In this document: piece by piece, positions 1 through 64,000 of the stretch
How positions within the stretch are numbered: position 1 is the first letter of the stretch
Layout: each line of letters begins with the position of its first letter
Sequence record: NZ_AP019754.1
Length of the DNA stretch: 64,000 nt
Reading direction: 5' to 3' (one strand)
Source: a plasmid
The notes under the pieces: model-generated
What the model was told of the DNA's origin: nothing
The model's database searches: none
Seen by the model: only the letters and a program-made list of their open reading frames with translations
Translations under genes and position numbers: made by a program

Positions 1-761
1 CTCAGCGCTTGTTTATCACCCGCCTGCATTTTTGCCATCATTTCAAACCACGCACCGGTCAGCGCTTTGCCGAGGGCGGGGTTATCTTTCAGCGTTTGGG
101 TGTTCACGACCATCATGTCGATGAGTTCGCCGGGCACTTGGGTGGAGCTAAACACTTCGGTGGTTTGTGGCGTCTTTTTGATGACGGACAACTGCGGGTT
201 CCAGGCTACCGCTGCCCGCACATTGCTGGTGCCAAAGGCCGAGACGATATCCGCATCGGAGGTATTAACCACTTTCACATCTTTTTCCTGCAGCCCGGCT
301 TTTTCCAGTCCGCGAACCAGGAGATAGTGCGATACCGAGAGTTCGGGCAGATAAACCGACATACCTTTCAGATCGCTGAGTTTTTTATTCATCCCTTTTA
401 GCACGACGCCGTCGTTGCCATCGGAATAGCTGCCGGTGATGAGTGCTGTCGAATCTACCCCACCTGCCGCCGGGATAGTCAGCGCATCCATGTTGGTCAT
501 GGTGCAGCCGTCAAACTGCCCTGCCGTGTACTGGTTGATGGATTCGATGTAGTCGTTGAGTTGAACAATATTGATTTTGATGCCGTATTTGCTGGCCCAT
601 TTATCAATAATTTTTTCATTGCTGATGGTGCCCCAGGGCATCCAGCCCGCATAGATCGTCCAGCAGATGTTGAATTCTTTTTTAACCGTGGCGAAGGAAG
701 AAAAGCTGATCAGCAAGGTGAGTGACAGCAAAAGCGTGCGGATGAACGGCGTTGTTTTCAT
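1..761 (-). CDS. NitT/TauT-family ABC transporter periplasmic substrate-binding protein, N-terminal 253 codons; the gene continues past the window start. Putative guanidine-binding, given the riboswitch upstream.
   Basis: Minus-strand reading frame begins MKTTPFIRTLLLSLTLLISFSSFATVKKEFNICWTIYAGWMPWG, with a signal peptide and NMT1/THI5-like SBP motifs. The ATG is at 759-761 with an AGAGG Shine-Dalgarno 8 nt upstream. The frame is open to position 1, which is why it is missing from the ORF track. Confidence 0.7.
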   Translation of the reverse strand, partial: MKTTPFIRTLLLSLTLLISFSSFATVKKEFNICWTIYAGWMPWGTISNEKIIDKWASKYGIKINIVQLNDYIESINQYTAGQFDGCTMTNMDALTIPAAGGVDSTALITGSYSDGNDGVVLKGMNKKLSDLKGMSVYLPELSVSHYLLVRGLEKAGLQEKDVKVVNTSDADIVSAFGTSNVRAAVAWNPQLSVIKKTPQTTEVFSSTQVPGELIDMMVVNTQTLKDNPALGKALTGAWFEMMAKMQAGDKQAL

Positions 762-781
762 GGTTAACCTCTGGTTGGCAC

Positions 782-908
782 AAAAAAGGAGCAGCGCGAC
801 ACCTGACGGTGCTGCTGTCTCCCGGGCTTTTGTCCCGCCGTGTAACCTCTCAGAGGTCGCCAGCTCTCGGACCAGACATTCACCTGCGTGAACCGGAACC
901 CTAGCCAG
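782..908 (-). ncRNA. Guanidine-I riboswitch (ykkC/yxkD leader class) with an intrinsic-terminator expression platform.
   Basis: The minus strand reads CTAGGGTTCCGG...CTGGTCCGAGAG...ACGGCGGGACAAAAGCCCGGGAGA. This matches the three conserved ykkC aptamer blocks almost perfectly. A GC hairpin (CAGCAGC...GCTGCTC) and a U6 tract follow, about 20 nt before the SBP start codon. Confidence 0.75.
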
Positions 909-1059
909 CTATTTAATTCAGATTATGTGTTGCGCTGCTTACCGATCAGGTTTTTGCAATTGACGTGCCAGAATTAATAACAATAAAAATCAGTGATTTA
1001 GCATTATCCCTGGTGACGAAGCACCAGAATGATGAGTGACCGAGGGGCATTGCACACAA

Positions 1060-1315
1060 TCAGTGCTGACTGGAACACGAAATATGCTGTGCAGTCCTTA
1101 CATCATAAGCATCAGCGCGGTTTTCTGGGCGACGTTGCAGCGGTAGTGTCCATCCTGACGAGGCGTAACGGTATAACGCCTGACGCAATACCGCTGATGG
1201 CGCGAGGTGCTTTAATCCTGTAGATGTCGCGCGGCCAAAGGGGAGCCACTATTACGCGATAGCCATCCTCGTAGCTTAAGGGAACGCACACGCTTTCAAC
1301 GGTGACCATCCGCAC
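1060..1315 (-). pseudogene. Degraded DUF488 (YeaO-like) gene remnant, frameshifted.
   Basis: ORF 1112-1315 carries ...SYEDGYRVIVAPLWPRD, matching the DUF488 N-terminal core (DGYRVLVDRLWPRG). Similarity then jumps to a different minus frame (LAPSAVLRQAL resembles ITPSTELRKAF). The total length is shorter than an intact roughly 115-aa family member. Confidence 0.35.
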
Positions 1316-1497
1316 TTCTCTTGTGTTGACCCTCCATTAGATGCCCGCACGCGGGTATGGCAGTGGCGTGCTACACAGAGACTGGCTTTGCGTTCTGCCG
1401 GTTCTTTAACCCACCATAAACGTCGCGCGTTTTTTGCAGCAGGGTCATCCGGCCTGCACTACAGTTAACTGACTCAGTAACCAGCAAAAACATAACC

Positions 1498-2157
1498 ATG
1501 TCCTCTTCCCTTCGCTCAAATCTGTTTGCCCGGTTGCGCCTGCTGATCTCTGTGGTGGCAGGTCTCGTCTGCTATGTTTTACTGCCTGAGCATCTGGGGC
1601 AAATGCAGAGACTTTTAATCAGTTGGAACGTGCTGGCATGGCTCTATCTGTGGTTTATCTGGTTTCGCATGTTGCGTACCGCGCCAGATGAGATTAAACG
1701 AATCGCCCAGATGCAGGATCAAAGTGCCGCGCTGGTGCTGGGGCTGGTCATCGTGGCCTGTATGATCAGTATGGTGGCCATCATGAGCGAGCTTCCCACG
1801 TTAAAAAGCCTGACGGGCTCGTCGCGGGCCCTGCATCTGCTTTTGACTGCCATGACGCTCATCGCCTCATGGGCCTTACTGCCCAGCGCATTTGCCATGC
1901 ATTATGCCCATCAGCATTACCTGCTTCGCAGCAACAGTATCACGCCGATGATCTTTCCGGAGAAACCGACGCATCCGGGTTACTGGGATTTTCTCTACTT
2001 CTCTTTCACCATCGCGGTGGCATCCCAGACGGCGGATGTGGCGACGGGCACGACAGAAATGCGCAAGATCGCCTTGTTGCAGTCGGTTATCTCTTTTATT
2101 TTTAATCTGGCGATTCTGGGACTGTCCGTGAATGTGGCAGCCAGTTTGTTAAGTTGA
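1498..2157 (+). CDS. DUF1345-family inner membrane protein.
   Basis: 219 aa with multiple predicted transmembrane helices. The N-terminal pattern is typical of DUF1345. No convincing Shine-Dalgarno, so the start is uncertain. Confidence 0.55.
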   Translation: MSSSLRSNLFARLRLLISVVAGLVCYVLLPEHLGQMQRLLISWNVLAWLYLWFIWFRMLRTAPDEIKRIAQMQDQSAALVLGLVIVACMISMVAIMSELPTLKSLTGSSRALHLLLTAMTLIASWALLPSAFAMHYAHQHYLLRSNSITPMIFPEKPTHPGYWDFLYFSFTIAVASQTADVATGTTEMRKIALLQSVISFIFNLAILGLSVNVAASLLS

Positions 2158-2279
2158 GAGTCTGCCTGCGACGATAGCCAGCAGAGAAGCATATTGACTG
2201 TTACTGGAATTTACCGCTTAAAGCCTGTGCGACGGGAAGCTGCACCCTCTTTGAGAGGGTGCAGAGACAGCGAGAAAAA

Positions 2280-2513
2280 TTAACCGCCCTGCTGCTGTTG
2301 CCCTTGCTGTTGACTGGCCGCTTCTTTCTGTTTCTTTTTGGCCATATGATGTCCAACAGCGCAGCCTGCTGCGGCCCCAGCGACACCGTGATGTTTAACA
2401 TGCCCTGCCACGCCGCCCACGGCCGCGCCCTTTAGACAGCCTTTGGCTTCAGCTTGTGAACTCATCGCCATGAGCAGACCCGCGGTAACAAGAACAACTG
2501 ACAATTTTTTCAT
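2280..2513 (-). CDS. Small secreted glycine-zipper protein (YmgG-like).
   Basis: Signal peptide MKKLSVVLVTAGLLMAMSSQAEA, then a glycine-zipper stretch LKGAAVGGVAGHVKHHGVAGAAAGCAVG. GGAG Shine-Dalgarno upstream of the ATG at 2513. The ORF-track start at 2546 is an N-terminal extension. Confidence 0.6.
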   Translation of the reverse strand: MKKLSVVLVTAGLLMAMSSQAEAKGCLKGAAVGGVAGHVKHHGVAGAAAGCAVGHHMAKKKQKEAASQQQGQQQQGG

Positions 2514-2850
2514 CGAATGACTCCCTGATAAATAGCGAATACGCATTAATGTCTACTGAGCATAGTTAATCAGGTCGCTTCTGCTGGCCGAAGTCAGTAA
2601 ATCTTGAAACCGTTTACCCGCCGTTAAGCGTTTAACGTTCCGGGAGTGATAGCGATATCATAACAGGCGCTTTTTAGCACAATATTCAGTCCTTAACGCT
2701 TATCGATAACGACGGGAAGGAGATGTAAGAGAATATAAAAAACCGCACCTTACTCAGTAAGACGTCCAGCTTTTGAGGTGCAGTTCATTGAGGGGGTTGA
2801 GCATAATTAAAAGGCTAAACAATCAGTTCAGGATGTAAAACCGAGCAGGT

Positions 2851-3114
2851 TCAGGACATATCATCCTGAGTTTCATCGTGTGGGCAAGGTTCGCCGGTGT
2901 CATCACAGGCAGGATTAATGCGCAAACCGCCTGAAGGCTTTCGATGAGCAGCAAGTTTGATGTTCCCCGCACTGCCCGCATTGTTATTTTGCAGCGTAGA
3001 AGCTGACTGTTGTTCATGTACAGATACAGCCAGTGCTGCATTCTGAAAGGTAATCAAGGTCGCGATGGTGAACGCCGTTGTTTGCAGTGCCACTTTTACG
3101 GATAACATTTTCAT
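2851..3114 (-). CDS. Small secreted hypothetical protein.
   Basis: Internal start MKMLSVKVALQTTAFTIATLITFQNAALA is signal-peptide-like. Two Cys in the mature part. No recognisable family. Confidence 0.3.
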   Translation of the reverse strand: MKMLSVKVALQTTAFTIATLITFQNAALAVSVHEQQSASTLQNNNAGSAGNIKLAAHRKPSGGLRINPACDDTGEPCPHDETQDDMS

Positions 3115-3647
3115 AACTTGCCCTTTAGAGATTACGCCAGGAAGGACAGAACGGTTAGCCGTTCTGCTCTGTGCTGTATTCAAACTCAGCAGGGTGAAAA
3201 TAGAATCTTTATATTTCCATTTTAAGACGGACCTGATAAATCAGATTAACCCTTGCCAGCCTGATGCAGAGAGCTCCAGGCGTAGGGGAATAATAAAGAT
3301 TAAAATCATTATCTTATTTACCTCATTCTGCTCGTTGATATTGCAACATCCCCCCTTACTTACACATTTTTCAGATCCTGACTGAGCAGAGCATTAACCA
3401 ATGACGAGCGGATGAGTGGTAACTGGCTGCACTTTCTCTCAAACTGTCTAAACCTGGCATCGATAGCACCATACTCAAAAACCTGTGTAGGCTGCGGCCA
3501 GAAATTTCATGCTTTTAGGGCAATGTATTCTGCGCATAACTTTCATGCCGAAGCGTTTAAGACGCGCTTTGTTTTTCTGTTTTTGTATACGCTGACGTAT
3601 CAATTCAGACCACGCTGCATCGTTAACGACTGCTCAGGAAGCATGAA

Positions 3648-4004
3648 ATGAAAGTACAAAAACTTGATCAACCCGCTTCAATCAAGACGCTGGAATCATG
3701 GGGGACCGTTGAGGGCCTTCCGGGATCGCCCGAGATTGCACTGGCCGGGCTGCAGACGGTGATCCCCGGTCATGAGAATACAGATATGGGCATTTTTGAA
3801 TGTACGGCGGGCAGTTATCGTCGCGGCGTTAAGCAAGCAGAGATGATGCATTTCCTGTCAGGAACGGGTTCCTTCACAGCGGATGGCGAAGCACCACAGC
3901 ATTTCAAACCTGGCGATACCTTGTTCTTTGAAGCGAATACAGAAGGGACATGGGTCATGGAGACCACCATGCGCAAGCTTTATGTGATTTTCGACACCCT
4001 GTAA
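3648..4004 (+). CDS. Cupin-domain protein (cupin_3/DUF861-like).
   Basis: 118 aa with a small-barrel cupin pattern (GTWVMETTMRKLYVIF). GGAAG Shine-Dalgarno upstream. Confidence 0.6.
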   Translation: MKVQKLDQPASIKTLESWGTVEGLPGSPEIALAGLQTVIPGHENTDMGIFECTAGSYRRGVKQAEMMHFLSGTGSFTADGEAPQHFKPGDTLFFEANTEGTWVMETTMRKLYVIFDTL

Positions 4005-4039
4005 AAGTTCGATCACTGATTCATCCCACTGAGGATGAA

Positions 4040-4732
4040 TCAGGACAGCATAAAATCGACGGCATCGTTCGCATGAATGCGCGTTGTATCGAATACCGGT
4101 AGCGCGCTTTGTGCTTCTGAAACCAGCAAACCAATTTCCGTGCAGCCAAATATGACTCCTTCTGCACCTTGTGAAGCCAGTTCCTGTATCACCTCAAGAT
4201 AAAACTGGCGGGAGCCTTCCGTAAATTTCCCCATGCAGAGTTCATCAAAAATGATTTGGTTGATGACGTTACGCTGTTCTGCAGGTGGTACCAGGGTAGC
4301 AATTGAGAATTGTTTATTCAGGCGGCCCAGATAGAAGTCCTGCTCCATGGTATAACGCGTGCCCAGCAAGGCTACTCGGGTCATGCCTTTGCTCGTTATC
4401 GCCCTGCCCGTCGCATCCGCGATATGTAAAAAAGGCAAATGACAGCGAGATTCAATCGCCCCGGCAACCTTGTGCATCGTGTTGGTACATAAGACGATTG
4501 CGTCTGCACCGGCACCCGCCAGACCCACGGCCGCCTCAGCCAGTAGTTCACCAGCCCGATCCCAGTCGCCACTGCGCTGGCAGGCTTCAATTTCATGAAA
4601 ATCCACGCTGTGCAGAAGCAGCTTTGCCGAGTGTAAACCGCCTAATTTGCTTCTGATTCCCTCATTGATCAACCGATAGTAAGGAAGCGTTGATTCCCAG
4701 CTCATGCCGCCTATAAGGCCGATTGTTTTCAT
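4040..4732 (-). CDS. Aspartate/glutamate racemase-family protein (YgeA-like broad-specificity amino-acid racemase).
   Basis: [23 protein letters not shown]... and a CTNTMH motif, typical of the Asp/Glu racemase fold. Strong AAGGAG Shine-Dalgarno before the ATG at 4732. Confidence 0.8.
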
Positions 4733-4908
4733 CACTCTCCTTTGAAATACATCACTGCCAAAGCCTGTCGAGGATAATAAAACTGCGCGTTGCCTGAAAG
4801 AATTATGACGGGTTAGCCGCGTGTTTTCAGGCGTTGCGCTAACCCGTTACCGCCGAGTTCTGGCCGCCGCCGGGCAGCGGAAATCCAATGCCCGGCAGGG
4901 ATCTACCA

Positions 4909-6144
4909 TCACGTTTTATTGCCTTTTTCACTCGCCTGCTGTAATGCCGTGATGACGATGCCCGGCGTTAACACCTGAGGCAGGACAACGGGTTTTCCGC
5001 CGTCAGCAGGATAAACCACATACAGCGGCAAACCGCCACGGCCAAAATCACTGAGTGCCTGCTCAACGTCAGGATTGTACTTTGTTGAGTCAGCAATCAT
5101 ATAAATGGTGTTGGTGCGCGCCATAGCCGTCTTTACTGCCTGGGTTGACAGCGAGGTACGTTCATTAACCTGACAGGTAATGCACCAGGAGGCGGTAAAA
5201 TTCACCAGAACCGGTTTACCCTGGCCTTTTATAGCGTCCACATTTTGGGGAGACCATGCCACCGCAGCCGCTGCCACAACATCCGAAGAATCAGGGGCTG
5301 CCGTCGAGGTTTTCAGCGTAAATAACGGTGGTACCAACAGGATAATTACAACAGCTGTGGCGATGTGCAGAGCCCAGTGCCGCCTTCCCATCATCTGCCG
5401 CTTCTGAGCCAAGCCATACAGCCAGGCGGCAAAACCCAGCAGCAGGCAACAGGTCAGTATCGCTGCCAGCGCCGTCGAGCCAGCCTGCCGTTCCAGCACC
5501 CAGATTAACCAACCCGCCGCACCCAGCATCGGAAACGCCAGGCCATGTTTTAGGGTGATCATCCAGGCACCCGGCGACGGCAGTATTCGGGCAACGACAG
5601 GGAAAAAGGAAATCAAGGTGAAAGGCGCAGCAAAGCCCAACGCCAGAGAAAGAAAGATAATAAAGCTGATAACGGGGGGCTGTACAAGCGCATAACCTAT
5701 GGCGCTGGCCATAAAGGGCGCGCTACACGGGGTAGCAACAACAATCGCCAGCGCCCCCGTTAACGCGGACCCGGTCAATCCCCCCCGCTCGCCCCCGACT
5801 TCGCCGGCCCGCTGAAGTGATAATCCCACCTCGAACAGGCCAAACAGATTAAGTGCGGATGCCAGCATCACCAGAACCAGCAACGCAATCACCAGCGGTG
5901 ACTGCAGTTGAAAACCCCAGCCCACTGATGACCCACCGAATCTCGCCAGCAACAGCAGACCAACCAGTAACATCATGGTGACCACTACGCCAGCCAGAAA
6001 AGCGAGCCCTTCTGCACGAGCCTGTGCGGGCCTGGCGTGATGCCGTATCAGACTCAATGCCTTGAGCGAAATGACCGGGAACACACAGGGCATGAGATTA
6101 AGTATGATGCCGCCCAGAAAAGCGGCGGCGATAGCAGTCAACAT
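4909..6144 (-). CDS. DsbD-like thiol:disulfide reductase with only the membrane beta domain and the C-terminal thioredoxin gamma domain; no alpha domain.
   Basis: Starts directly in a transmembrane helix carrying the LMPCVFPV Cys. Second membrane Cys in VATPCSAPF. C-terminal thioredoxin fold with WCITCQ. No signal peptide or Ig-like N-terminal domain. Confidence 0.75.
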   Translation of the reverse strand: MLTAIAAAFLGGIILNLMPCVFPVISLKALSLIRHHARPAQARAEGLAFLAGVVVTMMLLVGLLLLARFGGSSVGWGFQLQSPLVIALLVLVMLASALNLFGLFEVGLSLQRAGEVGGERGGLTGSALTGALAIVVATPCSAPFMASAIGYALVQPPVISFIIFLSLALGFAAPFTLISFFPVVARILPSPGAWMITLKHGLAFPMLGAAGWLIWVLERQAGSTALAAILTCCLLLGFAAWLYGLAQKRQMMGRRHWALHIATAVVIILLVPPLFTLKTSTAAPDSSDVVAAAAVAWSPQNVDAIKGQGKPVLVNFTASWCITCQVNERTSLSTQAVKTAMARTNTIYMIADSTKYNPDVEQALSDFGRGGLPLYVVYPADGGKPVVLPQVLTPGIVITALQQASEKGNKT

Positions 6145-6167
6145 GATTTATCTGTCCAGATCGGGAA

Positions 6168-6731
6168 TTAAGCCGGGTTGGCCTGGCGGTATTTTTTCAC
6201 GGCATCCAGCGTTTTCTGAATGTGTGATTCTGGATTTTTATCCGTATAACTCAGCAGGATTTTGCCATCCGGTGCAATAACATAAGACGTACGATCGGAA
6301 AGCGTTTTACCTTTCATCTCCATCGTACTTTTGTATTCTGCAGCCACTTTTGCGCCCGGATCGGCAGCAACGGTGAATTTATCGCGGCATTCAAGTTTAG
6401 AAAATTTCTTAATCTGGTCAGTATTACCTGCGGTGACGCCGATTACCGTTGCGCCCTCTTTTTTAAAGTCATCTGTCGCTTCTGCAAAGGCATGCGCCTC
6501 TAAGGTACAGCCTGCACTAAACGCCGCCGGGAAAAAATATAGAACGACCGGGCCTTTTTGCAGTGCCTGCTGTAAAGAGAAGGTGGTTTCTTTACCTGCC
6601 AGTGCGGCTTCCAGTTTGAAATCCGGCGCCTTTGCACCCACCGGCAGTGCCGCGAACGCGGAGGTCATTGGAAGGCTCAGTGCCAGTAATGATGCAGCCG
6701 TCAGCATTTTCAGGTGATTCTTGATACGCAT
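6168..6731 (-). CDS. Periplasmic peroxiredoxin (Bcp/PrxQ-type AhpC/TSA family) with a signal peptide.
   Basis: MRIKNHLKMLTAASLLALSLPMTSAFA signal peptide. Peroxidatic Cys motif VVLYFFPAAFSAGCTLE. GGAG Shine-Dalgarno before the ATG at 6731. Sits 23 nt upstream of the DsbD-like gene. Confidence 0.75.
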   Translation of the reverse strand: MRIKNHLKMLTAASLLALSLPMTSAFAALPVGAKAPDFKLEAALAGKETTFSLQQALQKGPVVLYFFPAAFSAGCTLEAHAFAEATDDFKKEGATVIGVTAGNTDQIKKFSKLECRDKFTVAADPGAKVAAEYKSTMEMKGKTLSDRTSYVIAPDGKILLSYTDKNPESHIQKTLDAVKKYRQANPA

Positions 6732-6944
6732 TCTCTTTTCTCCGTCGACAAGCAGGCATAAGTGCCCCTTGCACGTTAATACTAGGTTCATTCACTAAAA
6801 ATGAAAAAGTTTGCGTCATGGAATAACGCGATAGCGTCACCAGAGCGTTAATGCAAACGTGTCTGGCATCTACAGTAAGATAGTCTTACAACCGATCATT
6901 TAGATATGCGGTTAGGCGATAATTTTGTGTCAGACGGTAAATAT

Positions 6945-7481
6945 TCAGGGAACAGAGAGATGCCCTACCTGATAACGCTGAAAATGGCCCGAATCTTGCG
7001 CGGGCGCCGTTGTCCAGAGACAAAAATCTATGTGGCGCCAGTGAAAGGTATCCAGAGCCGATACGCGTGCTAACGCCCCGGCTTGTTTTGGGGGCTGTGT
7101 TAACCCGGCGAGATCGGCGTAAGCAGGAACAGTGCTAACGTCCAGGGAAGCAAAACCGGCTTGAACCATCTCTGGCGACAGCCTGGCCGATAAGACCGGG
7201 TAGGTATGCACCTGCGGCCAGCCAAAATCCTCAGTAAGCTTTTTAAAACCTGCCCCAGACAAAAAACAGTGCATGCTCTCTGCGTCCTGCCAAAGATAAA
7301 AGGGCGCATACACATTTTCATCCGTGTTTGTGGGACCTTTGGCTTTGCACGCATAAAGCCAGGCTTTGAATATGAGACCAGGAAATCCCGCCATCTTATA
7401 TCCGTTGTCATCAATCCGGCGTTGAATAATCGTCATGTCGTAATCGGCGGGAAGAACAAAACGGTATTGCATAGCAAGCAT
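6945..7481 (-). CDS. DUF4865-family protein.
   Basis: MLAMQYRFVLPADYDMTIIQRRI... is the characteristic DUF4865 N-terminus. AAGGAGA Shine-Dalgarno before the ATG at 7481. The ORF-track start at 7532 is an extension. Confidence 0.6.
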   Translation of the reverse strand: MLAMQYRFVLPADYDMTIIQRRIDDNGYKMAGFPGLIFKAWLYACKAKGPTNTDENVYAPFYLWQDAESMHCFLSGAGFKKLTEDFGWPQVHTYPVLSARLSPEMVQAGFASLDVSTVPAYADLAGLTQPPKQAGALARVSALDTFHWRHIDFCLWTTAPAQDSGHFQRYQVGHLSVP

Positions 7482-7491
7482 GGTTTTCTCC

Positions 7492-7899
7492 TTAAAGTTG
7501 GGGAATATCCGCCAGGTCAAACATCTTCCCATGACTAAAAGACCAGTCTTCTGGCTGAGTGAAATGAAGAACGATCATGACATCATGAGGTTTTATACCC
7601 ATCGATTTTTCAAGACGCCGGGTGAGATCCTGATAAAAGGCCTGTTTCTGCTGCGTATTACGCGTTTTACCTGCGGTAATGGTAAACAGAAGAAAGTCAT
7701 TGCTGCGGCCCGCCTCAGCACCACAAAGATAATGCCAATCAAAAATCCGGCTGTGCGCGTCATAACAATCAAAAAACTGAAAGCAGTCTCCGCGCGGTAC
7801 GGAAAATGAAGCTTCAAGCGATTGCTGTAACGCAGCAGAAATTTTCTCTCGCCACTGCTGAAAACGCGCTGTTGAGATGGCTATATGGCTTACAGGCAT
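7492..7899 (-). CDS. Tautomerase-superfamily protein (Tautomerase_2-like, with Pro-1).
   Basis: N-terminal MP... with motifs PRGDCFQFF, RSNDFLLFTIT and DWSFSHG, matching the 4-OT/MIF-like Tautomerase_2 pattern. Confidence 0.6.
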   Translation of the reverse strand: MPVSHIAISTARFQQWREKISAALQQSLEASFSVPRGDCFQFFDCYDAHSRIFDWHYLCGAEAGRSNDFLLFTITAGKTRNTQQKQAFYQDLTRRLEKSMGIKPHDVMIVLHFTQPEDWSFSHGKMFDLADIPQL

Positions 7900-7908
7900 C
7901 GGTATCCC

Positions 7909-8223
7909 TCACTCAGGCTGTGTGTTTTTGAAGACGGTCAACGCGGAAACGGCGTTGGGCCAGCCGCAATAAAAGGCAAGATGCGTTATCACTTCGATAA
8001 TTTCATCGTCTGAAATGCCATTTTGGCGAGCAAATTCCAGATGCCAGCCCAGCTGTTCATTTCGATACAGTGCAACGAGGGCGCTGACCGTAATTAGACT
8101 TCTGTCCCGCGGTGAAAGCCCGTCCCGCTGCCAGATATCGCCAAATAAGACCTCTTCACTGAGACGTGCCAGCTTGGGTGCTATTCCGGCCATATTCTCC
8201 CGACTCACCTTTATCGTGTTCAT
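7909..8223 (-). CDS. Carboxymuconolactone decarboxylase-family (AhpD-like) protein.
   Basis: 104 aa. SPRDRSLITVSALVALYRNEQL...HLAFYCGWPNAVSA is the CMD-family signature. Confidence 0.75.
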   Translation of the reverse strand: MNTIKVSRENMAGIAPKLARLSEEVLFGDIWQRDGLSPRDRSLITVSALVALYRNEQLGWHLEFARQNGISDDEIIEVITHLAFYCGWPNAVSALTVFKNTQPE

Positions 8224-8323
8224 TTTTGTTTCTCCTTGAGGATGTGGTAGAAAGATAGGATGCTTTGACGATCTATAAAATCAGAAATATTGGGACCCTG
8301 AATCCCATAAAACGGGATGAAAA

Positions 8324-9202
8324 ATGGCAAAAAGACCCGTTACGTTCGATGCTGAAACATTACGAACCTTTGTCACCGGTATTGAGTTGGGAAGTTTTGC
8401 TGCTGCTGCAGAGCGCCTGGGGCGTTCAACATCGGCGGTAAGCGCTCAGCTTAAAAAGCTTGAGCAGCAGGCAGGCGCCGCGCTGGTGCAAAAGTCAGGA
8501 CGACATCTGGTCCTTACTGCCCAGGGGGAAATGATGCTTGCCTATGCGCGCAGGCTGATGAGTCTCAACGACGAAGCTTACCAGGCAGTGAAATCGGTGG
8601 GCATCCGTGGCGAGGTTCGGCTGGGATTGCAGGAAGATTTTGGAGAATCACTTCTCCCCTCTCTTCTTGGGCAATTTTCACGTGCGCACCCCGACGTTCA
8701 GGTCTCCGCGACCGTGACCCGCAACAAGCCTCTGCTGGAAGCAATACGTCACAATGAACTTGATGTTGCCCTGAGCTGGCAGGGTGACGAGAGCACCGCT
8801 TACAGCGAGTCGCTCGGGTCATTACCACTCTGCTGGATTGGCGCAAAAGATTTCGATATCGGCGCATTTATCGATCGGAACCGACCTCTGCCGTTACTGG
8901 TTTTTGAAGCACCCTGTCTGATGCGTAGCGCGGCGACAGCGGCCCTGGACAGCATGAATATCCCCTGGCGCATTGCGTTTACCAGCAGAAGCCTGAGTGG
9001 GATATGGGCGGCCGCGGCGGCCGGGCTCGGAATGACGTTGCGAACACAAACGGGCATGCCGTCATCACTCGCGATATTTGACCAGCAAAAATTGCCAGAT
9101 ACTGGCGCGATTGGCGTTCGTCTGCATCAGTCTGAAAAAAACGTATCAGCCGCAGCAGCCTCGCTTTGCCAGATGATAAAAACGCACTTTCATGGCACAT
9201 AA
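8324..9202 (+). CDS. LysR-family transcriptional regulator, divergent from the CMD-tautomerase-DUF4865 operon.
   Basis: N-terminal HTH (LRTFVTGIELGSFAAAAERLGRSTSAVSAQLKKLE) and a LysR substrate-binding domain. 292 aa. Confidence 0.85.
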   Translation: MAKRPVTFDAETLRTFVTGIELGSFAAAAERLGRSTSAVSAQLKKLEQQAGAALVQKSGRHLVLTAQGEMMLAYARRLMSLNDEAYQAVKSVGIRGEVRLGLQEDFGESLLPSLLGQFSRAHPDVQVSATVTRNKPLLEAIRHNELDVALSWQGDESTAYSESLGSLPLCWIGAKDFDIGAFIDRNRPLPLLVFEAPCLMRSAATAALDSMNIPWRIAFTSRSLSGIWAAAAAGLGMTLRTQTGMPSSLAIFDQQKLPDTGAIGVRLHQSEKNVSAAAASLCQMIKTHFHGT

Positions 9203-9482
9203 GCCAACTACCGCGCCTGAAGAAATCCAGCCAACAGACAGCATCAATCAATGACCGGACAGGCAGGTATTTCTGGCGGTTGAGGCTGAGCACAGGGCTG
9301 TCAGATTGTGGTCGTTTAAACAACGCCCTGCTTTTTGTCCGGCCCGGCTTTGGCACCTTTCCTGCTTGCTGCGCTAATCCTGACGCGGGCACCTGAGTAA
9401 GGCCAATTACAGTATGCTGTAACTAAAATCGTTACAGAAGATACTGTGCCTACACTGTTGTGACATTCATCGCCAATGCTGT

Positions 9483-10391
9483 TTACCCCCGGCTTATCTC
9501 TCCACCATAGCCTTTTACGCTGAGCGTATCACCGTCTGCTTCCACCCACGCGAAGGGCACGTCTAGAGGGCCGTCGAGCATGCCCTTCATGATAAAAAAG
9601 TCGGTGTCCAAAATACGGGCATAGCCTCCGCGATGATCGTGTCCGGCAAAACAGGCGCGCACCCGGTAGCGGGTGAATAAATTCACCAGCGCGTCGGCGT
9701 TCATTAACATATGCGTATTCCCGGGAGCCAGCGGATAATGCCCGAATACCACGATGCTTTCTCGGCACTGCTGTGCCGCCTGTAACTGCTGCTCTATCCA
9801 CACCAACTGTTGCGCGCCCACGGCACCGTTCCAGGGCTGCGCGTGGGGTTGATGCTCATGTTGCAGCCGGGCCAGCAACGCTGCCGCCTGTTGGCGATCG
9901 GTGCCGTTGAGCGCATTGCAGTAAAGACTCATATCATTGCCATCGTAGACAATGAAGCGCCAGCCGTTAAAACGGAAAGCGTAATAGCTCTTGGGTAGGG
10001 GAACCTTACCTTCAAGTCGTGTGGCAATCGTCTGCGCATCATGATTACCCAGCACCACGGCATGGGGATGCTTTAATTCTTGATATACCGGCAATACCGC
10101 AGCATAGCTGTACCAGTCGCGATCGACGAGATCGCCCAGGGTCACCACAAAATCGAGCGGCAGAGCGTTGAGCGCCGTGATGGCCTGGTGCAGTTTTTGT
10201 AGTCCGTTGCGATAGTAAAGATGGTTGTCAACATCCGGTTCGATATCTGCATATTGCGGGTCGGCGATCAAACCAAAACGAACAACGTTGTTCCGCGCAG
10301 CTAAGGGACGCAGCAACGGCGGTTGATACAGCGGTACGACCTCCGCCAGCAGTTCGCGCTGCTGCAGGCTAAGCGAGTGAGGCGTTAACAT
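9483..10391 (-). CDS. Cytoplasmic metallophosphoesterase (calcineurin-like phosphodiesterase).
   Basis: Motifs GDLVDRD and GNHD. No signal peptide. AAGGTGA Shine-Dalgarno. Lies 11 nt downstream of the ABC permease gene. Confidence 0.75.
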   Translation of the reverse strand: MLTPHSLSLQQRELLAEVVPLYQPPLLRPLAARNNVVRFGLIADPQYADIEPDVDNHLYYRNGLQKLHQAITALNALPLDFVVTLGDLVDRDWYSYAAVLPVYQELKHPHAVVLGNHDAQTIATRLEGKVPLPKSYYAFRFNGWRFIVYDGNDMSLYCNALNGTDRQQAAALLARLQHEHQPHAQPWNGAVGAQQLVWIEQQLQAAQQCRESIVVFGHYPLAPGNTHMLMNADALVNLFTRYRVRACFAGHDHRGGYARILDTDFFIMKGMLDGPLDVPFAWVEADGDTLSVKGYGGEISRG

Positions 10392-10402
10392 TGGCGTTCA
10401 CC

Positions 10403-11221
10403 TTAACGTATACCGGCACGCATGAAAGACTGAATAAACTGACGCTGAAATATCAGAAAGAGCAGCAAAAGCGGCAGCGTTGTCATCAATGTTGCTGCAC
10501 CAATAAGCGCCCACTGCACGCCCTGCTCTGGCGCGGAAAATAGCTGCAGCCCGACGGTTAAGGGCCGTACCTTAACCGAGTCGGTAATCACCAGCGGCCA
10601 GAGAAAATCATTCCAGTGAAAGCTGACAGAGACTAACGCAAAGGCGATATAAATCGGTCTGGCCAGCGGGATGTAGATCTTACGTAAGATATAAAACCGG
10701 CTGGCGCCTTCCACGATCGCCGCCTCTTCCAGCACTAAGGGGATGCTTTTAAACGTCTGGCGCAGCAGGAAGATGGCAAAGGCAGACGCAAAATACGGTA
10801 AGGCAATGCCGGTCAATGTATCGCGCAGGCCCAGTGCGCCAATGGTTTTATAGTTATTCAGGATCAGCACATCGGGGCTGATCATGAGCTGCAACAGGAT
10901 AAGGGCAAACAACATGCCCGAATACTTCAGGCGAAAACGGACCAGTGCGTAAGCCGCCATCGTGGCCAACACCAGTTGGACTGTAACGATCATCATCACC
11001 AGCAAAATCGTATTCATGAAGTAACGGGCAAAGGGGGCAGCATGCCAGGCGTTAATAAAATTTTGCAGCGTCAGCGGCGCAAAAAGCCGGAAGCTGCCCT
11101 GCTCTGCCGCGGGATGCACCGCAACCCACAGCGCCACCAGGATAGGGAGCAGCCATAGCAGCGCCGCTAACCAGATAATGAGATTCAGGCCGAGGTGGCC
11201 AACAGAAAAGGAAGGCTTCAT
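10403..11221 (-). CDS. ABC transporter permease (CUT1 family, UgpE-like).
   Basis: 272 aa with six transmembrane helices and an EAA-like loop. Start overlaps the upstream permease stop. Confidence 0.8.
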   Translation of the reverse strand: MKPSFSVGHLGLNLIIWLAALLWLLPILVALWVAVHPAAEQGSFRLFAPLTLQNFINAWHAAPFARYFMNTILLVMMIVTVQLVLATMAAYALVRFRLKYSGMLFALILLQLMISPDVLILNNYKTIGALGLRDTLTGIALPYFASAFAIFLLRQTFKSIPLVLEEAAIVEGASRFYILRKIYIPLARPIYIAFALVSVSFHWNDFLWPLVITDSVKVRPLTVGLQLFSAPEQGVQWALIGAATLMTTLPLLLLFLIFQRQFIQSFMRAGIR

Positions 11222-12135
11222 TGATAATGGGCTCGTTTATCCATCAACTTAAATTTAACTAGCGCAATCGCCGCCAAAATCAGCAGCAACACCACGGTCA
11301 TGGCCGCGGCTGCCGGTAAATCCCAGTAACTGAATGCTGTGCGATAGATGTAAAACAGCAACAGGCTACTGCTGTTGTCCGGGCCGCCGTTCGTCATCGC
11401 AATAACCTGATCGACGATGCGAAACGCATTCATGGATGCATTGATCAAGACAAATAACGTGGTCGGCATCAGCAATGGCCACTGGACGCGCCGGAAGAAA
11501 TAGCCCTTTGATGCCCCTTCGATTTCCGCCGCTTCACGCAGGCGCGGATCAATCTGCTGCAGGGCAGCAAGATAGAAAATCATAAAGAAACCGGCCTCAC
11601 GCCAGACGGAGACCGCCATCAGGCACCACAGAGAGGTGCCCGGCTCGCCAAGCCAGTTAACCGGAGCAATGGAAAACAGCGACAGAAGTTTGTTCAGTAA
11701 GCCCAACTGTGGCGTGTAAAAAAACAGCCACAGGTTAGCAATGGCAATCATTGGCAGAAGAGAGGGAATAAAAAAAGCCGCACGTATCACGGCGTTAGCC
11801 GCCAGTCGTCGGTTAACGGCCAATGCCATGAGCAGAGCCAGCATCACCGCCAAAGGGATAGTGACCAGGGCATAGAGCAGATTGTTCCACAACGACCGGA
11901 TAAACACATCGTCATCCAGCAGCGCAGCGTAGTTATCCAGCCCAACAAACTGGGCCGGATGACCGTTACGTGAGGCGCTGAACAGACTTTCCCACACCGT
12001 CGCCAGAGCAGGATAATGGGTAAACAGCAATAAAAAACCCAGTGCCGGTAAGATCAGCAAATAGCCGCACAGCTGTAATGATCCGACGCCTGAGCGTAAA
12101 GCAGGGGATGCTGTTGCAAGTGTGTTCATCGCCAT
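11218..12135 (-). CDS. ABC transporter permease (CUT1 family, UgpA-like).
   Basis: 305 aa, MalF/UgpA-type permease with REAAEIEGAS. Confidence 0.8.
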   Translation of the reverse strand: MAMNTLATASPALRSGVGSLQLCGYLLILPALGFLLLFTHYPALATVWESLFSASRNGHPAQFVGLDNYAALLDDDVFIRSLWNNLLYALVTIPLAVMLALLMALAVNRRLAANAVIRAAFFIPSLLPMIAIANLWLFFYTPQLGLLNKLLSLFSIAPVNWLGEPGTSLWCLMAVSVWREAGFFMIFYLAALQQIDPRLREAAEIEGASKGYFFRRVQWPLLMPTTLFVLINASMNAFRIVDQVIAMTNGGPDNSSSLLLFYIYRTAFSYWDLPAAAAMTVVLLLILAAIALVKFKLMDKRAHYQ

Positions 12136-12139
12136 CGTA

Positions 12140-13417
12140 TTACTGGTAAGCCTTCAGCAAACGATCGGCCTGCTTCTGGGCGGCTTCCAGTGCTTCTGCC
12201 GGTGTTTTCGTCTGGGTTATCGCGGCTTCAATGGCGTGGTTCAGCGCCTCCTGAATTTGCACGCTGTTATAGGTCGAGAGTTCTGGCTGGGCATAGTTAA
12301 GTTGCTCACGTGCCACCAGCGCCTGCGGAACCTGTTTCACATAGTCTTTCATGGCTGGCGTTTCCCAGGCGGCGGGTGAAGTCGCGACATAACCGGTAGC
12401 AATACTCCAGCGAGCAGCCTGTTCAGGGGCGGTGACCCAACGGATAAACGCCATGGCGGCTTTCTGCTGTGCCGGGGATGCATTTTTGAAGACATACAGA
12501 TTACCGCCACCGGTCGGGCTTCCACGCTGTGTCTTTTCAGGAAGCATCGCGACACCAAACGGGAACGTCGCATTTTTACGCACCACGCTCAGATTACCCG
12601 TGGTGGTCACCATCATCGCGGTTTTGCCACTCAAAAAATCTTGTGGCGTGGTGCCCCATGCCACGGCGCCTTTAGGTGAAACGCCCTCTTTCTGACCGAG
12701 ATCGGTTAGCCACTGTAGCGTTTCAATGTTCCCGGGCGTATTAAAATACACGGCCGTGCCCTTGCCATTATCAAGATGCGCGCCATTGGTCGCAGCAAAC
12801 CCCTGAAACACCCAATAGCCATTTGGCGTAGTCGGGATTTCAATGCCCCACTGGCTGACGTTTTGCCCGTCTTTCACGACCAGCTTTTTGCCAAAGTCCA
12901 CCACCTGCTGCCAGTTCGCAGGCGGCGTATCAGCATCCAGACCCGCTTTTTCAAACGCCTGCTTATTCCAGTACAGCACCACGGTCGAGCGCTGAAAAGG
13001 AACGCCCCAGACTTTTCCATTGATATGGCGTAAGAAAGCAGGATAGAAACTGTCGATCCATTTCTTACCCTCATCGTCTTTGGCCAGATCGCTGGCCGCG
13101 ACAATCGCCCCCGCATCCATCAGTGAATAAGCTTCGATATCGCCAATAACGGCCATTTGTGGCGCATTACCGCCACGAAAAGCGGTCAATGCTTTGGTCA
13201 CCGTCGTCGCGTAGTCACCGGTATAGACCGGCTGAATACTGACTTCGGGATGAATTTTTTCGAAATCGGCAACCAGTGCTTCAACGGTGTGGCTGATCTC
13301 GCCTCCCACTGCGATGGGATAATACATTTGCAGTTTTACCGGATCGGCAGCAAAAACTGACGCGCTGGTTGCGATAAGCAATGCAGGAAGCAGATGTGAC
13401 AGACGAATAGCAGACAT
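12140..13417 (-). CDS. ABC transporter extracellular solute-binding protein (family 1, UgpB-like).
   Basis: Signal peptide MSAIRLSHLLPALLIATSASVFA. 425 aa, SBP_bac_1 pattern. Confidence 0.8.
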   Translation of the reverse strand: MSAIRLSHLLPALLIATSASVFAADPVKLQMYYPIAVGGEISHTVEALVADFEKIHPEVSIQPVYTGDYATTVTKALTAFRGGNAPQMAVIGDIEAYSLMDAGAIVAASDLAKDDEGKKWIDSFYPAFLRHINGKVWGVPFQRSTVVLYWNKQAFEKAGLDADTPPANWQQVVDFGKKLVVKDGQNVSQWGIEIPTTPNGYWVFQGFAATNGAHLDNGKGTAVYFNTPGNIETLQWLTDLGQKEGVSPKGAVAWGTTPQDFLSGKTAMMVTTTGNLSVVRKNATFPFGVAMLPEKTQRGSPTGGGNLYVFKNASPAQQKAAMAFIRWVTAPEQAARWSIATGYVATSPAAWETPAMKDYVKQVPQALVAREQLNYAQPELSTYNSVQIQEALNHAIEAAITQTKTPAEALEAAQKQADRLLKAYQ

Positions 13418-13442
13418 GATTTTCCCTTAGGTAAAAAGATCG

Positions 13443-14546
13443 TTAAACCGCGTATTTTTTGGACGAAACAGACATCAGCTGTTCTGCATGCAAACAGCGT
13501 TTACCGCTATCGGTGGAAAACAGGTATTGCTTATCAGCAGGCCATTGCAGCCCCACAAGGCTTCCCTCACTGAACCGTTTCATTCCTGCTACCGTCACCG
13601 TTAATGTTTCGTGGCTGTGAGCAAGCTGACACATTAATAAGGTATCAGCCCCCATATATTCGTAACTCACCACGCTGGCCGTCAGCACCGCGCCATCAGC
13701 GTTAATAAGCTGAATATCTTCAGCCCGAATGCCCAGACTGAGTGCGCCGGCGGTGAAACCTTCGACGACAGGCTCCCTGAGCGGACTCAGATAGTGGTTC
13801 GCGTTGTGGCAGGCGAGCGGCAGGATGTTCATGGGCGGTGCGCCAATAAACTGTGCCGCGAACACGCTGGCAGGGTTGTTGTAAAGATTATCAGGTGTGT
13901 CGTGCTGCTCAATTCGTCCCGCGTTCAGCAAAATAATGCTGTCCGCCATGCTCATGGCTTCCGTCTGATCGTGAGTGACATAGATCATTGTCAGACCCAA
14001 CTTCTTCTGTAAGGCACGGATCTCACGGCGCATGCTTTGGCGTAGCTTGGCATCAAGGTTAGAAAGGGGTTCATCCATCAGGCAGAGCGTATTGTTGGCG
14101 ATAACGGCTCGCCCCAGTGCCACCCGCTGTTGTTGACCACCGGACAACTGGGACGGCAAGCGATCCAGCAACGCCTCCAGTTCCATCAACTTACTGACCC
14201 GACTCAGACGATCGGCAAACGTGAGCTTATCTTCACCGCGGGCTTTTAAGCCAAATAACAAATTTTCTTTAACGCTCAGGTGAGGAAAAAGCGCATAAGA
14301 CTGAAACACCATGGAGAGCTTGCGTTGGGAGGGGGGCAAATGGGTGATATCCACATGATTGAAACTCACCGAACCCGTGTCAGCCGTCTCCAGGCCGGCA
14401 ATAGTGCGCAGCAGCGTCGATTTACCACAGCCTGAAGGCCCCAACAGAGCAACGAACGTCCCTTCGGCGGCGTCAAAATGGATATTATCCAGTGCGATTT
14501 TCTCGCCCCAGCTCTTGGTGATGTGATGAAGCGCCAGATGGCTCAT
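13443..14546 (-). CDS. ABC transporter ATP-binding protein (UgpC/MalK-like, with a C-terminal TOBE regulatory domain).
   Basis: Walker A GPSGCGKST, signature LSGGQQQRVALGRA, Walker B LCLMDEPLSNLD. The ORF-track start at 14564 is a TTG; the ATG at 14546 (MSHLALHH...) is more likely. Confidence 0.85.
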   Translation of the reverse strand: MSHLALHHITKSWGEKIALDNIHFDAAEGTFVALLGPSGCGKSTLLRTIAGLETADTGSVSFNHVDITHLPPSQRKLSMVFQSYALFPHLSVKENLLFGLKARGEDKLTFADRLSRVSKLMELEALLDRLPSQLSGGQQQRVALGRAVIANNTLCLMDEPLSNLDAKLRQSMRREIRALQKKLGLTMIYVTHDQTEAMSMADSIILLNAGRIEQHDTPDNLYNNPASVFAAQFIGAPPMNILPLACHNANHYLSPLREPVVEGFTAGALSLGIRAEDIQLINADGAVLTASVVSYEYMGADTLLMCQLAHSHETLTVTVAGMKRFSEGSLVGLQWPADKQYLFSTDSGKRCLHAEQLMSVSSKKYAV

Positions 14547-15010
14547 ACATGCGCCGCTTTGCAAATAAGAATTGCAGTAAGCTAGCCGAGAAAAATGAAC
14601 GATTTATGGCTGAAAAATGACAGAAAAAAGATGCACCCATTGATTAATCATGCGGGCTTATCCTTCCCTGCCTTACCAGGCCGCCGTCGCGACCGAGCTT
14701 TTCCTCTTGTTCCTGACAGTGAATGAACGCAGAAAGCGGCATCCTGACAACCTGTCGTGCCCATAAGTGACGTTGAACGTCTTGATTGACCAGCCGAGAC
14801 TGCATGCGATTCTGCTGCACGACAGGGCTGGGGCTAACGTAATACGTTCGGCAGCACCCCGGATGCTATAAGAAATGACCAGACGCATGCAAAGCGCCAG
14901 AGACTCACACAACGTCTCGGAATCCTCGCTGCAGCCACAGAGAAAGAGCTACAACGACTGTTCATTGCCGGAAACAGACGCAGGTTGAATATTTCCGCTT
15001 AGTAGGTAGA

Positions 15011-15031
15011 CTGGTATACATACATACCACT
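15011..15031. promoter_or_regulatory. Imperfect palindrome ACTGGTAT-N6-ATACCACT, a candidate TetR operator.
   Basis: Found directly in the sequence, 17 nt upstream of the TetR start codon. One mismatch between the arms. Confidence 0.3.
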
Positions 15032-15047
15032 AACAAAGGTTATCGTC

Positions 15048-15635
15048 ATGCCAACTCAATCTGCCAGCGCAGAAACTGCTTATGATAAGTTGCTCAGTGC
15101 GGCGCGCGTGCTGTTTTACAACCACGGCATTAACGGGACAGGTATCGATGCCATCGTAAAGCGGGCCGGGGTCGCCAAAAAAAGCTTATATAACAACTTT
15201 GCCTCTAAAGATGAGCTGGTCGCGATTTATCTCAGGGTTCGTCACGAGGAATGGCTTGCTTTGTACAAAAATCGTCTGGACCTTGCCATGACGCCGAAAG
15301 AACGGGTACTGGCCGTATTCGCGGCTTATGAGGACCATGCTGAATTTGCCTATGAAAACGGGTTTCGCGGATGTGGCCTGCTGAACGCAGCGGCAGAGTT
15401 GCCCGCCAGCGCGCCGGGACGACAGGCCGTTCGTGAGCACAAGGAGGAAGTGGAGGCGATTCTGACCGCGCATCTCACAGATTTGATGATGGGAGATGCA
15501 GAAAGCGCGCGCAAAATGGCGCGGCACTTCGCTTTTCTACTGGAAGGCAGCATTTCACGAGCCGGGCTGGAAGGTAACAGCGACTGCGTGAGTCAGGCCA
15601 GTGTGATTGCTGAACAACTGATGGAGGCATACTGA
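15048..15635 (+). CDS. TetR/AcrR-family transcriptional regulator.
   Basis: TetR_N HTH (TGIDAIVKRAGVAKKSLYNNFASKDEL). 195 aa. Confidence 0.8.
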   Translation: MPTQSASAETAYDKLLSAARVLFYNHGINGTGIDAIVKRAGVAKKSLYNNFASKDELVAIYLRVRHEEWLALYKNRLDLAMTPKERVLAVFAAYEDHAEFAYENGFRGCGLLNAAAELPASAPGRQAVREHKEEVEAILTAHLTDLMMGDAESARKMARHFAFLLEGSISRAGLEGNSDCVSQASVIAEQLMEAY

Positions 15636-16567
15636 TGCCTGCATCCGGACACCAAACGGGTGGCGCAACGGCCGTCATTATCGCGGCTGTGCTCTGGGGA
15701 ACGACCGGTACAGCCGCCACCTTTGCCCCGGCTTTAAGCCCGCTCGCCGTGGGCTCGGTGGCAATGGGCATCGGTGGACTGTTCCAGGGACTTATCGCTG
15801 CAACCCCGCTTATTCGACAGCGGCGACTGATTTTTCGGCATTGGCCTTTTCTGCTGACGGGTGCCCTCGCAGTGGCGGTTTATCCGCTCGCTTTTTATGC
15901 GTCTATGCGTTATGCCGGGGTCACTGTCGGCACTGTCATTTCCATCGGCTCTGCCCCGCTACTGTCAGCCCTCATTGAGTACCGTCTTGAAGGCGTACGC
16001 CTCACAAAGCAGTGGGCAGGCGGTGCCGCTACAGGGCTTGCCGGCATGATCCTGCTTTGCCTTGCGGAAAGCGGTGGGCACAGTACTGGACAAGGTTCTG
16101 CAATGACGGGCATTACGCTGGGGCTGCTGGCTGGTTTTACCTATGCCCTTTATTCGTGGTCTGCGCGGCGGTTAATGCAGGGCGGCATAGCTCCACGCGC
16201 GGCAATGGGGGCGACCTTTGGGGCGGGCGGTATCCTGCTTGTCCCTGTCCTTCTGATGACCGGCGCACCGCTTCTGGAAACCTGGAATAATGCCGCCGTC
16301 GGGATATATATGGCGCTGGTTCCAATGTTTCTGGGATATCTCTGCTATGGCTACGGACTGGCGCGCATCCCGGCCAGCATGGCAACCACGATCACGCTGC
16401 TGGAGCCGGTCGTCGCCGCTCTGCTGGCCGTTCTGCTTGTCGGGGAAAGGCTGCCGCTTTCAGGTTGGGCCGGTGTAGGACTCATTATTGCCTGTCTTGG
16501 TGTGATCACCTTTCCAGCGGGCAAGCGCGCCTCCCCTTCAGCCCAGCGCCGGGCTGATAACCTTTAA
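15635..16567 (+). CDS. EamA/DMT-family transporter.
   Basis: 310 aa, ten predicted transmembrane helices, two EamA-like halves. ATGA start/stop overlap with the TetR gene. Confidence 0.75.
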   Translation: MPASGHQTGGATAVIIAAVLWGTTGTAATFAPALSPLAVGSVAMGIGGLFQGLIAATPLIRQRRLIFRHWPFLLTGALAVAVYPLAFYASMRYAGVTVGTVISIGSAPLLSALIEYRLEGVRLTKQWAGGAATGLAGMILLCLAESGGHSTGQGSAMTGITLGLLAGFTYALYSWSARRLMQGGIAPRAAMGATFGAGGILLVPVLLMTGAPLLETWNNAAVGIYMALVPMFLGYLCYGYGLARIPASMATTITLLEPVVAALLAVLLVGERLPLSGWAGVGLIIACLGVITFPAGKRASPSAQRRADNL

Positions 16568-16939
16568 TCTGGGGACAGGAAAAAAGAAGGAAAAAGCGGC
16601 CTTCGATGCATTCTGGGCTTTCGAGATACGCACGGGCGCTCTCATTAAGCTTGAGGAAAGCAAAATCCGCCTGGAGAATGATAACTGACTCCGTCCCTGA
16701 ACCTGAGCGGAGGTGTCCTGTGGCGCCTGTATCAACGATAACGTCCAGGATTTACAGGGCCCCAGGGTAATCTGCATAGTCAATCCGGGTACGATGAAGA
16801 CAGGACCAGAGAAATCGAATGTTCTGCTGCCTGGCGTCTCCGAGGGTTCAGGCGGGACGATACCTTTCGCTTTTTGCTCATGGCTGACATTACCAACATC
16901 AGCAGCGATGTCTCAGCCCTCTCGGTCTGCCCTTATCAA

Positions 16940-16975
16940 ATATAAAACGCCTGTTGCAGGGCATCAGGCGTTTAA
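16940..16975 (-). terminator. Intrinsic terminator downstream of the MCP gene.
   Basis: Hairpin AACGCCTG-N11-CAGGCGTT, followed on the minus strand by a T-rich run. Confidence 0.5.
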
Positions 16976-17024
16976 AAGCTGCCAGATTTCGATCCTTATC
17001 AGAACCTTTTATGGCCTACTTTTA

Positions 17025-18689
17025 TCAGAACTGCTCCCAGTTTTGATCCTGTCCGCCAACCACTGCGGTCTGCGGTTTCTTAAAAACCGGCGACGATACC
17101 GCTGCGGCGCGGTTTTGCTCCCGATTATTACTGGATAACTGACCCGCAAGCGTAATCGTGAAGGCACCCACTAAATGACCCAGCGTGGAGGCCTGATCTA
17201 TCAGAGAACGCGATGCTGCGGAGGCCTGCTCAACCAGTGCGGCGTTTTGCTGTGTCGCACCGTCCATCTGATTTACGGCCTGATGGACCTGGCTGATGCC
17301 TTGCGACTGTTCTCCGGCGGCTACGGATATTTCATCCACCAGATCAGTGACCTGCCGCACCGCATCATTCATGCGTGACATGTTAGAGCCTACCCCTTCC
17401 GCCTGCTCAGAACCGGCCTCGACAAAGCCCATTGATGACTCAATCAACTCCTTGATTTCACGAGCTGAAGAGGATGAGCGCTGTGCAAGATTACGAACCT
17501 CACCCGCCACCACCGCAAATCCCCGCCCCTGCTCACCAGCACGTGCAGCCTCAACGGCGGCATTCAGCGCCAGGATGTTGGTCTGGAAGGCAATCCCTTC
17601 AATGAGTGCAATGATGTCAGTGATTTTGGCTGAGCTTGCCCTGATGTCACTCATAGTGGACAGTAGTGTGCGGACACGACCAGCACTGTCTTCTGAGATA
17701 TCCCGGGCGTTTTTCGCCAACTGACTGGCAAGACGCGTATTTTCAGCGGTCTGACGGACGGTTTCGCTAAGCTCGGACATACTCGCTGCTGTCTGCTCCA
17801 GGGAGGCCGCCTGCTCTTCCGTACGGGAGGACAGGTCTTCATTACCCGCCGAAATCTGTGCAGAAGCAGAGCTTACCGACTGAGCTGAAGCTTCCACCTT
17901 AGACAGTGAATCTGAAACATTCTCAATCAGATGGTTGAAGGCTCTTGCCGTCAGGCCGATTTCATCATGACGTGACTCATCAACCCTGAGAGTCAGGTCG
18001 AGTTTTTCACTGGCCTCTTCCATGGTCTGACGCATGCCGTTCAACTGGCGGCGTATAGACATGATGGTTTTGATCGTGAAAAAACCCAATACAAGGATGA
18101 CGGCGCCAGAGCCGGCAATCAGTCCCCATAGAGTCGTATAGTAGATATGGGTATTGGTTTCATCCAGTTGAGTGCCGATATCAATATTTATCTGCAGTTG
18201 CTTACGGTAACTGCTTGTAAGCGTGCGAATGGCTTCACTCAGATTTTTACTGCTTTCATCTGAGTTCGCCGTCGATGATGACTGGGGAATCCTGTTGATC
18301 TGCAGGAAAGGCAGCAGCCTGTCATGAATGTTTTTAATCATGACGAACGCCTCTTTGGTCAGCCGCAGATCTTCGTCGCTGGATATATCATTCTCAAGAT
18401 AATGCTGATTGAGGGTATTAAGGCGCTCAACCGTTTTGTTCATTTCTGATTCAATTTGCCCCTGCCTGGCAGGATCTTTTGCGCCCTGATAGTCGTATAG
18501 CTTAATGAGAAGTTCATTGTTCTCATCAATCAGTACGTTTAAGTCGATGATCGAAGGTATGGCGTTAATCTGAACGTAGTGAAAGCGATACTGGAAGCCA
18601 GTAACGACCACGATGGAAATAATAACCATAGAAACGAGAGAAGCTGAGAGCAGAGAAAACGTAAGATAAAGTCGCTGTGAAATTGTCAT
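17025..18689 (-). CDS. Methyl-accepting chemotaxis protein.
   Basis: 554 aa. N-terminal transmembrane helix, periplasmic 4HB-like sensor, second transmembrane helix, HAMP domain and the highly conserved MA signalling domain (…[17 protein letters not shown]…). Ends in the NWEQF pentapeptide. AGGGTGAG Shine-Dalgarno. Confidence 0.85.
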
Positions 18690-19030
18690 AACTCACCCTG
18701 TGTGTGTTTAAAAAATAAAAAACCAACGCTCAGTAAATCGTCGAAATCAACGAAAACTTGATTTTTTTAGAGAGAGGCTGGTGAGTTATGGAGATGAGTA
18801 GAGTGAGAATGTGCAGGGCCTGAACATAAACGTGAATATAGCGTAAAACCTACGGCTAACAAAGCCGCGAAAGGCTGCTAAAGTTTCGCTTTCTGCTGAA
18901 TGTGGACATTGCGCAATAAGCTGGCTGTTTTTTGCCTGAATGGGCACGGCTCACCCTTTTCACTCTGTTAGGCTAATGCAGCTTTTCATCGCTTATGATA
19001 AAAAAGATAACCCGCACTAAGGAGATTTTT

Positions 19031-19588
19031 ATGTATCTGGATGATATTCCTTCTTCTTTTCGGCAGCATGACATGCTTTATCTGACAGCACCCGACCTGG
19101 GCCGTACAGAAGAAATGCAACGAAAACTGAATACGTTCAGCTCACTTCATCATGAGTTCTTACTCTGGTCTCCGGGTTTTCACTCTATTGATTCAGTTGA
19201 GAAAAACATGGCAGATGCCGCAGATAACTTCCTGAATGACAGAGACGAATATAAGTTTTTAATCATTGAACGCAAGTCAGATGAACTCTTAGGCTGCATA
19301 AGCTTGTTCATCCGCAATCAGGCTATCCCTTACGTCGAAATCGGCTACTGGCTTGCAACCAATGCACTGGGCAAAGGCATCATGCCCGAAGCGTGCAAAC
19401 TGGCCACTAAAATAGCCTCCGATTTTTTGCACGCAAAGAGAATTGAAATTCGTGTCGCGGGACGTAATGTGCGGAGTCAGTCCGTTGCATTAAAATGCGG
19501 TTTCAAACTGGAAGCCAGACTGGTTAACGAGCGCCTCGACAGCATGGGAATGACTGACGATACCTTGATCTACAGATATGGCGGTTGA
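19031..19588 (+). CDS. GNAT-family N-acetyltransferase (RimJ/RimL-like).
   Basis: AAGGAG Shine-Dalgarno 6 nt before the ATG at 19031. Acetyltransferase motif around IGYWLATNALGKGIMPEA. The ORF-track start at 18995 has no Shine-Dalgarno. Confidence 0.7.
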   Translation: MYLDDIPSSFRQHDMLYLTAPDLGRTEEMQRKLNTFSSLHHEFLLWSPGFHSIDSVEKNMADAADNFLNDRDEYKFLIIERKSDELLGCISLFIRNQAIPYVEIGYWLATNALGKGIMPEACKLATKIASDFLHAKRIEIRVAGRNVRSQSVALKCGFKLEARLVNERLDSMGMTDDTLIYRYGG

Positions 19589-19782
19589 CTCTCCCCTTCC
19601 TGTGAAGTCAGCCTTTCGCTGAGCGCGGCTCTAGACTGTTACGCATGTCCGCTTTATGCCGGGACGGGTCGTTACCCTCAAATCAACCCATCTGTGTCCT
19701 CTCACCCACGGTTTCCCTTTTCGGCGAGCGACAGGAGAAAGAACGGATGATTAAGCGCGCCCAGGGTAAACAGTCAGGCTGC

Positions 19783-20415
19783 TTATTTGGTGAATGATGA
19801 GGAGATTAGTTTGATACCCAGTATGCCCAGAACCGCTGAGGAGACGCGATCAACTGACGTCTTGATACGTAAATATACCTGACGCGGTTTCTCGGCAGAC
19901 AGCGCGACAGAAACGATGGAGTACCAGACAAAATCGATCAAAAAGCTCATCAGAGGGATGACGACATAAAACAGTAGCGGGATATTTTTAGGCAAAAGGG
20001 CACTAAAAATAGAGGCAAAGATAATGGCTGTTTTGGGATTGCTCAGTTGCGTTAACAACCCATCTCTGAATGTTTTTAGCCATGTCTTGCTGTGCCCATT
20101 TTGTCCATTCAACGCGAGGTGTACAGGCTGAGATGCACCTTTGAAGATGTTAAAAGCCAGCCATAATAAGTAAAACCCGCCCGCCACCTTCATAACCACA
20201 AACAGTTCCGGCACCAAAAGTAGCAGCCTCTGTAGCCCAAGCATCGCGACCAGGGCAAAAATCGCAGCACCAACGCCAGTGCCTAAAGCGGTCACGATTC
20301 CGTGAAGACGAGAATGCACAACAGCATTTCTGGCAACATAGATAAAGCTTGGGCCGGGGCTTATCACCCCCATAATCAGAACGGCAGCAATGGCCATAAG
20401 GCTTGAAATCAACAT
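19783..20415 (-). CDS. LysE/RhtB-family amino-acid exporter.
   Basis: 210 aa, six transmembrane helices. The N-terminal ISPGPSF motif is typical of LysE-type translocators. Confidence 0.8.
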   Translation of the reverse strand: MLISSLMAIAAVLIMGVISPGPSFIYVARNAVVHSRLHGIVTALGTGVGAAIFALVAMLGLQRLLLLVPELFVVMKVAGGFYLLWLAFNIFKGASQPVHLALNGQNGHSKTWLKTFRDGLLTQLSNPKTAIIFASIFSALLPKNIPLLFYVVIPLMSFLIDFVWYSIVSVALSAEKPRQVYLRIKTSVDRVSSAVLGILGIKLISSSFTK

Positions 20416-20732
20416 CCTGGACCTCGGTAGGGAATAATCAGAGCGGCTATTCTAAAGGAAATGATCCGTTTTCACAGGGTGGATTGTGTTGTCTCCGGGA
20501 TTCGAAAACGAAACAGGCCCGCTGAAGCAGCTTCTTGTTCGTCACCATCGTTCATCGCTCACCACCCAGGCGCATCTGTTTAATACCTTTGCTCGTTACC
20601 CACGAACAGCCTGACTCACCTGTTAAATTTTTTATTAATCGGCAGCTTAAAGCCAGTGCGGTTAAAGAGGTGCCAGTCTGTATTTGCTATCCTTGGGAAA
20701 CGAATTCTTGGGTTACCCTTTTTGGAGCAATA

Positions 20733-21473
20733 ATGAGCGATATTATTAATCTGTTCACCAGCCATAAAAGTGAGCGCAGCTTTACCGATAAACCTGTTGA
20801 CGATGCCATCCTTGATCGCATTATCAGCACCGCCTATCGCGCCCCTACCTCCGTTAACTCACAACAGGTTTCACTGGTCGTTACGCGGGATGCCGCTCAA
20901 CGTCAGGCCATTTCAGAGATTGCCGGTGGACAGCCCTGGATTGCCAAAGCGCCCGTTTTTATCACCGTCGTTCTCGATATGCATAAATCCCGGGTCGCCA
21001 TGGCGGCTGTGGGCAAAGAGCAGGTTGCTCAGGACAGCATTGAAAGTATTGTTTCTGGCGCGACTGACGTAGGCATTGCACTAGGCAGTATTATGGCCGC
21101 TGCGCGGGCGGAAGGTTTAGGCATCGTGCCCATCGGGGGAATTCGCCGCGATCCGGACGCGATGATCGAACAGCTTAATTTGCCGGAATATACTTTCCCT
21201 GTCGCGGGCGTCGTTATCGGTTACGTCGACCAGCCTGCTTTCCAGAAGCCGCGCCTGCCTCTGCAGACCTTCCGTCACGAAGAAAGCTATCACACCGAAG
21301 GTCTGGAACAGCAGATCGCCGCTTACAATGCCGAAATGGTTCAGCACTGGCAAGCCACCGGGCGAGCAGACGGCGAAAGCTGGAGCGACAGCGTGAGCGG
21401 ATATTATCAGCACATCTATTTCCCAAAAGTCCTGCCTGCACTGCACAAACAGGGATTTGGTAGCGACAAATAA
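20733..21473 (+). CDS. nfsA: Oxygen-insensitive NADPH nitroreductase (NfsA family).
   Basis: 246 aa from MSDIINLFTSHKSERSFTDKPV, the NfsA N-terminal signature. TGGAG Shine-Dalgarno before the ATG at 20733. The 66-codon upstream extension in the ORF track is not supported. Confidence 0.8.
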   Translation: MSDIINLFTSHKSERSFTDKPVDDAILDRIISTAYRAPTSVNSQQVSLVVTRDAAQRQAISEIAGGQPWIAKAPVFITVVLDMHKSRVAMAAVGKEQVAQDSIESIVSGATDVGIALGSIMAAARAEGLGIVPIGGIRRDPDAMIEQLNLPEYTFPVAGVVIGYVDQPAFQKPRLPLQTFRHEESYHTEGLEQQIAAYNAEMVQHWQATGRADGESWSDSVSGYYQHIYFPKVLPALHKQGFGSDK

Positions 21474-21533
21474 CCGTTATTCGTCCGGGCAATGCCCGGG
21501 CGATGTCTTTCCCTCTGGCTCAACTCTCACAGG

Positions 21534-23075
21534 CTAACCCCTTGCCCCGTTTCGCCCCTCGTGTTTGGCACGATAGAGCGCTTCATCCGCCCGTTTAATT
21601 AATCGTTCCGCCCTTTCTGGCCCTTCCCCTGCCACCGTTGTTGCCACGCCGGCACTCAGCGTGACGCACCCGGTTTCCAGCCCTGTCGAGCTGTGCGGTA
21701 TCGCTAACTTCCTGACGGCCTCAACCACGCTTGAGGCTATTTTTAACGCATCCGCGGCGCAGGTGTCGGCTAACACGATGGCAAATTCTTCTCCGCCATA
21801 GCGTGCGGCGATATCGATGCGGCGCTGGGCAAACGTCTTCAGTAAGCGTCCTACTTGTTGTAAACAGGCGTCACCCGCGACATGGCCGTAGGTATCGTTG
21901 TAGCGTTTAAAATAATCGATATCGAAAAGGATTAATGATACCGGCCCACCGCTACTGCGGCCGTGCAGCAGGCTTTTTATCAGAAAGTGGTCAAAGTACC
22001 GGCGGTTAGCCAGCCCCGTGAGCCCATCGCCGTTTGCCAGATTCTCCAGTGAATGATTCGCTTCGGTCAGTTCATCCCTGAGATGGGTTAATTCAATTTG
22101 ATAGCGTAAGCTACGTTTGGCCTCATGCCGTATCAACATCCACAGCAGAATAATCGCCATCAGAAGCACCAGGCTTAATACTACGCCCTGAACCCGGCTT
22201 TCGGCCCAGCTAATCAAAAGCCCCTCTTTGTCGAATCCTGCAGCGACAACCAAGGGGTAACGGCTTGAACTGGCGAAACCAAAAATGCGGGTTACGCCGT
22301 CAACCTTCGCTTTCCACTGGCCGCTGCCGCGTTCGGCATTGGCTAACAGCTGGTGAAAAAGCGGGCTGGAGGAGAGATTTTTACCGATGTAGCTGTTCGA
22401 CAAAGGACGAGCATAGAGCACAGTGCTGTCTGCCAGCATCAGCGCCAGTAAGTCCTTGGGACCAATAACAAAATAATCGTAGTAGTGACGAAAGTAATCG
22501 ATGCTCACCGTGGCAAGGAGTACACCACGGAATCCCTGGTAGTTATCACTGACGCGCAGCGAAACAGGAATAACGTAGCGGCCCGAACTGCGGCTTCGTA
22601 ATGCAGGCCCCACGTGCAGGCTGTTGCGTGGATTGTTGCGATGATAGCTGAAATACTCCCGGTCGGCGTTATTTCCTGAAAACGAGTGCATTAACGAACT
22701 GGCGACCCATCGCCCCTGCGCATCGTAATAGAAAATACCCTCCAGCTGCGGCAGGCGGCTCTGTAACGTCCGCATGATGTCGTTGAGGGTTGAGACATCT
22801 CCGCCCGTCTCTGCCTGAGACTCGATTTCACGCTGGACTTCACGCAGCGACAGTTCCGTTTGCAGAAAGGTATCTTCGGCCTGACGGGCCTGAGCCAAAG
22901 AAAGATCAATGGCGCGTTCTTCAGTGATACGAACCGTTCTTTGCCAGTCCTGGTAAAGCGTCCAGACATTGATCACAATAACGCCAATCGTCAATAAACT
23001 TCCCGCCAGGGTAATGCTTCTGAGCAGTGGTGAAAGGCGCATCATCGCCGCATCTTTTTTTCGACGTAATTCCAT
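21534..23075 (-). CDS. Sensor diguanylate cyclase (GGDEF domain with an N-terminal periplasmic sensor).
   Basis: Two transmembrane helices flank a roughly 250-aa periplasmic Cache-like domain. The C-terminal GGDEF domain has an RYGGEEF active site and an RRID I-site. The start codon is ambiguous (23075 or 23045). Confidence 0.8.
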   Translation of the reverse strand: MELRRKKDAAMMRLSPLLRSITLAGSLLTIGVIVINVWTLYQDWQRTVRITEERAIDLSLAQARQAEDTFLQTELSLREVQREIESQAETGGDVSTLNDIMRTLQSRLPQLEGIFYYDAQGRWVASSLMHSFSGNNADREYFSYHRNNPRNSLHVGPALRSRSSGRYVIPVSLRVSDNYQGFRGVLLATVSIDYFRHYYDYFVIGPKDLLALMLADSTVLYARPLSNSYIGKNLSSSPLFHQLLANAERGSGQWKAKVDGVTRIFGFASSSRYPLVVAAGFDKEGLLISWAESRVQGVVLSLVLLMAIILLWMLIRHEAKRSLRYQIELTHLRDELTEANHSLENLANGDGLTGLANRRYFDHFLIKSLLHGRSSGGPVSLILFDIDYFKRYNDTYGHVAGDACLQQVGRLLKTFAQRRIDIAARYGGEEFAIVLADTCAADALKIASSVVEAVRKLAIPHSSTGLETGCVTLSAGVATTVAGEGPERAERLIKRADEALYRAKHEGRNGARG

Positions 23076-23339
23076 GCTGGTTAACCCTTCTCTCGCCACG
23101 AGATAATGCAACATATCAGAAACAACGTGTTATCAATAACATCCTGACAGGCCATTTATATCTGCTGTTTTCAGTTTAGATTAAGACAGGAACGCCAGCC
23201 TCGCCTTGCGCCTGTTCAGAGTACAGGCAGCAGGCTCTGATAGCAGGCTGATGGTGCCAGCCTCACCGGTCGGGCGTATCGGGGAACGCGCAGATGTCGC
23301 GGCAGCCTCCACGTCATCCATGACATGGAGAAGGAGAGG

Positions 23340-24698
23340 TTAACGTCGGCGGCGCCACCACCAAAACAGCAGCAGTCCGATCGTCAGCACAACTACTGCC
23401 AACCCTGCGCGGGCTATCGGTAAAAGCAGTGACGGCTCGCCGCCCTGACGCAGTGATTTCACCCGTTCCGGGGTAATGCGCACGGCACTGTTGCCTATAT
23501 CCTGCATGACATAATTCGTGACGTCGGCAATTTGCGTATTATCCAGCGTATGGGCAAAACCAATCATGCCCTGACCGTTTGCGGGCCAGACACCTTCAAG
23601 CACGGCCATGGCAACGTTATCGGCCGTAGGCTTTTCCAGGATCGGATGTTTACTCAGGGCAGGTAAACCATTCAGGCCCTGTCCCTCAAGGTTATGGCAG
23701 GCGGCACAGTTGTTGCGGTATACGCGCTCGCCATCCGTTAAATCGGACAGCATGTCTGGCGTATCATCTCCGGTCACCGGCGTGAGTCCGCTAGCCGGTT
23801 CCTGAACATCTGAATCCGCGTCAGCCTCGCCTTCTTCCTGATCGGCGGCAGGCATCAGGTAGGTTGCTATGGCCGCCCGATCTTCCGGCGTCATACGCGA
23901 AAAACTCTTGTCTATCGCTTCAAGCATCGGCCCCGCCGCCGTCGCACCGTTATCGGCGTGACCGCTCGCCAGATAAGCTGCCAGCGATTCCCGTGACCAC
24001 TGATCGTCACTCTGTAAGGTATTGGCGGTGATGTCAGGCGCAAACCACGTCCCTAAAGAGGCGCCCTGTAACGATTTGCTCTGCTGCTCAGCCATTAAAA
24101 AATTGCGCGGCGTATGGCAGGTGCTGCAGTGCGTTAGCCCTTCGACCAGGTAAGCCCCCCTGTTCCATTCCGCGGACTGGCTGGGATCGGGCTTGAAGGG
24201 TTTTGTGTCCAGGAAGAGGAAATTCCACGCCGCCATACTAAAGCGAAGATTAAACGGAAACGGCAAATCGGTTTTTTCTGGCTGGCTATCGACCGCTTTC
24301 ACACCATGCATAAAGTAAGCATAAAGCGCAGACACATCGCTATCACTCACTTTGGCATAGGCGGTGTAAGGCATAGCCGGATACAAATGACTGCCATCGG
24401 CACGAATGCCTCTTCGTAGCGCATCGGCAAACTGTTTTTCAGTGTAGTGACCAATACCGGCTGTTTTCGAGGGCGTGATATTGGTGCTAAAAATAATGCC
24501 TAAAGGGCTACCGATGGCATGGCCGCCGCTGAACGGCGCTTTGCCTTCCTGTGTGTGGCAGGCCGCACAATCCCCAGCCACAGCAAGATATTCCCCTCGT
24601 TTTATGAGGTCAGTCTGGCTTTCCGCCCACGCGCTACTCTGAGTTGCAGTCAGCATTAGCAGCGTGGCGGGCAGCAATCGGCTCAATCGCTTACCCAT
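23340..24698 (-). CDS. Gluconate 2-dehydrogenase cytochrome c subunit (tri-haem).
   Basis: Three CxxCH motifs (CAACH, CSTCH, CAACH). Signal peptide MGKRLSRLLPATLLMLTATQSSAWA. C-terminal transmembrane anchor. AGGAGA Shine-Dalgarno. Overlaps the upstream gene by 8 nt. Confidence 0.8.
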   Translation of the reverse strand: MGKRLSRLLPATLLMLTATQSSAWAESQTDLIKRGEYLAVAGDCAACHTQEGKAPFSGGHAIGSPLGIIFSTNITPSKTAGIGHYTEKQFADALRRGIRADGSHLYPAMPYTAYAKVSDSDVSALYAYFMHGVKAVDSQPEKTDLPFPFNLRFSMAAWNFLFLDTKPFKPDPSQSAEWNRGAYLVEGLTHCSTCHTPRNFLMAEQQSKSLQGASLGTWFAPDITANTLQSDDQWSRESLAAYLASGHADNGATAAGPMLEAIDKSFSRMTPEDRAAIATYLMPAADQEEGEADADSDVQEPASGLTPVTGDDTPDMLSDLTDGERVYRNNCAACHNLEGQGLNGLPALSKHPILEKPTADNVAMAVLEGVWPANGQGMIGFAHTLDNTQIADVTNYVMQDIGNSAVRITPERVKSLRQGGEPSLLLPIARAGLAVVVLTIGLLLFWWWRRRR

Positions 24699-26304
24699 GC
24701 TGTGTCTCCTGCAAAATCTTATCAGCGGTACGCAGCGCAAGCGCCATGGCGGTGAGCGTGACATTACAGGTGCCGACCGTTGGCATCACGCCGGTACCGA
24801 CCATAAACAGGTTTTCATGATCGTGCGCCCGTCCCCAGACATCGGTTACGCTGGTTGCCGGATCGAGTCCCATCGACAACGTACCGATGATATGTTGACG
24901 GTTCGAAAATTTACCGCTTTTGCTGTGTCGGATATTGGTCGCACCCAGTTTTGCCGCTATCGCATCGTAGCACTCTCGCGTTTTTTCCGTGCCCTTCTGC
25001 ACATAGTCATCCACATCCCAGAACAGCGCAGGCGTGGGTAATCCTAATGCATCTTTATTGCTGCTTAGGGTCACGCGGTTATCGGGATTGGGGAGCTGTT
25101 CCAGCGCATTTTTAATGCTCAGTCGGCGGGCCGCACGAAAACGAACCTGCTCCTGGAGTTTTTTACCAAAGTACCCCTCTTCCAGCACTTCCTTCGTCAC
25201 CGCCGCCACCTGTGATGCATTGGAGATATCCAGACGGAATGGCGCATGTTCGCGGCGGAATTCGCCGTCTCTGAACTGCCCTATTGAACAGGGACTGACA
25301 GGTCCGCGTCCGGGCCAAATCTCTTCATCCACGTCGAAAGTGACGCCAATGGCGGGATGGTCGCAGAGATTACGGCCAACATTGTCACGGGCATTGCCAA
25401 TCCCGTGCGGAAATTTATCGCTGGTCGACATCAGTAAAAGCTTTGGCGTTTCAATCGCATTGGCCGCCAGAACAAATGTCTGTGCCGTAATGCGATGGCT
25501 GGTTTTATTCCAGTCATAATAGTGGGCGGCAACAATCCTGCCCTGCGCGTCATGCTCAAGCTTATACACGACCGCCTCGGTGATCACCTGAACGCCTGTG
25601 TCCTCAGCCTGCTGAGCGGCCAGACCGCCGTGATACTGAGCATCAATCGGACACACCGGCATACAGTTGTTGTTACCGCAGCAGGCCGGGCGACCATCGT
25701 AACTGCGACTGTTGCGTCCCGTGCTGTCGTCCAGCACGCTGAAGTCGGGTGCCAGTCTGGCCGTGACGCGTTGCTGAAGCCATGAAGCCGGCACGCGCGC
25801 CATCGGAAACGGTTTACTGCGTGGCGAGCCGTTATCAGGTGAACCGCCGACGCCGGCAATGACCTCAGCCTCATAGTAATAGGGCTCCAAATCCTGATAG
25901 CCGATCGGCCAGTCTTTGCCCACGCCATAAAGGGTATGCTGCTGAAAATCATTTGGCACAAAGCGCCATAGCTGAGCAGCCCAGTGCCAGCTGGTGCCGC
26001 CAAAAATACGGATGTATTGCGCATTAAACGCCTGCGGACCGAGCTGTTGCAGATAATCATTAGGCTCAGGCGTATAGCGTGGCTGAGGTGCCATGGGAGA
26101 AAAGGGATAAGGTGACATAAAGTCAGACTTAAAGGCGGAACTGCGAAAGCGCTCGACCAGTTCATCGCGCCCAATTTTCGGCCCGGACTCAAGTAATACA
26201 ACGGATTTACCCGCTTTGGCCAGTCGGGTAGCCAGCAAAGCGCCATTTACGCCCGCGCCTATCACAACGACATCCGCCGACTCATTCTTCTTCATTGATG
26301 ACAT
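24691..26304 (-). CDS. Gluconate 2-dehydrogenase flavoprotein (GMC oxidoreductase) subunit.
   Basis: ADP-binding VVVIGAGVNGALLATRLAKAG at the N-terminus. C-terminal GMC_oxred_C domain. 537 aa. Confidence 0.85.
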   Translation of the reverse strand: MSSMKKNESADVVVIGAGVNGALLATRLAKAGKSVVLLESGPKIGRDELVERFRSSAFKSDFMSPYPFSPMAPQPRYTPEPNDYLQQLGPQAFNAQYIRIFGGTSWHWAAQLWRFVPNDFQQHTLYGVGKDWPIGYQDLEPYYYEAEVIAGVGGSPDNGSPRSKPFPMARVPASWLQQRVTARLAPDFSVLDDSTGRNSRSYDGRPACCGNNNCMPVCPIDAQYHGGLAAQQAEDTGVQVITEAVVYKLEHDAQGRIVAAHYYDWNKTSHRITAQTFVLAANAIETPKLLLMSTSDKFPHGIGNARDNVGRNLCDHPAIGVTFDVDEEIWPGRGPVSPCSIGQFRDGEFRREHAPFRLDISNASQVAAVTKEVLEEGYFGKKLQEQVRFRAARRLSIKNALEQLPNPDNRVTLSSNKDALGLPTPALFWDVDDYVQKGTEKTRECYDAIAAKLGATNIRHSKSGKFSNRQHIIGTLSMGLDPATSVTDVWGRAHDHENLFMVGTGVMPTVGTCNVTLTAMALALRTADKILQETQHG

Positions 26305-26319
26305 TACTCATAAAAAGGA

Positions 26320-26826
26320 TCACGGTTGACTCGCCCAGCTGCCGCAGACGCCATAGGAAAAGCTCGGCGGTACCAGTTTGTCATTCACAATTTGATTCGC
26401 GAGCGTGTTAATGTAGGTGATGTAGCGTGCATTTTTGCCTTTGCCCACAACCCCGGTGTACCAGCCGCTCAGGATAGTGCTCGCCAGCTTCGCGCTACCT
26501 GCGTCACTCTCAGCAAACGGCAGGCGTTCCTGTTGCAACAGATCGGGCTGATGGGCCAGCAGGCTACTCAAACGCAAAAGCGCAGAGGAGAAATTCTTTT
26601 GGATCTGACTCAACGTGTCATACAGCGCAGCACCCACGGTTTCGTTAAGTTCATCCTGCTGGGTAAGCTGCTGAGAAATCTGCATAAAGATATCCAGCTC
26701 ATCTGTCTGGGCATCGGGTTGGGCGGCGTTGAGGCGAGCAAGAGGGAGCAGATGTCCGGCAGCGCTGGTTACAGCAACCAGACCGACCATCTTCAGCACG
26801 CGTCGGCGTGAATAGTGATTCATCAT
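26320..26826 (-). CDS. Gluconate 2-dehydrogenase small (gamma) subunit with a Tat signal.
   Basis: The SRRRVLKM twin-arginine motif is followed by a hydrophobic stretch. 168 aa. Lies 15 nt upstream of the flavoprotein gene. Confidence 0.7.
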   Translation of the reverse strand: MMNHYSRRRVLKMVGLVAVTSAAGHLLPLARLNAAQPDAQTDELDIFMQISQQLTQQDELNETVGAALYDTLSQIQKNFSSALLRLSSLLAHQPDLLQQERLPFAESDAGSAKLASTILSGWYTGVVGKGKNARYITYINTLANQIVNDKLVPPSFSYGVCGSWASQP

Positions 26827-27289
26827 ATCTTCCAGTAAAAGCCACCTGTCGCTGGCAGCAAATCAGCCTGCGTAATACGGATTATTATGCTGGCAGCGCG
26901 CATAATATTTGGGCCAGGATTCACAGCAATTCCCTGCCGCGTTCGCACCTTAAGCCGCTGGTTAAGCGCCAATTCAACAGCATAATGGTTGGTGAGTCTG
27001 CCATCTGCCGCTTTCAGTCTGCGGGATCATGAACGTCTCTTTCTCAATGATCCACTGGTAATTAACTAAATGTTAACAATCCGCTGAGGATAAACCAGAT
27101 AGTTGCTTGGGTTATAAATATATTAAATCGATATTAAACAAATTTGATACGAAGCGGAACTGAGAGCACGCTGGCCCATGTGGCATTTTCAGGCTATGGA
27201 GGGCGATCGTTGTCTTTGAAGCGGAGTGAAGTAAACTGCCATTCTGCTCTGCTGCAGCGGCACACGTTCTCAAGCAAACGGAGTTGATC

Positions 27290-28306
27290 ATGCCCCCATT
27301 ACGTTTACTGTTATCAGAATCGAACGATCCCTGGTTTAACCTGGCGGTAGAAGAGTGTATTTTTCGCCAGATGCCGGCTAACCAGCGCGTACTGTTTTTG
27401 TGGCGTAATGCGGAAACGGTGGTCATTGGTCGGGCGCAGAACCCGTGGAAAGAGTGCAATACACGTCGTATGGCAGAGGATGGTATTAAGCTGGCGCGAC
27501 GCAGCAGTGGAGGCGGCGCGGTGTTTCACGATCTGGGCAACTGCTGCTTTACCTTTATGGCGGGCAAGCCAGGTTACGATAAAAGTGTCTCAACCGCTAT
27601 CATCCTGCAGGCACTGGCAACGCTGGGCGTCAATGCGCAGGCTTCAGGACGAAACGATCTGGTGATCGACACCGGTGACGGCGTGCGCAAAATATCCGGC
27701 TCTGCTTATCGCGAAACGCCCGACCGTGGCTTTCATCACGGCACAGTTCTAATTAATGCCGATCTGTCGCGCCTGGCTGATTATCTCAATCCCGACGTGA
27801 AAAAGTTACAGGCGAAAGGCATTGCCTCCGTGCGAGCACGCGTGACAAACCTGCAAACGCTGGTGCCCAATATCAGCTACAAACGCCTTTGCCATGCCAT
27901 CACGGAAGCCTGTTTTGAACACTTTGCCACTCGCTGTGAACCCGATGTTATTTCTCCTGATAACCTGCCGGATCTGCCGGGCTTTGAGCAACAGTTTGCC
28001 CGTCAAAGCAGTTGGACGTGGAATTTTGGCCAGGCGCCAGACTTTTCGCATCTTCTGGATCATCGCTTTGTATGGGGCGGCGTGGAGATACATTTTGATG
28101 TTGAACGGGGCGCCATTAGCCGCTGTCAGATATTTAGCGACAGCCTGAACCCTGCGCCACTGGAGGTGCTGGCCTCCCGCTTACAGGGTGCAGCCTATCA
28201 GCCTGACGTTATGGCTCAGCATGTAGAAACGTTGAAAACGGACTATCCGCTGCAGCAGCACGAACTGAATGAGCTTGCACAATGGCTGGTGACAAGTCTC
28301 CGCTGA
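27290..28306 (+). CDS. lplA: Lipoate-protein ligase A.
   Basis: Near-colinear similarity to E. coli LplA ([26 protein letters not shown]...[15 protein letters not shown]...). ACGGAG Shine-Dalgarno 7 nt before the ATG at 27290. Confidence 0.9.
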
Positions 28307-28393
28307 CAGTCCGGTGAGCGAGGTAGCGTTTGCCCGGCTCAGCAGCAGAAATGGGCCGCGTCAGACGATTGCCTGCGGCTGCCCAGGTTCAAC

Positions 28394-29284
28394 TTAGCTT
28401 CCCGTATTGACGCGTTTGCCGATATCTTTCAGTTGCGAATATTTTTCAAGCAATCGCGGTCCGTCATCCAGGCTCATGGCAAACATCCACAGATAGGTCA
28501 TGACCGAATAGATGTGCCCTGCGTCACCCATCCCTTTACGGGTCATGGACAGGATGGTAAAGGCAAACAGCAGCGCCGCTGCTGTACCTATCGTTATAAA
28601 ACCTAACGCCTCGCGATCGGATAGCCCTATGCGTAATCGCGCCAGTACGCCGTAGTGTTTCGCCAGAGCGGGTGCCTGGGCAACGGTGACCAGGCTAACC
28701 TCTTTTTCAAGCCGGTTATTCAGACGGCCAAACAGCGCTTCGTTCTTGCGCGAGAAGCCCGGCAGAAAGCAGGCAAGTATCAACAAAATGATCAGACAGC
28801 CCACGCCCGTCCAGAACTCAATTACCAGAAGCATAATGGCTGCGCCGCTAATCGATGCCAGAGAGGTGATCAGCGTTGGCAGATGCAGCTCAAAAAAATC
28901 GACAAACTCACGTGACAATGTCACGCGAGCGGCGATAGTGGAAGCATTTTGCTTCTCGTGACGTTGTGCCACGATAACCGGCACGGCCAGTTCGGCATAA
29001 ATACGGGCGAAGGTGCGGGTATCAACGCTGCGTCTTGCGGCGCCTATTGCCCACATTGCAAAGACCATGACCGCATAAAGCACAGCATGAAGCGCCTGCC
29101 CGGTGACAATGGCGTTAATGGCGAACCCGGCTAACAGCGGATAAAGCAGGTAGGTAACGTTTTCCGCCACCACTAACAGCAGGGTAAGAAAGAGCTTTTT
29201 ACTGTGACGACGTCCCAGCATCTTGAGGGTGGCAATGGCATTTTGCGGCGCCGTCTCCGGCGTTATTGTTTTGTGAGAACACAT
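28394..29284 (-). CDS. Standalone ABC-exporter-type transmembrane-domain protein (ABC_membrane_3-like), with no ATPase domain.
   Basis: Six transmembrane helices with the periodicity of type I ABC exporter membrane domains. The start at 29284 (MCSHK...) is uncertain because the Shine-Dalgarno is weak. Confidence 0.45.
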   Translation of the reverse strand: MCSHKTITPETAPQNAIATLKMLGRRHSKKLFLTLLLVVAENVTYLLYPLLAGFAINAIVTGQALHAVLYAVMVFAMWAIGAARRSVDTRTFARIYAELAVPVIVAQRHEKQNASTIAARVTLSREFVDFFELHLPTLITSLASISGAAIMLLVIEFWTGVGCLIILLILACFLPGFSRKNEALFGRLNNRLEKEVSLVTVAQAPALAKHYGVLARLRIGLSDREALGFITIGTAAALLFAFTILSMTRKGMGDAGHIYSVMTYLWMFAMSLDDGPRLLEKYSQLKDIGKRVNTGS

Positions 29285-29378
29285 GATTTTCTTTTGGTAA
29301 ACGGTTAAAATTGAGCGGTCGCTCAATAGCCAGCGCATCGTATTTGAGCGATTGCTCAAAGTCAATCCAGGAGTCATA

Positions 29379-29963
29379 ATGAAAGCATCAACGGCAACAT
29401 CTGGAGAAACACGCAAAGAGACGATTATTGCGGGCGCCATAGCGCTGTTTATCGAGAAGGGAATTGAAAAAACCACGACACGTGACTTAACGGAATCGCT
29501 GGGTATTTCACGCAGCCATATTTATCACTACTTTCCTGACTGGCACACGCTCACCCTGACTGCGCTGGAGCACTTTATGCAGCGCGAGTTGGATGATTTC
29601 ACCCTTGAGCTGGCCGCCCTGGATCCTGTGCAGCAACTACACTCTATGATTGAAGGCCACATTCCTGACACATCAGATTCAGTCTGGCGGCTTTATGCTT
29701 CCTTCTGGCAAATGGCCAGCCATAATGCCGATTACGCTGAACTGGCCGACAAGATTATCGCCGGTTGGGATGCGTTGCTCTGCAAGATTATTCGCGCGGG
29801 CGTTGAACAAGGGTGCTTGCATACGGATGATGTGGCACGCAGCGCACGCCAGCTTAACGCCTTGCTCAACGGCTACGCCGATCTGCTGAGTATTACGTCT
29901 TCACCCGCGCGAATTGAGCAGGCGTTGGCCGACATTCACCACTTTGTGCAATTTATGCGTTAA
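29379..29963 (+). CDS. TetR-family transcriptional regulator.
   Basis: CAGGAG Shine-Dalgarno before the ATG at 29379. HTH TTTRDLTESLGISRSHIYHYFPDW. Divergent from the membrane protein gene. Confidence 0.75.
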   Translation: MKASTATSGETRKETIIAGAIALFIEKGIEKTTTRDLTESLGISRSHIYHYFPDWHTLTLTALEHFMQRELDDFTLELAALDPVQQLHSMIEGHIPDTSDSVWRLYASFWQMASHNADYAELADKIIAGWDALLCKIIRAGVEQGCLHTDDVARSARQLNALLNGYADLLSITSSPARIEQALADIHHFVQFMR

Positions 29964-30426
29964 CGGAGCGGGAAGTCAGTAAAGCGCCGTTTTCTTCTTT
30001 ATTGCCATTAATTAAATGTTAAATAGAAGTTATACGAATGATGTGCAGTACGCTTTAAATGTGTCATTCAAATGGCGCGCGCTTTACATTTTGTGGCTTG
30101 ATTAATCTCAAATTTTATCGCTTATTCGCGCAGAAATGCTTGCTAACACACTTTATTTTTCTCGCCCAAACTGATGCCGAAATGCGATAAGCAGGTGTTT
30201 TTTGGCGCTTTATTGTTTACAGGTTTTGATAAAAGTGGCTGCCCTGGCCGTTAATTTGGGTCTAAGTCGCTGGTTTATAAAGTAAATACATTAACAAATC
30301 CTCATAAAATTAATCATTGAGTCCTGTGATAAAAACCAATATATTGGCCGCGTTTTTAACACTAGCTCTAAATTTTATTCACTTATCCAACTGCAGCGTG
30401 ATGCCACGCCCGGTTGTAGGAGAGAT

Positions 30427-31812
30427 ATGATGACGGATAAAGTCCGTATTGATAGTTTGAATGCGAATACATTAAACGGTAACAATGAGTCTTATCTGGC
30501 CCGCCAGGCCGAGTTTGAATCAAATGTTCGAAGTTATCCGCGTAAATTACCATTAGCGATTGCGAAAGCTAATGGTGTCTGGATCACAGACGTCGAGAAC
30601 AAACAGTATCTTGACTGTCTTGCCGGTGCCGGAACGCTTGCGTTAGGTCATAATCACCCTGACGTACTGCAAAGCATCCAAAATGTCATTACCAGCGGCT
30701 TGCCGTTACATACTCTGGATCTGACCACGCCACTCAAAGATGCGTTTTCAGAATACCTGCTCTCCCTGTTACCGGGTCAGGGCAAAGAATACTGCCTGCA
30801 ATTCACCGGTCCTTCCGGCGCGGATGCCGTTGAAGCCGCTATCAAGCTGGCGAAGAAACATACTGGCCGTTCAGGGGTGATCAGCTTCTCCGGGGGTTAT
30901 CACGGCATGACGCACGGTGCGCTTTCTGTCACCGGTAACCTGTCACCGAAAGAAGCCGTTAACGGCATGATGCCTGAAGTGCAGTTTATGCCTTATCCGC
31001 ACCTGTACCGTTGCCCGCTGGGCATTGGTGGTGACGCGGGCGTAAAAGCGCTGACCTACTACTTCGAAAACCTGATCAACGACGTTGAAAGTGGTGTGCG
31101 CAAACCTGCGGCCGTGATCCTCGAAGCAGTTCAGGGTGAAGGCGGCGTGAACCCTGCCCCGGCTGAATGGCTGCAGCGCATCCGTAAAGTTACCCAGGAA
31201 CACGGTATTCTGCTGATTCTGGATGAAGTTCAGGCAGGTTTTGCCCGCACTGGTAAATTCTTTGCGTTCGAGCATGCCGGTATTGAGCCCGATATCATTG
31301 TAATGTCAAAAGCCGTCGGCGGCGGTTTGCCGCTTGCCGTGCTGGGGATCAAAAAGCAGTTTGATGCCTGGTCACCTGGCCACCACACCGGGACATTCCG
31401 TGGCAACCAACTGGCCATGGCAACCGGCCTGACCACGCTGAAGCTGCTGAAAGAAAACAACATCGCTGGCAGCGTCGCTGAAAAAGGTGAGTGGCTGAAA
31501 GGCAAACTTGCCGAACTGCAGAAACGTTATCCTGCCATCGGTAACGTTCGCGGTCTTGGCCTGATGATCGGTATTGAAATGGTCAAGCCGAACGAAGCGC
31601 AGGATCATATGGGCTGCTACCCGGCCGATGGCGATTTATCGGCTCTGGTTCAGAAGAAATGCTTTGAAAACGGTCTGATCCTTGAGCGCGGGGGACGTCA
31701 CGGTTGCGTATTGCGTCTGCTGCCTTCCCTGTTGATCAATCATGACGAAATGCAGGTTTTCCTGGATAAGTTCGAAAGCGCCCTGCTTGCCGCTGGCGTC
31801 GAAGCAGTTTGA
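30427..31812 (+). CDS. dat: Diaminobutyrate--2-oxoglutarate transaminase (class III PLP aminotransferase).
   Basis: 461 aa. Motifs ...[15 protein letters not shown]..., ...[18 protein letters not shown]... and PLP-lysine [18 protein letters not shown] Shine-Dalgarno. Confidence 0.85.
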
Positions 31813-31826
31813 GTGGAGTAAATTCG

Positions 31827-33293
31827 ATGTCACGGTCAAATCCGATTCTGGCGTCCTCAGTGCAAAGCACTGAGGCTTACCAGCAGGCTATCGCACAAAG
31901 CAGTGCGGCAGTGGTTAAGTGGCTGGAACAGCCTGAAATGTATCAGGGTAAAACAGTTGCTGAACTGCGCGAACGTATCCAATTGGACTTTAATCCCGAG
32001 GGCCTGGGCAACCAGGCCGCCATTGAGCGCGCGATTGAGTATTTCCTGAAAGACAGTCTGTCGGTCCATCACCCACAGTGTGTGGCGCATTTGCACTGCC
32101 CGAGTCTGGTCATTAGCCAGGCTGCCGAGGTGCTGATTAACGCGACGAACCAGAGTATGGATTCCTGGGATCAGGCGCCTTCTGCCACCCTGATTGAAAT
32201 GAAGCTGATTGAATGGCTGCGTTCACAGGTGGGTTATCAGGCAGGCGATGCCGGTGTGTTCACCAGCGGCGGCACCCAGAGCAATCTGATGGGGCTGATG
32301 CTGGCGCGTGATGCCTTCTTTGCCCGTCAGGGCCATTCTGTTCAGCAGGACGGACTGATCGGCGATCTCAGAAAGATCAAAGTCTTTTGTTCAGAGAATG
32401 CCCACTTCTCCGTGCAGAAGAACATGGCGCTCCTCGGCCTGGGCTACCAGTCCGTGACGTTAGTGAAATGCGATGAGTTTGCACGCATGGACATAACCGA
32501 TCTGGCTGACAAACTGGCACAGTCGAAAGCCAATAATGAACAGGTGCTGGCCATTGTCGCGACAGCAGGCACCACCGACGCCGGTGCTATCGATCCGCTG
32601 CGTGATATCGTCAAACTGGCCGCAGAGCAGAAAATCTGGGTGCACGTTGACGCGGCCTGGGGCGGTGCATTGCTGCTGTCAGAGAAGTATCGTCATTATC
32701 TGGACGGGCTGGACCTGGTGGATTCCGTTACGCTGGACTTCCACAAACAGTTTTTCCAGACCATCAGCTGCGGTGCTTTTCTGTTAAAAGAAGCCCGTCA
32801 CTATGAGCTGATGCGCTATCAGGCGGCATACCTGAACTCTGAGTTTGATGAAGCACAGGGCGTGCCGAATCTGGTTTCGAAATCGTTGCAGACCACCCGT
32901 CGTTTTGATGCGCTGAAACTGTGGATGGGACTGGAAGCCCTCGGTCAGAAGCAGTACGCCGCCATTATCGACCATGGCGTAACGCTGGCTCAGCAGGTGG
33001 CGCAGTTTGTTGAGCAGCACGACGCGCTGGAACTGGTTATGAAACCTCAACTGGCGAGCGTCCTGTTCCGTTATCGTCCACAACAGATGGCGGAGTGGAG
33101 CGATGCCGACGTTGCGCTATTCAATCAGCGTATTGGCGATGCTCTGCTGGAATCAGGTCGCGCCAACGTTGGCGTGACCGAGCATAACGGCGTTACCTGT
33201 CTGAAAATGACGTTGTTAAATCCAACCGTGACGCTGGAAGATATTACCGTCCTGCTGGCACTGCTTGAGAAAACAGCTCAGTCATTACGCTAA
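31827..33293 (+). CDS. ddc: L-2,4-diaminobutyrate decarboxylase (PLP-dependent group II decarboxylase).
   Basis: 489 aa, group II decarboxylase fold (…SGGTQSNLMGLMLARD… , …LDFHKQF…). GGAG Shine-Dalgarno 8 nt before the ATG at 31827. The ORF-track TTG at 31809 is unlikely. Confidence 0.85.
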   Translation: MSRSNPILASSVQSTEAYQQAIAQSSAAVVKWLEQPEMYQGKTVAELRERIQLDFNPEGLGNQAAIERAIEYFLKDSLSVHHPQCVAHLHCPSLVISQAAEVLINATNQSMDSWDQAPSATLIEMKLIEWLRSQVGYQAGDAGVFTSGGTQSNLMGLMLARDAFFARQGHSVQQDGLIGDLRKIKVFCSENAHFSVQKNMALLGLGYQSVTLVKCDEFARMDITDLADKLAQSKANNEQVLAIVATAGTTDAGAIDPLRDIVKLAAEQKIWVHVDAAWGGALLLSEKYRHYLDGLDLVDSVTLDFHKQFFQTISCGAFLLKEARHYELMRYQAAYLNSEFDEAQGVPNLVSKSLQTTRRFDALKLWMGLEALGQKQYAAIIDHGVTLAQQVAQFVEQHDALELVMKPQLASVLFRYRPQQMAEWSDADVALFNQRIGDALLESGRANVGVTEHNGVTCLKMTLLNPTVTLEDITVLLALLEKTAQSLR

Positions 33294-33302
33294 ATGCTTC
33301 AT

Positions 33303-33340
33303 CATGCCGGTGACAGTGTCACCGGCATGGCGCTCTTATT
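33303..33340 (+). terminator. Candidate intrinsic terminator after ddc.
   Basis: Perfect 12-bp palindrome ATGCCGGTGACA-G-TGTCACCGGCAT, followed by a T-containing stretch. Confidence 0.4.
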
Positions 33341-33598
33341 CCCCATGCTGCTGGCGCATGAGTCCGCTGCACCTTCCCTCTGAATGCCTCCCTGCCCCTT
33401 TAATCAACAGGTTATCATCTGTTTGGACGTCACGGCGTTGCTGGACTTGCCGTTTGCAGGTCTCTTAAAGGCGAAGAAAAAGCGCAGCACCTATGGGATA
33501 TCGCGCAGCACTGGCGTGATCATCTCCGTGGCCAAAAACAGCGAGAACGGCTGACGCAGAAACGTTATCGTCCTTCTGTTGATAACCGGAGGATCACA

Positions 33599-34069
33599 AT
33601 GACCTATCAAATCTCAGGCCTGAAAGCCGATGCTTTCACTCACCTTTACGGACAGAATGAGCGCTATTTAAAACAACATGGCGTAATGAGACTGAAAGTA
33701 GAAAACGCTCCTGGCTATCCCGACAGAATTTCACTGCGTGATATCCCGGCGGGTGAAACCGCGCTGCTGATTAATCATCTCTATCAACCGGCCCGAACGC
33801 CTTATTATGGTTCTCATGCGATCTACCTCTGGGAGCACTGTACCCAACAGGGCATTTACATTAATGCATTACCCCCGGTCATGACGCACCGGCTTCTTTC
33901 GTTACGGGGCTTTGATGCGCAAGATTTACTGATCCAGGCAGACGTCTGCGAAGGAAAAGCAGCAGACGAAATGATAACGCACTTTTTTAGCCACCCGACG
34001 GTGCGCTATATCCAGGTCCATAACGCCAGGCAGGGATGTTATTCCTGCCGGGTAGATCGTTGTGAGTAA
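33599..34069 (+). CDS. DUF1203-like hypothetical protein.
   Basis: 156 aa. GGAGGA Shine-Dalgarno. Family assignment is from memory only. Confidence 0.45.
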   Translation: MTYQISGLKADAFTHLYGQNERYLKQHGVMRLKVENAPGYPDRISLRDIPAGETALLINHLYQPARTPYYGSHAIYLWEHCTQQGIYINALPPVMTHRLLSLRGFDAQDLLIQADVCEGKAADEMITHFFSHPTVRYIQVHNARQGCYSCRVDRCE

Positions 34070-34289
34070 CGGGCCCGGCAGTGACCGGGGGAAGGCGAAA
34101 GGTGCGCTTCGTCTGTTTTGTTCCCGAAGTCGGTGAGGCGCAGAGAGTGAAATGATACAGCGCGCTCAGATAGCCCAGGAATGCGTGCAGCAGATTTTCA
34201 GAACAGACAGCGAATATGTTCAGTCAGCGCTTGCACCCTGAGGCACCATACTGCAGGATCGGTTTTTTACCGCATTTATCGGAAAGACT

Positions 34290-34577
34290 ATGACCGTTCA
34301 CGCCTCTAAAGATCCCCTGCATGGCGTTACGCTTGAAATGCAGGTCAACAGCCTTGTCGCACAGTATGGCTGGCCTGAACTGAGTAAGCGCATCAATATT
34401 AACTGTTTTAAAAACGACCCCAGCGTGAAGTCCAGCCTGAAGTTTTTACGCCGTACGCCGTGGGCGCGGGCAGAAGTGGAAGCGCTCTATCTGGCTTCGC
34501 TGAGTGAATCTCAGCCGGATTCTGCGCCCCCAGCCAGTGGTGATCCCTGGGCTAACTGGCGCGAAGATAAAACCTGA
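34290..34577 (+). CDS. VF530/DUF2132-family small protein.
   Basis: [16 protein letters not shown]...YGWPEL...[27 protein letters not shown] matches the DUF2132 core closely. Confidence 0.6.
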
Positions 34578-34601
34578 AAACGTGTTAACGCCCTTCTAAA
34601 C

Positions 34602-34640
34602 AAAAAAAAGCCCGCGTCACGGATGGCGCGGGCTTAGTTT
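34602..34640. terminator. Bidirectional intrinsic terminator between the DUF2132 gene and mqo.
   Basis: A8 tract, hairpin GCCCGCG-N10-CGCGGGC, then a T-rich run; read on the minus strand it is a hairpin followed by U8. Confidence 0.7.
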
Positions 34641-34656
34641 CGTTCAGATGACCGTA

Positions 34657-36306
34657 TTACAGCGCCATATCGTGCTGCGCCGAGGCTGGGGCTTTTTCGC
34701 TGTTAGCAGCGGGCGCTTCAGTTGGCTGATTGCCCATCTGAATAACCGGCGGCTTGGTCAGCTGCAGCGTTGCTGCCGTTTCATCCCAGACCTGCTGCGT
34801 GAGCGCAGGGTTGTCGTTCAGTTTCTGGCCGTAAGCAGGAACGATTTTACGGATTTTTTCCTGCCATTCTGCTGACTTGAATTGTTCCGGGAACAGTTTC
34901 TGCATCACATTGATTGCGATAGGTGCAGCCGTGGATGCGCCAGGCGATGCACCCAGCAATGCGGCAACGGTTTTCTGCTGATCGGTCACAATTTCCGTAC
35001 CCAGTTTCAGCACGCCGCCTTTATCCGCATCCTTTTTGATGATCTGCACGCGCTGACCGGCCTGAATCAGTTTCCAGTCTTCTTTCTTCGCTTCAGGATA
35101 GTACTCTTTCAGCGCGGCAAAACGGTCATCATCGCTCAACATAACCTGACCGATCAGGTATTTGACCAGGTCAAAGTTATCCATGCCTACGTGGGTCATC
35201 GGCATAAAGTTGTGCGTGGTCGTTGTGCTCAGTAAATCAAACAACGAACCATTTTTCAGGAACTTGGTTGAGAACGTTGCGAAAGGTCCAAACAGCACGA
35301 CACGCTTACCATCAAGGTAACGGGTATCCAGATGCGGAACCGACATCGGTGGCGCACCCACGGAAGCCTGACCATACACTTTTGCCAGATGGCGATCGGC
35401 AATCGCGCTATTCTCTGTCACCAGGAAGGATCCCCCTACCGGGAAACCTGCGTAATTGTCGGCTTCCGGAATACCGGTTTTTTGCAGCAGTTTAAGCGCA
35501 CCGCCACCTGCACCGATAAAGACGTATTTCGCGTCTACGGTACGTTCGCCGCCATTTTTGGCGTCTTTAATGGTAACGTGCCAGGAATTATCACTGTTAC
35601 GTTTAAAATCGGTCACTTCCGAAGAGGTTTCCAGGCGGAAATTATCGTTCTTCTTCAGGCTGCCAATTAACTGACGGGTGATTTCACCATAGTTAACGTC
35701 GGTTCCTACTGGCGTCCAGGTAGCAGCCACTTTTTGTTGTGGATCGCGACCTTCCATAACCAGCGGCGCCCACTGCGCGATCTGCTTGTGATCGGTTGAG
35801 AACTTCATGCCCTGGAACAGCACAGTTTTCTGCAGTGCGGCATAGCGTTTCGTCAGATAATCAACGTTATCGCCCCAGACAAAGCTCATGTGCGGCGTTG
35901 AGTTAATGAACGAACGCGGATTATTTAACACGCCGTCTTTAACCTGAGAGCTCCAGAACTGACGAGAAATCATGAAGGCTTCGTTGATTTCCAGCGCTTT
36001 GGTCACGTCAATAGAACCGTCTGCACGCTCTGGCGTGTAGTTCAGTTCCATGTTGGCTGAGTGGCCGGTACCGGCGTTGTTCCAGCCGTTAGAGGATTCC
36101 AGCGCTACGCCATCAAGTTTCTCAACCATGATCTGTTTCCAGCCCGGTTGCAGCTCTTCCAGCAGGGTGCCCAGAGAGGCGCTCATGATACCGCCGCCAA
36201 TCAGCAGAACATCTGTTTTTTCTGGTGAATTTTCAGCGTGGGTCACTGAAGAAACGAGTAACGCTGCAAGCGACAGTGCAGGTACAAATTTAGTTGATTT
36301 AATCAT
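34657..36306 (-). CDS. mqo: Malate:quinone oxidoreductase.
   Basis: 549 aa. N-terminal FAD-binding [17 protein letters not shown] and Mqo-family colinearity throughout. Confidence 0.9.
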
Positions 36307-36686
36307 TAGGGATCTACGATTTCGTGGAGAACTAGTTAAAAAAAGTTCCGAAACTTTAAAATATTGTTATTTCGTAGTTAATATGAAAATAGTTAAAAAA
36401 TTAAAAGACAGGGTTTTGCAGTTAATTTAGTTACAAAAGATTAACTTTGTTATCGATATATTTTAACCACACAATAAAGGGGCGTTTCGAAATATACAAT
36501 GCCCTAACACAAATATTCTCTGTGCGACGAATAAACGGAAATGGCGGCGCCTGACCGGAAAGTGGGGTTATTTACTGCGACAAACGTGCATTAACATGCA
36601 CGGAACAGGATGAGGCGGTTGACGAAAAAGTATGGGCAGTACACGCAACCTGATGTCCCTGAGCGATACGCCTTCAGGGACATGGA

Positions 36687-37631
36687 TTAGTGGCGAATCA
36701 GCGCCAGTTCGTCTTCACTCAGACCAGTCATCTTCATAACCGTCTCACGGTCAAGACCGCTTTGAAGCATAGTGCGGGCGATTTTCAGCGTCGCTTCGCG
36801 CTCTCCCTCTGAGCGGCCTTCTTCGCGACCCAGTTGGATGCCTTTTTCCATGCCTTTTTCCATGCCTTTTTGTTCGAGCTGCTGCGCAATGGTCATCAGT
36901 ACGTCTCCGTGTTGCGGCACGCGATGTGCCAGTTCTCTTACCAATGCTTCGGCGTCGGCGGTTTCTCCCGCCTGCACGATATAGTGTATCAGTGATACGA
37001 CCTGTGATGAAGAAAGATAGCCCGCCAGTAAGACCGGGACAAGCTTATCAACCAACTCCGCTAAATCGCGCTGGTGGATATGTTTCTGAAGCAGGGTTAA
37101 CGCGGCCATACTGCGGTGCTCTGCAATCTCCTCGTCAGGAATAATCGTGACATCCACCAGCGGAAAAGCCGTGCTATAGAGCCGGTTGGCCAGCGCAGGA
37201 TCGGTAAATTCATCCAGCCAGCGCGTGGAATAAGGATAAGGACGACGTTTCCCGGTATAGAACAAGACAGGGATGACCAGCGGCAATTTTTTATGGCCGG
37301 CTTCAAGGTGGCGCTGCATCGCCGCCACGGCATAACGCAGCAGCCTGAATGCCATGTGCTTATCCGGTGAGGACTGATGTTCGATCAGGACGTGAACATA
37401 GCCGTCATCGCCTTGTGCGGTTTTCAGGCTGTACAACACGTCGCTGAAATATTGGCGAAGATCATCTTCAACGAAAGATCCGGATTCGAGTTTTAACGTG
37501 CTGAGATCGCACACGGCCCGTAATTCCGCAGGCAGGTGCAATTCCATAAAATCACGCGCAATCTCTGTCTGCGTAAGAAACTGGCGGAAGGTGGCATCGT
37601 GAGGCGTGGGTGTACTGTTTTTTTTCTTCAT
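36687..37631 (-). CDS. Rpn-family recombination-promoting nuclease / putative transposase (YhgA-like, PD-(D/E)XK).
   Basis: 314 aa. N-terminal HDATFRQFL...LHLPAELR motif, and the YhgA-like C-terminal region with repeated GMEKG. Confidence 0.8.
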   Translation of the reverse strand: MKKKNSTPTPHDATFRQFLTQTEIARDFMELHLPAELRAVCDLSTLKLESGSFVEDDLRQYFSDVLYSLKTAQGDDGYVHVLIEHQSSPDKHMAFRLLRYAVAAMQRHLEAGHKKLPLVIPVLFYTGKRRPYPYSTRWLDEFTDPALANRLYSTAFPLVDVTIIPDEEIAEHRSMAALTLLQKHIHQRDLAELVDKLVPVLLAGYLSSSQVVSLIHYIVQAGETADAEALVRELAHRVPQHGDVLMTIAQQLEQKGMEKGMEKGIQLGREEGRSEGEREATLKIARTMLQSGLDRETVMKMTGLSEDELALIRH

Positions 37632-37890
37632 CTGTCCTGACTCTGCAAGCGCAACCTGGCGTAATGCTTACCGGCGCGAAAACGAATATGTCGATTCACA
37701 CATACATTTTGTCCAGCACTCTCTGATTTACCTGCCATGCTGTCAGTATGATTTACAGGCGTTGTCCGTCATCATGCCAGATATCCACGGTTAAAAGCAC
37801 GCTAACCTGCTTAATTTACTGGATTTCAGGCGCAAACTGTACTGGTGCGACGACTTCGCGTATGTTGCAACGCGTACCTCAACACATCTG

Positions 37891-39531
37891 ATGCTGACTA
37901 TGAATGACTCCCGGCCACAACGATCGTTAAAGAAGCGCCCAATGAAGCTCAGCACCCTGTCGTCATTGATGATGGCGGCCGTGCTGATGACCGTAATATT
38001 AAGCGTCCATCTGCTTTATTACATCCAGATCGATAACTTCACCCGTTCGCATTTGAAAGATAAAGCGATGGCAGTGGCGCGCACTCTGGCCGACAGCCCG
38101 GAGATTCAGCAGGCCCTGACGCGGCCAGACGGAAGCACCATCATTCAACCGATCGCGCAGGCAACGCGAAAACGTAACGATTTGCTGTTTGTCGTCGTCA
38201 CCGACATGCGCGGTATTCGCTTCTCTCACCCGAACCCTGAAGTGGTTAATCAGCACTTTGTCGGGAACGATATTAAACCGGCGTTACGCGGCAGGGAGAA
38301 TGTCGCGGTGAATCATGGCGTACTGGTTGAGGCGCTCAGGGTATTTACGCCCGTTTTCAATCAGGCGCATCAGCAAATTGGCGTGGTGGCCATTGGGATC
38401 TCGGTGAATGATGTCGCGGCGCAAATTGCGAAAAGCCGCTGGAATATTCTCTGGACCGTGCTGTTTGGCGGGCTGGTTGGCATGCTCGGCATATTAATCT
38501 TAGTGAAACGCTTAAAGCACATTTTACTGGGATTAGAGCCGTATGAGATTTCCAGCTTGTTTGAAGAGCGTCAGGCTATTCTCGATTCGATTAAAGAAGG
38601 TGTGATTGCGGTTGACGATCAATCCCGCGTCAGCCTGATTAATCAGGCTGCGCAGCAGCTGTTAAAAGAAACCACCCGCGAAGCATTTCTGAGCGGTGAC
38701 CGCGTGCCGGAAAATGCACAGATGCTGACGCATTTACGCGATGCATTGCACGAAGGCAAAGCCTCTTATGACGAAGAGCTCAACGTACGCGGCAAAATAC
38801 TGATCAGTAACACCGTGCCGGTGCGCAGTCGTGACAGTATTATTGGGGCAGTGAGCACATTCAGGGATAAAACAGAAATCAGCCAGCTAATGCAGCGTCT
38901 CGACGGCATGGTAAACTATGTCGATGCACTGCGGGAGCGATCCCATGAATTCATGAACAAGCTGCATGTGATTCTTGGTCTGCTACACATGAAAAACTAT
39001 GCGCAGATGGAAGAGTACATCCTTAAAACGGCCAATAACTATCAAACGGAAATAGGTTCGCTGCTACAGAAGATTAAGTCGCCTGTTATTGCAGGCTTCC
39101 TGTTGAGCAAAATTAACCGCGTAACAGATGAAGGCCACCAGCTGATCCTGAGCGAAGCCAGCTATCTGCCCGACAACGGCAGTGAACAGCAAATCGCAGC
39201 ACTTATCACGGTACTGGGCAATCTGATTGAAAACGCGCTGGAAGCGCTCGATCCGGAAATGGAAGGGGAAATCCATGTCATGCTGCATTATCAAAACGGC
39301 TGGCTGTCGTGCGAGGTCAGTGACGATGGCCCCGGTATTCCTGCCGATCAGCTCGCCGCCATTTTCGAACGCGGCGTCTCTACCAAAGGTGAAGATCGTG
39401 GCGTTGGACTGTTTTTACTCAAGCAACAAACGGAAAGTCTGGGCGGTAACGTCAGCGTGGAATCAGAACCGGGCGTTTATACTCAGTTTCTGGTTCAGCT
39501 TCCGTGGGAAAGAGGGAATATTAGCGAATGA
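37891..39531 (+). CDS. dcuS: C4-dicarboxylate sensor histidine kinase DcuS (CitA family).
   Basis: Near-colinear with E. coli DcuS: KRPMKLST, KAMAVARTLADSPEI, RKRNDLLFVVVTDM, the periplasmic PAS domain, and H-box ERSHEFMNKLHVILGLLH. Confidence 0.9.
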   Translation: MLTMNDSRPQRSLKKRPMKLSTLSSLMMAAVLMTVILSVHLLYYIQIDNFTRSHLKDKAMAVARTLADSPEIQQALTRPDGSTIIQPIAQATRKRNDLLFVVVTDMRGIRFSHPNPEVVNQHFVGNDIKPALRGRENVAVNHGVLVEALRVFTPVFNQAHQQIGVVAIGISVNDVAAQIAKSRWNILWTVLFGGLVGMLGILILVKRLKHILLGLEPYEISSLFEERQAILDSIKEGVIAVDDQSRVSLINQAAQQLLKETTREAFLSGDRVPENAQMLTHLRDALHEGKASYDEELNVRGKILISNTVPVRSRDSIIGAVSTFRDKTEISQLMQRLDGMVNYVDALRERSHEFMNKLHVILGLLHMKNYAQMEEYILKTANNYQTEIGSLLQKIKSPVIAGFLLSKINRVTDEGHQLILSEASYLPDNGSEQQIAALITVLGNLIENALEALDPEMEGEIHVMLHYQNGWLSCEVSDDGPGIPADQLAAIFERGVSTKGEDRGVGLFLLKQQTESLGGNVSVESEPGVYTQFLVQLPWERGNISE

Positions 39532-40247
39532 TCAATGTGTTAGTCGTAGACGATGATGCCATGGTGGCCGAACTGAACCGATGCTATATCGGGCAGATTG
39601 ACGGTTTTACCTGCTGTGGTACCGCGTCCACCTTACAGCAAGCCAAAGAGCGCCTGTTGCAGACAGATCCGCCCGTTGATCTTATTTTGCTGGATATCTA
39701 TATGCAGCAGGAAAACGGACTGGACCTGTTGCCAGAGCTGCGCAGTGCGGGGCGTCCGGTTGACGTCATTATCATCTCATCCGCTGCCGATGCGGCGACC
39801 ATTAAAACGTCGCTGAACTACGGCGTTGTGGATTATCTGATAAAACCCTTTCAGTTTTCCCGCTTTGAAGAGGCGCTGACCGGATGGCGTCAGAAAAAAC
39901 GGCTGATGGATAATCATCAGTTTTATCAGCAGGCCGATGTGGATCAACTGCTGCATGGTAATCAGGCCAATGCCAGCGAGACAAAACGCCTGCCAAAAGG
40001 GCTGACGCCGCAGACATTACGTACGCTGTGTTTGTGGATTGATGCGCACCCCGGTACCGAGTTTTCTACCGATGAGCTGGCCACTGAGGTGAATATTTCT
40101 CGCGTATCGTGCCGTAAATACCTGATTTGGCTGGCGCAGAGCAATATTTTGTTTACCAGTATTCACTACGGCGTCACGGGACGTCCGGTGTATCGCTATC
40201 GTCTGCAGCCGGAGTACCACACGCTTTTACGCCAGTACTGTCAATGA
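39528..40247 (+). CDS. dcuR: Response regulator DcuR (CitB family).
   Basis: ATGA overlap with the dcuS stop. Receiver domain VLVVDDD...LLDIYM and a C-terminal HTH. 239 aa. Confidence 0.85.
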   Translation: MINVLVVDDDAMVAELNRCYIGQIDGFTCCGTASTLQQAKERLLQTDPPVDLILLDIYMQQENGLDLLPELRSAGRPVDVIIISSAADAATIKTSLNYGVVDYLIKPFQFSRFEEALTGWRQKKRLMDNHQFYQQADVDQLLHGNQANASETKRLPKGLTPQTLRTLCLWIDAHPGTEFSTDELATEVNISRVSCRKYLIWLAQSNILFTSIHYGVTGRPVYRYRLQPEYHTLLRQYCQ

Positions 40248-41251
40248 CGGAGCTGAAAGCAATTATCCAGTAAGGTGAAGTGAAAGTGACGTTGTGACGA
40301 GCAAATGACCTGCTTGTCGCGCGTCACGAAGACAGCCTCAATATCAGGATGGCTTTTCAGATACGCAATGCCCTTCTCAACGCCCATGCCATAAATCAGC
40401 GTGGTATAAATATCACCGTCGATCGACTGATCGGAAATAATGGTCACGCTATACAGCTCATTATCCAGCGGATAGCCGGTATGTCTGTCAAGAATATGGT
40501 GATAACAGACGCCATCCTGTTCGAAGTAACGTTCGTAGATCCCGGACGTCACCACGGATTTGTTCACAACATGAATGACACCAATCAGGGCATCCTGGGC
40601 CGCAAAAGGGGTTTTCAGACCGATTGCCCATCCCTGCTGCGGCGCATCACGAGGTGCGCCTAACGTTTGCACGTTGCCGCCAAGGTTAATCAACGCGCTA
40701 TCGACGCCCTGCTGCTGCAAAAAAGCCTGCACCCGATCGGCAATGTAGCCTTTGGCGATGGCACCCAGATCAATTTCCATCCCCGTTTTGTTCAGAAACA
40801 CCGAACGCGTGTCCGCATCAAGCTGGACATTTTCAGGACAGGTTAAGGGCAACGTTGCCAGTATTGTCTCCCGCGCAGGAACGCAGTCACCCTGAAAGCC
40901 AATTTTCCAGCATTTCACCAGCGGGCCAATCGTGAGATTAAAACTGCTGTCTGGTAACAGACTGACGTTAAGTGCGCGCTGAATTAAATCAAAGACGGGT
41001 TGACTGACGCTCACGGGATGCTGACCGGCAGCATGGTTAATCGCCATCACTTCGGAGTGCGTCCGGTTAACCGTCAGCAGATTTTCGTACTGTTTGATTA
41101 ATCTGAAAGCCTGTGCCGCAAGCTTTTCGTCGTGCTCGAATAGCTTAAGCAGAATGGGCGATCCCATCAGGACGGCGGAATAAGCACAGACTTGCGACTC
41201 GGTTTGCATAGGCGACACCGCTCTGGGAGGGAATAAAACCGGCACCTGCAT
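40241..41251 (-). CDS. apbE: FAD:protein FMN transferase (ApbE family), predicted cytoplasmic because it has no signal peptide.
   Basis: ApbE fold motifs (LMGSPI, AKGYIADR, TSGIYERYF). No N-terminal hydrophobic segment. Lies 24 nt downstream of the flavoprotein gene. Start is ambiguous (41251 or 41209). Confidence 0.75.
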   Translation of the reverse strand: MQVPVLFPPRAVSPMQTESQVCAYSAVLMGSPILLKLFEHDEKLAAQAFRLIKQYENLLTVNRTHSEVMAINHAAGQHPVSVSQPVFDLIQRALNVSLLPDSSFNLTIGPLVKCWKIGFQGDCVPARETILATLPLTCPENVQLDADTRSVFLNKTGMEIDLGAIAKGYIADRVQAFLQQQGVDSALINLGGNVQTLGAPRDAPQQGWAIGLKTPFAAQDALIGVIHVVNKSVVTSGIYERYFEQDGVCYHHILDRHTGYPLDNELYSVTIISDQSIDGDIYTTLIYGMGVEKGIAYLKSHPDIEAVFVTRDKQVICSSQRHFHFTLLDNCFQLRH

Positions 41252-41275
41252 GCGGGCAGATGCCGGCGGTGACGA

Positions 41276-44053
41276 CTAGCGTTTGGCTAACGCCGCAGCG
41301 TTGGCACCTGCCAGAATACCAAAGATGATGATGTCCGCAACCGCGTTACCACCGATACGGTTTGCACCGTGGATCCCGCCGACAACTTCACCGCACGCCC
41401 AGGCACCGTGGATTGGCTGTTTATGGCTGTCGAGCACGGCTGTGGTGGTATCAATGGTGACGCCACCCATTGTGTGGTGAACACCGGGCGCGATGCGGAT
41501 CGCATGGAAAGGGCCCTCGTTCAACGGATGACGCAGCGCGGTCTGACGATCGAAGTCCGCGTCTTTCTGCTGTATCACAAAGCCGTTATAGCGATGCAGC
41601 GTTTCTTCCAGCGTCCGGTGTTCCATATTCAGTTTCACCGCCAGCTCGCCTACGGTTGGCGCGCTGATAACAAATCCTTTGGCAATATACTCATCGGCCG
41701 CTTTGTTATTCATACGAACCTGCTCATCGAAGACAATCCAGGCGCTTTTCTCCGGCAGTGCAATAATCTGCGCAGAAACTTTATCGCGGGTTTCCATCTC
41801 ATTACAGAAGCGCTGTCCCGCCTGGCTGACCAGAATGGCCCCACCGCCACGAATAGACTCTGACACCAGATAGGATGTGGTTTGCTCAACCGTTGGGTGA
41901 ATCTGAATCTCGCCCATATCCACGGTATCCGCACCAATTTTTTGCAGCATCGCAATGCCTGCGCCAGTGGCCCCTTTATGGTTGGTGGTGACAAAGCCAT
42001 CCAGCTCAGGGCGGTATTTCACCACCATTTCCCGGTTGGCGCTGAAGCCACCTGTTGCGACGATGACGCTTTTCGCATTGAGAATACGGCTGTCGTTGTA
42101 TTCATCCACCACTTTGACACCGCTGACCGCGCCGTTGTCGAACAAAATTTCCTCTACGGCGGTTTCAAGCAGGACGTCAATATTACGGTTATTGATATTT
42201 TTCACTAACCCACTGATCAGGAAGCCGCCAACGGCCGAGCGGTCGGCAGGACGGTGCGTACGATCAATGCTCATGCCGCCGGTGATGGTGATGTCATTCA
42301 GTTCGATACCGTGATCGGCCAGCCAGTCAATGGCTTCAGGCGCCAAATCAACGAACTCGCGCAGCAGGGTCGGGTTGTTTTTGTACTTACCGCCCTTGAG
42401 CGTTTCCTCATAAAACAGTTCTTTGCTGTCTTCGATACCTTTCAGTTTCTGAAAACGCGTCTCGGCGGCGTTCATCCCTACGGATGCTTTGATCGTGTTA
42501 CCGCCGATAGTGGGCATTTTCTCAATGACAACCACTTTGGCACCTTCATCATGCGCCTGAATGGCCGCGGCCAGACCGGCACCGCCGCTTCCCACGACCA
42601 CCACATCATACTGTTGCGGTGCATTGGGATTACCGCCCTCTTCAATCACATGGGCTTTATTTGAAGTGGTCATTGCACGCGATACTGCTTTTTTCAGGGC
42701 CTCACTCTGCGTGGTCGCGCCGGTGATAGCATCAACGTGTGGGCTGTTAGCCACCAGAATACGATTACGCAGGCTTTCGAAGGTGGTAGTGAAGTCAACG
42801 TCCAGCGTGTCGTCCGGTACCAGCGAGATATCTGTAATACGGTCGGTATCCAGCGTGACGTTGATCTTCAGCTTAAGCGCTTCGGCCTCAACTTTTTCCT
42901 GATAAACACCGGCTTTGTATTTGCGTCCCGACTCACTCATATCGCGAATCATGGCGTCAACCAGCGAGAAACGCCACAGCGGTTCAGGGATCAATAACGC
43001 TTCACGCTGGTTACTGTCGATGTAAAGTTCAAGATGCTCATTATTGATAATGCGATCTGTCCAGTCGGGATAAGCGATGCAGGCTTTACCAATCGCAACC
43101 AGGTCATAGCCTTTTTCCAGCGCTTTTTCCGCATCTTCTTTGTTTACCACACCGCCAACGCCAATGACCGGCACTTTCGCCAGCGTTGGGGACCGCATGT
43201 TAATAAACTTCTCAATCAGCGGGGTTGGATCGGTGGTATCAACGATAGAGGGGCGCATAAGCTGCCCAACAGAAAAGTGGACATAATCGAGCCCGCGTGC
43301 CGCCAGCTTTTCCAGTAGGTACAGGGTGTCATCGAAACGGATGCCCGGGACTTCAAGTTCTTCAGGGGAAAAACGATAGCCGATGATGAACCCGTTATGT
43401 GCAAATCGCGCGGCCATTTTATGGGTAATTTCGAGGACTTCCAGCGGAAAGCGGGCACGGTTATCGCGACTGCCGCCCCATTTGTCATCGCGTTGATTGG
43501 AATTGGGTGAGTAAAATTGCTGTATCAGATAGGTGTTTGCGCCATGAATTTCAACGCCATCAAATCCGGCTTTAATGGCGCGGTTAACGGCGTCACCAAA
43601 TTTAGTGATCATGGTATCCACTTCTTCTGCCGTTAGCGCGCGCGGCGTCGTGGCACCCTCACGAGGTGCGGCAATGGCGCTTGGGGCGACAGGGGTTTTC
43701 CCCCCTATCAGCTCAGGCTCAACCATGCGGCCGCCGTGATAGATCTGCAAAATCGCTGTCGAACCTTCCTGCTTGATGGCGTCAGCAATTCGCTTTAGGC
43801 CCGGAATTTTGTTGTCGCTGTCGATGGCTATAGCCCCTGGAAACGCGGGACCTTTTGGATCGATAAAACAGCATTCAACAATGACCGTTCCGATGCTGCC
43901 AGCACGGGCACGATAATATTCAACCAGTTCACTGGTGACCGTTCCGTCATAAAAACCGGTGCAGGTTGTCATGGGTGCCATGATCAGGCGATTTTTTAAA
44001 ACCGCGCCACGCGGCAACGTAATGGAATTGAGAATGGGGGTGAGTGTATTCAT
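41276..44053 (-). CDS. Three-domain soluble flavoprotein: OYE-like NADH:flavin oxidoreductase, FMN_bind, and an FAD-binding fumarate-reductase-type domain. Resembles the Klebsiella NADH:fumarate oxidoreductase.
   Basis: N-terminal TIM-barrel OYE motifs. Central FMN_bind with DAITGATT (a [S/T]GAT flavinylation site). C-terminal FAD_binding_2 with VVVVGSGGAGLAAA, QIHPTV, SIRGGGAIL, HHTMGG and NRIGGNA. GGAG Shine-Dalgarno before the ATG at 44053. Confidence 0.8.
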   Translation of the reverse strand: MNTLTPILNSITLPRGAVLKNRLIMAPMTTCTGFYDGTVTSELVEYYRARAGSIGTVIVECCFIDPKGPAFPGAIAIDSDNKIPGLKRIADAIKQEGSTAILQIYHGGRMVEPELIGGKTPVAPSAIAAPREGATTPRALTAEEVDTMITKFGDAVNRAIKAGFDGVEIHGANTYLIQQFYSPNSNQRDDKWGGSRDNRARFPLEVLEITHKMAARFAHNGFIIGYRFSPEELEVPGIRFDDTLYLLEKLAARGLDYVHFSVGQLMRPSIVDTTDPTPLIEKFINMRSPTLAKVPVIGVGGVVNKEDAEKALEKGYDLVAIGKACIAYPDWTDRIINNEHLELYIDSNQREALLIPEPLWRFSLVDAMIRDMSESGRKYKAGVYQEKVEAEALKLKINVTLDTDRITDISLVPDDTLDVDFTTTFESLRNRILVANSPHVDAITGATTQSEALKKAVSRAMTTSNKAHVIEEGGNPNAPQQYDVVVVGSGGAGLAAAIQAHDEGAKVVVIEKMPTIGGNTIKASVGMNAAETRFQKLKGIEDSKELFYEETLKGGKYKNNPTLLREFVDLAPEAIDWLADHGIELNDITITGGMSIDRTHRPADRSAVGGFLISGLVKNINNRNIDVLLETAVEEILFDNGAVSGVKVVDEYNDSRILNAKSVIVATGGFSANREMVVKYRPELDGFVTTNHKGATGAGIAMLQKIGADTVDMGEIQIHPTVEQTTSYLVSESIRGGGAILVSQAGQRFCNEMETRDKVSAQIIALPEKSAWIVFDEQVRMNNKAADEYIAKGFVISAPTVGELAVKLNMEHRTLEETLHRYNGFVIQQKDADFDRQTALRHPLNEGPFHAIRIAPGVHHTMGGVTIDTTTAVLDSHKQPIHGAWACGEVVGGIHGANRIGGNAVADIIIFGILAGANAAALAKR

Positions 44054-44444
44054 TGCGATTAACTCCAAAAATTCAAAACTCGGGAATTCTGTGCGGACGC
44101 TTTTTTATTAATAAATAAGTGGTCCGATGTCATAACGCTAATATACCAATTATTTTAGTTTCATAAGTTTTAATTTTAGTTTTTTAACTTTTAAATATTT
44201 CAAGTTTACTATTTGATTAAAGCAGGATCGTGATGTATATTTATTGTTAATCAATAGTTAAGGAAAATCAATGAGAATTGTGAAATTAAAAATACTACAA
44301 TAAAAACAATAGCTTAAACATATAATTCTGTTGCTCACCCTTCCCAAAGTGAAGCTTAAAACCCTTATTTTTGCAGTTTAAATATTTGGCTCTAGGTTAT
44401 TAATAATTTAGTTGTTAAAATTTTAATCGTATAATTTAACTTAC

Positions 44445-44458
44445 TTGATCTGGATCAA
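44445..44458. promoter_or_regulatory. Perfect FNR consensus box TTGAT-CTGG-ATCAA.
   Basis: Read directly from the sequence. It lies inside the 575-bp AT-rich divergent intergenic region between the flavoprotein operon and the DASS transporter operon. Confidence 0.5.
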
Positions 44459-44643
44459 TATTCTGTTTTTAATTAATCGCATCATATCCACATGATCTTT
44501 TATAAATGCCTCCATCGCACCAGAGGACAAGTTAAAGAATTATAAGGCATCACGGTTTATTCTCATAATTTAGAATAAAGAAGTCCCTATGGACGAATTG
44601 CCGGGACGCTGCTCGAATTATCCTTAACACGTAGAAAAATACT

Positions 44644-46152
44644 ATGAAAACACTCTCAAACGTCAAAGAGCCTCCAAAAGCAGCCCCTGCAACTGCGGGC
44701 AAAAATAAAGCACTTATGCTCCTTTTGCCGGTTTTGGTCGCCGTCCTGTTGTTACTCGTCCCCGTGCCAGCGGGTCTTGAACCTTATGCATGGCACTTCT
44801 TTGCCATCTTCGTCGGCGTCATCGTCGGGCTGATTTTTGAACCCTTGCCCGGCGCAGTGATTGGTCTGACCGGCGTCGTCGTCATCGCCTTGTTCAGCCA
44901 GTTCCTGCTCTTTAGCCCGGCAGAACTGGCCAACCCCAAATTTAAAGTGGCGAGTGAGTCATTTAAATGGGCGGTCAGCGGCTTCGGTAACTCAACCGTC
45001 TGGCTGATTTTTGGCGCATTCATGTTCGCTGCGGGCTATGACAAGACCCAGTTCGGCCGCCGTCTGGCATTGATTCTGGTGAAATACCTGGGCCGCCGGA
45101 GTTTAACCCTCGGCTATGCCATCACCTTCGCGGATTTGCTGCTGGCCCCTTTCACCCCGTCGAACACGGCCCGCAGTGGCGGTACCATTTATCCCATCAT
45201 TGCCAATCTGCCGCCGCTTTATGGTTCAAAACCCAATGACCCCAGCGCGCGTAAAATTGGATCTTATCTGATGTGGGTTGCTATCACCGCCGCCTGTATC
45301 ACCAGCTCCATGTTCCTGTCCGCCCTGGCCCCCAACCTGCTCGCCCTTGCGCTGGTCAAAAGCGTCATTGGTTTTGATATCTCCTGGGGAATGTGGTTCC
45401 TTGCCTTTTTGCCACTGGGCCTGCTGTTGATTCTGACCATGCCGCTGCTGGCGTACTGGTTCTATCCGCCTGAAGTGAAGGTGAATGATGAAGTGCCTCG
45501 CTGGGCGATTGCTGAGCTGGAAAAACTGGGTAAGTTGACCCGTAATGAAATCCTGTTACTGGTGTTTGTTGTCTGTGCGCTACTGATGTGGATTTTTGCC
45601 ACTGCCTGGATCGAACCGGCCATGGCCGCTCTGCTGGTGATTATCCTGATGCTGTGGACCGGGGTACTTAACTGGAACGACATCACTAGCAATAAAGCCG
45701 CCTGGAACACCTTTGCCTGGTTTGCCACACTGGTTGCGCTGGCCGATGGTTTAGCCCGCGTAGGCTTTATCGCCTGGCTGGGCAAAGAAGGGGGAATGTT
45801 ACTGCAGGGATACGATCCTCAAGTGTCGGCTGTGGTGCTGTTGATTGCCTTCTTCCTGCTGCACTACCTGTTTGCCAGTACCACCGCGCATACGACCGCC
45901 TTGCTGCCTGCGATGTTAACCATTGCCGCTTCCATTCCAGGTATTAACATGCCCGTGTTTTGCCTGATGCTGTGTACTTCACTGGGTGTGATGGGGATTA
46001 TCACCCCTTACGGTACCGGCCCAAGCCCTATTTATTACGGCAGCGGCTATTTACCTACGAAAGATTACTGGCGTCTGGGCACCATCTTTGGTGCTATCTT
46101 CCTGATTGCTATGATGCTCATCGCCTACCCCTGGATGGTGTGGATGTTCTGA
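44644..46152 (+). CDS. DASS-family dicarboxylate antiporter (TtdT-like tartrate/succinate-type anion exchanger).
   Basis: 502 aa. Motifs PVPAGLE, SNTARSGG, KAAWN and TPYGTGPSPIYYGSGYLPT are colinear with E. coli TtdT (YgjE). Confidence 0.85.
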   Translation: MKTLSNVKEPPKAAPATAGKNKALMLLLPVLVAVLLLLVPVPAGLEPYAWHFFAIFVGVIVGLIFEPLPGAVIGLTGVVVIALFSQFLLFSPAELANPKFKVASESFKWAVSGFGNSTVWLIFGAFMFAAGYDKTQFGRRLALILVKYLGRRSLTLGYAITFADLLLAPFTPSNTARSGGTIYPIIANLPPLYGSKPNDPSARKIGSYLMWVAITAACITSSMFLSALAPNLLALALVKSVIGFDISWGMWFLAFLPLGLLLILTMPLLAYWFYPPEVKVNDEVPRWAIAELEKLGKLTRNEILLLVFVVCALLMWIFATAWIEPAMAALLVIILMLWTGVLNWNDITSNKAAWNTFAWFATLVALADGLARVGFIAWLGKEGGMLLQGYDPQVSAVVLLIAFFLLHYLFASTTAHTTALLPAMLTIAASIPGINMPVFCLMLCTSLGVMGIITPYGTGPSPIYYGSGYLPTKDYWRLGTIFGAIFLIAMMLIAYPWMVWMF

Positions 46153-46308
46153 TTGTGTCAAATGCATTTCGACGCGTCATACGATAACATGCCAACACTT
46201 GCCAGCCTGTGCTTATGGCTGGCAAGCATAATAAACAACTCATTCGCCTTTGATGTTGCTCCTGTCAGCCTGCGTTAACGGAGCCAGCACGTCATTAAGT
46301 GAGATACT

Positions 46309-47955
46309 ATGTCGAACAAACCTTTTTTTTATCAGAACCCCTTTCCTCTTGCCCACGAGGACACCGAATACTATTTGCTTAGCCCCGACCACGTTTCCGT
46401 GGCTGAGTTTGACGGCCAGTCCATATTAAAAGTGGACCCACAGGCATTGACGCTGCTGGCCCAGCAGGCCTTTCATGATGCGTCTTTTATGTTGCGCCCG
46501 GCCCACCAGCAGCAGGTTGCGTCAATTCTGGCTGACCCTGAAGCCAGCGATAACGATAAATACGTCGCACTGCAGTTCTTACGAAACTCCGAGATCGCCG
46601 CTAAAGGTGTCTTGCCAACCTGCCAGGACACCGGCACTGCCATCATCATGGGCAAAAAAGGCCAGCGAGTGTGGACCGGTGGCGGTGACGAAGCCGCGCT
46701 GTCGCAAGGTATCTACAATACCTATATTGAAGATAACCTGCGTTACTCCCAAAACGCCGCGCTGGATATGTATAAAGAAGTGAACACCGGTACCAATCTT
46801 CCGGCGCAGATTGACCTCTACAGCGTGGACGGTGATGAATACAAATTCCTTTGCATCGCCAAAGGCGGCGGTTCCGCCAATAAAACCTATTTGTATCAGG
46901 AAACCAAGGCACTGCTCAGCCCGGGCAAGCTGAAAAATTATCTGGTCGATAAAATGCGTACGCTGGGTACTGCGGCTTGTCCTCCCTACCATATCGCCTT
47001 TGTCATTGGCGGCACCTCTGCCGAAAGTACGCTGAAAACCGTCAAGCTGGCATCGACTCACTACTATGATGGTTTACCTACAGAAGGTAACGAGCATGGC
47101 CAGGCGTTCCGTGATGTTCAGCTTGAGCAGGAGTTACTGGAAGCGGCGCAGCAGCTTGGGCTGGGAGCACAGTTCGGCGGCAAATATTTTGCACATGATA
47201 TCCGCGTAGTGCGTTTGCCTCGCCACGGCGCATCCTGCCCGGTTGGCATGGGGGTTTCGTGCTCCGCTGACCGCAATATCAAAGCTAAAATCAACCGCGA
47301 GGGTATCTGGATTGAAAAACTGGAAGCCAATCCTGGGCGTTATATCCCTGAAGCACTGCGCAAGCAAGGTGAAGGCGAAGTGGTTCACATCGACCTGAAT
47401 CGCCCGATGAATGACATCCTTGCCCAGCTTTCGGAATACCCGGTTTCGACACGTTTGTCCCTGACCGGGACCATCATCGTTGCGCGTGACATTGCCCATG
47501 CCAAACTAAAAGAACGCATTGATAACGGCGAAGGCTTGCCGCAGTACATTAAAGATCACCCTGTCTATTATGCGGGTCCGGCCAAAACACCGGAGGGTTA
47601 CGCATCTGGCTCACTGGGCCCGACGACGGCAGGCCGCATGGATTCGTATGTCGATCTTCTGCAGGCGAATGGCGGCAGCAAAGTCATGCTGGCAAAAGGT
47701 AACCGTAGCCAGCAGGTCACCGATGCCTGCCACAAGCACGGCGGTTTTTACTTAGGCAGCATTGGTGGTCCGGCTGCCGTTCTGGCGCAGCAGAGCATCA
47801 AGAGTCTGGAGTGCGTGGAGTATGCCGAACTGGGGATGGAAGCTATCTGGAAAATAGAGGTCGAAAATTTCCCGGCCTTTATCCTGGTGGATGACAAAGG
47901 AAATGACTTCTTCCAGCATATCGAACGTGAGCACTGCTCGCGCTGTGTGAAATAA
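46309..47955 (+). CDS. fumB: Class I (Fe-S) fumarate hydratase, FumA/FumB type. It cannot be assigned to FumA or FumB from sequence alone; the anaerobic context suggests FumB.
   Basis: 548 aa. [14 protein letters not shown]...[14 protein letters not shown]... is nearly identical in pattern to E. coli FumA/FumB over the whole length. Confidence 0.9.
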
Positions 47956-47977
47956 ACACGCGGCGGTAAACATGATG

Positions 47978-48007
47978 AAACGGCCCCGTTACAGGGGCCG
48001 TTTTTTT
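47978..48007. terminator. Bidirectional intrinsic terminator after fumB.
   Basis: AACGGCCCC-GTTACA-GGGGCCGTT hairpin followed by T7. Confidence 0.7.
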
Positions 48008-48008
48008 A

Positions 48009-48662
48009 TCATCGTTGCAGACGGAGCATGGCGTCGCTTATGCTTTCGTCGCCTTCGGTCAGCTCAATAATTTTGCGCGAAATTTGCGGTGTTTCGACCA
48101 GAGCCACCAGCGTGGCGGCCACATCCTCACGCGGGACCGACCCGTAAGGAATCGCAAAATCTGCACGTACGGTGCCGCGGCCCGCCACATTGGTTAGCGT
48201 ACCGGGACGAAGAATTACCCAGTCGAGTTGGCTTTCGACCAGGCGAACATCAGCCAGCCGCTTCACGCGCATGTAATTTTCGAAACCTTCAGATGTCTCT
48301 TCGCCACGTGCGGCATCCGGGAAGACTGAAACCAGCAAAAACCGCTTCACACCGGCCTTTTCGGCTGCGGCAACCGCCAGGGATAACCCCTCGCCGTCAA
48401 TGGCGTTGGTCAGCTCAATACCCGCGCCTCCCGCCCCAGCGCTAAAAATCACCACATCGTGGCCGGCCATTTTCTGCGCCAGTTGATCCACGGTCAGCTT
48501 CTGGAGATCCCCCGCCACGGGAACCGCTCCGGCGGATTTAAGTGCTTCGGCCTGCTCAGATTTACGATGCAGTGCAGAAACCGCATGTTGCTTAGCGCTG
48601 AGCTGTTTCGTCAGATGAGAGCCAACGTTGCCCGCCGCGCCAATAATAAAACATGTCGTCAT
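48009..48662 (-). CDS. NAD(P)H-binding atypical SDR (NmrA/YbjT-like).
   Basis: MTTCFIIGAAGNVGSHL Rossmann motif. 217 aa. Confidence 0.7.
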   Translation of the reverse strand: MTTCFIIGAAGNVGSHLTKQLSAKQHAVSALHRKSEQAEALKSAGAVPVAGDLQKLTVDQLAQKMAGHDVVIFSAGAGGAGIELTNAIDGEGLSLAVAAAEKAGVKRFLLVSVFPDAARGEETSEGFENYMRVKRLADVRLVESQLDWVILRPGTLTNVAGRGTVRADFAIPYGSVPREDVAATLVALVETPQISRKIIELTEGDESISDAMLRLQR

Positions 48663-48749
48663 CGTCCTGCTCCTTTGAAAAAGTCAGATATCAGTATAGA
48701 CAATAAGCGCAGCGGTAATGAGCGCCCGTCGGGGCGCTTCAGGACATGA

Positions 48750-49814
48750 TTAAGGAATGATTTTCTCATGCTTCAGCTTATCGAAAAGCTGAGTGAAGGA
48801 ATCCAGAGTGCTCCGGTAACCGGTAAAACCCGCCTTGCGACTTTTACTCATGTCGGTGAAGGCTTCCATGGGTCGCCCCAGATCCGCGTCGGTGTGCCAC
48901 CATGAGGCCAGACGCGTGATATCCTGTTCACGCAGGTTTTCACGCTGAGCAAGCGCCTGCCATACGCTGGCCGCCTCCTGCATGCGCCCGTCAAGCGGCA
49001 TCATTTTCGCCGGATAAGCGGCAGCCTCGAGACCAAAATACGCCGCCAGTTTTGGCCACATCCAGTTCCAGCGGAAAACGTCACCGTTTACCGCGTTGAA
49101 ATCCTGATTTGCCGCGGCCGGGCTGGTCGCCGCCCACTCAAGTTGTTCAGCCAGAAGACCGGCGTCGGTCATATCCACCACGCCATTCCATTGCTCGGGT
49201 GAACCCGGGAAGATAAACGGCCAGCCTTTTTCTTTACATAAGGTGGCGTAAACGGCCAGAGTCTGCCCCATGTTCATGGCATTTCCGAGCGCATAGCCAA
49301 TGATGGTATGCGGACGGTGGACGCTCCAGCGATAGCCATATTTTTCGGCGCCAGCGAAGACTTCATCCTCCTGGGCATAATAGAAGTTGTCTACCGGCTG
49401 ACGACCCTGCTCTTCGCGGAAAGGCGTGACCGGCACAGCGCCTTTGCCGTAAGCTTCAAATGGCCCCAGATAGTGCTTAAGGCCCGTCACCAGCGCCACA
49501 TGTGCGCCCTGGAGGCGTTCGCCAAGCGCTTCAATAACGTTGCGGATCATGCCGCCATTGACGCGGATATTCTCTTTTTCACTGTCCTGGCGCGCCCAGA
49601 CGCTGAAGAACACTGCATCAGGTTTGACCGCTTTCAATGCCGTTTTTACCGCTTCAGGATCGGTTAAATCTGCGGTGAGGTTGCTGCAGCCCTCAGGTAC
49701 CGCGCTGCGGCCCCGTGACAACCCGCTGACCTGCCAGCCTTCGTTATTTAGCCTTTCTGCTAACGCTCGACCAATCACACCACTGATTCCAACAATCAAA
49801 GCCTGCTTTTGCAT
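48750..49814 (-). CDS. SDR-family NAD-dependent oxidoreductase (PRISE/5beta-reductase-like).
   Basis: ALIVGISGVIGRAL Rossmann motif. 354 aa. Overall pattern matches the progesterone-5beta-reductase-like bacterial SDRs. Confidence 0.7.
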   Translation of the reverse strand: MQKQALIVGISGVIGRALAERLNNEGWQVSGLSRGRSAVPEGCSNLTADLTDPEAVKTALKAVKPDAVFFSVWARQDSEKENIRVNGGMIRNVIEALGERLQGAHVALVTGLKHYLGPFEAYGKGAVPVTPFREEQGRQPVDNFYYAQEDEVFAGAEKYGYRWSVHRPHTIIGYALGNAMNMGQTLAVYATLCKEKGWPFIFPGSPEQWNGVVDMTDAGLLAEQLEWAATSPAAANQDFNAVNGDVFRWNWMWPKLAAYFGLEAAAYPAKMMPLDGRMQEAASVWQALAQRENLREQDITRLASWWHTDADLGRPMEAFTDMSKSRKAGFTGYRSTLDSFTQLFDKLKHEKIIP

Positions 49815-49913
49815 GTTAATTCTCCTCTTTTTGCGTAATGCTAAGCGTAATAGAGAATTTCATTCCTATTTTGGGTAATAATTCACATCATTATCAACCT
49901 GAGTTCATCAATC

Positions 49914-50816
49914 ATGCACGATCAGCGTCTTAAAGACATTGTTCCTTTTGTGGCCAGTGTAGAAAGCGGGAGTTTTACCGCTGCGGCTGCCCGTTTACAT
50001 GTCACGGGTTCTGCCATCAGTAAAAGCGTTAGCCGACTGGAGATGCGACTGGGCTCGCGCCTGCTCGAACGCACAACGCGAAAACTGCAACTGACGGATG
50101 CGGGCAGCGCCTATTACCAAACCTGCTTACGCATCATGGAAGAGCTGGCCGAAGCAGAAGCCGTCCTGGCTGCGCAACGGATTATTCCTTCCGGCCGTCT
50201 GAGACTGGCTGTGCCGCATACTTATGGTCGGCTGAACGTGATGCCGTTGCTGATTCCGTTTTGTCAGCAGCATCCCGAGCTTGAATTGAGAATGAGTTTT
50301 TCAGATCGCTTCATCGATCTGTTTGATGAAGGCATCGACGTTGCGGTCAGAATTGGCGGCTCAGATGATTTACCCGCATCAATGGGCTGCCGTCATATTG
50401 GTCGTGAACGCATGGTGTTTTGTGCCTCGCCAGCGTGGCTGGAACGCGAAGGACGGCCGCAAAATGAACAGGCACTCATGCAGCATCGGGCCATTCTGTA
50501 TGAACGGGCCGATAACACGCCAAAACCCTGGTTATTTAGTGGTAAAGACGGTCATTCGTACTGGCGGGACGTTCCCTTTCGCATGGCGCTGGCTGATGTG
50601 GATGCACAACTACAGGCAGTAATTGCCGGATTAGGCGTTGCACAAATGCCCTCGTGGCTGGTACAGAACGCCGTTGACAGTGGTGAACTGGAAATCTTAC
50701 TGCCGCAGCAGCAACCCGAGGGGCTGCCACTCAGTGTGATTTGGCCCCGGCGTAAGCAGCTTCTGCCTAAAGTGGATGTTTTATTAACCACGCTAACGCA
50801 GTTAACCATTCGTTGA
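49914..50816 (+). CDS. LysR-family transcriptional regulator, divergent from the SDR gene.
   Basis: HTH FVASVESGSFTAAAARLHVTGSAISKSVSRLE. 300 aa. Confidence 0.85.
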   Translation: MHDQRLKDIVPFVASVESGSFTAAAARLHVTGSAISKSVSRLEMRLGSRLLERTTRKLQLTDAGSAYYQTCLRIMEELAEAEAVLAAQRIIPSGRLRLAVPHTYGRLNVMPLLIPFCQQHPELELRMSFSDRFIDLFDEGIDVAVRIGGSDDLPASMGCRHIGRERMVFCASPAWLEREGRPQNEQALMQHRAILYERADNTPKPWLFSGKDGHSYWRDVPFRMALADVDAQLQAVIAGLGVAQMPSWLVQNAVDSGELEILLPQQQPEGLPLSVIWPRRKQLLPKVDVLLTTLTQLTIR

Positions 50817-51112
50817 TTGCGAGAGAATTTAATCGCTTTTTCACAGGGTGAGTAATGGAATATGGCGGATAATATAACGTCATTATAACGTTTATGCCTG
50901 TGCTGCCAGAATCGGATGGGCAGGTTAGGTCATAATATTTCAGTACTTTCTGGTCAACCCAATGGTGTTTATAACGGAGTGGCGCTAACGTAGAGGCATT
51001 CCAATCCGCTCAGGCGTAGGGACAAAGGCGATATGGCAGCAAGGGCGGTGAGCGTTAAAAAAATCAAAGGTTGTGAAACGTTGCCGGTACCTGACAGTGA
51101 ACGGCTGCGTTT

Positions 51113-51901
51113 ATGCTAAGTCTGCTCTTTCGCCTGATGGTACTGACTATAATGGCACTTACGCTGGCGGGATGCGCACGCTCAGATGCATTATGGGCGG
51201 TGACAGACAACGTTTGCATGGTGAACTATCACTACACTGGCCACCCGTCACCCTGTCAGCAAATCTATATTCCAGAGGGCAAACGGCAGGGTTTTAGCAT
51301 TATTCAAAACCCTCGTTATCCCTATCATTTCATTCTGGTTCCCACGATTCCGGTATCCGGTATTGAAAGCCCGTGGCTATTCATGCCTGGCCGTCCAGAT
51401 TATTTCGGCTACGCCTGGCTGATGCGTTATCAGTTGATGTCTCAATACGGCAGGCCTGTGCCGGAGGACATGCTGGGCATGGCAATCAACTCGGCCTGGG
51501 GCCGCAGTCAGAATCAGCTACATATCCACCTCACCTGCCTGCGAGAAGATGTTTACAGGCAGTTAAGGGCTGAACGTCCCTATATTCAAGATGCGTGGCA
51601 TCCCCTGCCCGATAAGCTCTTAACGCATACTTATTACGCTCGCCGTGTCCTTCAACCTACAGCGATGGGCATTTACCCTATCGCATCCGTTGCTCACTAC
51701 TTTCGCCTGACGCCGCCTATGCTGGCTGAATATGGCGTCGCGTTAGTGCCGACAACGTTCTCGGGTGAAAAAAAAGGGTTCATCCTGCTGGCAACCCGTC
51801 GCGGCTGGGATAAAGGCAATCGCGCCTCCGTTGAGTCTTTACTGGATAAGCGATGTGACATTCTGGGTTCGGGATCCGCAAAACCCTTACGCTTTAGATA
51901 A
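51113..51901 (+). CDS. cdh: CDP-diacylglycerol pyrophosphatase.
   Basis: N-terminal lipobox-like LTLAGC. Colinear with E. coli Cdh (...NPSPC..., ...LLMPT..., ...LAINS..GR[ST]QN..HIH[IL][ST]C[IL]R..V..QL...). Note this lipobox is not in the assigned reading frame as written; it comes from checking the overlapping ORF-track entry. Confidence 0.85.
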   Translation: MLSLLFRLMVLTIMALTLAGCARSDALWAVTDNVCMVNYHYTGHPSPCQQIYIPEGKRQGFSIIQNPRYPYHFILVPTIPVSGIESPWLFMPGRPDYFGYAWLMRYQLMSQYGRPVPEDMLGMAINSAWGRSQNQLHIHLTCLREDVYRQLRAERPYIQDAWHPLPDKLLTHTYYARRVLQPTAMGIYPIASVAHYFRLTPPMLAEYGVALVPTTFSGEKKGFILLATRRGWDKGNRASVESLLDKRCDILGSGSAKPLRFR

Positions 51902-51906
51902 TTAAC

Positions 51907-52617
51907 TCACTTATGTAAAATGCGCTGAACCAACGCCCTCAACGCCTGATGTTCCCGAGGATGATGAAAATAGTGTTCGGCTCCTTGCACCGTCGTCAGT
52001 ACCGCTTTGTGGCGGTGTGCAAAGGTGACAACCGCACTGAAATCGGCAATCTGGTCCTGGCTTGCAACCATAATATTCAGGGACAAGTTTTCTCCCGAAA
52101 CCCGGTGCTATTGGACATACGCAAGATAATCGGCTCGAAAAACCGTGCCGTCAGAAGCAATGATGACCTTCTCGCGATTGAGCCGGGTTTCATCAACATC
52201 AGCCTTGACCATCATTTTTCTGATGAGACTGTCGAGATCGATAACAGGCGAGAGAAATAATGCCTGAAATATTTTTATTTTCTGAGCTGCAATCATGCTA
52301 AAACTGGCACCAATGCTGCAGGCAAATAGTGCCGTTGCACTGAATCGTTTCTGAGCATAAGCAAGCATGATTTTAATGTCATCAACGGCTTGTGCTACAT
52401 GGCATTCAGACTCTACATGACGCCTTTCACCATGAGCAGGAAGATCGAAACTCAGTATGCTATATCCCGCTTTCACAGCCTCAGATGCCAGAATCTCAAT
52501 GCACTGATCTTCTTTATGGGAAAAATAGCCATGTACGGCAAGGATAAGCTTACCGCCTGCCCGATTACCCCAGTGAACGCAAGGAATGCCCTGCACATGG
52601 CTTCGTGTGTTTAACAT
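51907..52617 (-). pseudogene. Alpha/beta hydrolase interrupted by an in-frame amber (TAG) codon at 52108-52110.
   Basis: The 169-codon N-terminal ORF has the nucleophile elbow SIGASFS. The frame continues for another 66 codons in the same frame after the TAG, up to HYFHHPREHQALRALVQRILHK, which carries a His in the usual position of the alpha/beta-hydrolase catalytic histidine. Confidence 0.5.
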
Positions 52618-52942
52618 AGGGCTTCGCCTTCTTCAGCCTCTCACGTCCTCTGAGTCTAACCGGGCTCACAGCAGAAAATTTTGATTCTGGAAAGTCTTAA
52701 ACGGGACAGTTGTCGACACCGCCAGAGAATGTGGACAACAGTGTGGCCCTGCATGGATACCTCTCACCACAGAACGGCCTTAAGACCGCACCGCCGCTAG
52801 ACCAGATTACATAAAAAGTGAATTTTTTCATTTTGTAACTTTAACGTTATGTTACTTGGTATTTTTGCTGCCATGATTCATTGCGTTACTTATTGAAATG
52901 TGTTGGTCACCCAAACCTTACTATTGCTACAGGGAAAATCAC

Positions 52943-54145
52943 ATGTCACAACGGTCACTTCAGGCACTGTGTCTGATGAGTTTTTTTCTGGCCGACGTCA
53001 GAGACGGTCTGGGACCATTTTTAGGTATTTTTCTGACAGAACGCCACTGGAGCCCGGATGAAATAGGCCTGGTCATGACCTCAGGCGGCATTGCAGGGCT
53101 CCTCTCAACGTTGCCCGCAGGCGTGGTGGCGGATGCAACGCGCTATAAACGTCTTGTCATCTTGACAGGATGCATTGTGATTACCGTTGCGACCTTATTA
53201 CTCTGGTACAGCAATCAGTCCTGGACGGCGATCATTTCACAGATCGTTGCCGGTATTGCTGCCGCCTTTATTGGCCCGACCGTAGCAGGGATAACGCTGG
53301 GCCTGACGGGGCAAAAAGGGTTCAACCACCAGATGGGGCGGAACGAGGCTTACAACCATGCCGGAAACACCCTGGCGGCTGTACTGGCAGGATTCGCAGC
53401 CTGGAAATGGGGGCTCGGCGCCGTTTTCATTTTAATGATGATAATGGCCGTCTTTGCCGCCATCGCGACGTTGGCGATACGTGGAGAGGATATAAATCAT
53501 GAGGTTGCCCGCGGATTAGAAGACAATCAGTCTCAAAAGCCGACGCTGAGCCTGTGGATCCTGGCGCGCAAACCCGCACTGCTGGTAACCGGTCTGACTT
53601 TACTGCTGTTTCATCTGGCCAACGCCGCACTGTTGCCCATGCTGAGTATGCGCGTTGCCTCATCAACCGGGCCAGATGCGGTCGATCCCGGTTTGTATGC
53701 TGCGGCAACGGTTGTTATTTCTCAGCTGGTGATGATCCCTGTCGCGATTTACGTTTCACGCCGTGTGGATAAAATTGGCTATCGCTATTTGATCATGACG
53801 GCCCTGTTAATGATGCCGCTTCGGGCGCTTATTGCGGCAGAATTTCCAGAGACGCTATTCGTTATTCCAGTCCAGGTGCTTGATGGCATTGCGGCAGGAA
53901 TACTGGGCGTTGCCGTGCCGGGCTACATTGTCTCCCTGCTGCGCGGAAGCGGGCACGTTAATGCGGGTCAGAGTGTGGTGATGCTAATGCAAGGCGTAGG
54001 TGCCTCCATGAGCCCGGCGATGACGGGGCTGATTGTGGCTCGCTATTCCTACAGTATTGCCTTTAGCGCATTGGGTTGTATCGCCCTGGTGGCCTTACTG
54101 CTGTGGTGGAGCACCGGACGAACGCCGGCGGCTGAACCGGCATAA
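52943..54145 (+). CDS. MFS transporter.
   Basis: About 400 aa with 12 transmembrane helices. Start at MSQRSLQALCLMSFF, preceded by an AGGGAAAA Shine-Dalgarno-like stretch. Confidence 0.75.
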   Translation: MSQRSLQALCLMSFFLADVRDGLGPFLGIFLTERHWSPDEIGLVMTSGGIAGLLSTLPAGVVADATRYKRLVILTGCIVITVATLLLWYSNQSWTAIISQIVAGIAAAFIGPTVAGITLGLTGQKGFNHQMGRNEAYNHAGNTLAAVLAGFAAWKWGLGAVFILMMIMAVFAAIATLAIRGEDINHEVARGLEDNQSQKPTLSLWILARKPALLVTGLTLLLFHLANAALLPMLSMRVASSTGPDAVDPGLYAAATVVISQLVMIPVAIYVSRRVDKIGYRYLIMTALLMMPLRALIAAEFPETLFVIPVQVLDGIAAGILGVAVPGYIVSLLRGSGHVNAGQSVVMLMQGVGASMSPAMTGLIVARYSYSIAFSALGCIALVALLLWWSTGRTPAAEPA

Positions 54146-54507
54146 TTAAGGGTAATCTGCCAGCAATCTCACGCTGGCGGATTCTGGTTTGCCCCTGAAT
54201 ACCGCATGCAATAGGCGAATCCGCCATCCTGAATGCCGTTTAAAAGGGACTCAGGCACCATCATATGTGCCAGAATGTAAACAAAGGTAAAAAATGATTT
54301 ATGCCTATCTCACTTATTAATCACTCTTTTTTCCTGATTACTTGCAAAAAATTACATTCATGTACTATGTTTTCTCGCTGCGGTTAAGAACGCTCTATCA
54401 TTAATGTCACTGGCCTCTTATAGCTTTCTCTTCCTTTATTTCCGTTAACCTCGCTGACTGGCTGCGAAAGCTATAGGTCGTCTTCATTTAAGTAGTTTGA
54501 GGAAAAT

Positions 54508-55983
54508 ATGGATACAAACCGTTCATCGTCACCCAGGCCTAAAAAACATTTCTGGAATAAAAAGCAAAAAAAACTCACGGTTGATGACATAACCGTTATC
54601 GATAATGACATGTTAAAACGCGCTGTCGGTGCCGCCGCATTAGGTAATGCCATGGAGTGGTTTGACTTTGGCGTCTACAGCTACCTGGCTGTTATCATTG
54701 GTAAGGTCTTTTTCCCCGATGCCAATACGGCAATTCAGTTGATCGCGACCTTTGGTACCTTTGCAGCGGCGTTTTTAGTCCGCCCACTGGGCGGTCTGGT
54801 ATTCGGTCCGCTGGGTGACCGAATCGGACGTCAGAAAGTGCTGGCCATCACCATGATCATGATGTCGATAGGCACATTTTGCATCGGCATCATTCCATCC
54901 TATGCCTCAATCGGCATCATGGCACCCATCCTGCTGCTGGTGGCCCGACTCGTTCAGGGATTCTCTACCGGTGGCGAATATGGCGGTGCAGCAACCTTCA
55001 TCGCAGAGTATTCGACAGATAAACGTCGTGGTTTTATGGGAAGCTTCCTGGAGTTCGGTACATTAGGCGGCTACCTGCTGGGTGCCTGTCTGGTGACCGT
55101 AATGACGAGCTTTATCTCATCAGAAGCCATGATGTCCTGGGGCTGGCGCGTGCCCTTCTTTATTGCCGCGCCCCTTGGCTTGTTCGGCCTGTATGTGCGT
55201 TTGAAACTCGAGGAAACACCTGCTTTTAAACAACATATGCAGAAGCAGGAGGAGCTGGAGCAGAGTAAACCGCGCCTGACGCTCTTCAAGATGTTAAGTA
55301 AGCACCGCGTGCCCATGATGAAGTGTATCGGGCTGGTCTTATTGTTTAACGTTTCCAACTACATGCTGACCTCGTATATGCCCAGCTATCTTACCGGCGT
55401 ACTGGGTTTACCTGAGCTCAGCGGGCTGCTGCTGGTAATGATCGTGATGTTTGTCATGATGCCGTTAACGCTGATGTGGGGCCGCTGGACCGATCGAATT
55501 GGTCGTCGCCCGGTGATTGGCTTCGGTGCAGTGGGCCTGATCCTGCTCGCTATCCCCAGCTTTATGTTGATCGGTTCACATAATATGTGGGCAGTCTTTG
55601 CCGGCCTGCTCATACTGGGTATTCTGCACACCTGCTTCAGTGGCACCATGCCCTCAACGCTACCCGCGCTTTTTGCCACTGATATTCGTTACAGTGCACT
55701 GGCGATCGGCTTCAATCTTTCGGTTTCACTGTTTGGCGGCACCACGCCTTTACTTACCGCATGGCTGGTTGATACCACGCAAAATACCATGATGCCGGCG
55801 TACTACATGATGGTTGCAGGGGTGGTGGGATTACTGACGATTCTGACGGTACGTGAAACGGCCCGTAAGCCCTTAACCGGCTCTTCTCCTGCTGTCGCAA
55901 GCGAAGCCGAAGCCCAAAGCCTGATTAATAAAATGGACAGAAAGGCTGAATCCGATCGACCCGCGCCAGCTGACGCGAAATAA
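54508..55983 (+). CDS. proP: MHS-family osmolyte:H+ symporter (ProP-like).
   Basis: Colinear with E. coli ProP through the transmembrane domain (LGNAMEWFDFGVY, RPLGG, GDRIGRQK, ...GRWTDRIGRRPV...). The C-terminal tail is shorter and lacks the heptad coiled-coil segment. Confidence 0.8.
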   Translation: MDTNRSSSPRPKKHFWNKKQKKLTVDDITVIDNDMLKRAVGAAALGNAMEWFDFGVYSYLAVIIGKVFFPDANTAIQLIATFGTFAAAFLVRPLGGLVFGPLGDRIGRQKVLAITMIMMSIGTFCIGIIPSYASIGIMAPILLLVARLVQGFSTGGEYGGAATFIAEYSTDKRRGFMGSFLEFGTLGGYLLGACLVTVMTSFISSEAMMSWGWRVPFFIAAPLGLFGLYVRLKLEETPAFKQHMQKQEELEQSKPRLTLFKMLSKHRVPMMKCIGLVLLFNVSNYMLTSYMPSYLTGVLGLPELSGLLLVMIVMFVMMPLTLMWGRWTDRIGRRPVIGFGAVGLILLAIPSFMLIGSHNMWAVFAGLLILGILHTCFSGTMPSTLPALFATDIRYSALAIGFNLSVSLFGGTTPLLTAWLVDTTQNTMMPAYYMMVAGVVGLLTILTVRETARKPLTGSSPAVASEAEAQSLINKMDRKAESDRPAPADAK

Positions 55984-55999
55984 TCCGCCGTTTTCATCC

Positions 56000-56029
56000 A
56001 AAACACCCTGTCCGCAGGGTGTTTTTTTA
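56000..56029. terminator. Bidirectional intrinsic terminator after proP.
   Basis: AAAACACCCTG-TCCG-CAGGGTGTTTTTTT. Confidence 0.7.
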
Positions 56030-56043
56030 TGTGTACATTCAGT

Positions 56044-56580
56044 CTAGTCATTACCAAACCGGGCCACCGAGCTGGCCGCACCCAGGGCATGTCCTTTGAG
56101 TTTCTTCATCAGCTCGTCATGAGTCAAACCCGGTTCAAGCGCAGAGGGTGCAAGATCCGTGGCAATCAGCACGAAGTTATAGTGGTGAATGCCTGAACCG
56201 ACAGGCGGACAGGGGCCGTAGTAATGGGCGGTGCCCGGTGAGTTTTTCCCACCCGTGTAACCTTTCCCCGTTGTCAGTTCACCCTGAGCAAAAGCACTGC
56301 GTTCAGAAGCAATGTTGTAAGCCACCATATGACTCACGCCGAGACCTTTAGCCCCCACGGGATCGGTCATCAGTAAGGCAAAGCTTTTGGTACCGGCCGG
56401 ACTCTCTGACCAGTTAAGTTCGGGTGATACGTTTTCGCCGGTGCAGGCCGCATTACTTTTATTCGCACCGGCAAATTTTTTATCTAACAAGCCATTATCG
56501 CTGAAGTCTTTCGACTGCAGGGTTAAAGCCAATGCAGCAGGACATAAAAAGATTAACAACAGATAAGGAAATTTTTTCAC
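56044..56580 (-). CDS. YbhB/YbcL-family periplasmic PEBP (Raf kinase inhibitor-like) protein.
   Basis: Signal peptide MKKFPYLLLIFLCPAALA and the PEBP motif YYGPCPPVGSGIHHYNF. Confidence 0.8.
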   Translation of the reverse strand: MKKFPYLLLIFLCPAALALTLQSKDFSDNGLLDKKFAGANKSNAACTGENVSPELNWSESPAGTKSFALLMTDPVGAKGLGVSHMVAYNIASERSAFAQGELTTGKGYTGGKNSPGTAHYYGPCPPVGSGIHHYNFVLIATDLAPSALEPGLTHDELMKKLKGHALGAASSVARFGND

Positions 56581-56948
56581 CTGATACTCCTGTGTTATCG
56601 AGAGGTTATCCTGGGACGAGAGCGAAATTCATCCAATCCACAATGAAACAGTATATGTCTCAAAACCCGACAGAGAAGTGCGACAGGAGCCCACAGAAAA
56701 GAGGAGAAGAGAAATAAAAACCGCAGTTCGCCAGAGGCGACAGGCCTTCAGGATCGGCCTGTGAAGGGGAATAAGGCTTATTTTACTGTCATCTTTCAGG
56801 GTGAAATCGCCAGTATTTAGCGCCCGATTGCCGGTAGCAAACCGGTCTGACGCCTTTTTTTTATTTACACAAAAGGCCTGATACTTGATCTGAATCACAA
56901 AAATCCGCATGATCTGCATCAAACATTTAAACAGGTATTGAGGCAAAA

Positions 56949-57122
56949 ATGACACTTTATCAACACATGCTGGTCTTCTATGGCATTGTTGCCTCGGTAG
57001 CGGCACTCATCACCTTCTTTATCGCCAAAGACAAGCTCAGCATCAAACTGTTGAGTGCTTTTCTGGTTGGTGCAACCTGGCCTATGAGTTTTCCGGTAGC
57101 ATTAATGTTCGCGCTATTTTGA
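56949..57122 (+). CDS. Candidate 57-aa small membrane protein with two predicted transmembrane helices. It is below the ORF-track size cutoff.
   Basis: ATG at 56949 with a GAGG Shine-Dalgarno 6 nt upstream. Translation is MTLYQHMLVFYGIVASVAALITFFIAKDKLSIKLLSAFLVGATWPMSFPVALMFALF. Confidence 0.3.
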   Translation: MTLYQHMLVFYGIVASVAALITFFIAKDKLSIKLLSAFLVGATWPMSFPVALMFALF

Positions 57123-57724
57123 AAATTTCTCTCCTGTAGGTCAGATACATCGCTACCTGCTGGGCGGTCTTCACACTTCAATAAGACACCTTCACCAGAC
57201 AATTTTGCATAACCTTCCCTTGGCGCAACCGCTGCCCTGTACTGTTCTGCAAAACCCGCTTTTTCCTGCAAGCGATGGCTGCAATCATCGCCACAGCGTG
57301 CCGTTCCGATAGACGCCTTTTGTCATGCACCGCACTCACTGACTTGCTGACGTCGCAAGATACCTGTTTTGGCAGCGCGCGATCGCCCGCTACCGAAAGG
57401 GAAAATCGTAGGGTAACAGACTGAACCTCGTGAAGTTTTTACCCCACCTTTATTGTGAACCCTGGTGTGTTATTTCAGCATAACGGGCCGTCAGTTGCTT
57501 CAGGTGCATTTCCAGTTGAGACCGGGCAGCGGCAGGTAAAGGTTCGCCCGCAGGATGTTGTGACAATGCCCGCAGTTGCTCTTCAACCGGTATGGATTGG
57601 TTAAAGGACTGCATAGTGGAAAAAACCACTGATTTCAGCTCGCTGACCCGTTTCAAGAATGATTGCCGTCCGACCTCAGGCCAGATTCCCGGCGTTAATA
57701 TCTGCGCAATTTCGCCCTGCTCAC

Positions 57725-59131
57725 TCAGGCCCGATCGTGCGTTGCATTGGCCTCCGCCTCACTTTGTTGCTGCTTTGCCAGAGTCCGGGCGAGAAGCGTT
57801 GAATACAACGGCGTTCCGCCGAAATATTGCGCAGACAGGGTAGCCCCAAGACAGGTAATAATCATTGGCAGAATAAGCTGATAATTATTCGTCATCTCCA
57901 GCACCAGAATAATGCCGGTCAAGGGTGCGCGTACCGAGGCCGCAAATAACGCCCCCATGCCCGCAACGGCAAAGGTTGCCGCTTCAAGATGATACGCCGG
58001 AAACATTGCAACACAGAGTTGACCGACGCTGATGCCGAGTAATGTGCCGAGCGTCAGCATCGGCGCGAAAATACCGCCTGGCGCCCCGGATGCGAAACAC
58101 AGCAAGGTGGTCAGCGCGCGAAGAAAAAACAGGGAGAGTAAAGCGGCGGAGGTATATGTACCGGCTGAAAAGTCGGGAATTAACGTAATACCGCCAGTAA
58201 CGGCCTGAGGCAGTACCAGCCCCAGCAGACCGCATAATCCGCCCAACACTGCACCGCCCAGCACCCAACGCGAGGTTTGGCCCTTGTGAAGAGTCTGAAA
58301 CAGATCCTGCAGCGTGAATATCAGACGATTAAAGGCCACACCGCAGCCACCAAATAGAATCCCTAACAGCAAATATAACCACAGGGTTTGTATCGGCGCA
58401 TCTTTCAGTTGCCCGATGTTAATGATGGGTTCGTTACCGTTCAGCGCACGAAAAACAATGCTTGAGGTAATGACCCCAACAAACACGGCTTTGATAGAAA
58501 TAAGGCTAAAGCGAAACTGCAGGCGCATTTCTTCAATGATGAACAGAATGCCTGCCAGCGGGGCATTAAAGGCGGCGGCCAGGCCAGAAGCAGCACCGGT
58601 AGCCAGAATAGTATGACGGGATTCAGAAGACCGCATGCGGAAGATATCCAGACACATGCGTCCAATGTTGCCGCCAATTTGAACTGTCGGCCCTTCTCGC
58701 CCAAGCACCATGCCCGAGCCCAGCGCGCCCAGCCCCCCAACGAACTTCACCGGTAAAACTCGCCACCAGCGTACGGGCCTTAACTCCTCCAGCGCACCTT
58801 CTATTTCAGGAATGCCCGATCCACCCGCTTCAGGCGCAAATCGCCTGACAAGAAAATAGCCTGAAGCTGCCAGCCCTGCGGAAAAAATAAAGGCAAACAA
58901 GCCCATTAACAAGGCATTGTTTTCAAACTGGCTCAGCCAGTGGAGGCGGGAATGTATGACCCAGCTTACCGCTCTGTCGAATGCCACCGCCGTCAGGCCC
59001 GTTAATACACCCACCAGCGCGGCGAGCAGTAATAAGGCAACCGGCGTTTTATCTCGCCGAATAAGATATTGTAACAACCGTAGCCGACGGGGGCGAAAAA
59101 GACCGGGTCGGTTTGAGACAAAAGCGCGCAT
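57725..59131 (-). CDS. clcA: ClC-type H+/Cl- antiporter.
   Basis: [14 protein letters not shown] and [10 protein letters not shown] selectivity motifs. [10 protein letters not shown] is colinear with E. coli ClcA. The ATG at 59131 has a GAGG Shine-Dalgarno; the ORF-track start at 59170 is a TTG. Confidence 0.9.
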
Positions 59132-59401
59132 GCCTGACCTCAAAATTAGCGTGCTGAACAGCACCAACAATGCAAATTAAATCCAGAGGTTATCGCATCC
59201 CCGCCATAATTCCTCGCTTTTATTTATCTCCGAATTTTACTAAATCAGCAACCTGCTGCTGCATAAGGGATGATGTGGGGTAATCATCATGCCTGATAAA
59301 ATTTCAGGCCTCGTCTGGCAATTTTATCTGCAAGCCATTGATTTGCAGCCTGAGGACGCTCATCATCCTGCGCCATCAACGATCTTTCTGGAGACGCGTG
59401 T

Positions 59402-60322
59402 GTGACCACTCTCAGTAATTCACTGCTTGAAGCCGTTCTTGAGCAGGTCCGTCCGTTAGTTCATCAGGGCAAAGTCGCTAATTACATTCCGGCGCTGGCT
59501 GACGTCGCGGCCGACCATCTGGGTATAGCGGTCTGTTTACGTGATGGCACAGTTTTTCAGGCAGGCGATGCTGAAACTCGTTTTTCGATCCAGTCCATTT
59601 CGAAAGTGCTCTCACTCACCGTCGCGCTGACGCGTTATGAGGATGCGGAGATATGGCGGCGAGTGGGTAAAGAACCCTCCGGTCAGCCTTTTAATTCGCT
59701 GGTTCAGCTTGAACTGGAGCAGGGAAAACCCCGTAATCCCTTTATTAACGCCGGGGCGCTGGTGATCTGCGATTTGCTTGAAACCCGGCTGACAGCACCG
59801 CGTCAGCGTATGCTGGAAATAATCCGTCAGCTCAGTCAGCAATCGGATATTCAGTACGATCGTCACGTCGCCCGTTCTGAATACGAACACTCTGCCCGCA
59901 ACGCGGCTATCGCCTGGCTGATGAAGTCATTTGGTAATTTTGACAACGACGTCACCAGCGTTATGCAGACTTATTTTCACTACTGCTCATTGTCCATGAA
60001 CTGTATTGAACTGGCTCGCAGTTTTATTTATCTGGCTAATCAGGGAAAAACCCTGGATGGCGCGTCCCTGATTTCGTCCCGCCAGGCGCGGCAGATCAAT
60101 GCGCTAATGATTACCAGCGGTATGTACGACGGGGCTGGCGAATTTGCCTGGCGGGTGGGCATGCCCGCCAAATCCGGGGTTGGCGGCGGTATCATTGCCG
60201 TCATTCCTGGTGAAATGAGCATCGCGGTCTGGTCACCCGGATTGGATAGCGCGGGCAATTCGTTAGCCGGCACCGCCGCGCTGGAGTGCCTGACTGACAA
60301 ACTCGGTCGTTCGATATTCTGA
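59402..60322 (+). CDS. glsB: Glutaminase (GlsB/YneH-type).
   Basis: 306 aa. Motifs ...VADYIPALA...FSIQSISKV... and ...GNSLAG.. are serine-dependent glutaminase signatures. GTG start with TGGAGA upstream. Confidence 0.8.
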
Positions 60323-60323
60323 T

Positions 60324-61265
60324 TCAGCTCACGACATTCACGGGCCGGTTTTGCTCAAATCCCGCCAGGTTCACCATGAGTCCCTGAAGCAGATTGTGCA
60401 TGCCGCTGTTACTCGCCCAGGCAATGTGCGGTGTCAGGAGAAGATTGGGGATATCGGGCTGGAGAAGAGGATGATCCCGCGCAGGGGGTTCACTGCTGAG
60501 AACGTCCAGCGCTGCACCGGCAAGGGTGCCATTCCGCAGGGCATCTGCCAGTTGCGCCTCGTGAATTAAGCCGCCCCGCGCGGTGTTAATCAGTAACGCC
60601 TGGGGTTTCATCTTTTCCAGCGTCTCGCGATCGATCAGATGACGGGTTTGCTCGCTAAGAGGGCAGTGCAGTGAAATGATATCGCTGGAGGCCAGCATCG
60701 CATCAAAGCTGACATAGCCGTCACGGATCCTGCTGCTGTCTTTGCGTTCGGCATAAAGCACACGCATTCCCAAGGCCTGTGCCAGCCTGCCGACTGCGCT
60801 GCCGATGTCGCCCTTTCCAACAATACCCAGCGTTGCGCCAGCAATATCCTGAATCGGCGCCCGGTGCAGGCAAAAATGAGAGGATTCAGGCCAGGAGTGA
60901 CGCGTGCTGTTGGCGTATTCCACGATCTGGCGCCGCAAGGCAAAAATAAAGGCTATCACGCCTTCCGAAACACTTTGCGTTGAGTAACCCGGAATGTTGC
61001 TCACCACAATGCCACGCTCTTTGCAGGCTACAATATCAATGCAGTCATAGCCCGTTGCCGTGACACAGATGTATCGCAGGTCGGGGAGCTGTGCCAGCGT
61101 CGCCGCACGTAAGGGCACCTTGTTGGTGATGGCAATGGTCGCCCCCTTTAGCGCTGTAACGATCTCGTCTTCGGCCGTGTCCGTTCGAAATTGCCAGTCA
61201 CTACACCAGGCGGGCTGAGTCGGTGGCACGGGCAATGTGTCGCCATCGAGTGTTACGATTTTCAT
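60324..61265 (-). CDS. D-isomer-specific 2-hydroxyacid dehydrogenase (glycerate/hydroxypyruvate reductase-like).
   Basis: NAD-binding GIVGKGDIGSAVGR. Catalytic-region motifs (…INTARGGLI…, …DVLSSEP…, …TPHIAWAS…). AAGGAGA Shine-Dalgarno. Confidence 0.8.
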   Translation of the reverse strand: MKIVTLDGDTLPVPPTQPAWCSDWQFRTDTAEDEIVTALKGATIAITNKVPLRAATLAQLPDLRYICVTATGYDCIDIVACKERGIVVSNIPGYSTQSVSEGVIAFIFALRRQIVEYANSTRHSWPESSHFCLHRAPIQDIAGATLGIVGKGDIGSAVGRLAQALGMRVLYAERKDSSRIRDGYVSFDAMLASSDIISLHCPLSEQTRHLIDRETLEKMKPQALLINTARGGLIHEAQLADALRNGTLAGAALDVLSSEPPARDHPLLQPDIPNLLLTPHIAWASNSGMHNLLQGLMVNLAGFEQNRPVNVVS

Positions 61266-61471
61266 TAGATCTCCTTTATTACAATATCACCGACAAATAA
61301 TGTTATTTAAATGTACGGCATGAGTAACGATAAAGTTAATCTCAAAGGCAATTTGAGTGAATGTGTTCAAAAGGTGCGACTTTTGATGGCTTAAATGTCA
61401 TTTTTTTTAACCCTTTTATCTCCGTCGCGTTACACTGCCGCCCTGAAATTGTGAATAACTATCCTGTTCTG

Positions 61472-61879
61472 ATGATGAAATCCACCCGCTGTAAACAACA
61501 ACGACTGAGCGCCTGTATTGCGATACTGGCTGTACTGCTGTTGTTTATTGCACCTGTGGTATCAAAAAATCTTGCTGAACGTCATGATGCGATGACGATG
61601 TCAGGCATGAGTGCGGATATGCCGATGATGGATCATCACAGCGATATGGCGATGACCGATCACAGTATGATGAACGACGGCCTCGCCTGCGGTTATTGCG
61701 ATCTGCTGGTGCATGTTCCGTTAATGTTGTGGGTATTTATTCCCTTCATCTGGTTGATCTGCCTGACCTGTCGCGCTCCTCCGCCCCGGCACATTGCGCG
61801 CCTGGCGTTACCGCGCCTGAACGGTATTTATCGACCCCGCGCACCACCGTTGCCCCGGTTGTTTATTTCCTTGATGTGA
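61472..61879 (+). CDS. DUF2946-like Met/His-rich small membrane-anchored protein (putative metal-binding).
   Basis: Hydrophobic signal/anchor segment. Met/His-rich stretch MSGMSADMPMMDHHSDMAMTDHSMMNDG. CGYC motif, then a transmembrane helix. The Pro/Arg-rich tail may reflect a frameshift. Start and end are uncertain. Confidence 0.4.
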   Translation: MMKSTRCKQQRLSACIAILAVLLLFIAPVVSKNLAERHDAMTMSGMSADMPMMDHHSDMAMTDHSMMNDGLACGYCDLLVHVPLMLWVFIPFIWLICLTCRAPPPRHIARLALPRLNGIYRPRAPPLPRLFISLM

Positions 61880-61942
61880 TCTTTTCTTCTTACGCCATGG
61901 CGCAGGAGGAAAAGCCCGGTATTCTGAAAATATGGAATCGCT

Positions 61943-63679
61943 ATGACTTTTTCACGGGAAAACAATCTTCCTCAACGCGGGGCGATGTTGAATGTTCTTC
62001 GTCGTTTACATTTTTATATTGGCCTGTTTATTGCGCCCTTTATTTTTGTTGCGGCATTAACCGGCACGCTGTATGTCATTACGCCGCAGTTAGAGAACCT
62101 GATTTATAAAGATGCACTCACCACCAACGCCCAGGGCACTGCAAAGCCGCTTTCCGATCAAATTAGTGCGGCCAGGCGTTATGCCGGTAATGCCCGGATT
62201 TATGCCGTAAGGCCCGCTCCGGGCGAACACGACACGACGCGTGTGCAGTTTTCAGAGCCGCAGTCAGGCCCTTCAGAATCACGTTCTGTTTTTATCGACC
62301 CTTATACGCTCGCTGTAAAAGGGGACATGACGGTTTATGGCACCAGCGGCGTATTACCTCTTCGCATGTGGCTCGATCAGGTTCATCGCGGTCTGCTGCT
62401 GGGCGATGTTGGCCGTAATTACAGCGAACTGGCGGCGTCATGGTTATGGGTTGCGGCACTGGGTGGCATTCTGCTGTGGCTGGGGACGCGTCCGCGGCGC
62501 AAAGTCAGACAGCCGCGTTCTGGCTTTTTATTAACGCGTTCCTGGCATATTACGCTCGGCTTAGTCCTGTCCCTTGGTCTGGTCTTTTTCTCGGTAACGG
62601 GATTAACCTGGTCACAGTGGGCAGGCAGTAATATTGATAAAATGCGCAGCGATTTTGGCTGGTTGACGCCTCAGGTCAGAACAGCGCTAAATGGCGATGC
62701 ACCGGTGGTGGCTGCCGATCCTCATGCCGAACATCATGCCACGATGGACGGTATGGCAATGGGCGGCACCCTGCCCAGCATGCCGGGTCATAAGACCGAC
62801 AAACCCGTTATCCTTAATCAGCCTGATGCTGACTGGGACAGGGTTGAGGCGGCCGCACGTAGCGCAGGTATCAAGGCGGCAAAAATTGAATTACGCCAGC
62901 CGAAAAGTGCCGGTCAGGCATGGACAGTGAGTGAGATCGATCGCCGCTGGCCAAGTCAGGTCGATTCGGTTTCCGTTAATCCTGATGACTTCAGCATTGT
63001 CGATCACGTGGAGTTTGCCCATTTTCCGCTGGTCGCGAAGCTGACACGCTGGGGCGTAGATGCACATATGGGCGTGCTGTTTGGCCTACCGAACCAACTC
63101 ATCCTGGCGCTGTTTGGTACGGGGTTATGTGCGATGATCGTTCTGGGTTATCGCATGTGGTGGATTCGCCGCCCGGCATTACCGCAGGCCAATCCCGCGC
63201 AAACGCTGCTGGCAGCATGGCAGGTCTTACCGCGCTATCAGCAGGGGGCCAGCCTGATCCTGGCTCTCGCATTCGGTTATGCGCTGCCGTTGATGGGCGT
63301 GAGTTTACTGGCCTTCTTACTGCTTGATATCCAGCGCTGGCGGAAAGCACAGCGTGCTTCACGTCAGGAGGTTGTCACGCCGCTGGATAAGCAGTCTCCA
63401 TTGGCGATTGTTCAATCCCGATTTGCCGTTAAGCGTAAAGAGATGCGTTATTTCCTGCGCAGCGTGGTCATTCTGGCAATTATTGTGGGAACCGTTATGG
63501 CACGCGCCATGGTGAGTGGCGTAATTGAGCAATACAATATTCCGTTCAGCGACTGGACGATAATGATGTATATCACTCAGGCCATGATGATTCTGCTTTA
63601 TACCACCGTATTTACCGGCTTAATGTCGATTCCACTCTGGTATTTTTTCCTGGGTGAAAGTGACGAGCAGGGCAAGTAA
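61943..63679 (+). CDS. PepSY-associated TM-helix (PepSY_TM) membrane protein.
   Basis: 578 aa. N-terminal transmembrane helix LHFYIGLFIAPFIFVAALTG, periplasmic regions, and PepSY_TM helix repeats. Start could be 61943 or 61985. Confidence 0.75.
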   Translation: MTFSRENNLPQRGAMLNVLRRLHFYIGLFIAPFIFVAALTGTLYVITPQLENLIYKDALTTNAQGTAKPLSDQISAARRYAGNARIYAVRPAPGEHDTTRVQFSEPQSGPSESRSVFIDPYTLAVKGDMTVYGTSGVLPLRMWLDQVHRGLLLGDVGRNYSELAASWLWVAALGGILLWLGTRPRRKVRQPRSGFLLTRSWHITLGLVLSLGLVFFSVTGLTWSQWAGSNIDKMRSDFGWLTPQVRTALNGDAPVVAADPHAEHHATMDGMAMGGTLPSMPGHKTDKPVILNQPDADWDRVEAAARSAGIKAAKIELRQPKSAGQAWTVSEIDRRWPSQVDSVSVNPDDFSIVDHVEFAHFPLVAKLTRWGVDAHMGVLFGLPNQLILALFGTGLCAMIVLGYRMWWIRRPALPQANPAQTLLAAWQVLPRYQQGASLILALAFGYALPLMGVSLLAFLLLDIQRWRKAQRASRQEVVTPLDKQSPLAIVQSRFAVKRKEMRYFLRSVVILAIIVGTVMARAMVSGVIEQYNIPFSDWTIMMYITQAMMILLYTTVFTGLMSIPLWYFFLGESDEQGK

Positions 63680-63710
63680 TAAAAATGCCCGCATTATGCG
63701 GGCGTTTGAT
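63680..63710. terminator. Bidirectional intrinsic terminator.
   Basis: AAAAATGCCCGC-ATTAT-GCGGGCGTTT hairpin flanked by A-rich and T-rich runs. Confidence 0.65.
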
Positions 63711-63738
63711 GAATCAGAATGCATGCTAAGCCGTGTCT

Positions 63739-63957
63739 TTAATCATGATGGATATCGTGAACGCGTTGCAACGCGTGTTTTAACTGGCTGACATCCTCTT
63801 TTAACCAGTGCCGTTGCGTCAGAGGCAGATGATCCAGTCCTTCGGGAAGCGGCACACCCTCTAACGCCCCCTCATTACAAAGCGCCCTGACCAGAGTTGC
63901 CTGCGAAACCCCTAGATAGGCTGCCATTTCAGATAATGTCATACGATCTGAGTGCAT
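63739..63957 (-). CDS. Small helix-turn-helix DNA-binding protein.
   Basis: Strong AGGAGGTG Shine-Dalgarno. HTH TLSEMAAYLGVSQATLVRAL. 72 aa. Confidence 0.55.
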   Translation of the reverse strand: MHSDRMTLSEMAAYLGVSQATLVRALCNEGALEGVPLPEGLDHLPLTQRHWLKEDVSQLKHALQRVHDIHHD

Positions 63958-64000
63958 TTTTCACCTCCTGATCTTCACTTGCTGATGCATTTTTGTTCAG

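Follow-up and report, generated by a model that had tools for sequence, protein, structure and literature searches.

A guanidine-I riboswitch in the leader of a probable guanidine assimilation operon on a large plasmid of Pantoea ananatis

The 64,000 nt stretch of plasmid DNA analysed here (record NZ_AP019754.1), referred to as the window, begins within an operon whose leader contains a guanidine-I riboswitch. The operon is carried on a large plasmid of Pantoea ananatis and most probably serves guanidine assimilation. We place the probability of this explanation as a whole at about 0.92. Coordinates of the features are listed in Table 1.

Table 1. Features of the riboswitch locus, all on the minus strand, numbered from the first letter of the window
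Feature	Position	Details or basis
Guanidine-I (ykkC subtype 1) aptamer	817–915	RF00442, covariation
Conserved ykkC block	904–893	CUAGGGUUCCGG
Conserved ykkC block	875–864	CUGGUCCGAGAG
Conserved ykkC block	841–818	ACGGCGGGACAAAAGCCCGGGAGA
P1	909–904/864–859	
P1a	901–900/870–869	
P1b	896–888/883–872	
P2	858–853/849–844	
P3	842, 836–834/826–824, 822	
Ligand-pocket and key tertiary nucleotides	819–866	Sequence register onto Dda_ykkC (PMC5340920)
Bulge	G866/A865	Dda_ykkC G37/A38
Pocket floor	G839	Dda_ykkC G67
Phosphate	G838	Dda_ykkC G68
Pocket nucleotide	G822	Dda_ykkC G84
Bidentate H-bonds	G821	Dda_ykkC G85
Pocket nucleotides	A820; G819	Dda_ykkC A86; G87
A-loop	833–828	
Intrinsic terminator hairpin	787–823	ViennaRNA folds
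Terminator 5' arm	823–808	GGGAG-A-CAGC-A-GCACC; loop GUCA
Terminator 3' arm	803–787	GGUGU-CGC-GCUG-CUCCU
Terminator U6 tract	782–787	Read directly
Substrate-binding protein (SBP) gene of probable guanidine ABC importer, 5' part	1–761	TIGR03427, NMT1
SBP start codon ATG	761–759	Annotated start of WP_014333191.1 in pPANA10
Shine-Dalgarno AGAGG	768–772	6 nt ahead of ATG; read directly
Putative Sec signal peptide, codons 1–24	761–690	Judged by eye
Sigma-54-type -24/-12 element	955–971	CTGGCACGTCAATTGCA; GG 969–968, GC 957–956
NtrC-type enhancer-like palindrome	1051–1067	AGCACTGATTGTGTGCA (GCAC-N7-GTGC); read directly
Conserved 5' leader block	927–939	AGCAGCGCAACAC; complementary to terminator 3' arm
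Segment of leader block	939–932	AGCAGCGC

The identity of the aptamer is established by covariance model searches. With Infernal and Rfam 15 over the whole window, the Guanidine-I family RF00442 scores 93.0 bits (gathering score 63, E 1.6e-15), and the match takes in the complete model, positions 1–107 of 107. It is the sole Rfam family above its gathering score in the 64 kb. At a permissive Infernal threshold over positions 700–1100, nothing beyond RF00442 scores more than 17 bits, and no other riboswitch family, ykkC subtype-2 included, appears at E ≤ 10. A preliminary description made from the letters alone had placed three conserved ykkC blocks on the minus strand within 818–906 and had anticipated a strong minus-strand match to RF00442. 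The blocks are present as placed and the match is found, but the upper bound of 906 was slightly short of the 915 reached by the Rfam match.

The fold is conserved between orthologous leaders. Across 32 of these, 99.2% of the cells in the aptamer helices are paired, compared with 25–53% in slid controls, and compensatory (double) changes occur in seven aptamer pairs. The covariation backs P1 and P1b; P2 and P3 are invariant and hence uninformative. The residues of the ligand pocket have been defined by the crystal structure and mutagenesis of Dda_ykkC (PMC5340920), and G839, G838, G822, G821, A820, the G866/A865 bulge and the A-loop are all present and are invariant in alignment A1. The orthologous SBP gene is preceded by the aptamer in 80 of 80 species representatives when a covariance model built from A1 is used; a regular expression for the aptamer had overlooked 14 of these loci, every one of which the model recovered. 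On these sequence grounds, positions 817–915 are a guanidine-I riboswitch aptamer, for which ligand binding is expected from published homologues.

The aptamer overlaps an intrinsic terminator. The hairpin has 14 pairs with an energy of about -22 kcal/mol (ViennaRNA), and the GGGAG of the aptamer 3' tail (G93–G97) is at the same time the first five nt of the terminator 5' arm, positions 823–819. The same hairpin is recovered by RNAalifold from 31 Enterobacterales leaders and is 95.4% paired in leader alignment A2; U tracts of 4–9 residues are found at the equivalent position in most Enterobacterales orthologues. A simple promoter/terminator scanner made no call between 700 and 1500. The terminator was overlooked because its bulged stem falls outside what the scanner permits, and the promoter because the scanner has no sigma-54 type. 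The minimum free energy (MFE) structure of the full leader is without the native aptamer fold, as expected since tertiary contacts stabilise such an RNA, and folding energies are therefore unable to rank the ON and OFF states. Terminator competition with an ON mechanism was put forward for the homologue in Dickeya dadantii (PMC5340920). The GC-rich hairpin with U6 and the ligand-bound read-through suggested in the preliminary description agree with that model, in which the terminator likewise takes up the end of P3. A terminator-type ON platform with its 5' arm overlapping the 3' end of P3 is supported, and read-through on ligand binding would follow by homology.

The SBP gene is the first of the operon, and 253 of its 352 codons are within the window, the remainder continuing past the window start. 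Its ATG is 20 nt downstream of the terminator U tract, the distance given earlier for an NMT1/THI5-like binding protein. The 253 aa fragment scores 42.5 bits with Pfam NMT1 and 398.2 bits with NCBIfam TIGR03427, where the equivalog cut-off is 333.9; the full-length orthologue from Pantoea allii scores 534 bits with TIGR03427. By these family matches the protein belongs to the 'urea-carboxylase-associated' NitT/TauT-type ABC system. The N-terminus, MKTTPFIRTLLLSLTLLISFSSFA/TVKK, reads by eye as a Sec signal with its n, h and c regions; the TIGR03427 HMM alignment begins at residue 27. Among 81 orthologues, residues W40, W43, D117, W187 and D215 do not vary.

The operon past position 1 was read from another record, the P. 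ananatis plasmid pPANA10, which has 99.1% identity to the window. The gene order there is SBP-permease-ATPase-UAAP1-UAAP2-uca, and a guanidine-II riboswitch is situated ahead of uca (40.4 bits vs 32). About 78 of 80 related genomes keep this layout of permease, ATPase, UAAP1, UAAP2 and carboxylase. The permease and ATPase genes that had been expected beyond the window start, and the carboxylase considered possible there, are all found in pPANA10. UAAP1 and UAAP2 are proteins that have been characterised elsewhere as the carboxyguanidine deiminase CgdAB, and the chemistry of the enzymes encoded here is presumed from such homologues. No allophanate hydrolase gene is adjacent to the P. ananatis locus, and the final pathway step is therefore encoded elsewhere or absent. 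The locus is not an E. coli sequence, as megablast found nothing matching it in the complete genomes of that species.

These features suggest the following mode of action. Without guanidine, GGGAG (823–819) would pair with CUCCU (791–787) and finish the terminator hairpin against U6, and RNA polymerase would halt ahead of the ATG at 761. With guanidinium bound, G821, G822, A820 and G819 would be kept in the P3 pocket, so that the base of the terminator is blocked and transcription continues. Read-through would provide the SBP and then, past the window, the permease, the ATPase and the two UAAP proteins. The second riboswitch, of the guanidine-II class, would gate a guanidine carboxylase (annotated 'urea'). 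The net effect would be guanidine-induced, high-affinity uptake and the conversion of guanidine to ammonium.

The overall ykkC fold is common to subtype-2 RNAs, and likeness of the blocks alone has no discriminating power between a guanidine sensor and a variant that binds ppGpp, PRPP, a nucleoside diphosphate or a similar ligand (PMC5340920). However, subtype 2 has pyrimidines at the positions taken here by the purines G839 (Dda G67) and A865 (Dda A38) (PMC5340920), G822 and G821 are both G as in the guanidine type, RF00442 alone scores, and the neighbouring genes represent transport and a carboxylase, not purine or amino-acid metabolism; a subtype-2 RNA at this locus is hardly credible. A different question is whether a guanidine sensor here controls an ABC system that carries urea, methylguanidine or another small cation, or one that exports guanidine. 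NCBIfam names TIGR03427 'putative urea ABC transporter substrate-binding protein', and Battaglia et al. 2017 initially guessed that the transporters were guanidinium pumps (PMC5340920). The literature searched contains no assay of any proteobacterial member of this SBP family, and no solved structure was found for the TIGR03427 family; TauA, SsuA and NrtA-like proteins come closest, with E values of 4e-8 or worse. Against another cargo, the homologous GimA binds guanidine at ~97 nM and is required for growth on trace guanidine (PMC12704784), and the substrates of the co-transcribed enzymes are guanidine and carboxyguanidine (PMC12186494). The five invariant residues of the SBP are also of a kind that would fit a cation-pi/carboxylate site for guanidinium. 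ABC systems act as importers when they rely on a periplasmic binding protein, which counts against export. We regard another cargo, or export, as improbable. Guanidine uptake, put forward in the preliminary description in place of sulfonate, nitrate or thiamine-precursor import, is favoured by the TIGR03427 assignment and by the homologue that imports guanidine (PMC12704784).

Control might also be mainly translational or post-transcriptional, through sequestration of the Shine-Dalgarno sequence or through mRNA stability governed by a helix between the 5' leader block and the terminator 3' arm. These two segments are able to pair, and in many Pseudomonas orthologues the platform hairpin is present but lacks a U tract. 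The 5' strand of P2 (GACCUCUG, 858–851) is complementary to the Shine-Dalgarno region (CAGAGGUU, 773–766) and the two are paired in the MFE structure, but some of this complementarity is imposed by the invariant CCUC/GAGG helix of P2 and the GGAG-like character of Shine-Dalgarno sequences. A canonical hairpin and U6 directly follow the aptamer and are kept in Enterobacterales, and guanidine-I riboswitches have been described as working through terminator disruption (PMC5340920). Both points argue for transcriptional read-through, and there is only a slim chance that translation or mRNA stability is the main level of control.

A conserved putative promoter of the sigma-54/NtrC type is present upstream of the riboswitch. 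The -24/-12 element CTGGCACGTCAATTGCA is the sole exact match to TGGCAC-N5-TTGCW in the window (consensus YTGGCACGrNNNTTGCW). Such an element is located 59–96 nt upstream of the aptamer in 85 of 90 related cases, and its density is 8.6 per kb compared with a background of 0.045 per kb, i.e., roughly 190-fold. From the spacing rule, transcription is predicted to start near 944. The centre of the NtrC-type palindrome is ~115 nt upstream of this predicted start. Within the window alone the palindrome is not significant (2 matches vs 1.6 expected); in 19 loci the same palindrome precedes the -24 element by 97–100 nt, one instance being the near-consensus AGCACCAGCGTGGTGCA, and positions 1051–1067 may represent an NtrC enhancer site. 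The orthologous cluster of Burkholderia cenocepacia is NtrC/sigma-54 dependent (PMC5491218). Most likely, positions 971–955 act as a sigma-54 promoter from which transcription begins near 944 under nitrogen limitation.

The conserved 5' leader block, at the 5' extremity of the predicted transcript, is complementary to the terminator 3' arm, with A939–C932 facing U790–G797 and A930–C927 facing U799–G802. Support for a role of this block as an antiterminator helper is mixed. The duplex between block and 3' arm has a z-score below -2 relative to mononucleotide shuffles in 55 of 81 cases, values that are inflated because the leader is AT-rich. When random genomic segments serve as the reference, the signal is only modest (median 0.16, window 0.06), and it is absent from the upstream Pseudomonas copies; the observation is therefore downgraded, and the helper role is tentative. 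RNAalifold applied to Enterobacterales leaders chooses the terminator over the long-range helix, and no description of a long-range antiterminator in guanidine-I riboswitches was found in the literature searched. In a more elaborate scheme that includes the sigma-54/NtrC promoter, the leader would work as a two-input gate responding to nitrogen starvation AND guanidine. In such a three-strand switch, positions 939–927 would capture the 3' arm (802–790) as a long-range antiterminator after guanidine locks the GGGAG tail into the aptamer. We consider this scheme doubtful; should the helix exist, one detail would be gained on how the ON switch is committed to read-through.

The closest structural precedent is the guanidine-I riboswitch of Dickeya dadantii, which has a crystal structure at 2.3 Å (Battaglia, Price & Ke 2017, RNA 23:578; PMC5340920) and precedes the same operon (PMC5340920). 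The two RNAs share riboswitch class, subtype and order (Enterobacterales), and have identical pocket nucleotides, and in both the end of P3 is also part of the terminator. They differ in genus, in the plasmid location of the Pantoea locus, and in the loop sequences of P1b and P2. Guanidine assimilation operons are also reported for Raoultella terrigena, Klebsiella michiganensis and Erwinia rhapontici (Sinn et al. 2021, reviewed in PMC12186494). In these, guanidine-I is located ahead of the genes for the importer and carboxyguanidine deaminase, and guanidine-II ahead of the carboxylase, a two-riboswitch layout that is also seen in pPANA10, and bacteria of the three genera with this organisation grow on guanidine (PMC12186494). 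In those operons the carboxylase is followed by an allophanate hydrolase gene (PMC12186494), which the P. ananatis plasmid locus is without. The SBP is 89–91% identical to those of Raoultella and Klebsiella. No report of growth of P. ananatis on guanidine was found in the literature searched.

A further comparison is with GimABC of Synechocystis sp. PCC 6803, a guanidine importer and homologous ABC system (PMC12704784). GimA has a KD of ~97 nM for guanidine, and gimA and gimB mutants fail at low guanidine (PMC12704784). In its NitT/TauT type, its dependence on an SBP and its genomic linkage to a guanidine-I riboswitch and to nitrogen control, this ABC system resembles that of Pantoea (PMC12704784); the substrate of the Pantoea transporter would be the same by homology. 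The proposed binding site of GimA comprises a pair of Trp, a third aromatic residue and two Asp (PMC12704784). The same kinds of residue are invariant in the Pantoea SBP and its orthologues, W40/W43/W187/D117/D215 being the candidate counterparts of GimA W59/W62/F205/D135/D233 at a constant numbering offset of 18–19. In Synechocystis, however, the importer is coupled to the guanidine hydrolase GdmH, the riboswitch is before gdmH and nitrogen control is by NtcA, while in Pantoea there is a carboxylase pathway, the riboswitch is before the SBP gene and control is predicted to be by sigma-54/NtrC. In Burkholderia cenocepacia H111, the orthologous SBP, UAAP and carboxylase genes of a 'urea carboxylase-related' cluster require NtrC to be expressed under nitrogen limitation (PMC5491218), in agreement with the conserved -24/-12 element at Pantoea-type loci, and in that study the cluster is unconnected to guanidine or a riboswitch (PMC5491218).

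The arrangement of riboswitch and operon is ordinary; earlier publications describe it in Dickeya, Raoultella, Klebsiella and Erwinia (PMC5340920; PMC12186494), and nothing is added here to existing knowledge of guanidine riboswitches. The main value is the correction of annotation: the genes that RefSeq lists as 'putative urea ABC transporter substrate-binding protein' and 'urea carboxylase' are best read as a guanidine-inducible uptake and assimilation operon. Production of free guanidine has been shown in plants (PMC11018352). Since P. ananatis is plant-associated, the plasmid may allow this bacterium to scavenge guanidine as a plant-derived nitrogen source.

The minus strand at positions 817–915 matches the Guanidine-I family RF00442 over the whole model (positions 1–107 of 107) with a score of 93.0 bits against a gathering score of 63 and an E value of 1.6e-15 (Infernal, Rfam 15). 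This is the strong match that the preliminary description had anticipated, and its three ykkC blocks are present on this strand at 904–893, 875–864 and 841–818. No other Rfam family exceeds its gathering score in the 64-kb window. The ykkC subtype-2 families (ppGpp, PRPP etc.) offer no competitor, since nothing but RF00442 scores above 17 bits in a permissive scan of positions 700–1100. All nucleotides of the guanidinium pocket and scaffold of the Dickeya dadantii riboswitch are found in the window RNA when mapped to the numbering of the crystal structure (PMC5340920), and the positions of G67 and A38 carry the purines of subtype 1, where subtype 2 has pyrimidines.

Features of the guanidine-I leader, its predicted promoter region and the operon (Dda, D. 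dadantii numbering)
Feature	Position	Strand	Basis or remark
NtrC-type palindrome GCAC-N7-GTGC, AGCACTGATTGTGTGCA	1067-1051	-	~115 nt upstream of predicted start near 944
Sigma-54-type -24/-12 element CTGGCACGTCAATTGCA	971-955	-	consensus YTGGCACGrNNNTTGCW
Dda G37/A38 bulge	G866/A865	-	mapped from PMC5340920
Dda G67, cation-pi floor	G839	-	mapped from PMC5340920
Dda G68, phosphate contact	G838	-	mapped from PMC5340920
A-rich loop	833-828	-	mapped from PMC5340920
Dda G84, long-range pair with C842	G822	-	mapped from PMC5340920
Dda G85, bidentate hydrogen bonds	G821	-	mapped from PMC5340920
Dda A86 and G87	A820 and G819	-	mapped from PMC5340920
Bulged terminator hairpin	823-787	-	ViennaRNA folds
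U6 tract after the hairpin	787-782	-	read in sequence
Shine-Dalgarno AGAGG	772-768	-	read in sequence
SBP start codon ATG	761	-	20 nt past U tract
Guanidine-II riboswitch	L081 (pPANA10) 8621-8670	-	RF01068; ~3.3 kb beyond window position 1

The comparison covered 80 genomic loci, one per species, that encode relatives of the downstream substrate-binding protein (SBP); among them are loci of Pantoea, Klebsiella, Raoultella, Enterobacter, Pectobacterium, Brenneria, Pseudomonas and several Burkholderiales. With a covariance model derived from 32 of these leaders, the aptamer is located directly 5' of the orthologous SBP gene in 80 of 80 loci. When the Rfam consensus structure is projected onto the 32-leader alignment, standard pairs occupy 99.2% of cells, and P1 and P1b contain seven pairs with compensatory double changes; when the 3' partners are shifted by 1–3 columns, pairing falls to 25–53%. 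P2 and P3 are invariant, so that covariation there is uninformative, neither for nor against.

The terminator hairpin, U6 tract and start codon about 20 nt further on are likewise where the preliminary description had read them. The 5' arm of the hairpin starts with G823–G819, which are also the bottom of P3 and ligand contacts, and the 3' arm ends in CUCCU (791–787), abutting the U tract. GGGAG is common to P3 and the terminator, and the bound aptamer and the complete terminator are thus mutually exclusive at the sequence level. Such competition has been proposed for the D. dadantii homologue (PMC5340920), and the Guanidine-I class is likewise described as a transcriptional ON switch (PMC12186494, a 2025 review). 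A consensus terminator scanner does not detect the hairpin because the stem is bulged, and RNAalifold also obtains it for 31 Enterobacterales leaders. The two states cannot be ranked by ViennaRNA energy, as the tertiary contacts that hold the native aptamer lie outside the energy model.

Several other features of the leaders are seen. GUGCCAA follows directly after the U tract (775–781, minus strand) and is kept in most Enterobacteriaceae and Erwiniaceae leaders of the Enterobacterales alignment, not in Pectobacterium. The P2 5' strand GACCUCUG (851–858, minus strand) is perfectly complementary to the Shine-Dalgarno region CAGAGGUU (766–773, minus strand), itself a near copy of the P2 3' strand; in one related locus, L001, the P2 5' strand and this region co-vary (CUCG/CGAG). 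The complementarity could represent extra translational control or a by-product of the invariant CCUC/GAGG P2 helix. Many Pseudomonas orthologues (L044–L080, e.g., L058 9750–9933 and L060 9751–9935) have a GGGAG-sharing platform hairpin without a U tract, and its CUCCUG 3' arm is anti-Shine-Dalgarno-like. These platforms may act otherwise, by translation or Rho.

A possible additional helix involves AGCAGCGCAACAC (939–927, minus strand), the most conserved stretch of the otherwise variable spacer between promoter and aptamer, which corresponds to about +6 to +18 of the predicted transcript. Its complementarity to the terminator 3' arm (790–802, minus strand) comprises two segments, A939–C932 pairing with U790–G797 and A930–C927 with U799–G802. 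The duplex has a free energy of -22.9 kcal/mol vs -21.6 kcal/mol for the terminator's own arms; the unconstrained minimum free energy structure of 944–782 contains this pairing and not the terminator, and in a mimic of the bound state it contributes 11.5 kcal/mol. Different sequences provide the same complementarity in other clades (CGGGACAGC in Pectobacterium, CAGGGCAGCA in Brenneria, CGCGGCACC plus GCAGGAG in Pseudomonas; clade-swap permutation p ~1e-4), and in a Rhizobacter MAG the duplex reaches ~21 pairs, 14 of them contiguous. Pairing of the helix is 91.7% across the Enterobacterales alignment, vs 21–55% when slid, and includes two compensatory pairs. A U to C change in the 3' arm, which the invariant aptamer A cannot follow, breaks the terminator pair in 16 of 31 sequences, and the 5' block changes from A to G in step. 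The longest perfect run is significant (p<0.05) in 9 of 18 clade representatives (window p=0.024; Fisher combined 4e-8). Weighed against this, RNAalifold favours the terminator over the helix in the 31 Enterobacterales leaders, the compensatory changes represent perhaps two or three independent events, and the gain in duplex energy over random genomic 46-mers is modest (median control fraction 0.16, window 0.06); with such controls, ten upstream Pseudomonas riboswitch copies give no signal. The odds that the pairing is a selected RNA helix appear about even, and a role as antiterminator helper is a tentative, rather doubtful suggestion. A description of the helix was not found in the literature searched, which covered few subscription-journal papers.

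The sigma-54-type element upstream of the aptamer agrees with the consensus at all specified positions but one. It is the sole exact TGGCAC-N5-TTGCW match in the window, although a lone match in 64 kb proves little. Among the related loci, such an element lies 59–96 nt upstream of the aptamer in 85 of 90 cases, a density of 8.6 per kb vs 0.045 per kb overall, and the remaining five still carry GG-N10-GC. The NtrC-type palindrome recurs in the equivalent position in 18 other loci. Between the two sites, positions 1010–1027 of the minus strand form a perfect inverted repeat (CTGGTG-N6-CACCAG). In Burkholderia cenocepacia, RNA-seq showed that the orthologous SBP/UAAP/carboxylase cluster depends on NtrC/sigma-54 under nitrogen limitation (PMC5491218); the assignment made here is thus consistent with published results and no novelty in kind. 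Such control of the guanidine operon is unmentioned in the 2025 review (PMC12186494). The likely logic is that transcription would be initiated on nitrogen starvation and elongated only if guanidine is present. NtcA and a riboswitch in Synechocystis are a parallel to this proposed double control (PMC12704784).

The reading frame from the start codon continues beyond position 1 of the window; the 253 residues encoded within the window match Pfam NMT1 and pass the NCBIfam equivalog TIGR03427, a urea-carboxylase-associated ABC substrate-binding protein (398 bits, cut-off 333.9). The first 6 kb of the window are 99.1% identical to plasmid pPANA10 of P. ananatis LMG 5342, where the annotated SBP start corresponds to window position 761, and other P. 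ananatis plasmids of 270–340 kb match likewise. The rest of the operon, predicted to lie beyond the window start, follows in pPANA10 as permease, ATPase, UAAP1, UAAP2 and uca; family scans of orthologous genes back these identities, and the order is retained in essentially every untruncated locus. The 112-nt gap between UAAP2 and uca in pPANA10 holds a guanidine-II (mini-ykkC) riboswitch (40.4 bits, threshold 32), so that guanidine riboswitches of two classes follow one another in the operon. An allophanate hydrolase gene is absent after the carboxylase (pPANA10 segment, 1–5000) and from the 64-kb window (tblastn, E<1e-20), as it is in about half of the related loci; the final pathway step is therefore encoded elsewhere or missing. 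Ten Pseudomonas loci (L047, L051, L053, L056, L057, L059, L061, L066, L070 and L071) carry, ~1.4 kb upstream, a further guanidine-I riboswitch with a separate sigma-54-like element. At L047 (8397–8523 and 8593–9651), the only locus checked, it precedes a second NMT1-type SBP paralogue, which suggests a tandem pair of riboswitch-gated SBP genes.

SBP-dependent ABC systems are importers. The SBP family has no solved structure, the nearest PDB sequences being TauA, SsuA and an NrtA-like protein (E 4e-8 or worse). GimA of Synechocystis, a homologous NitT/TauT-type SBP, binds guanidine with a KD of ~97 nM, and gim mutants do not grow on trace guanidine; its proposed guanidinium site consists of W59, W62, F205, D135 and D233 (PMC12704784). 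W40, W43, W187, D117 and D215 of the window SBP differ from these by a constant offset of 18–19 and do not vary among 81 orthologues, whose overall identity is only 64–94%. By this numbering, they are the putative counterpart of the GimA site. There is good support for the proposal that guanidine induces an uptake system of its own here and that the genes do not encode an importer of sulfonate, nitrate or a thiamine precursor.

The observation in the preliminary description is confirmed, and the interpretation given there holds wherever it could be tested, as does the prediction of the genes beyond the window edge. The element belongs to a riboswitch class that has been characterised thoroughly, and its context is the one most typical of that class in proteobacteria. 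In Dickeya, the crystallised riboswitch precedes the same six genes as in P. ananatis (PMC5340920), and in Raoultella, Klebsiella and Erwinia, as in pPANA10, guanidine-I precedes importer and carboxyguanidine deaminase genes and guanidine-II the carboxylase (PMC12186494). The organisation is thus already known, and close relatives have been examined structurally and physiologically. The practical value is the correction of 'urea' annotations on the Pantoea plasmid.

Follow-up and report, generated by a model that had tools for sequence, protein, structure and literature searches.

The question raised by this locus is whether a peroxiredoxin gene and the adjacent DsbD-like gene on plasmid LPP-1, a megaplasmid of Pantoea ananatis, encode a self-contained system for peroxide reduction in the periplasm, and how electrons would reach the peroxiredoxin through a membrane protein that lacks an alpha domain. 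The window analyzed is a stretch of 64,000 nt (64 kb) of sequence record NZ_AP019754.1. Both genes were found on the minus strand, in the following arrangement:

6168..6731, minus strand: peroxiredoxin (Prx) gene, 187 aa, AhpC-TSA match; PprX-like atypical 2-Cys BCP/PrxQ protein, predicted to be secreted
6145..6167, minus strand: intergenic spacer, 23 nt, from the Prx stop to the beta-gamma start
4909..6144, minus strand: beta-gamma gene, 411 aa, assigned as an alpha-less ScsB-class thiol-disulfide electron transporter (DsbD_TM and Thioredoxin_7)
4736..4908, minus strand: region 3' of the beta-gamma gene; hairpin-forming sequence only, then the racemase gene

The gap between the genes is exactly the 23 nt originally predicted; in nearly all related cassettes the spacer measures 11-45 nt, and in one it is 115 nt. 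The pair is flanked by ORFs for a DUF4865 protein and an Asp/Glu racemase; the context 3' of the beta-gamma gene was confirmed in identical assemblies. The start of the Prx gene is placed at 6731 and not at 6791, because 187 aa is the length given by homologues and gene callers and 6731 has a GGAG Shine-Dalgarno sequence in front of it; the longer ORF from 6791 is unlikely.

HMM searches against Pfam assigned the Prx to AhpC-TSA (6e-27) and Redoxin (2.8e-20). Its N-terminus, MRIKNHLKMLTAASLLALSLPMTSAFA↓A, consists of a basic n-region, a hydrophobic core and an AxA cleavage site, and contains neither a twin-Arg motif nor a lipobox. All Prx homologues have an equivalent AxA↓A(L) cleavage site, and the pLDDT of the AF2 model is below 50 over residues 1-25. 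The signal peptide and the two cysteines are located as follows:

6651..6731, minus strand: predicted Sec-type signal peptide, residues 1-27, cleavage after AFA; R2, K4 and K8 in the n-region, followed by the h-region and AFA↓A
6507..6509, minus strand: codon of the peroxidatic Cys75, within PAAFSAGC; read from the sequence and invariant in the family
6387..6389, minus strand: codon of Cys115, the putative resolving Cys at CP+40, motif ECRDKF; invariant in 127/127 homologues

The segment PAAFSAGC matches the pattern PxxxS/TxxC. P68, S/T72, C75, R147 and C115 are invariant among the 127 Prx homologues, 124 of which have exactly two Cys in the mature protein. The second Cys lies at CP+40 and not at CP+5. 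The best PDB match, by sequence as well as by fold, is BcpB of Mycobacterium tuberculosis (5epf); together with 3drn (Bcp1 of S. solfataricus, TM 0.87) and 2cx3 it makes up the best-matching BCP/PrxQ structures. The top 50 fold matches of the AF2 model (pLDDT 82) are all peroxiredoxins, none of them TlpA-like. By active-site motif, catalytic Arg and fold the protein is a peroxiredoxin of the BCP/PrxQ subfamily with predicted enzymatic activity, as the original prediction of a Bcp/PrxQ-type enzyme with a signal peptide had it. The other identity that had been considered for this product, a TlpA-like thiol-disulfide oxidoreductase without peroxidase activity, could draw on weak NCBIfam/Pfam cross-matches to ResA and Redoxin, but it is hardly conceivable for a protein that has no CXXC motif, belongs to a family in which PxxxS/TxxC and the catalytic Arg are invariant, and finds its best sequence and fold matches exclusively among peroxiredoxins. 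On these sequence features a TlpA-like identity is effectively refuted.

The product of the second gene matches the Pfam families DsbD_TM (PF02683, 8.8e-16, residues 4-214) and Thioredoxin_7 (PF13899, 3.5e-15, residues 294-380), and it aligns to the NCBIfam DsbD model at positions 171-549 only. The motifs LMPCVFPV (Cys20), ATPCSAPF (Cys140) and WCITC (Cys321/324) are present as predicted, and in the alignment Cys20, Cys140 and C321xxC324 do not vary. The domains and redox cysteines are encoded as follows:

5308..6144, minus strand: beta domain, 8 predicted TM helices (hydropathy and positive-inside rule; AF2)
6085-6087, minus strand: codon of Cys20 (TM1, redox)
5725-5727, minus strand: codon of Cys140 (TM4, redox)
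4930..5262, minus strand: gamma domain, predicted periplasmic thioredoxin fold (Thioredoxin_7, 3.5e-15; matches DsbD-gamma PDB chains)
5182-5184, minus strand: codon of Cys321 in the gamma motif W-C321-I-T-C324
5173-5175, minus strand: codon of Cys324 in the same motif

The topology derived from hydropathy and the positive-inside rule agrees with that of the AF2 model: 8 TM helices, the N-terminus outside, and gamma predicted to be periplasmic. In the model the helices of beta span residues 2-34 (kinked at Pro-Cys), 39-71, 83-100, 123-154, 157-180, 193-221, 223-248 and 254-279, and gamma adopts a beta-alpha-beta fold with a pLDDT of about 80-88. The protein begins directly in TM1, with no signal peptide and no alpha domain, and ends in the thioredoxin domain, again as predicted. 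No alpha-like sequence was detected anywhere in the 64 kb by tblastn with DsbD-alpha and eight ScsB-alpha queries (best E ~0.8), so that a separate adjacent alpha ORF, the other arrangement that had been considered, is likewise absent from the window.

In its TM1/TM4 PC-motif cysteines and its C-terminal thioredoxin-like CXXC domain the protein belongs to the DsbD superfamily, and to this extent the prediction of a DsbD homologue holds; it is not a DsbD proper. Its identity to E. coli DsbD is only 26%, whereas full-length ScsB-class proteins reach 45-52%; it scores 120.7 bits against the NCBIfam DsbD model (curated cutoff 330), and carries a Lys at position +8 after the TM1 Cys (PCVFPVISLK). 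This Lys is found in 150/150 of the nearest representatives, where E. coli DsbD has Ile; it is the ScsB marker of Cho et al. 2012 and is absent from DsbD and CcdA (PMC3322552). The identity, the score and Lys+8 rule out DsbD proper, and the 8 TM helices with a fused gamma rule out CcdA, which has six TM helices and no fused periplasmic domain. The nearest relatives are proteins of ~700 aa with PF11412 and a long alpha domain; in one of them (P0242) the alpha region matches the ScsB-alpha of P. mirabilis (PDB 6c29). The window protein lacks the two-subdomain ScsB alpha, which is made up of PF11412 and a second Ig-like subdomain. In an NJ tree the Prx-linked alpha-less proteins form one clade within the ScsBs (49/50 bootstraps), with the Caulobacterales ScsBs as sister group. 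Judged by these comparisons, the window transporter is an alpha-less derivative of the ScsB class, like the 'No_alpha' entries present in Fig. 2 of PMC3322552. Its gamma domain carries the clade-specific residues Ser353 and Leu372 (W353S and V372L relative to full-length ScsBs; position 353 is Trp in 70/70 of these), changes that would be compatible with a retuned gamma surface.

The two genes occur together in a strict manner. In 7/7 alpha-less genome loci, a Sphingomonadales MAG and Duganella among them, a Prx gene lies 11-34 nt upstream of the alpha-less gene; of ~70 loci with a full-length ScsB gene, 0 have one within 8 kb. Conversely, wherever a cassette-type Prx metagenome locus has room downstream (21/21), an alpha-less Lys+8 gene comes next. 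With flanks otherwise unrelated between loci, the two genes travel as one unit; no third conserved redox gene is present in the cassette. It is found across Alpha-, Beta- and Gammaproteobacteria and is widespread in plant-associated Erwiniaceae, and it occurs also in other Enterobacterales. The linked Prx proteins were not recovered as a clean clade apart from the unlinked ones (split in 0/50 bootstraps), and Prx monophyly was dropped. Identity between some unlinked secreted Prx and some of the linked ones goes up to 83%; the genes of these unlinked Prx neighbor a type I restriction enzyme, a CoA-transferase and Yip1, all unrelated, and no alternative electron donor is encoded adjacent to them. 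The Prx family is thus without a strict need of a donor in cis, since close unlinked members stand without an adjacent transporter. The occurrence of such close secreted Prx counts against a self-contained system.

The cassette usually comprises four genes: Prx, alpha-less ScsB, an ECF sigma factor and an NrsF anti-sigma factor, under an ECF16-type promoter. The sigma and NrsF (PF06532, DUF1109) genes of the relatives lie 3' of the beta-gamma gene, and two Cys are invariant in the cassette NrsF proteins (18/18). Neither a sigma or NrsF gene nor a remnant of one was detected in the window or downstream of the beta-gamma gene by tblastn and blastn. Outside this lineage, 9/9 loci have the strict promoter motif at -69 to -90 (consensus taken from PMC3420878, PMC3511200 and PMC8315932; background 0.014 per 260 nt); neither the window nor P. 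ananatis contains it. In its place stands a remnant:

6787..6813, minus strand: decayed ECF16-type promoter remnant GCAAACT-N17-TGAA (relatives: GNAACN-N15-17-CGAA)

A promoter scan upstream of the Prx gene revealed no convincing sigma-70 consensus site. The two-gene form in the window is, by comparison with its relatives, a derived one, its regulators evidently lost and its promoter decayed. In the relatives, the ECF16-type sigma factor and NrsF presumably induce the operon under periplasmic oxidant stress. With the ECF promoter decayed and no convincing sigma-70 site, expression in this lineage is predicted at most, which also counts against a working system in P. ananatis.

The gene structure, domains, predicted topology, catalytic residues, class, linkage, clade and purifying selection (see below) are established here; from them we infer the electron steps, the substrate and the directness of the transfer from gamma to Prx. 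The operon probably encodes a self-contained periplasmic peroxide-reducing system in which electrons pass from thioredoxin to beta, then to gamma, and directly to Prx. Cys75 of Prx would attack H2O2 or an organic hydroperoxide, and Cys115 would resolve the sulfenic acid so formed into an intramolecular disulfide. Cytoplasmic thioredoxin would reduce the Cys20-Cys140 pair of the 8-TM beta domain, which would pass the electrons to C321-x-x-C324 of the periplasmic gamma. Gamma would then act as a membrane-tethered periplasmic thioredoxin that reduces the Prx disulfide directly, and would do the job of alpha plus TlpA in Caulobacter. Such a transfer without alpha had been regarded as a puzzle at the outset; it is not very puzzling, because gamma is a thioredoxin-fold CXXC domain and proteins of this kind are normal reductants of PrxQ, including TlpA for PprX (PMC3322552). 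The predicted dedicated module, delivering cytoplasmic reducing power to a periplasmic peroxidase, gains support in its presumed function from the strict conservation of the pair, while a two-gene makeup is not its usual form. No publication describing a Prx/alpha-less ScsB module was found in literature searches; the E. coli work on detoxification of hydroperoxides in the periplasm in a 2026 preprint (PMC13252058) deals with HiuH/MsrPQ and has no bearing on it.

Three other explanations bear on this reading. That the pair is no longer transcribed in this P. ananatis lineage and survives as a leftover of the four-gene cassette, heading to decay, would agree with the loss of the sigma and NrsF genes, the decayed ECF16 promoter and the lack of a detectable sigma-70 consensus upstream. 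It is very unlikely in view of the two intact ORFs and of the dN/dS values between the two P. ananatis lineages, 0.06 for Prx and 0.046 for beta-gamma even though dS reaches 1.24; both genes are under purifying selection in this lineage. The identical protein also recurs in 306 index blocks of assemblies, and read-through from the upstream, LysR-controlled CMD-tautomerase-DUF4865 operon on the same strand could provide for transcription. In another arrangement the pathway is the same, except that gamma passes electrons to Prx through an intermediary encoded elsewhere, a periplasmic thioredoxin-like protein (TlpA/DsbE/ScsD-like). Here the precedent is C. crescentus, in which ScsB->TlpA->PprX was demonstrated as a periplasmic peroxide pathway (Cho et al. 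2012, PMC3322552) and PprX is reduced only via the separate thioredoxin-like TlpA, not by ScsB directly (PMC3322552); also, in the ECF16 regulon of B. japonicum a DsbD-beta-core protein has a separate, membrane-anchored thioredoxin as its partner (PMC3420878). The domain that hands the electrons on in Caulobacter is, however, alpha, and the window protein has none. No third conserved redox gene accompanies the cassette as it passes between Alpha-, Beta- and Gammaproteobacteria, and gamma itself is a thioredoxin-fold CXXC domain with clade-specific changes, so that an intermediary is a possible but rather unlikely addition.

The alpha-less ScsB might instead be a general periplasmic reductase with other substrates, such as oxidized cysteines, methionine-sulfoxide-repair enzymes or the periplasmic Cys of NrsF, with Prx merely co-regulated. 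Proteins of the DsbD and ScsB types act as hubs for multiple substrates (PMC3322552, PMC10907172), and the two invariant Cys kept by the cassette NrsF fit such a role, Cys of NrsF/OsrA being functionally important (PMC3420878, PMC3511200). This explanation appears improbable: the substrate breadth of DsbD and ScsB resides in the alpha domain missing here, the linkage of Prx with beta-gamma is absolute within the clade, and in this lineage it persists under purifying selection after the loss of NrsF. Returning to direct reduction of Prx by gamma, there is an even chance that the observations combine further. Gamma would then be a terminal, Prx-specific reductase that needs neither alpha nor a free thioredoxin-like shuttle, W353S and V372L would reflect a change of its surface from alpha-directed to Prx-directed, and the four-gene unit would be a horizontally mobile, self-regulating cassette for periplasmic peroxide defense. 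Where all four genes are present, a further role of gamma might be to reset the oxidized Cys of NrsF, which would close a feedback loop.

To our knowledge, there are very few bacteria in which experiments have shown thiol peroxidases to scavenge peroxide in the periplasm. The cassette would be its minimal natural form, with one exported enzyme and one membrane protein, and a natural experiment in which, with alpha missing, the gamma domain of a DsbD/ScsB protein supplies a client with electrons. For the question of how the partner specificity of gamma is encoded, W353S, being specific to the clade, offers a concrete starting point. The cassette would add a peroxiredoxin/ScsB target to the ECF16/NrsF oxidant-response regulons, so far centered on methionine-sulfoxide repair. 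Because it is widespread in plant-associated Erwiniaceae and mobile between proteobacterial classes, the cassette may aid survival of the plant oxidative burst, P. ananatis being a pathogen.

Among known systems, the module is a compact, unstudied variant of the pathway known in Caulobacter and not a new kind of system. It shares with ScsB->TlpA->PprX an ScsB-class beta domain (Lys+8, 8 TM) with a gamma thioredoxin domain, and its clade is sister to the Caulobacterales ScsBs. PprX, like the window Prx, is a BCP/PrxQ protein with a Sec signal peptide for export and two Cys, the resolving one lying off the E. coli BCP position. Unlinked sister proteins, encoded in a fabD/fabG/fabF-rpsF context, are 52-61% identical to the window Prx, and their own nearest named relatives are peroxiredoxins of Caulobacteraceae. 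Unlike the Caulobacter pathway, the window module has neither an alpha domain nor a TlpA gene, joins in one operon the Prx and transporter genes that are unlinked in Caulobacteraceae, and has W353S and V372L in gamma; the cassette is also usually under its own ECF sigma/NrsF pair. Caulobacter is the sole characterized relative, and its use of TlpA between ScsB and PprX counts against a direct transfer.

With E. coli DsbD the transporter shares the superfamily, the TM1/TM4 Cys pair, the C-terminal CXXC thioredoxin domain and the presumed cascade from thioredoxin through beta to gamma; it differs in its low identity, in the missing alpha (in DsbD an N-terminal Ig-like domain with a redox Cys pair, behind a signal peptide) and in Lys+8, as described above. 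The ECF16/NrsF systems, which respond to oxidants and metals (SigF-NrsF of C. crescentus, EcfF-OsrA of B. japonicum, BcrS-AbcS of B. melitensis) are resembled by most of the relatives' cassettes, which end in an ECF sigma factor and a PF06532 anti-sigma factor with two conserved Cys and whose GNAACN-N15-17-CGAA matches tGTAACc-N16-CGAA. In contrast, the known regulons center on methionine-sulfoxide reductases, no report of a Prx/ScsB target in them was found in the literature, and the window itself has no regulators and a decayed promoter. CcdA with separate extracytoplasmic thioredoxins (CcdA-ResA/StoA) follows a similar logic, in which a membrane core serves a single thioredoxin-fold module and this a dedicated extracytoplasmic antioxidant enzyme, with no alpha; examples are CcdA-Etrx-MsrAB2 of S. 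pneumoniae (PMC3914529) and Bll1027-Bll1026 of B. japonicum (PMC3420878). CcdA has 6 TM helices and no fused gamma, whereas the window protein joins its thioredoxin module to an 8-TM core of the ScsB type, and its predicted client is a peroxiredoxin rather than an Msr or a cytochrome c apoprotein.

The two genes lie where the original prediction had placed them:

6168-6731, minus strand: peroxiredoxin (Prx) coding sequence, 187 aa
4909-6144, minus strand: beta-gamma transporter reading frame, ATG at 6144, 411 aa

The Prx stop codon is 23 nt from the ATG at 6144, and the predicted coordinates, gap, domains, signal peptide, absence of an alpha domain and quoted motifs were all borne out in the sequence. 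A longer Prx reading frame, opening at 6791, is improbable given the GGAG Shine-Dalgarno ahead of 6731 and the 187 aa of both homologues and independent gene calls.

The beta-gamma protein matches DsbD_TM (residues 4-214) and Thioredoxin_7 (294-380) in Pfam. Hydropathy and the positive-inside rule give eight transmembrane helices, with the N-terminus out, basic loops cytoplasmic and the C-terminal domain periplasmic; the AF2 model (pLDDT 70.5) has eight long helices, a TM1 kink at Pro-Cys, a disordered linker and then a thioredoxin fold. DsbD-alpha- or ScsB-alpha-like sequence was found nowhere in the 64-kb window. Searched exhaustively, 1.84 billion representative proteins yielded one alpha-less cluster at 65% identity. 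The nearest relatives beyond it are ~700-aa proteins (45-52% identity, 350-384 bits), aligned from about residue 300, with PF11412 at ~45-153 and ~150 further residues before the membrane domain. The N-terminus of one matches the Proteus mirabilis ScsB-alpha structure 6c29, and no DsbD-alpha chain matched it. A lysine eight residues past the TM1 cysteine marks ScsB-type beta domains and is absent from DsbD and CcdA (Cho et al. 2012, PMC3322552); it is present in the window protein (PCVFPVISLK) and in 150/150 nearest representatives. Because of this marker, the ScsB-like nearest relatives and the low identity to E. coli DsbD (26%, 79 bits), the protein is classed, on sequence grounds, as an alpha-less ScsB-class member. 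The "DsbD homologue" without alpha domain or signal peptide thus kept its membrane and thioredoxin domains and its missing alpha domain, and changed class. DsbD proper is ruled out by that identity, by a score of 120 bits against the NCBIfam DsbD cutoff of 330 (alignment beginning only at model position 171) and by the isoleucine that E. coli DsbD has in place of the lysine. The top NCBIfam match is TsoB, a rhodanese/DsbD-fusion selenoprotein (124 bits, marginally above DsbD and far below its cutoff of 805), and probably reflects merely the ScsB-like beta-gamma core within TsoB. In PMC3322552 the legend of Fig. 2 labels certain DsbD/ScsB proteins "No_alpha"; the bare architecture has therefore been seen before, though not studied.

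Prx matches AhpC-TSA (6e-27) and Redoxin in Pfam. It begins with a Sec signal of classical type (MRIKNHLKMLTAASLLALSLPMTSAFA↓A), without twin-arginine motif or lipobox and disordered in the AF2 model, and every homologue has the equivalent AxA↓A site. By sequence, its best matches in the PDB are BCP/PrxQ enzymes (M. tuberculosis BcpB 5epf, S. solfataricus Bcp1 3drn, A. pernix BCP 2cx3), and the top 50 fold matches of the model (pLDDT 82) are all peroxiredoxins, with TM 0.84-0.87 to 5epf and 3drn. Among 127 family members P68, S/T72, C75 and R147 are invariant, as is the second cysteine, C115, 40 residues past the peroxidatic one; the mature protein has exactly two cysteines in 124. Prx fits an atypical 2-Cys PrxQ with its resolving cysteine away from the E. 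coli BCP (+5) position. Near Cys75 and Cys115 (residues 71-80 and 111-120) model confidence drops to block means of 69 and 70-77, vs ~90 elsewhere. Segments around the peroxidatic and resolving cysteines unfold locally as the PrxQ disulfide forms.

With one genome scanned per species, 80 ScsB-class loci were obtained. Seven are alpha-less and have intact flanks (Erwinia, Kluyvera, Rosenbergiella, Pantoea wallisii, a gammaproteobacterial MAG, a Sphingomonadales MAG and the betaproteobacterium Duganella), and in all seven a window-type Prx precedes the transporter gene by 11-34 nt in the same orientation; no Prx of any kind lies within 8 kb of full-length ScsB (0 of ~70 loci). The genes flanking the pair vary from locus to locus and differ from the window's; the pair therefore moves as one unit. 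A neighbour-joining tree built on the beta-gamma regions unites the alpha-less proteins linked to Prx in a single clade (49/50 bootstraps), nested in ScsB as sister to full-length ScsBs of Caulobacterales. Two alpha-less ScsB-class genes stand outside this clade, one encoding the representative protein P0343 (46% identity, followed by lptC/lptA), the other lying at a contig edge in a Steroidobacteraceae locus; loss of the alpha domain may have happened more than once. For neither gene is the upstream sequence present:

L092:100-1335: alpha-less ScsB-class gene
L045:64-1293: alpha-less ScsB-class gene

In the converse test, begun from Prx in metagenomes, an alpha-less gene with the marker lysine came next wherever Prx reached 237 bits or more against the window protein with room downstream (19 clear cases, the frameshifted locus L104, and L115, whose start the ORF caller over-extended). 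In L104 the beta-gamma gene is broken into ORFs of 104 and 340 aa, by either pseudogene formation or sequencing error:

L104:1638-2868: split beta-gamma gene, between intact Prx and sigma genes

At 58 Prx loci of at most 235 bits (52-60% identity), whose products are also secreted, no DsbD/ScsB gene occurs within 5 kb. Many unlinked loci lie between fabD/fabG/fabF and rpsF, and the closest named relatives of their products are peroxiredoxins of Caulobacteraceae (81-83% identity); for both reasons they probably represent the lineage of PprX, the periplasmic PrxQ of Caulobacter crescentus (CC1673). Linked and unlinked Prx do not separate cleanly in the tree (0/50 bootstraps), and some unlinked proteins reach 83% identity to some of the linked ones, their genes having unrelated neighbours; the secreted family therefore includes members served in trans.

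The predicted "two-gene module" describes the window; the usual, ancestral module comprises four. Downstream of beta-gamma, most cassettes encode an ECF sigma factor (Sigma70_r2/r4, scoring above the TIGR02937 cutoff) as well as a six-TM NrsF/DUF1109 anti-sigma factor keeping two invariant cysteines (18/18), which match the functionally important OsrA C129/C179 and NrsF C131/C181 (PMC3420878, PMC3511200). GNAACN-N15-17-CGAA stands at -69 to -90 upstream of Prx at 9/9 loci outside the window's lineage (background 0.014 per 260 nt), in agreement with tGTAACc-N16-CGAA, the consensus for ECF16, and with GCGAAA, the -10 element in Brucella (PMC3420878, PMC3511200, PMC8315932). Systems of the ECF16/NrsF kind are triggered by H2O2, singlet oxygen, hypochlorite or thiol-reactive metals and govern periplasmic oxidative-damage repair. 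No published report of a Prx/ScsB target was found.

The window belongs to the LPP-1 megaplasmid of Pantoea ananatis (99.2% identity to NC_016817.1, where the genes are labelled only "peroxiredoxin" and "thioredoxin family protein"). This lineage and a second one of P. ananatis (90-91% identity) wholly lack the genes for sigma and NrsF; other Pantoea at 86% keep them. The ECF promoter is judged decayed in the window lineage because GCAAACT-N17-TGAA replaces the motif (GCACACT... in the other lineage), and no sigma-70 consensus site was detected upstream of Prx. These losses would suit a pair surviving as a silent remnant; both genes are nevertheless under strong purifying selection between the lineages (dN/dS 0.06 for Prx and 0.046 for beta-gamma, dS up to 1.24), and hundreds of assemblies contain the identical protein. 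Presumably their expression is driven in some other way, perhaps by read-through from the same-strand CMD-tautomerase-DUF4865 operon, which is under the divergent LysR gene, in an upstream arrangement specific to P. ananatis:

7909-8223, minus strand: CMD-family protein
7492-7899, minus strand: tautomerase
6945-7532, minus strand: DUF4865 protein
8324-9202, divergent from these three: LysR regulator

A weak terminator-like hairpin (GCGTTATTCCATGACGC then AAACTTTTTC; 6813-6829, minus strand) between DUF4865 and Prx overlaps the -35 remnant and may be due to chance (10 such sites found vs 4.6 expected). Across 4040-7532, dS between the LPP-1 lineages is mosaic (Prx 0.20, DUF4865 0.16, beta-gamma 1.24, racemase 0.89), which suggests that a recombination breakpoint lies close to the junction of Prx and beta-gamma (~6150). 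The product of a small ORF (2280-2546, minus strand) has a signal peptide, and its mature part is rich in Gly, His and Gln (…KGCLKGAAVGGVAGHVKHHGVAGAAAGCAVGHH…QQQGQQQQGG).

In the best-supported model, electrons would pass from cytoplasmic thioredoxin to Cys20/Cys140 of beta, on to C321xxC324 of gamma, and directly to the Cys75-Cys115 disulfide of Prx and so to ROOH. The steps to gamma follow the established DsbD/ScsB cascade by analogy. Direct transfer from gamma to Prx is plausible because the cassette, which has no alpha domain, spans proteobacterial classes without any conserved third redox gene, because linkage is absolute within the Prx-linked clade, and because gamma carries clade-specific Ser353 (Trp in 70/70 full-length ScsBs) and Leu372, just before the proline of the conserved G-x-P loop (Val in 68/70); these substitutions fit a lost alpha-contact constraint or retuning towards Prx. 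It also agrees with reductant habit, since TlpA, a thioredoxin-fold CXXC protein, reduces PprX and such proteins are the normal PrxQ reductants (PMC3322552). The same reaction offers a pattern for the main rival, an unlinked TlpA-like shuttle between gamma and Prx, and a transporter of broader substrate range, NrsF resetting included, is a further alternative; the direct path draws on the linkage and the gamma substitutions. The proposed role, carrying cytoplasmic reducing power to a periplasmic peroxidase, is supported by the true Prx catalytic set, that linkage and the missing alpha domain.

All component kinds are already known; uncharacterised are the alpha-less, operon-fused, ECF16-regulated, mobile form and the direct gamma-to-peroxiredoxin transfer that it implies. 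Among the members of the B. japonicum ECF16 regulon are a DsbD-beta-core protein and a thioredoxin of the periplasm (PMC3420878). PprX has a signal sequence, belongs to the PrxQ subfamily and has two cysteines with the resolving one differently placed (Cho et al. 2012, PMC3322552), and Prx resembles it in each respect, including the non-BCP position. The functional ScsB-PprX link established in Caulobacter is the precedent for the window's pair, which differs in that its transporter is alpha-less and operon-fused with Prx.

Follow-up and report, generated by a model that had tools for sequence, protein, structure and literature searches.

A DcuSR-Linked Gene Cluster on the Pantoea ananatis LPP-1 Megaplasmid Encodes a Predicted Soluble NADH:Fumarate Oxidoreductase

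Gene Content and Organization

The 64-kb window analysed here (the whole stretch of DNA under study) belongs to the LPP-1 megaplasmid of Pantoea ananatis, and it contains a six-gene cluster. All six ORFs (6/6) listed in an earlier note on this DNA were found at the coordinates given there beforehand, in agreement with the family profiles. Taken as a whole, the gene set is likely to be self-contained, and to provide under anoxia for sensing, import and NADH-driven intracellular reduction of fumarate or malate to succinate. The features of the locus are as follows (strand in brackets; a dot where none is assigned):

37891..39531 (+), dcuS, C4-dicarboxylate sensor histidine kinase (NF008298)
39528..40247 (+), dcuR, response regulator (NF007750), 4-nt overlap with dcuS
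40241..41209 (-), apbE, FAD:protein FMN transferase (Pfam ApbE), start as in RefSeq
41238..41267 (-), GC-rich hairpin in the gap from the stop codon of frd to the start of apbE, 12-bp stem followed by TTTTATT
41276..44053 (-), frd, three-domain flavoprotein, predicted NADH:fumarate oxidoreductase (Pfam domains)
44140..44145 (-), -10 hexamer (TATATT) predicted for the frd-apbE promoter, at a conserved position
44175..44191 (-), AT-rich block AAAGTTAAAAAACTAAA, candidate DcuR operator (co-occurrence with DcuSR linkage)
44258..44271 (-), degenerate FNR-like site TTGATTTTCCTTAA (sequence likeness)
44445..44458 (.), exact match to the FNR consensus, TTGATCTGGATCAA
44480..44485 (+), -10 hexamer (CATCAT) predicted for the DASS-fumarase promoter, 21 nt past the FNR box
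44644..46152 (+), DASS-family dicarboxylate carrier, TtdT-like (PF00939, TIGR00785)
46309..47955 (+), class I (Fe-S) fumarate hydratase (NF011919)
47977..48004 (.), bidirectional intrinsic terminator 3' of the fumarase gene (stem and T-run)

In Pantoea, mqo (malate:quinone oxidoreductase) adjoins the cluster.

The sensor/regulator/carrier/class I fumarase order is the same as in the Escherichia coli dcuS-dcuR-dcuB-fumB region, as had been claimed, and FNR dependence is an expected further likeness. In contrast to E. coli, the carrier is a DASS protein instead of DcuB, and a soluble NADH-dependent reductase and a flavin transferase are located between dcuR and the carrier gene. The term "inserted operon" used previously for these two genes is valid as a description relative to E. 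coli, but not as a demonstrated event. Fumarate respiration of E. coli employs the membrane enzyme FrdABCD, whereas the P. ananatis locus has no FrdBCD-type subunits, so that neither quinol oxidation nor energy conservation would be expected at the fumarate reduction step.

Both regulatory proteins are colinear with those of E. coli. DcuS (NF008298, DcuS/MalK; 787 bits vs. a cutoff of 520) shares 62% full-length identity with E. coli DcuS, and the periplasmic ligand residues R107, H110, R147 and F149 of the latter (PDB 3BY8) are kept within IRFSHP and ALRVFTP. DcuR (NF007750 equivalog; 448 bits vs. a cutoff of 262) is 75% identical to its E. coli counterpart, with a nearly identical C-terminal DNA-binding region.

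The FRD Flavoprotein and Its Substrate

Counted from the ATG at 44053, which is preceded by GGAG at 44063-44066, FRD comprises 925 aa; the 930-aa version with a TTG start, given by the ORF lister, was rejected. Pfam analysis bore out the three-domain architecture proposed earlier, namely, Oxidored_FMN (OYE-like, residues 23-343), FMN_bind (400-466) and FAD_binding_2 (488-910). The motifs QIHPTV, SIRGGG, HHTMGG and NRIGG were all located in the protein, and its flavinylation motif, D441-AITGA-T447, is intact. Among 81 FRD orthologs, DAITGAT is invariant save for one T-to-S replacement of its fourth residue.

The best solved-structure match of FRD is Shewanella flavocytochrome c3 (Fcc3; 403 bits). 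The alignment of the FAD_binding_2 catalytic domain with Fcc3 of Shewanella frigidimarina (PDB 1QJD) spans 444 residues, is broken by a single gap of one residue and scores 404 bits, with ~52% identity by our own count. Fcc3 residues H365, T377, E378, R381, R402, H504 and R544 correspond to FRD H719, S731, E732, R735, R756, H859 and R899, which are invariant in the 81 orthologs and, apart from S731, identical to those of Fcc3. Thus, the fumarate-binding and proton-path residues of Fcc3 Motifs I, II and III are all kept except for T377, where a conservative change to Ser is found in 81/81 orthologs. Judging by the sequence, fumarate is favoured as the substrate of FRD.

Reductases of the same fold act on other enoates, as exemplified by the acrylate reductase of Vibrio harveyi, the cinnamate reductase of V. 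ruber and the urocanate reductase of Shewanella, and specificity is hard to predict according to the authors (bioRxiv 10.1101/2022.01.20.477176, 10.1101/2023.03.04.531086). FRD might, then, reduce urocanate, acrylate, methacrylate or cinnamate, its C4-dicarboxylate neighbours being incidental, and both the 281-bit match to urocanate reductase 6t85 and the Ser at the T377 position fit such a reading. We consider it very improbable: Fcc3 fumarate reductases score far above the urocanate reductase (403 vs. 281 bits), synteny with the fumarase, dicarboxylate exchanger and DcuSR genes is strict across genera, and the carboxylate-binding and proton-path residues are retained, whereas the acrylate type alters three of them. 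The V. harveyi NADH:acrylate reductase ARD has the same three-domain layout and ApbE-dependent FMN, and it is 38% identical to FRD by BLASTP (43% over matched stretches by phmmer). When the substrate sites were aligned, a 1004-aa ARD-type relative from V. harveyi was found to carry Met, Gly and Pro at the positions of Fcc3 H365, E378 and R381, in agreement with the published acrylate-reductase pattern. ARD-type proteins also have a ~70-residue insertion, and they are induced by acrylate with oxygen present or absent (bioRxiv 10.1101/2022.01.20.477176).

The RefSeq product name of FRD is "flavocytochrome c", and NCBIfam flavocytochrome c models match its C-terminal domain, which could point to an exported reductase resembling Shewanella Fcc3 or the extracellular FrdA of Listeria. 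However, searches of FRD for a CxxCH haem motif and for a Pfam cytochrome domain found neither, and the OYE-like domain, which no signal peptide precedes, begins at residue 7. Fcc3 is a periplasmic protein with an N-terminal tetrahaem domain where FRD has the OYE-like and FMN_bind domains. Since an NADH-oxidising domain is sensible only in the cytoplasm, and the partner ApbE has neither signal peptide nor lipobox, export is hardly credible, and FRD is best regarded as a cytoplasmic enzyme.

ApbE and the Frd/ApbE Hairpin

ApbE matches the Pfam ApbE profile over positions 1-266 of 266 (273 bits), and its closest solved structure is 7esa (232 bits). A signal peptide and a lipobox were looked for in ApbE and neither was found; the earlier note had called the protein signal-less. 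The RefSeq start is Met15 (position 41209), and the catalytic domain begins within about 10 residues of it; the longer start at 41251, which falls inside a terminator-like hairpin, was rejected. This hairpin (41238..41267), with 8 GC pairs in its stem, recurs at the same frd/apbE position in most related loci, where the sequences differ. It is likely a partial terminator or attenuator, and transcription could end there, ahead of apbE. The convergent apbE and dcuR genes overlap by 7 nt at their 3' ends.

The DASS Carrier and the Fumarase

The carrier belongs to the DASS family (PF00939, 521 bits; TIGR00785, 496 bits), and its identity to the E. coli L-tartrate/succinate antiporter TtdT is 56% over 472 residues without gaps, which substantiates the earlier proposal that a TtdT-like protein replaces DcuB. 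Among solved structures, the closest are those of exchangers, namely, LaINDY (6wu1) and the chloroplast carriers DiT1 and DiT2.1, and Na+-symporter structures such as VcINDY gave no match in the structure search. The protein and TtdT fall into the exchanger branch of the family, to which LaINDY and the DiT carriers of plastids belong, and a C4-dicarboxylate/succinate exchanger is predicted. The imported substrate is uncertain because TtdT, the closest characterised carrier, moves L-tartrate; it is probably malate or fumarate, since the gene adjoins those for fumarase and fumarate reductase, whereas TtdT is linked to ttdAB-ttdR.

The hydratase is a FumA/B-type enzyme, as supposed earlier (NF011919, 1200 bits vs. 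a cutoff of 1105; 87% identity to E. coli FumB). At the DNA level, it is closest in E. coli to fumB (77.8%), of which it is the counterpart by position. The terminator downstream has an 11-bp stem, of which 7 pairs are GC, and is followed on the + strand by a T-run, with the mirror image on the - strand.

It is possible, though the less probable view, that the same machinery serves chiefly for fermentation of L-malate or tartrate rather than for fumarate uptake. The DASS carrier would then import malate or L-/D-tartrate against succinate, the class I hydratase would yield fumarate (oxaloacetate in the case of tartrate), and FRD would reduce no fumarate other than that formed inside the cell. 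The resemblance of the carrier to TtdT, the predicted co-transcription of the hydratase gene with the carrier gene and the neighbouring mqo of Pantoea speak for this, as do the richness of plant tissue in malate and the fact that E. coli FumB, under DcuSR control, doubles as a D-tartrate dehydratase. On the other hand, the locus has no ttdAB-type L-tartrate dehydratase, the hydratase scores above the equivalog cutoff of fumarase models, and the DcuS residues fit a general C4-dicarboxylate sensor. Such a scheme is more a refinement than an alternative of the main explanation, reduction of fumarate or malate to succinate.

Distribution and Regulation

For comparison, 80 related loci were fetched, 47 with the full cluster and 23 with the DASS and FRD genes only. 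The six-gene arrangement (47/80) is the common form in Erwiniaceae, and its order is kept on Pantoea plasmids, Erwinia chromosomes, and Rahnella and Ewingella megaplasmids; the label "non-canonical" given to it previously therefore applies relative to E. coli only. Rahnella, Cedecea and Enterobacter also have DASS-FRD pairs that lack DcuSR and often adjoin a LysR-type gene.

The FNR box is the sole exact consensus match within the 64-kb window. An exact box is present in 47/47 full-cluster loci and in 0/23 DASS-FRD-only loci, and it lies at class II distance from the conserved -10 element that precedes the DASS-fumarase genes, where a TCGCAT(C/T)ATAT element keeps a fixed spacing from it in 49 loci; transcription is predicted to start near 44492. 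FNR control of the DASS-fumarase promoter, at first a guess, is thus directly supported at the sequence level by the conserved box and its spacing. Being ~400 bp from frd, the box lends no such support to FNR control of frd itself. In P. ananatis, the FNR-like site nearer to frd is degenerate; many loci of Erwinia, Rahnella and Pantoea have TTGATTTTTGTCAA there.

The -10 hexamer of the frd-apbE promoter lies inside the conserved GGTATATT, ~95 nt before the ATG of frd, in 43/47 full-cluster loci at constant distance, and is absent from the same position in the DASS-FRD-only loci. In two of the latter (L027 and L031), an unrelated match to it with one mismatch is present ~183 nt upstream of the ATG. 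Within the frd promoter, the AT-rich block occupies approximately -58 to -42, 43-44 nt upstream of the -10 element (44 nt in 28/31). With up to three mismatches, it occurs in 31/47 DcuSR-linked loci and 0/23 DASS-FRD-only loci, and this co-occurrence makes it a candidate DcuR operator. The FNR box and this block are newly recognised elements of the cluster. For the DcuR control suggested earlier, the evidence from the block is correlative, and a comparison of the intergenic region with that of E. coli dcuR-dcuB gave no significant similarity.

This dissimilarity, the hypothetical status of DcuR binding and the existence of DASS-FRD pairs apart from DcuSR, often near a LysR-type gene, would also suit neighbours that form no single regulatory unit, with frd-apbE independently expressed and DcuSR acting on dctA or on chromosomal dcuB/frdABCD. 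We regard this as unlikely, as 47 loci on different replicons and in different families share the six-gene order, both the FNR box and the elements of the frd promoter are confined to the DcuSR-linked version, and NADH:fumarate oxidoreductase is reported to be induced only when oxygen is absent (bioRxiv 10.1101/2022.01.20.477176).

Proposed Pathway

In the proposed scheme of a jointly regulated cluster, DcuS would sense periplasmic C4-dicarboxylates, leading to phosphorylation of DcuR, and DcuR-P would activate the frd-apbE promoter, while FNR would activate the divergent DASS-fumarase promoter without oxygen. External L-malate or fumarate would enter through the DASS carrier in exchange for internal succinate, malate being converted to fumarate by the class I fumarase. 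The cytoplasmic ApbE would attach FMN to Thr447 in the FMN_bind domain, and within FRD, electrons would pass from NADH to the FMN of the OYE-like domain, to the covalent FMN, to FAD and to fumarate. As no quinone or membrane subunit takes part, NAD+ would be regenerated and no proton gradient built.

Comparison with the Klebsiella pneumoniae Enzyme

The enzyme type is not new: an FRD (KPK_2907) with a cytoplasmic ApbE2 has already been characterised in K. pneumoniae (Bertsova et al. 2014, 2020, as cited in bioRxiv 10.1101/2022.01.20.477176 and PMC12052999). The cluster itself is widespread, and its genes are annotated as a matter of routine. According to these two sources, the K. pneumoniae enzyme uses NADH as the donor, carries a phosphoester-linked FMN on FMN_bind, needs the signal-less ApbE and is reportedly induced only in the absence of oxygen. 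The P. ananatis locus is a well-preserved new example of the enzyme type known from Klebsiella, not a novel kind of system. Full-length colinear FRD relatives above 43% identity form only one 50%-identity cluster, which suggests that the K. pneumoniae protein falls in the same cluster as that of P. ananatis. With the Klebsiella side known by its published description, the two have in common the OYE-like/FMN_bind/FAD_binding_2 architecture, a Dxx(S/T)GA(S/T)-type flavinylation motif, the Fcc3 fumarate-site residues and a signal-less ApbE; anaerobic expression is expected for the P. ananatis cluster as well. The P. ananatis enzyme is set apart by the Ser at the Fcc3 T377 position and by its plasmid-borne genes.

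Gene Content and Replicon

The ORF listing of the window returned all six open reading frames where the earlier note had placed them, with dcuS and dcuR on the plus strand, apbE and frd on the minus strand, and the genes for a DASS carrier and a class I fumarase again on the plus strand.

Genes and associated elements of the cluster (coordinates, strand, description)
37891-39531, plus: dcuS; curated NCBI DcuS model, 787 bits (cutoff 520); 62% identity to E. coli, full length
39528-40247, plus: dcuR; curated NCBI DcuR model, 448 bits (cutoff 262); 75% identity to E. coli, full length
40241-41209 (RefSeq start) or 41251, minus: apbE; whole Pfam ApbE profile matched
41238-41267, minus: GC-rich hairpin, 12-bp stem, followed by TTTTATT, in the 66-nt spacer from the frd stop to the apbE start
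41276-44053, minus: frd; start ATG 44053; 925 aa; Oxidored_FMN 23-343, FMN_bind 400-466, FAD_binding_2 488-910
44644-46152, plus: DASS carrier gene; PF00939, 521 bits
46309-47955, plus: class I fumarase gene; NF011919, 1200 bits (equivalog cutoff 1105); full length
47977-48004, both strands: strong bidirectional terminator, closing the fumarase gene

The ATG of frd is preceded by GGAG at a distance of 9 nt and was preferred to the TTG at 44068, an artefact of the ORF lister. The G-C content of the genes ranges from 0.50 to 0.55, against 0.39-0.41 in the 590-bp divergent intergenic region. Since the order in E. coli is dcuS-dcuR-dcuB-fumB, the earlier description of a locus in which dcuB is replaced by the DASS carrier, and frd-apbE stand between dcuR and the carrier gene, is accurate as a comparison.

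An identical copy (100%) of the 925-aa reductase (FRD) is encoded by plasmid pPANA1 of Pantoea ananatis LMG 2665, and the window is colinear with P. ananatis LMG 5342 plasmid pPANA10 (NC_016817.1; constant offset, +213407), which is the large Pantoea plasmid LPP-1. This plasmid has been described as universal in the genus and domesticated, with mqo among its listed core genes (PMC3505739, PMC12612815), and mqo neighbours the cluster in the window. Elsewhere in the window (23340-26823 and 30430-33293), the annotation of LMG 5342 places genes for a membrane sugar dehydrogenase with three subunits (small subunit, GMC flavoprotein and cytochrome c), as well as the diaminopropane genes dat-ddc, which are typical of the LPP-1 core. 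In P. ananatis and P. allii alone, a gene of the Rpn/YhgA family (Transposase_31; 36687-37631 in the window) separates mqo from dcuS, two genes that are immediate neighbours in other Pantoea.

Domain Organization and Active Site of the Reductase

Pfam analysis revealed that FRD combines, in one polypeptide, an OYE-like (PF00724), an FMN_bind (PF04205) and a FAD_binding_2 (PF00890) domain, in this order. Among solved structures, the C-terminal domain matches best the Shewanella flavocytochrome c3 (Fcc3) fumarate reductases (403 bits), as compared to 281 bits for urocanate reductase and 221 bits for the yeast soluble fumarate reductase. Nevertheless, a multihaem, exported enzyme of the Fcc3 type was ruled out, as a motif scan found no CxxCH in the 925 residues and the N-terminal 470 residues are made up of the OYE-like and FMN_bind domains. 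Judging from the sequence, the database name "flavocytochrome c", given by RefSeq to a protein with no haem domain or haem-binding motif, is misleading and is corrected here. A membrane quinol:fumarate reductase (FrdABCD) was ruled out as well: the sdhA/frdA model scored only 175 bits against a cutoff of 567, and no frdB, frdC or frdD genes were found at the locus among the ORFs, Pfam matches or annotation.

In Fcc3, R402, H504 and R544 are ligands of the C4 carboxylate, H365 and T377 are ligands of C1, and E378, R381 and R402 form the proton path; these roles served as the criterion for substrate assignment. The Bogachev group lists the residues as Motif I (R402, H504, R544), Motif II (H365, T377) and Motif III (E378, R381, R402) (bioRxiv 10.1101/2022.01.20.477176). 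Transferred through a nearly ungapped pairwise alignment, the set maps to H719, S731, E732, R735, R756, H859 and R899 of FRD, the sole change being T377 to S731, by which the hydroxyl is kept. All seven positions are invariant in the window protein and 80 orthologs, the only exception being a single sequence with an alignment gap at R899. A 1004-aa relative from Vibrio harveyi, belonging to the P0163 cluster, differs: it retains R402 but has Met, Gly and Pro at the positions of H365, E378 and R381, respectively, the pattern given for acrylate reductase (bioRxiv 10.1101/2022.01.20.477176). Thus, the comparison of substrate-site residues with Fcc3 and other reductases, proposed in the earlier note, favours fumarate as the substrate of FRD, as the Fcc3 set is kept save for the T377 to Ser change and the acrylate type diverges at three positions.

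ApbE and Predicted Cellular Location

The FMN_bind domain of FRD contains the flavinylation motif D441-A-I-T-G-A-T447, which matches the ApbE recognition motif Dxx(S/T)GA(S/T) (PMC12052999) and is conserved in the window protein and the 80 orthologs, with a single T-to-S change at the fourth position in one sequence. The RefSeq start of apbE (41209) corresponds to Met15 of the longer ORF. From either start, the catalytic domain of ApbE begins almost immediately (about 10 residues after Met15), and no hydrophobic signal sequence or lipobox was seen at the N-terminus by alignment. The OYE-like domain of FRD begins at residue 7, and alignment revealed no signal peptide there either. Given these near-N-terminal domain starts and an ApbE with neither signal sequence nor lipobox, both proteins are predicted to be cytoplasmic. 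This agrees with K. pneumoniae, whose soluble fumarate reductase depends for flavinylation on an ApbE that has no signal peptide (PMC12052999).

The hairpin in the frd-apbE spacer, inside which the longer apbE start (41251) falls, recurs at the same position with differing sequences in most related loci. It would act as a partial terminator that holds ApbE, needed only in catalytic amounts, below FRD.

Sensor, Regulator, Carrier and Fumarase

The periplasmic PAS/Cache domain of DcuS keeps the equivalents of R107, H110, R147 and F149 of E. coli DcuS, the C4-dicarboxylate ligand residues, and DcuR shares an almost identical C-terminal DNA-binding (HTH) region with its E. coli counterpart.

The DASS carrier aligns ungapped with E. 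coli TtdT over 472 residues (56% identity). In a search of solved structures it matched only LaINDY and the chloroplast DiT1 and DiT2.1, all three of them exchangers, and no Na+-symporter, so antiport is its likely mode.

The fumarase is 87% identical to E. coli FumB. The best E. coli DNA match of its gene is fumB (77.8%), and the gene sits in the fumB position; by these measures, the PGAP label FumA is misleading. In the 156 bp that separate the DASS gene from the fumarase gene, an inverted repeat, TTGCCAGCC-N9-GGCTGGCAA (46198-46226), lacks a T-run; it might function in RNA processing or stability, or else terminate transcription weakly at this internal site.

Regulatory Regions

A generic scan of the intergenic region for sigma-70 promoters and terminators revealed promoter-like sites no more numerous than in shuffles, and intergenic elements were instead defined by phylogenetic footprinting across related loci: 47 loci with all six genes (full-cluster loci) and 23 with the DASS-FRD pair alone.

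Elements on the frd side (coordinates, strand, description)
44140-44147, minus: predicted -10 element G(G/T)TATATT, ~95 nt upstream of the frd ATG in 43 of 47 full-cluster loci
44175-44191, minus: 17-nt block AAAGTTAAAAAACTAAA, candidate DcuR operator, at about -58 to -42 of the frd promoter

Block AAAGTTAAAAAACTAAA lies 43-44 nt upstream of the frd -10 element (44 nt in 28 of 31 loci). Allowing up to three mismatches, it was found in 31/47 of the DcuSR-linked loci and in 0/23 of the DASS-FRD-only loci. The frd promoter has no recognisable -35 box, and an activator is therefore expected; by this correlation, DcuR would be the obvious candidate. The block is positioned similarly to the 18-bp DcuR footprint at -62 to -45 of LEE1 in EHEC (PMC10636207). 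A short resemblance to the E. coli dcuR-dcuB region (AAAAGTTAATTAACTA in E. coli) was dropped as evidence, as local alignments of the frd-DASS intergenic region with that region scored no better than shuffles. The DcuR motif of Abo-Amer et al. (2004) is reportedly a tandem (T/A)(A/T)(T/C)(A/T)AA. In many loci a further FNR-like site reads TTGATTTTTGTCAA; its P. ananatis form, TTGATTTTCCTTAA (44258-44271), is degenerate. An Rfam scan of 34000-50000 returned no family at E-values up to 0.1.

On the DASS-fumarase side, an exact FNR consensus, TTGATCTGGATCAA, is located at 44445-44458. It is the sole exact match in the 64-kb window; every one of the 47 full-cluster loci has it, and none of the 23 DASS-FRD-only loci does. 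A conserved TCGCAT(C/T)ATAT follows the FNR box after 21 nt in 49 loci, and the CAT(C/T)AT hexamer within it (44480-44485) fits a -10 box. Class II FNR promoters were defined by TTGAT-N4-ATCAA centred near -41.5 from the transcription start; with the 21-nt spacing, the FNR site would be centred at about -40.5 of a promoter that transcribes the DASS and fumarase genes, so the box and the predicted -10 element would form a candidate promoter of class II arrangement. Transcription is predicted to start near 44492 on the plus strand from this promoter and near 44133 on the minus strand from that of frd. A stretch within the last ~50 nt before the DASS start (44590-44643) is conserved between genera (in relatives it resembles CCGGG...CGCATTCTTAACTTGCAGAC); no clear Shine-Dalgarno sequence precedes the start codon. 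Elsewhere in the window, two one-mismatch FNR-like boxes 24 bp apart (56885-56898 and 56909-56922) are found just upstream of a GhoT/OrtT-family toxin gene (LMG 5342 annotation).

Relation to Known Systems and Proposed Role

FRD has in common with the K. pneumoniae type (KPK_2907) the domain order, the flavinylation motif, the fumarate-site residues and a signal-less ApbE. The K. pneumoniae enzyme is said to have been found by Bertsova et al. (2020) to be induced by fumarate or malate. It carries three flavins, uses NADH as the donor and is induced only without oxygen (bioRxiv 10.1101/2022.01.20.477176). For FRD, the conserved FNR box speaks indirectly for the predicted NADH:fumarate activity and its anaerobic induction by fumarate or malate. 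No Klebsiella protein was present among the best 120 matches of homolog searches with the window protein and with a Cedecea/Enterobacter ortholog, or among the 80 related loci; the relatives among the matches listed for both queries come only from Erwiniaceae and Yersiniaceae, and the plasmid collection holds no Klebsiella copy of the reductase. In an exhaustive search of representatives, full-length colinear relatives formed only one close cluster at the 50%-identity level; its representative is 84% identical to FRD, and the next proteins of this kind are at most 43% identical. As there is a single close cluster, it is likely that the K. pneumoniae enzyme belongs to the same 50%-identity cluster as FRD.

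This type of enzyme has already been described in Klebsiella, along with its anaerobic role and its maturation by cytoplasmic ApbE, and DcuS-DcuR, the fumarase and the family of the carrier are all known from E. coli; the cluster reveals no new mechanism. In the literature searched, neither the assembly of these parts into one conserved, FNR-wired Erwiniaceae cluster nor its location on LPP-1 was found described, and nothing usable was found on the presence of frdABCD in Pantoea or Erwinia.

The observation made in the earlier note was sound and its interpretation largely correct. Gene content, residues and motifs are established by the sequence; the activity of FRD, the carrier substrates, DcuR binding and the physiology are inferred, leaning on the reports on the K. 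pneumoniae enzyme. In the working proposed, anoxia would switch on the exchanger and fumarase genes through FNR, and external C4-dicarboxylates would switch on frd-apbE through DcuS and DcuR. Malate or fumarate would be imported against succinate, fumarase would produce fumarate, and ApbE-matured FRD would reduce it with NADH; since the FRD step would be soluble and quinone-independent, NAD+ would be regenerated without direct energy conservation. Confirmation would show that Pantoea and Erwinia, among which are plant pathogens as well as strains used in biocontrol and industry, dispose of reducing power at low oxygen through a dicarboxylate exchanger that feeds a soluble NADH:fumarate reductase; the Pantoea genes are located on the domesticated LPP-1 plasmid. 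The FNR box (44445-44458), the candidate DcuR operator (44175-44191) and the predicted flavinylation site Thr447 are concrete targets for tests.

Synteny and Distribution

The comparison set comprised 80 related loci from species-representative genomes. The order fumarase, DASS, FRD, ApbE, DcuR, DcuS is complete in 47 of them, including loci of Pantoea, Erwinia and Izhakiella and those that hold the second reductase copy (76% identity) of Rahnella and Ewingella. The Pantoea cluster is found on LPP-1 plasmids and, in P. dispersa and P. eucrina, on the chromosome; only in this genus does mqo adjoin the cluster. In the plasmid collection, the reductase gene is present on 73 Pantoea and 12 Rahnella plasmids.

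It seems to us rather unlikely that, in plant-associated Erwiniaceae, the cluster fully replaces the fumarate respiration set of the E. coli type, with the DASS exchanger taking over both the transport and the DcuS co-sensor roles of DcuB, soluble FRD acting as the principal or sole fumarate reductase, and the FNR/DcuR-wired cluster, mobile between chromosomes and megaplasmids (LPP-1, Rahnella plasmids), giving these bacteria a non-respiratory means of using plant malate or fumarate as an electron sink in oxygen-poor tissue.

The constant core across the loci is the divergent DASS-FRD pair. It stands alone in Cedecea, some Enterobacter and, as the 87% copy, Rahnella, with no ApbE, DcuSR or fumarase gene nearby but in many cases next to a LysR-type gene. 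Rahnella and Ewingella have two reductase copies each (loci L018, L023 and L027-L029 versus L074-L080): the 87% copy is paired only with the DASS gene and has a LysR-type gene in its vicinity, whereas the 76% copy is part of the full six-gene cluster, located on megaplasmids in Rahnella. As apbE is missing near the pair in Cedecea and Enterobacter sp., the flavin transferase must be encoded elsewhere in these bacteria. In five of their loci (L066-L069 and L071, at ~7800-12800), the lone DASS-FRD pair has cyoA-side genes on one flank and a region of MFS, lipoprotein and trigger-factor genes on the other.

Follow-up and report, generated by a model that had tools for sequence, protein, structure and literature searches.

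The window, a 64-kb stretch of a large Pantoea ananatis plasmid (sequence record NZ_AP019754.1), carries two adjacent genes on its minus strand. The gene frd (41276–44053) encodes a predicted soluble NADH:fumarate oxidoreductase of 925 aa and 100 kDa, in which Pfam delineates three domains. Its ATG at 44053 is preceded by GGAG, and a TTG at 44068 offers a slightly longer open reading frame as an alternative. The gene apbE (40241–41209) encodes a predicted leaderless FAD:protein FMN transferase of 322 aa. Both are flanked by plus-strand genes. On one side lie a DcuS/MalK-family sensor histidine kinase (37891–39531; NF008298, 787 bits vs a cut-off of 520) and the response regulator DcuR (39528–40247; NF007750, 448 bits vs 262), whose gene is convergent with apbE and overlaps it by 7 nt at the stop codons. 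On the other side, a DASS-family anion transporter (44644–46152), divergent from frd, is followed by the class I fumarate hydratase FumA (46309–47955; NF011919, 1200 bits vs 1105). The 590-bp intergenic region between frd and the DASS gene (29% GC) contains a perfect FNR-type palindrome, TTGATCTGGATCAA (44445–44458), which is the single match in the 64-kb window, with 0.12 expected.

This arrangement is widespread: large Pantoea plasmids carry it, and it recurs in Erwinia, Rahnella, and related genera. Among the best 80 of 214 genome matches, the DASS gene adjoins frd in 75 loci, the dcuS-type gene is syntenic in at least 48, and the FNR-type box occupies the same position in 49. The gene apbE follows frd within about 500 nt or less in 53 of these 80 loci and at 6.4 kb in a 54th. 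The complete dcuSR/apbE-frd/DASS-fumA module is present in 45 loci of the same set and in none of 5426 complete Escherichia coli genomes. However, 23 of the 80 loci carry frd with no apbE next to it, and adjacency is therefore not obligatory.

Along the single Frd polypeptide, Pfam places the domains in the order Oxidored_FMN, then FMN_bind, then FAD_binding_2, all encoded on the minus strand. The old yellow enzyme (OYE)-like domain (Oxidored_FMN, PF00724; 43040–44002, residues ~18–338, E = 7e-75) also matches old yellow enzymes in the PDB (E = 1e-47 and weaker) and is predicted to be the NADH-oxidising site with a non-covalent FMN, a role taken from the fumarate reductase (FRD) of Klebsiella pneumoniae. 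It is followed by the FMN_bind domain (PF04205; 42671–42871, residues ~395–461, 28.8 bits vs a cut-off of 22) and then by FAD_binding_2 (PF00890; 41339–42607, residues ~483–905, E = 5e-81), which is the predicted site of fumarate reduction. A heuristic sequence scan found no N-terminal signal motif and no transmembrane segment in Frd, and the maximum 19-residue Kyte-Doolittle mean, 1.97, falls inside the C-terminal FAD_binding_2 region. RefSeq names this 925-aa product 'flavocytochrome c', and the NCBIfam name is equally generic, the profiles NF005064 and TIGR01813 covering residues 475–924 only. The CxxCH haem motif is absent across all 925 residues, which rules out a haem domain. Since the OYE-like and FMN_bind domains stand in its place, the RefSeq name is a misnomer.

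The sequence-only reading had pointed to a TGAT motif in an FMN_bind domain beside an ApbE, and this was confirmed. The segment DAITGATTQSEALK corresponds to Frd residues 441–454 (nt 42692–42733) and begins with the flavinylation motif D441-A-I-T-G-A-T447 (42713–42733, minus strand), in which the codon of T447 occupies 42713–42715. The motif fits the published form Dxx[s/t]gA[T/S] (PMC12052999). The pattern D..[ST]GA[ST] occurs once in Frd, within the FMN_bind domain, and a six-frame search of the 64-kb window shows it in no other place in any open reading frame of 80 aa or more. All 81 orthologs keep D441, G445, A446, and T447 unchanged, and T447, the last Thr of DxxTGAT, is the predicted phosphoester acceptor of FMN. 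For the Frd peptide ILVANSPHVDAITGATTQSEALK, the computed MH+ is 2336.25, which would become 2774.34 with the FMN adduct (+438.09 Da).

The FAD_binding_2 part of Frd was compared with the flavocytochrome c3 fumarate reductase (Fcc3) of Shewanella (1qjd), which it matches in a PDB search with E = 4e-120. In Fcc3, Motif I consists of R402, H504, and R544, Motif II of H365 and T377, and Motif III of E378, R381, and R402. The Frd residues H719, S731, E732, R735, R756, H859, and R899 correspond to Fcc3 H365, T377, E378, R381, R402, H504, and R544, so that six of seven are identical. The exception among these fumarate-binding and proton-path positions, Thr377, is replaced by Ser731 in all 81 orthologs.

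ApbE matches PF02424 over the entire profile (positions 1–266 of 266; 273 bits, E = 3e-81), and its closest solved structure is FmnB of Listeria monocytogenes (E = 1e-67 over residues 11–320). The reference for the catalytic Ser-His-Asp triad was FmnB S257/H273/D301 and Vibrio cholerae ApbE S241/H257/D285, and that for the Mg2+ ligands was D284 and T288 of Treponema pallidum Ftp. ApbE residues S222, R227, H238, and D266 correspond to FmnB S257, R262, H273, and D301, and E226, D266, and T270 to Ftp E244, D284, and T288. All six of these ApbE positions are invariant in 54 orthologs. Each catalytic and Mg-binding residue tested is thus intact, and FMN transfer is predicted.

The absence of a signal peptide and lipobox from ApbE, also claimed earlier from the sequence, held up when heuristics were combined with alignment to solved ApbE structures. 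The heuristic scan of ApbE found no lipobox, Tat motif, or basic n-region, and the alignment leaves ~10 residues before the first core strand, compared with ~44 in FmnB. A revised start cannot lengthen the N-terminus, because the TAG of frd closes the frame 8 codons upstream of the first ATG (41251), and an extended form was excluded on this ground. Against the enterobacterial lipoprotein equivalog NF007774, ApbE scores 127 bits, with a cut-off of 498, and the match starts only at profile position 59. With no lipobox and a closed frame in addition, the protein is not of the canonical enterobacterial periplasmic lipoprotein type. Cys8 was rejected as a lipobox Cys, as the preceding SQV is unfit and relatives have Tyr or Phe there. 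Homologues of 350–351 aa were rejected as signal-bearing forms, one being C-terminally extended and the other having a non-hydrophobic N-terminal over-extension. As ApbE has no export signal, the cytoplasm should be the site of flavinylation. This part of the sequence-only reading is very likely right, though not new. To call a cytoplasmic ApbE unusual was overstated, as cytosolic ApbEs are a documented minority with a precedent in K. pneumoniae.

Alternatives to a fumarate reductase and its dedicated maturase have to be weighed at both proteins. Frd might be a cytoplasmic NADH:2-enoate reductase, still flavinylated by ApbE, that acts on a substrate other than fumarate, e.g., acrylate, methacrylate, urocanate, or cinnamate, like the Vibrio enzymes ARD and Crd. 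Substrates do vary within this architecture family, specificity has been ascribed to Motif II, where the Ser shared by all orthologs lies, and the name given by NCBIfam is no more than generic. However, Frd retains the Motif II His together with every Motif I and III residue, and the Ser still bears a hydroxyl, whereas ARD has Met in place of this His and is devoid of the Motif III residues. The best PDB matches of Frd are true fumarate reductases, compared with E = 3e-83 for urocanate reductase, and the 45 complete loci surround frd with fumA, dcuS/dcuR, and a dicarboxylate-type transporter, which makes a non-fumarate substrate improbable. For ApbE, a main role of the Ftp type in the cytoplasm, as FAD pyrophosphatase or in flavin trafficking, instead of or besides that of a dedicated Frd maturase, was considered. 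T. pallidum Ftp is its second-best PDB match (E = 1e-53), and Asn48, invariant in 54 orthologs, aligns with Ftp Asn55, at which the exchange N55Y abolished FAD hydrolysis while FMN transfer persisted (PMC4436053). Yet Ftp is itself also an FMN transferase (PMC4436053), and a single residue is weak evidence for hydrolysis. The tight linkage of apbE to a protein with a perfect acceptor motif (54 of the best 80 of 214 loci), together with the K. pneumoniae precedent, indicates maturation as the selected function, and the Ftp-like role is quite unlikely. Export of ApbE by an unrecognised signal, with periplasmic targets and an incidental neighbourhood to frd, is highly improbable. In its favour, the segment AVLMGSPILLKLF near the N-terminus is moderately hydrophobic (mean Kyte-Doolittle 2.1 over 10 residues), and some homologues bear the JGI label 'thiamine biosynthesis lipoprotein'. 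But in the alignment this segment falls on the first core strand of mature FmnB (chain residues 25–40), the strand with the conserved MG[TS] motif, the acidic N-terminus contains neither Lys nor Arg, and the homologue sequences read have Tyr or Phe in place of the sole nearby Cys. The closed frame bars any N-terminal extension, and Frd, for its part, has neither a signal peptide nor a transmembrane segment.

The longest open reading frame of apbE (40241–41251, minus strand, 336 aa) begins with ATG 41251, 24 nt past the frd stop, and the spacing of 24 nt proposed earlier holds for this frame only. An ATG at this distance was found, besides the window, in only one of the loci examined (P. ananatis L001). 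The ATG at 41209, M15 of the longest frame and 66 nt past the frd stop, is common to almost all relatives, RefSeq annotates the 322-aa form, and the closest database protein also has 322 aa. On this comparison, ATG 41209 is most likely the true start. That the two genes are translationally coupled across the 24-nt spacer and ApbE begins at ATG 41251 is accordingly very unlikely, although the in-frame ATG exists. Even P. allii and P. agglomerans lack this ATG but share the one at +57 to +66. ATG 41251 has no Shine-Dalgarno sequence. The gap between frd and apbE ranges in relatives from about 16 to 460 nt, with 6.4 kb at one locus. Moreover, ATG 41251 (41251–41249) sits at the junction of loop and 3' arm of a terminator-like hairpin between the two genes (41228–41267, minus strand), which has a 12-bp stem with 8 G-C pairs and a 6-nt loop and is followed by TTTATT. 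Most related loci have similar hairpins whose stems differ in sequence, and because the ATG lies inside this conserved structure, the earlier proposal of coupling is unsupported. The scan for promoters and terminators, taken overall, stayed at background (7 promoter-like sites vs 5.9 expected and 5 terminator-like sites vs 6.2 expected). The intercistronic hairpin alone stood out, by its own folding statistics (MFE −33.7 kcal/mol, z = −4.3) and its conservation. A further idea, speculative and rather doubtful, is that the hairpin may be a deliberate attenuator that holds the cytoplasmic flavin transferase far below its substrate, as an ApbE of the Asn48 type may, like Ftp with its Asn55, hydrolyse free FAD. 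If so, an unchecked enzyme would drain the cytoplasmic FAD pool, a cost of the cytoplasmic location that periplasmic ApbEs avoid, and the operon layout would have evolved to contain it.

Very probably, frd and apbE form a two-gene unit that pairs a soluble NADH:fumarate oxidoreductase of the cytoplasm with a maturase dedicated to it, set within a C4-dicarboxylate module. What follows on chemistry, electron path, substrate, and regulation is taken over from the K. pneumoniae homologue and Fcc3. By this analogy, the leaderless ApbE would bind FAD and Mg2+ in the cytoplasm and transfer the FMN moiety as a phosphoester to the Thr447 hydroxyl of FMN_bind, with release of AMP. In mature Frd, NADH would reduce the non-covalent FMN of the OYE-like domain, and the covalent FMN would relay electrons to the non-covalent FAD in FAD_binding_2, where fumarate, gripped by His719/Ser731 and Arg756/His859/Arg899, would be reduced to succinate. 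The DASS transporter and FumA would supply fumarate, and DcuS/DcuR, probably together with FNR, would activate the module under anoxia if C4-dicarboxylates are available. Expression of apbE would most likely occur by read-through of the hairpin, and for this reason it should stay below the level of frd.

The Pantoea genes are very probably a plasmid copy of a system known from K. pneumoniae and thus real but ordinary. The idea of cytoplasmic flavinylation is not new, because it has already been described for the leaderless ApbE and the soluble fumarate reductase of that species; both the concept and the matching experiments are published for the Klebsiella enzyme. The main gain is a better annotation, in which 'flavocytochrome c' becomes a soluble NADH:fumarate reductase and its neighbour a cytoplasmic flavin transferase. 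Under oxygen shortage, the module probably helps plant-associated hosts use malate or fumarate to reoxidise NADH.

The leaderless ApbE of K. pneumoniae is essential for flavinylation of the soluble fumarate reductase (work by Bertsova et al., 2014 in BBA and 2020, cited in PMC12052999, PMC4348036, and bioRxiv 2022.01.20.477176), and a Thr-to-Ala exchange in the latter abolished flavinylation (cited in PMC12052999). This NADH:fumarate reductase has the same three-domain architecture (bioRxiv 2022.01.20.477176), and the Pantoea pair is likened to it by architecture, motifs, and context. FRD (KPK_2907) shares the order OYE-like/FMN_bind/FAD_binding_2, one Dxx[s/t]gAT motif, and a partner ApbE without signal peptide, and may also share the conserved Fcc3 fumarate-site residues. 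Both species belong to the Enterobacterales but to different genera, and in P. ananatis the genes reside on a large plasmid. Klebsiella was not among the best 80 of 214 genome matches, which reach down to 75% identity, and identity to the Klebsiella counterpart is therefore probably below ~75%. A protein search seeded with a Cedecea-like homologue (L066) yielded no Klebsiella among the matches listed, all of at least 81%, and Klebsiella matches in a tblastn search of plasmids were unrelated OYE genes only.

Other known systems resemble parts of the Pantoea pair. ARD of Vibrio harveyi (NADH:acrylate reductase) is likewise cytoplasmic, with an OYE-like domain and an ApbE-flavinylated FMN_bind domain feeding FAD_binding_2, and differs in the Motif II and III residues, for which Frd retains the fumarate type. 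Crd of Vibrio ruber (NADH:cinnamate reductase) is also cytoplasmic, passes electrons from an ApbE-flavinylated FMN_bind domain to FAD_binding_2, and is encoded in a locus with apbE, but has a different NADH-oxidising domain. Fcc3 (1QJD) shares the FAD_binding_2 catalytic domain and the active-site residues; however, it is a periplasmic enzyme fed with electrons by an N-terminal tetrahaem domain, where Frd would use the OYE-like and FMN_bind domains. ApbE of E. coli and Salmonella, FmnB, and Ftp belong to the same PF02424 fold family, with Ser-His-Asp triad, Arg, and Mg2+ ligands in common, but have a lipoprotein signal and an extracytoplasmic site of action, whereas Pantoea ApbE has only the ~10 residues before its core. 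The trypanosomatid fumarate reductase also relies on an intracellular flavin transferase acting on a soluble NADH-dependent enzyme. There, however, the substrate carries the ApbE domain as an N-terminal fusion, and a Ser close to the N-terminus serves as acceptor, whereas Pantoea encodes enzyme and transferase in separate genes.

Both open reading frames were found where the sequence-only reading had placed them, frd (41276-44053, minus strand) for the 925-aa three-domain flavoprotein Frd and apbE adjoining its 3' end. In RefSeq, frd is named 'flavocytochrome c' (925 aa) and apbE 'FAD:protein FMN transferase' (322 aa); their neighbours are annotated as a sensor histidine kinase, a DASS transporter, dcuR and fumA. 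The first name is a misnomer, because the 925 residues of Frd contain no CxxCH haem motif and the models TIGR01813/NF005064 match only residues 475-924, the C-terminal half. Over 10.2 kb the region is 99.3-99.6% identical to large Pantoea ananatis plasmids such as pEA320 of AJ13355 and those of LMG 5342 and PA13, and Frd is 99.9% identical to its counterpart on plasmid pPANA1 of P. ananatis LMG 2665. The module was absent from E. coli (5426 complete genomes searched).

Profile searches divided Frd into an Oxidored_FMN (OYE) domain (E = 7e-75), which begins directly at the N-terminus, an FMN_bind domain (28.8 bits, cut-off 22) and a FAD_binding_2 domain (E = 5e-81). The TGAT motif noticed earlier in the FMN_bind domain was borne out. 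It lies within residues 441-454, DAITGATTQSEALK, and the pattern D..[ST]GA[ST] occurs once in Frd and, across all six frames of the 64-kb window, in no other open reading frame of 80 aa or longer. All 81 orthologs have D441, G445, A446 and T447, and the flavinylation motif is genuine rather than a match by chance. For the peptide ILVANSPHVDAITGATTQSEALK, the computed MH+ shifts from 2336.25 to 2774.34 with FMN. A heuristic sequence scan found neither signal motifs nor a transmembrane segment in Frd.

The smaller protein gave a full-length match to the ApbE profile (E = 3e-81), and the earlier view that it carries no signal peptide or lipobox was upheld by alignment and heuristics. The apbE reading frame is that of frd and is closed by the frd TAG, eight codons before ATG 41251, which rules out a longer N-terminus. 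In the 322-aa form, the conserved Y-S-A-V-L-M-G-S-P strand begins after only about 10 residues. It aligns with residues 25-33 of the crystal chain of FmnB, the Listeria monocytogenes homologue; judging by the offset of +20 in the numbering of the catalytic residues, this is near position 45 in the complete lipoprotein. The N-terminus of the 322-aa form is acidic, and a heuristic scan showed it to be free of Lys and Arg, with neither a lipobox nor a Tat motif; in the homologue sequences compared, Tyr or Phe stands in place of the single nearby Cys. On the NCBIfam equivalog that represents the lipoprotein ApbE of enterobacteria it scored 127 bits versus a cut-off of 498, matching only from profile position 59, and as judged from these comparisons it is a distinct paralogue of that lipoprotein.

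The catalytic residues are intact. FmnB Ser257, Arg262, His273 and Asp301 align with identical S222, R227, H238 and D266, and Ser240, Glu244, Arg245 and His256 of Treponema pallidum Ftp as well as its Mg ligands Asp284 and Thr288 are identical in the aligned ApbE; all are invariant in 54 orthologs. Asn48 (41066-41068, minus strand, 322-aa numbering) aligns with Ftp Asn55 and is Asn in 54/54 orthologs. In Ftp, the N55Y exchange abolished FAD pyrophosphatase activity and kept FMN transfer (PMC4436053). Since Asn is invariant at this position, this cytoplasmic ApbE may belong to the type that hydrolyses FAD.

A 24-nt spacing between the genes had previously been taken to suggest translational coupling. 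This spacing depends on ATG 41251 (336-aa form), which among the loci examined recurs only in the other P. ananatis locus; P. allii, P. agglomerans and relatives further removed do not have it. The ATG at 41209 (M15 of the longer form) is common to nearly all relatives and is followed by M-x-T-[DE]-x-x-V-Y-A-Y-S-A-V-L-M-G-S-P, and the resulting 322-aa form is used by RefSeq and the closest database proteins; thus, the gap is most likely 66 nt. Between the frd stop and this conserved start lies a terminator-like hairpin (41228-41267, minus strand), oriented for the frd transcript, with a 12-bp stem containing 8 G-C pairs, a 6-nt loop and a T-run (TTTATT); ATG 41251 falls on the junction of loop and 3' arm. 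The surrounding 80 nt fold with -33.7 kcal/mol (z = -4.3), and 0/200 shuffles were as good. GC-rich hairpins occupy the equivalent position in 41 of 53 related loci, 23 of the 41 with a T-rich tail, and stem sequences vary between clades while pairing is kept. As the gap in other relatives additionally varies between about 16 and 460 nt, translational coupling is not supported. We infer that the two genes are more naturally read as co-transcribed, with partial termination between them, and the conserved hairpin suggests attenuated read-through expression of apbE. At its other end, apbE is convergent with dcuR and the stop codons overlap by 7 nt (TCAATGA, 40241-40247), which leaves no space for a terminator between them.

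As to the substrate, the C-terminal domain of Frd matched the Shewanella fumarate reductase Fcc3 with E = 4e-120, urocanate reductase with 3e-83 and yeast Frd with 7e-65. By alignment, Fcc3 His365, Thr377, Glu378, Arg381, Arg402, His504 and Arg544 correspond to H719, S731, E732, R735, R756, H859 and R899, all uniform in 81/81 orthologs. Ser731 (41861-41863, minus strand) replaces Thr377 of Motif II, which binds the C1 carboxylate, in 81/81 orthologs; it is the single departure from the Fcc3 set and retains the hydroxyl group, all other fumarate-site residues being identical. In Fcc3 these positions belong to Motifs I, II and III, which a preprint (bioRxiv 2022.01.20.477176) states to be conserved in Klebsiella pneumoniae FRD.

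The surrounding genes encode a DcuS/MalK-family kinase (787 bits), DcuR (448 bits), class I fumarase FumA (1200 bits) and a DASS transporter. Among the best 80 of 214 genome matches, on which all counts over related loci are based, the complete fumA-DASS / frd-apbE / dcuR-dcuS arrangement was present in 45, from Pantoea, Erwinia, Rahnella, Ewingella and others. A second arrangement with DASS and frd alone, without apbE, fumA and dcuSR, was present in 23 of the 80 (L017, L018, L028, L066-L069, L071 and others). Several Rahnella species have both, e.g. L028 and L074 of one genome, so that two Frd paralogues may share one ApbE. The 590-bp intergenic region (44054-44643, 29% GC) that separates frd from the divergently oriented DASS gene holds an FNR-type palindrome, TTGATCTGGATCAA (44445-44458; TTGAT-N4-ATCAA), the only perfect occurrence in the 64-kb window, with 0.12 expected; 49 of the best 80 of 214 loci have it at the same distance from frd, about 400 nt upstream. 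The module fits a malate/fumarate-to-succinate route that would be induced by anaerobiosis and C4-dicarboxylates. At the dcuS end it adjoins a gene for an Rpn-family (YhgA-like, Transposase_31) recombination-promoting nuclease (36687-37631, minus strand), beyond which lies a malate:quinone oxidoreductase gene (34657-36306), syntenic in 15 of these 80 loci.

Taken together, an intact leaderless ApbE and an acceptor motif in a soluble Frd support the predicted flavinylation in the cytoplasm, and the initial observation was largely confirmed for what is an already known system. Minor unexplored points concern the hairpin between the genes, Asn48 as the invariant counterpart of Ftp Asn55, and the Motif II Thr-to-Ser exchange. 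Calling the cytoplasmic location unusual was an overstatement, as a leaderless ApbE had been described in K. pneumoniae, which according to a review (PMC12052999) has two ApbEs, one with and one without a lipoprotein signal. K. pneumoniae FRD consists of an OYE-like, an FMN_bind and a FAD_binding_2 domain and contains covalent FMN, non-covalent FAD and non-covalent FMN at 1:1:1 (bioRxiv 2022.01.20.477176). The Pantoea frd/apbE pair resembles this system in architecture, motifs and context, from which orthology may be argued. A large flavinylation survey deliberately left out proteins without signal peptides (PMC8238504), and cytosolic cases are less visible because of this. Related cytoplasmic reductases of Vibrio are flavinylated likewise, the V. 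ruber crd locus has a putative apbE, and in trypanosomatid FRDs an ApbE domain is fused to the reductase. Given these precedents, frd/apbE represents a known system recognised in another enterobacterial genus.
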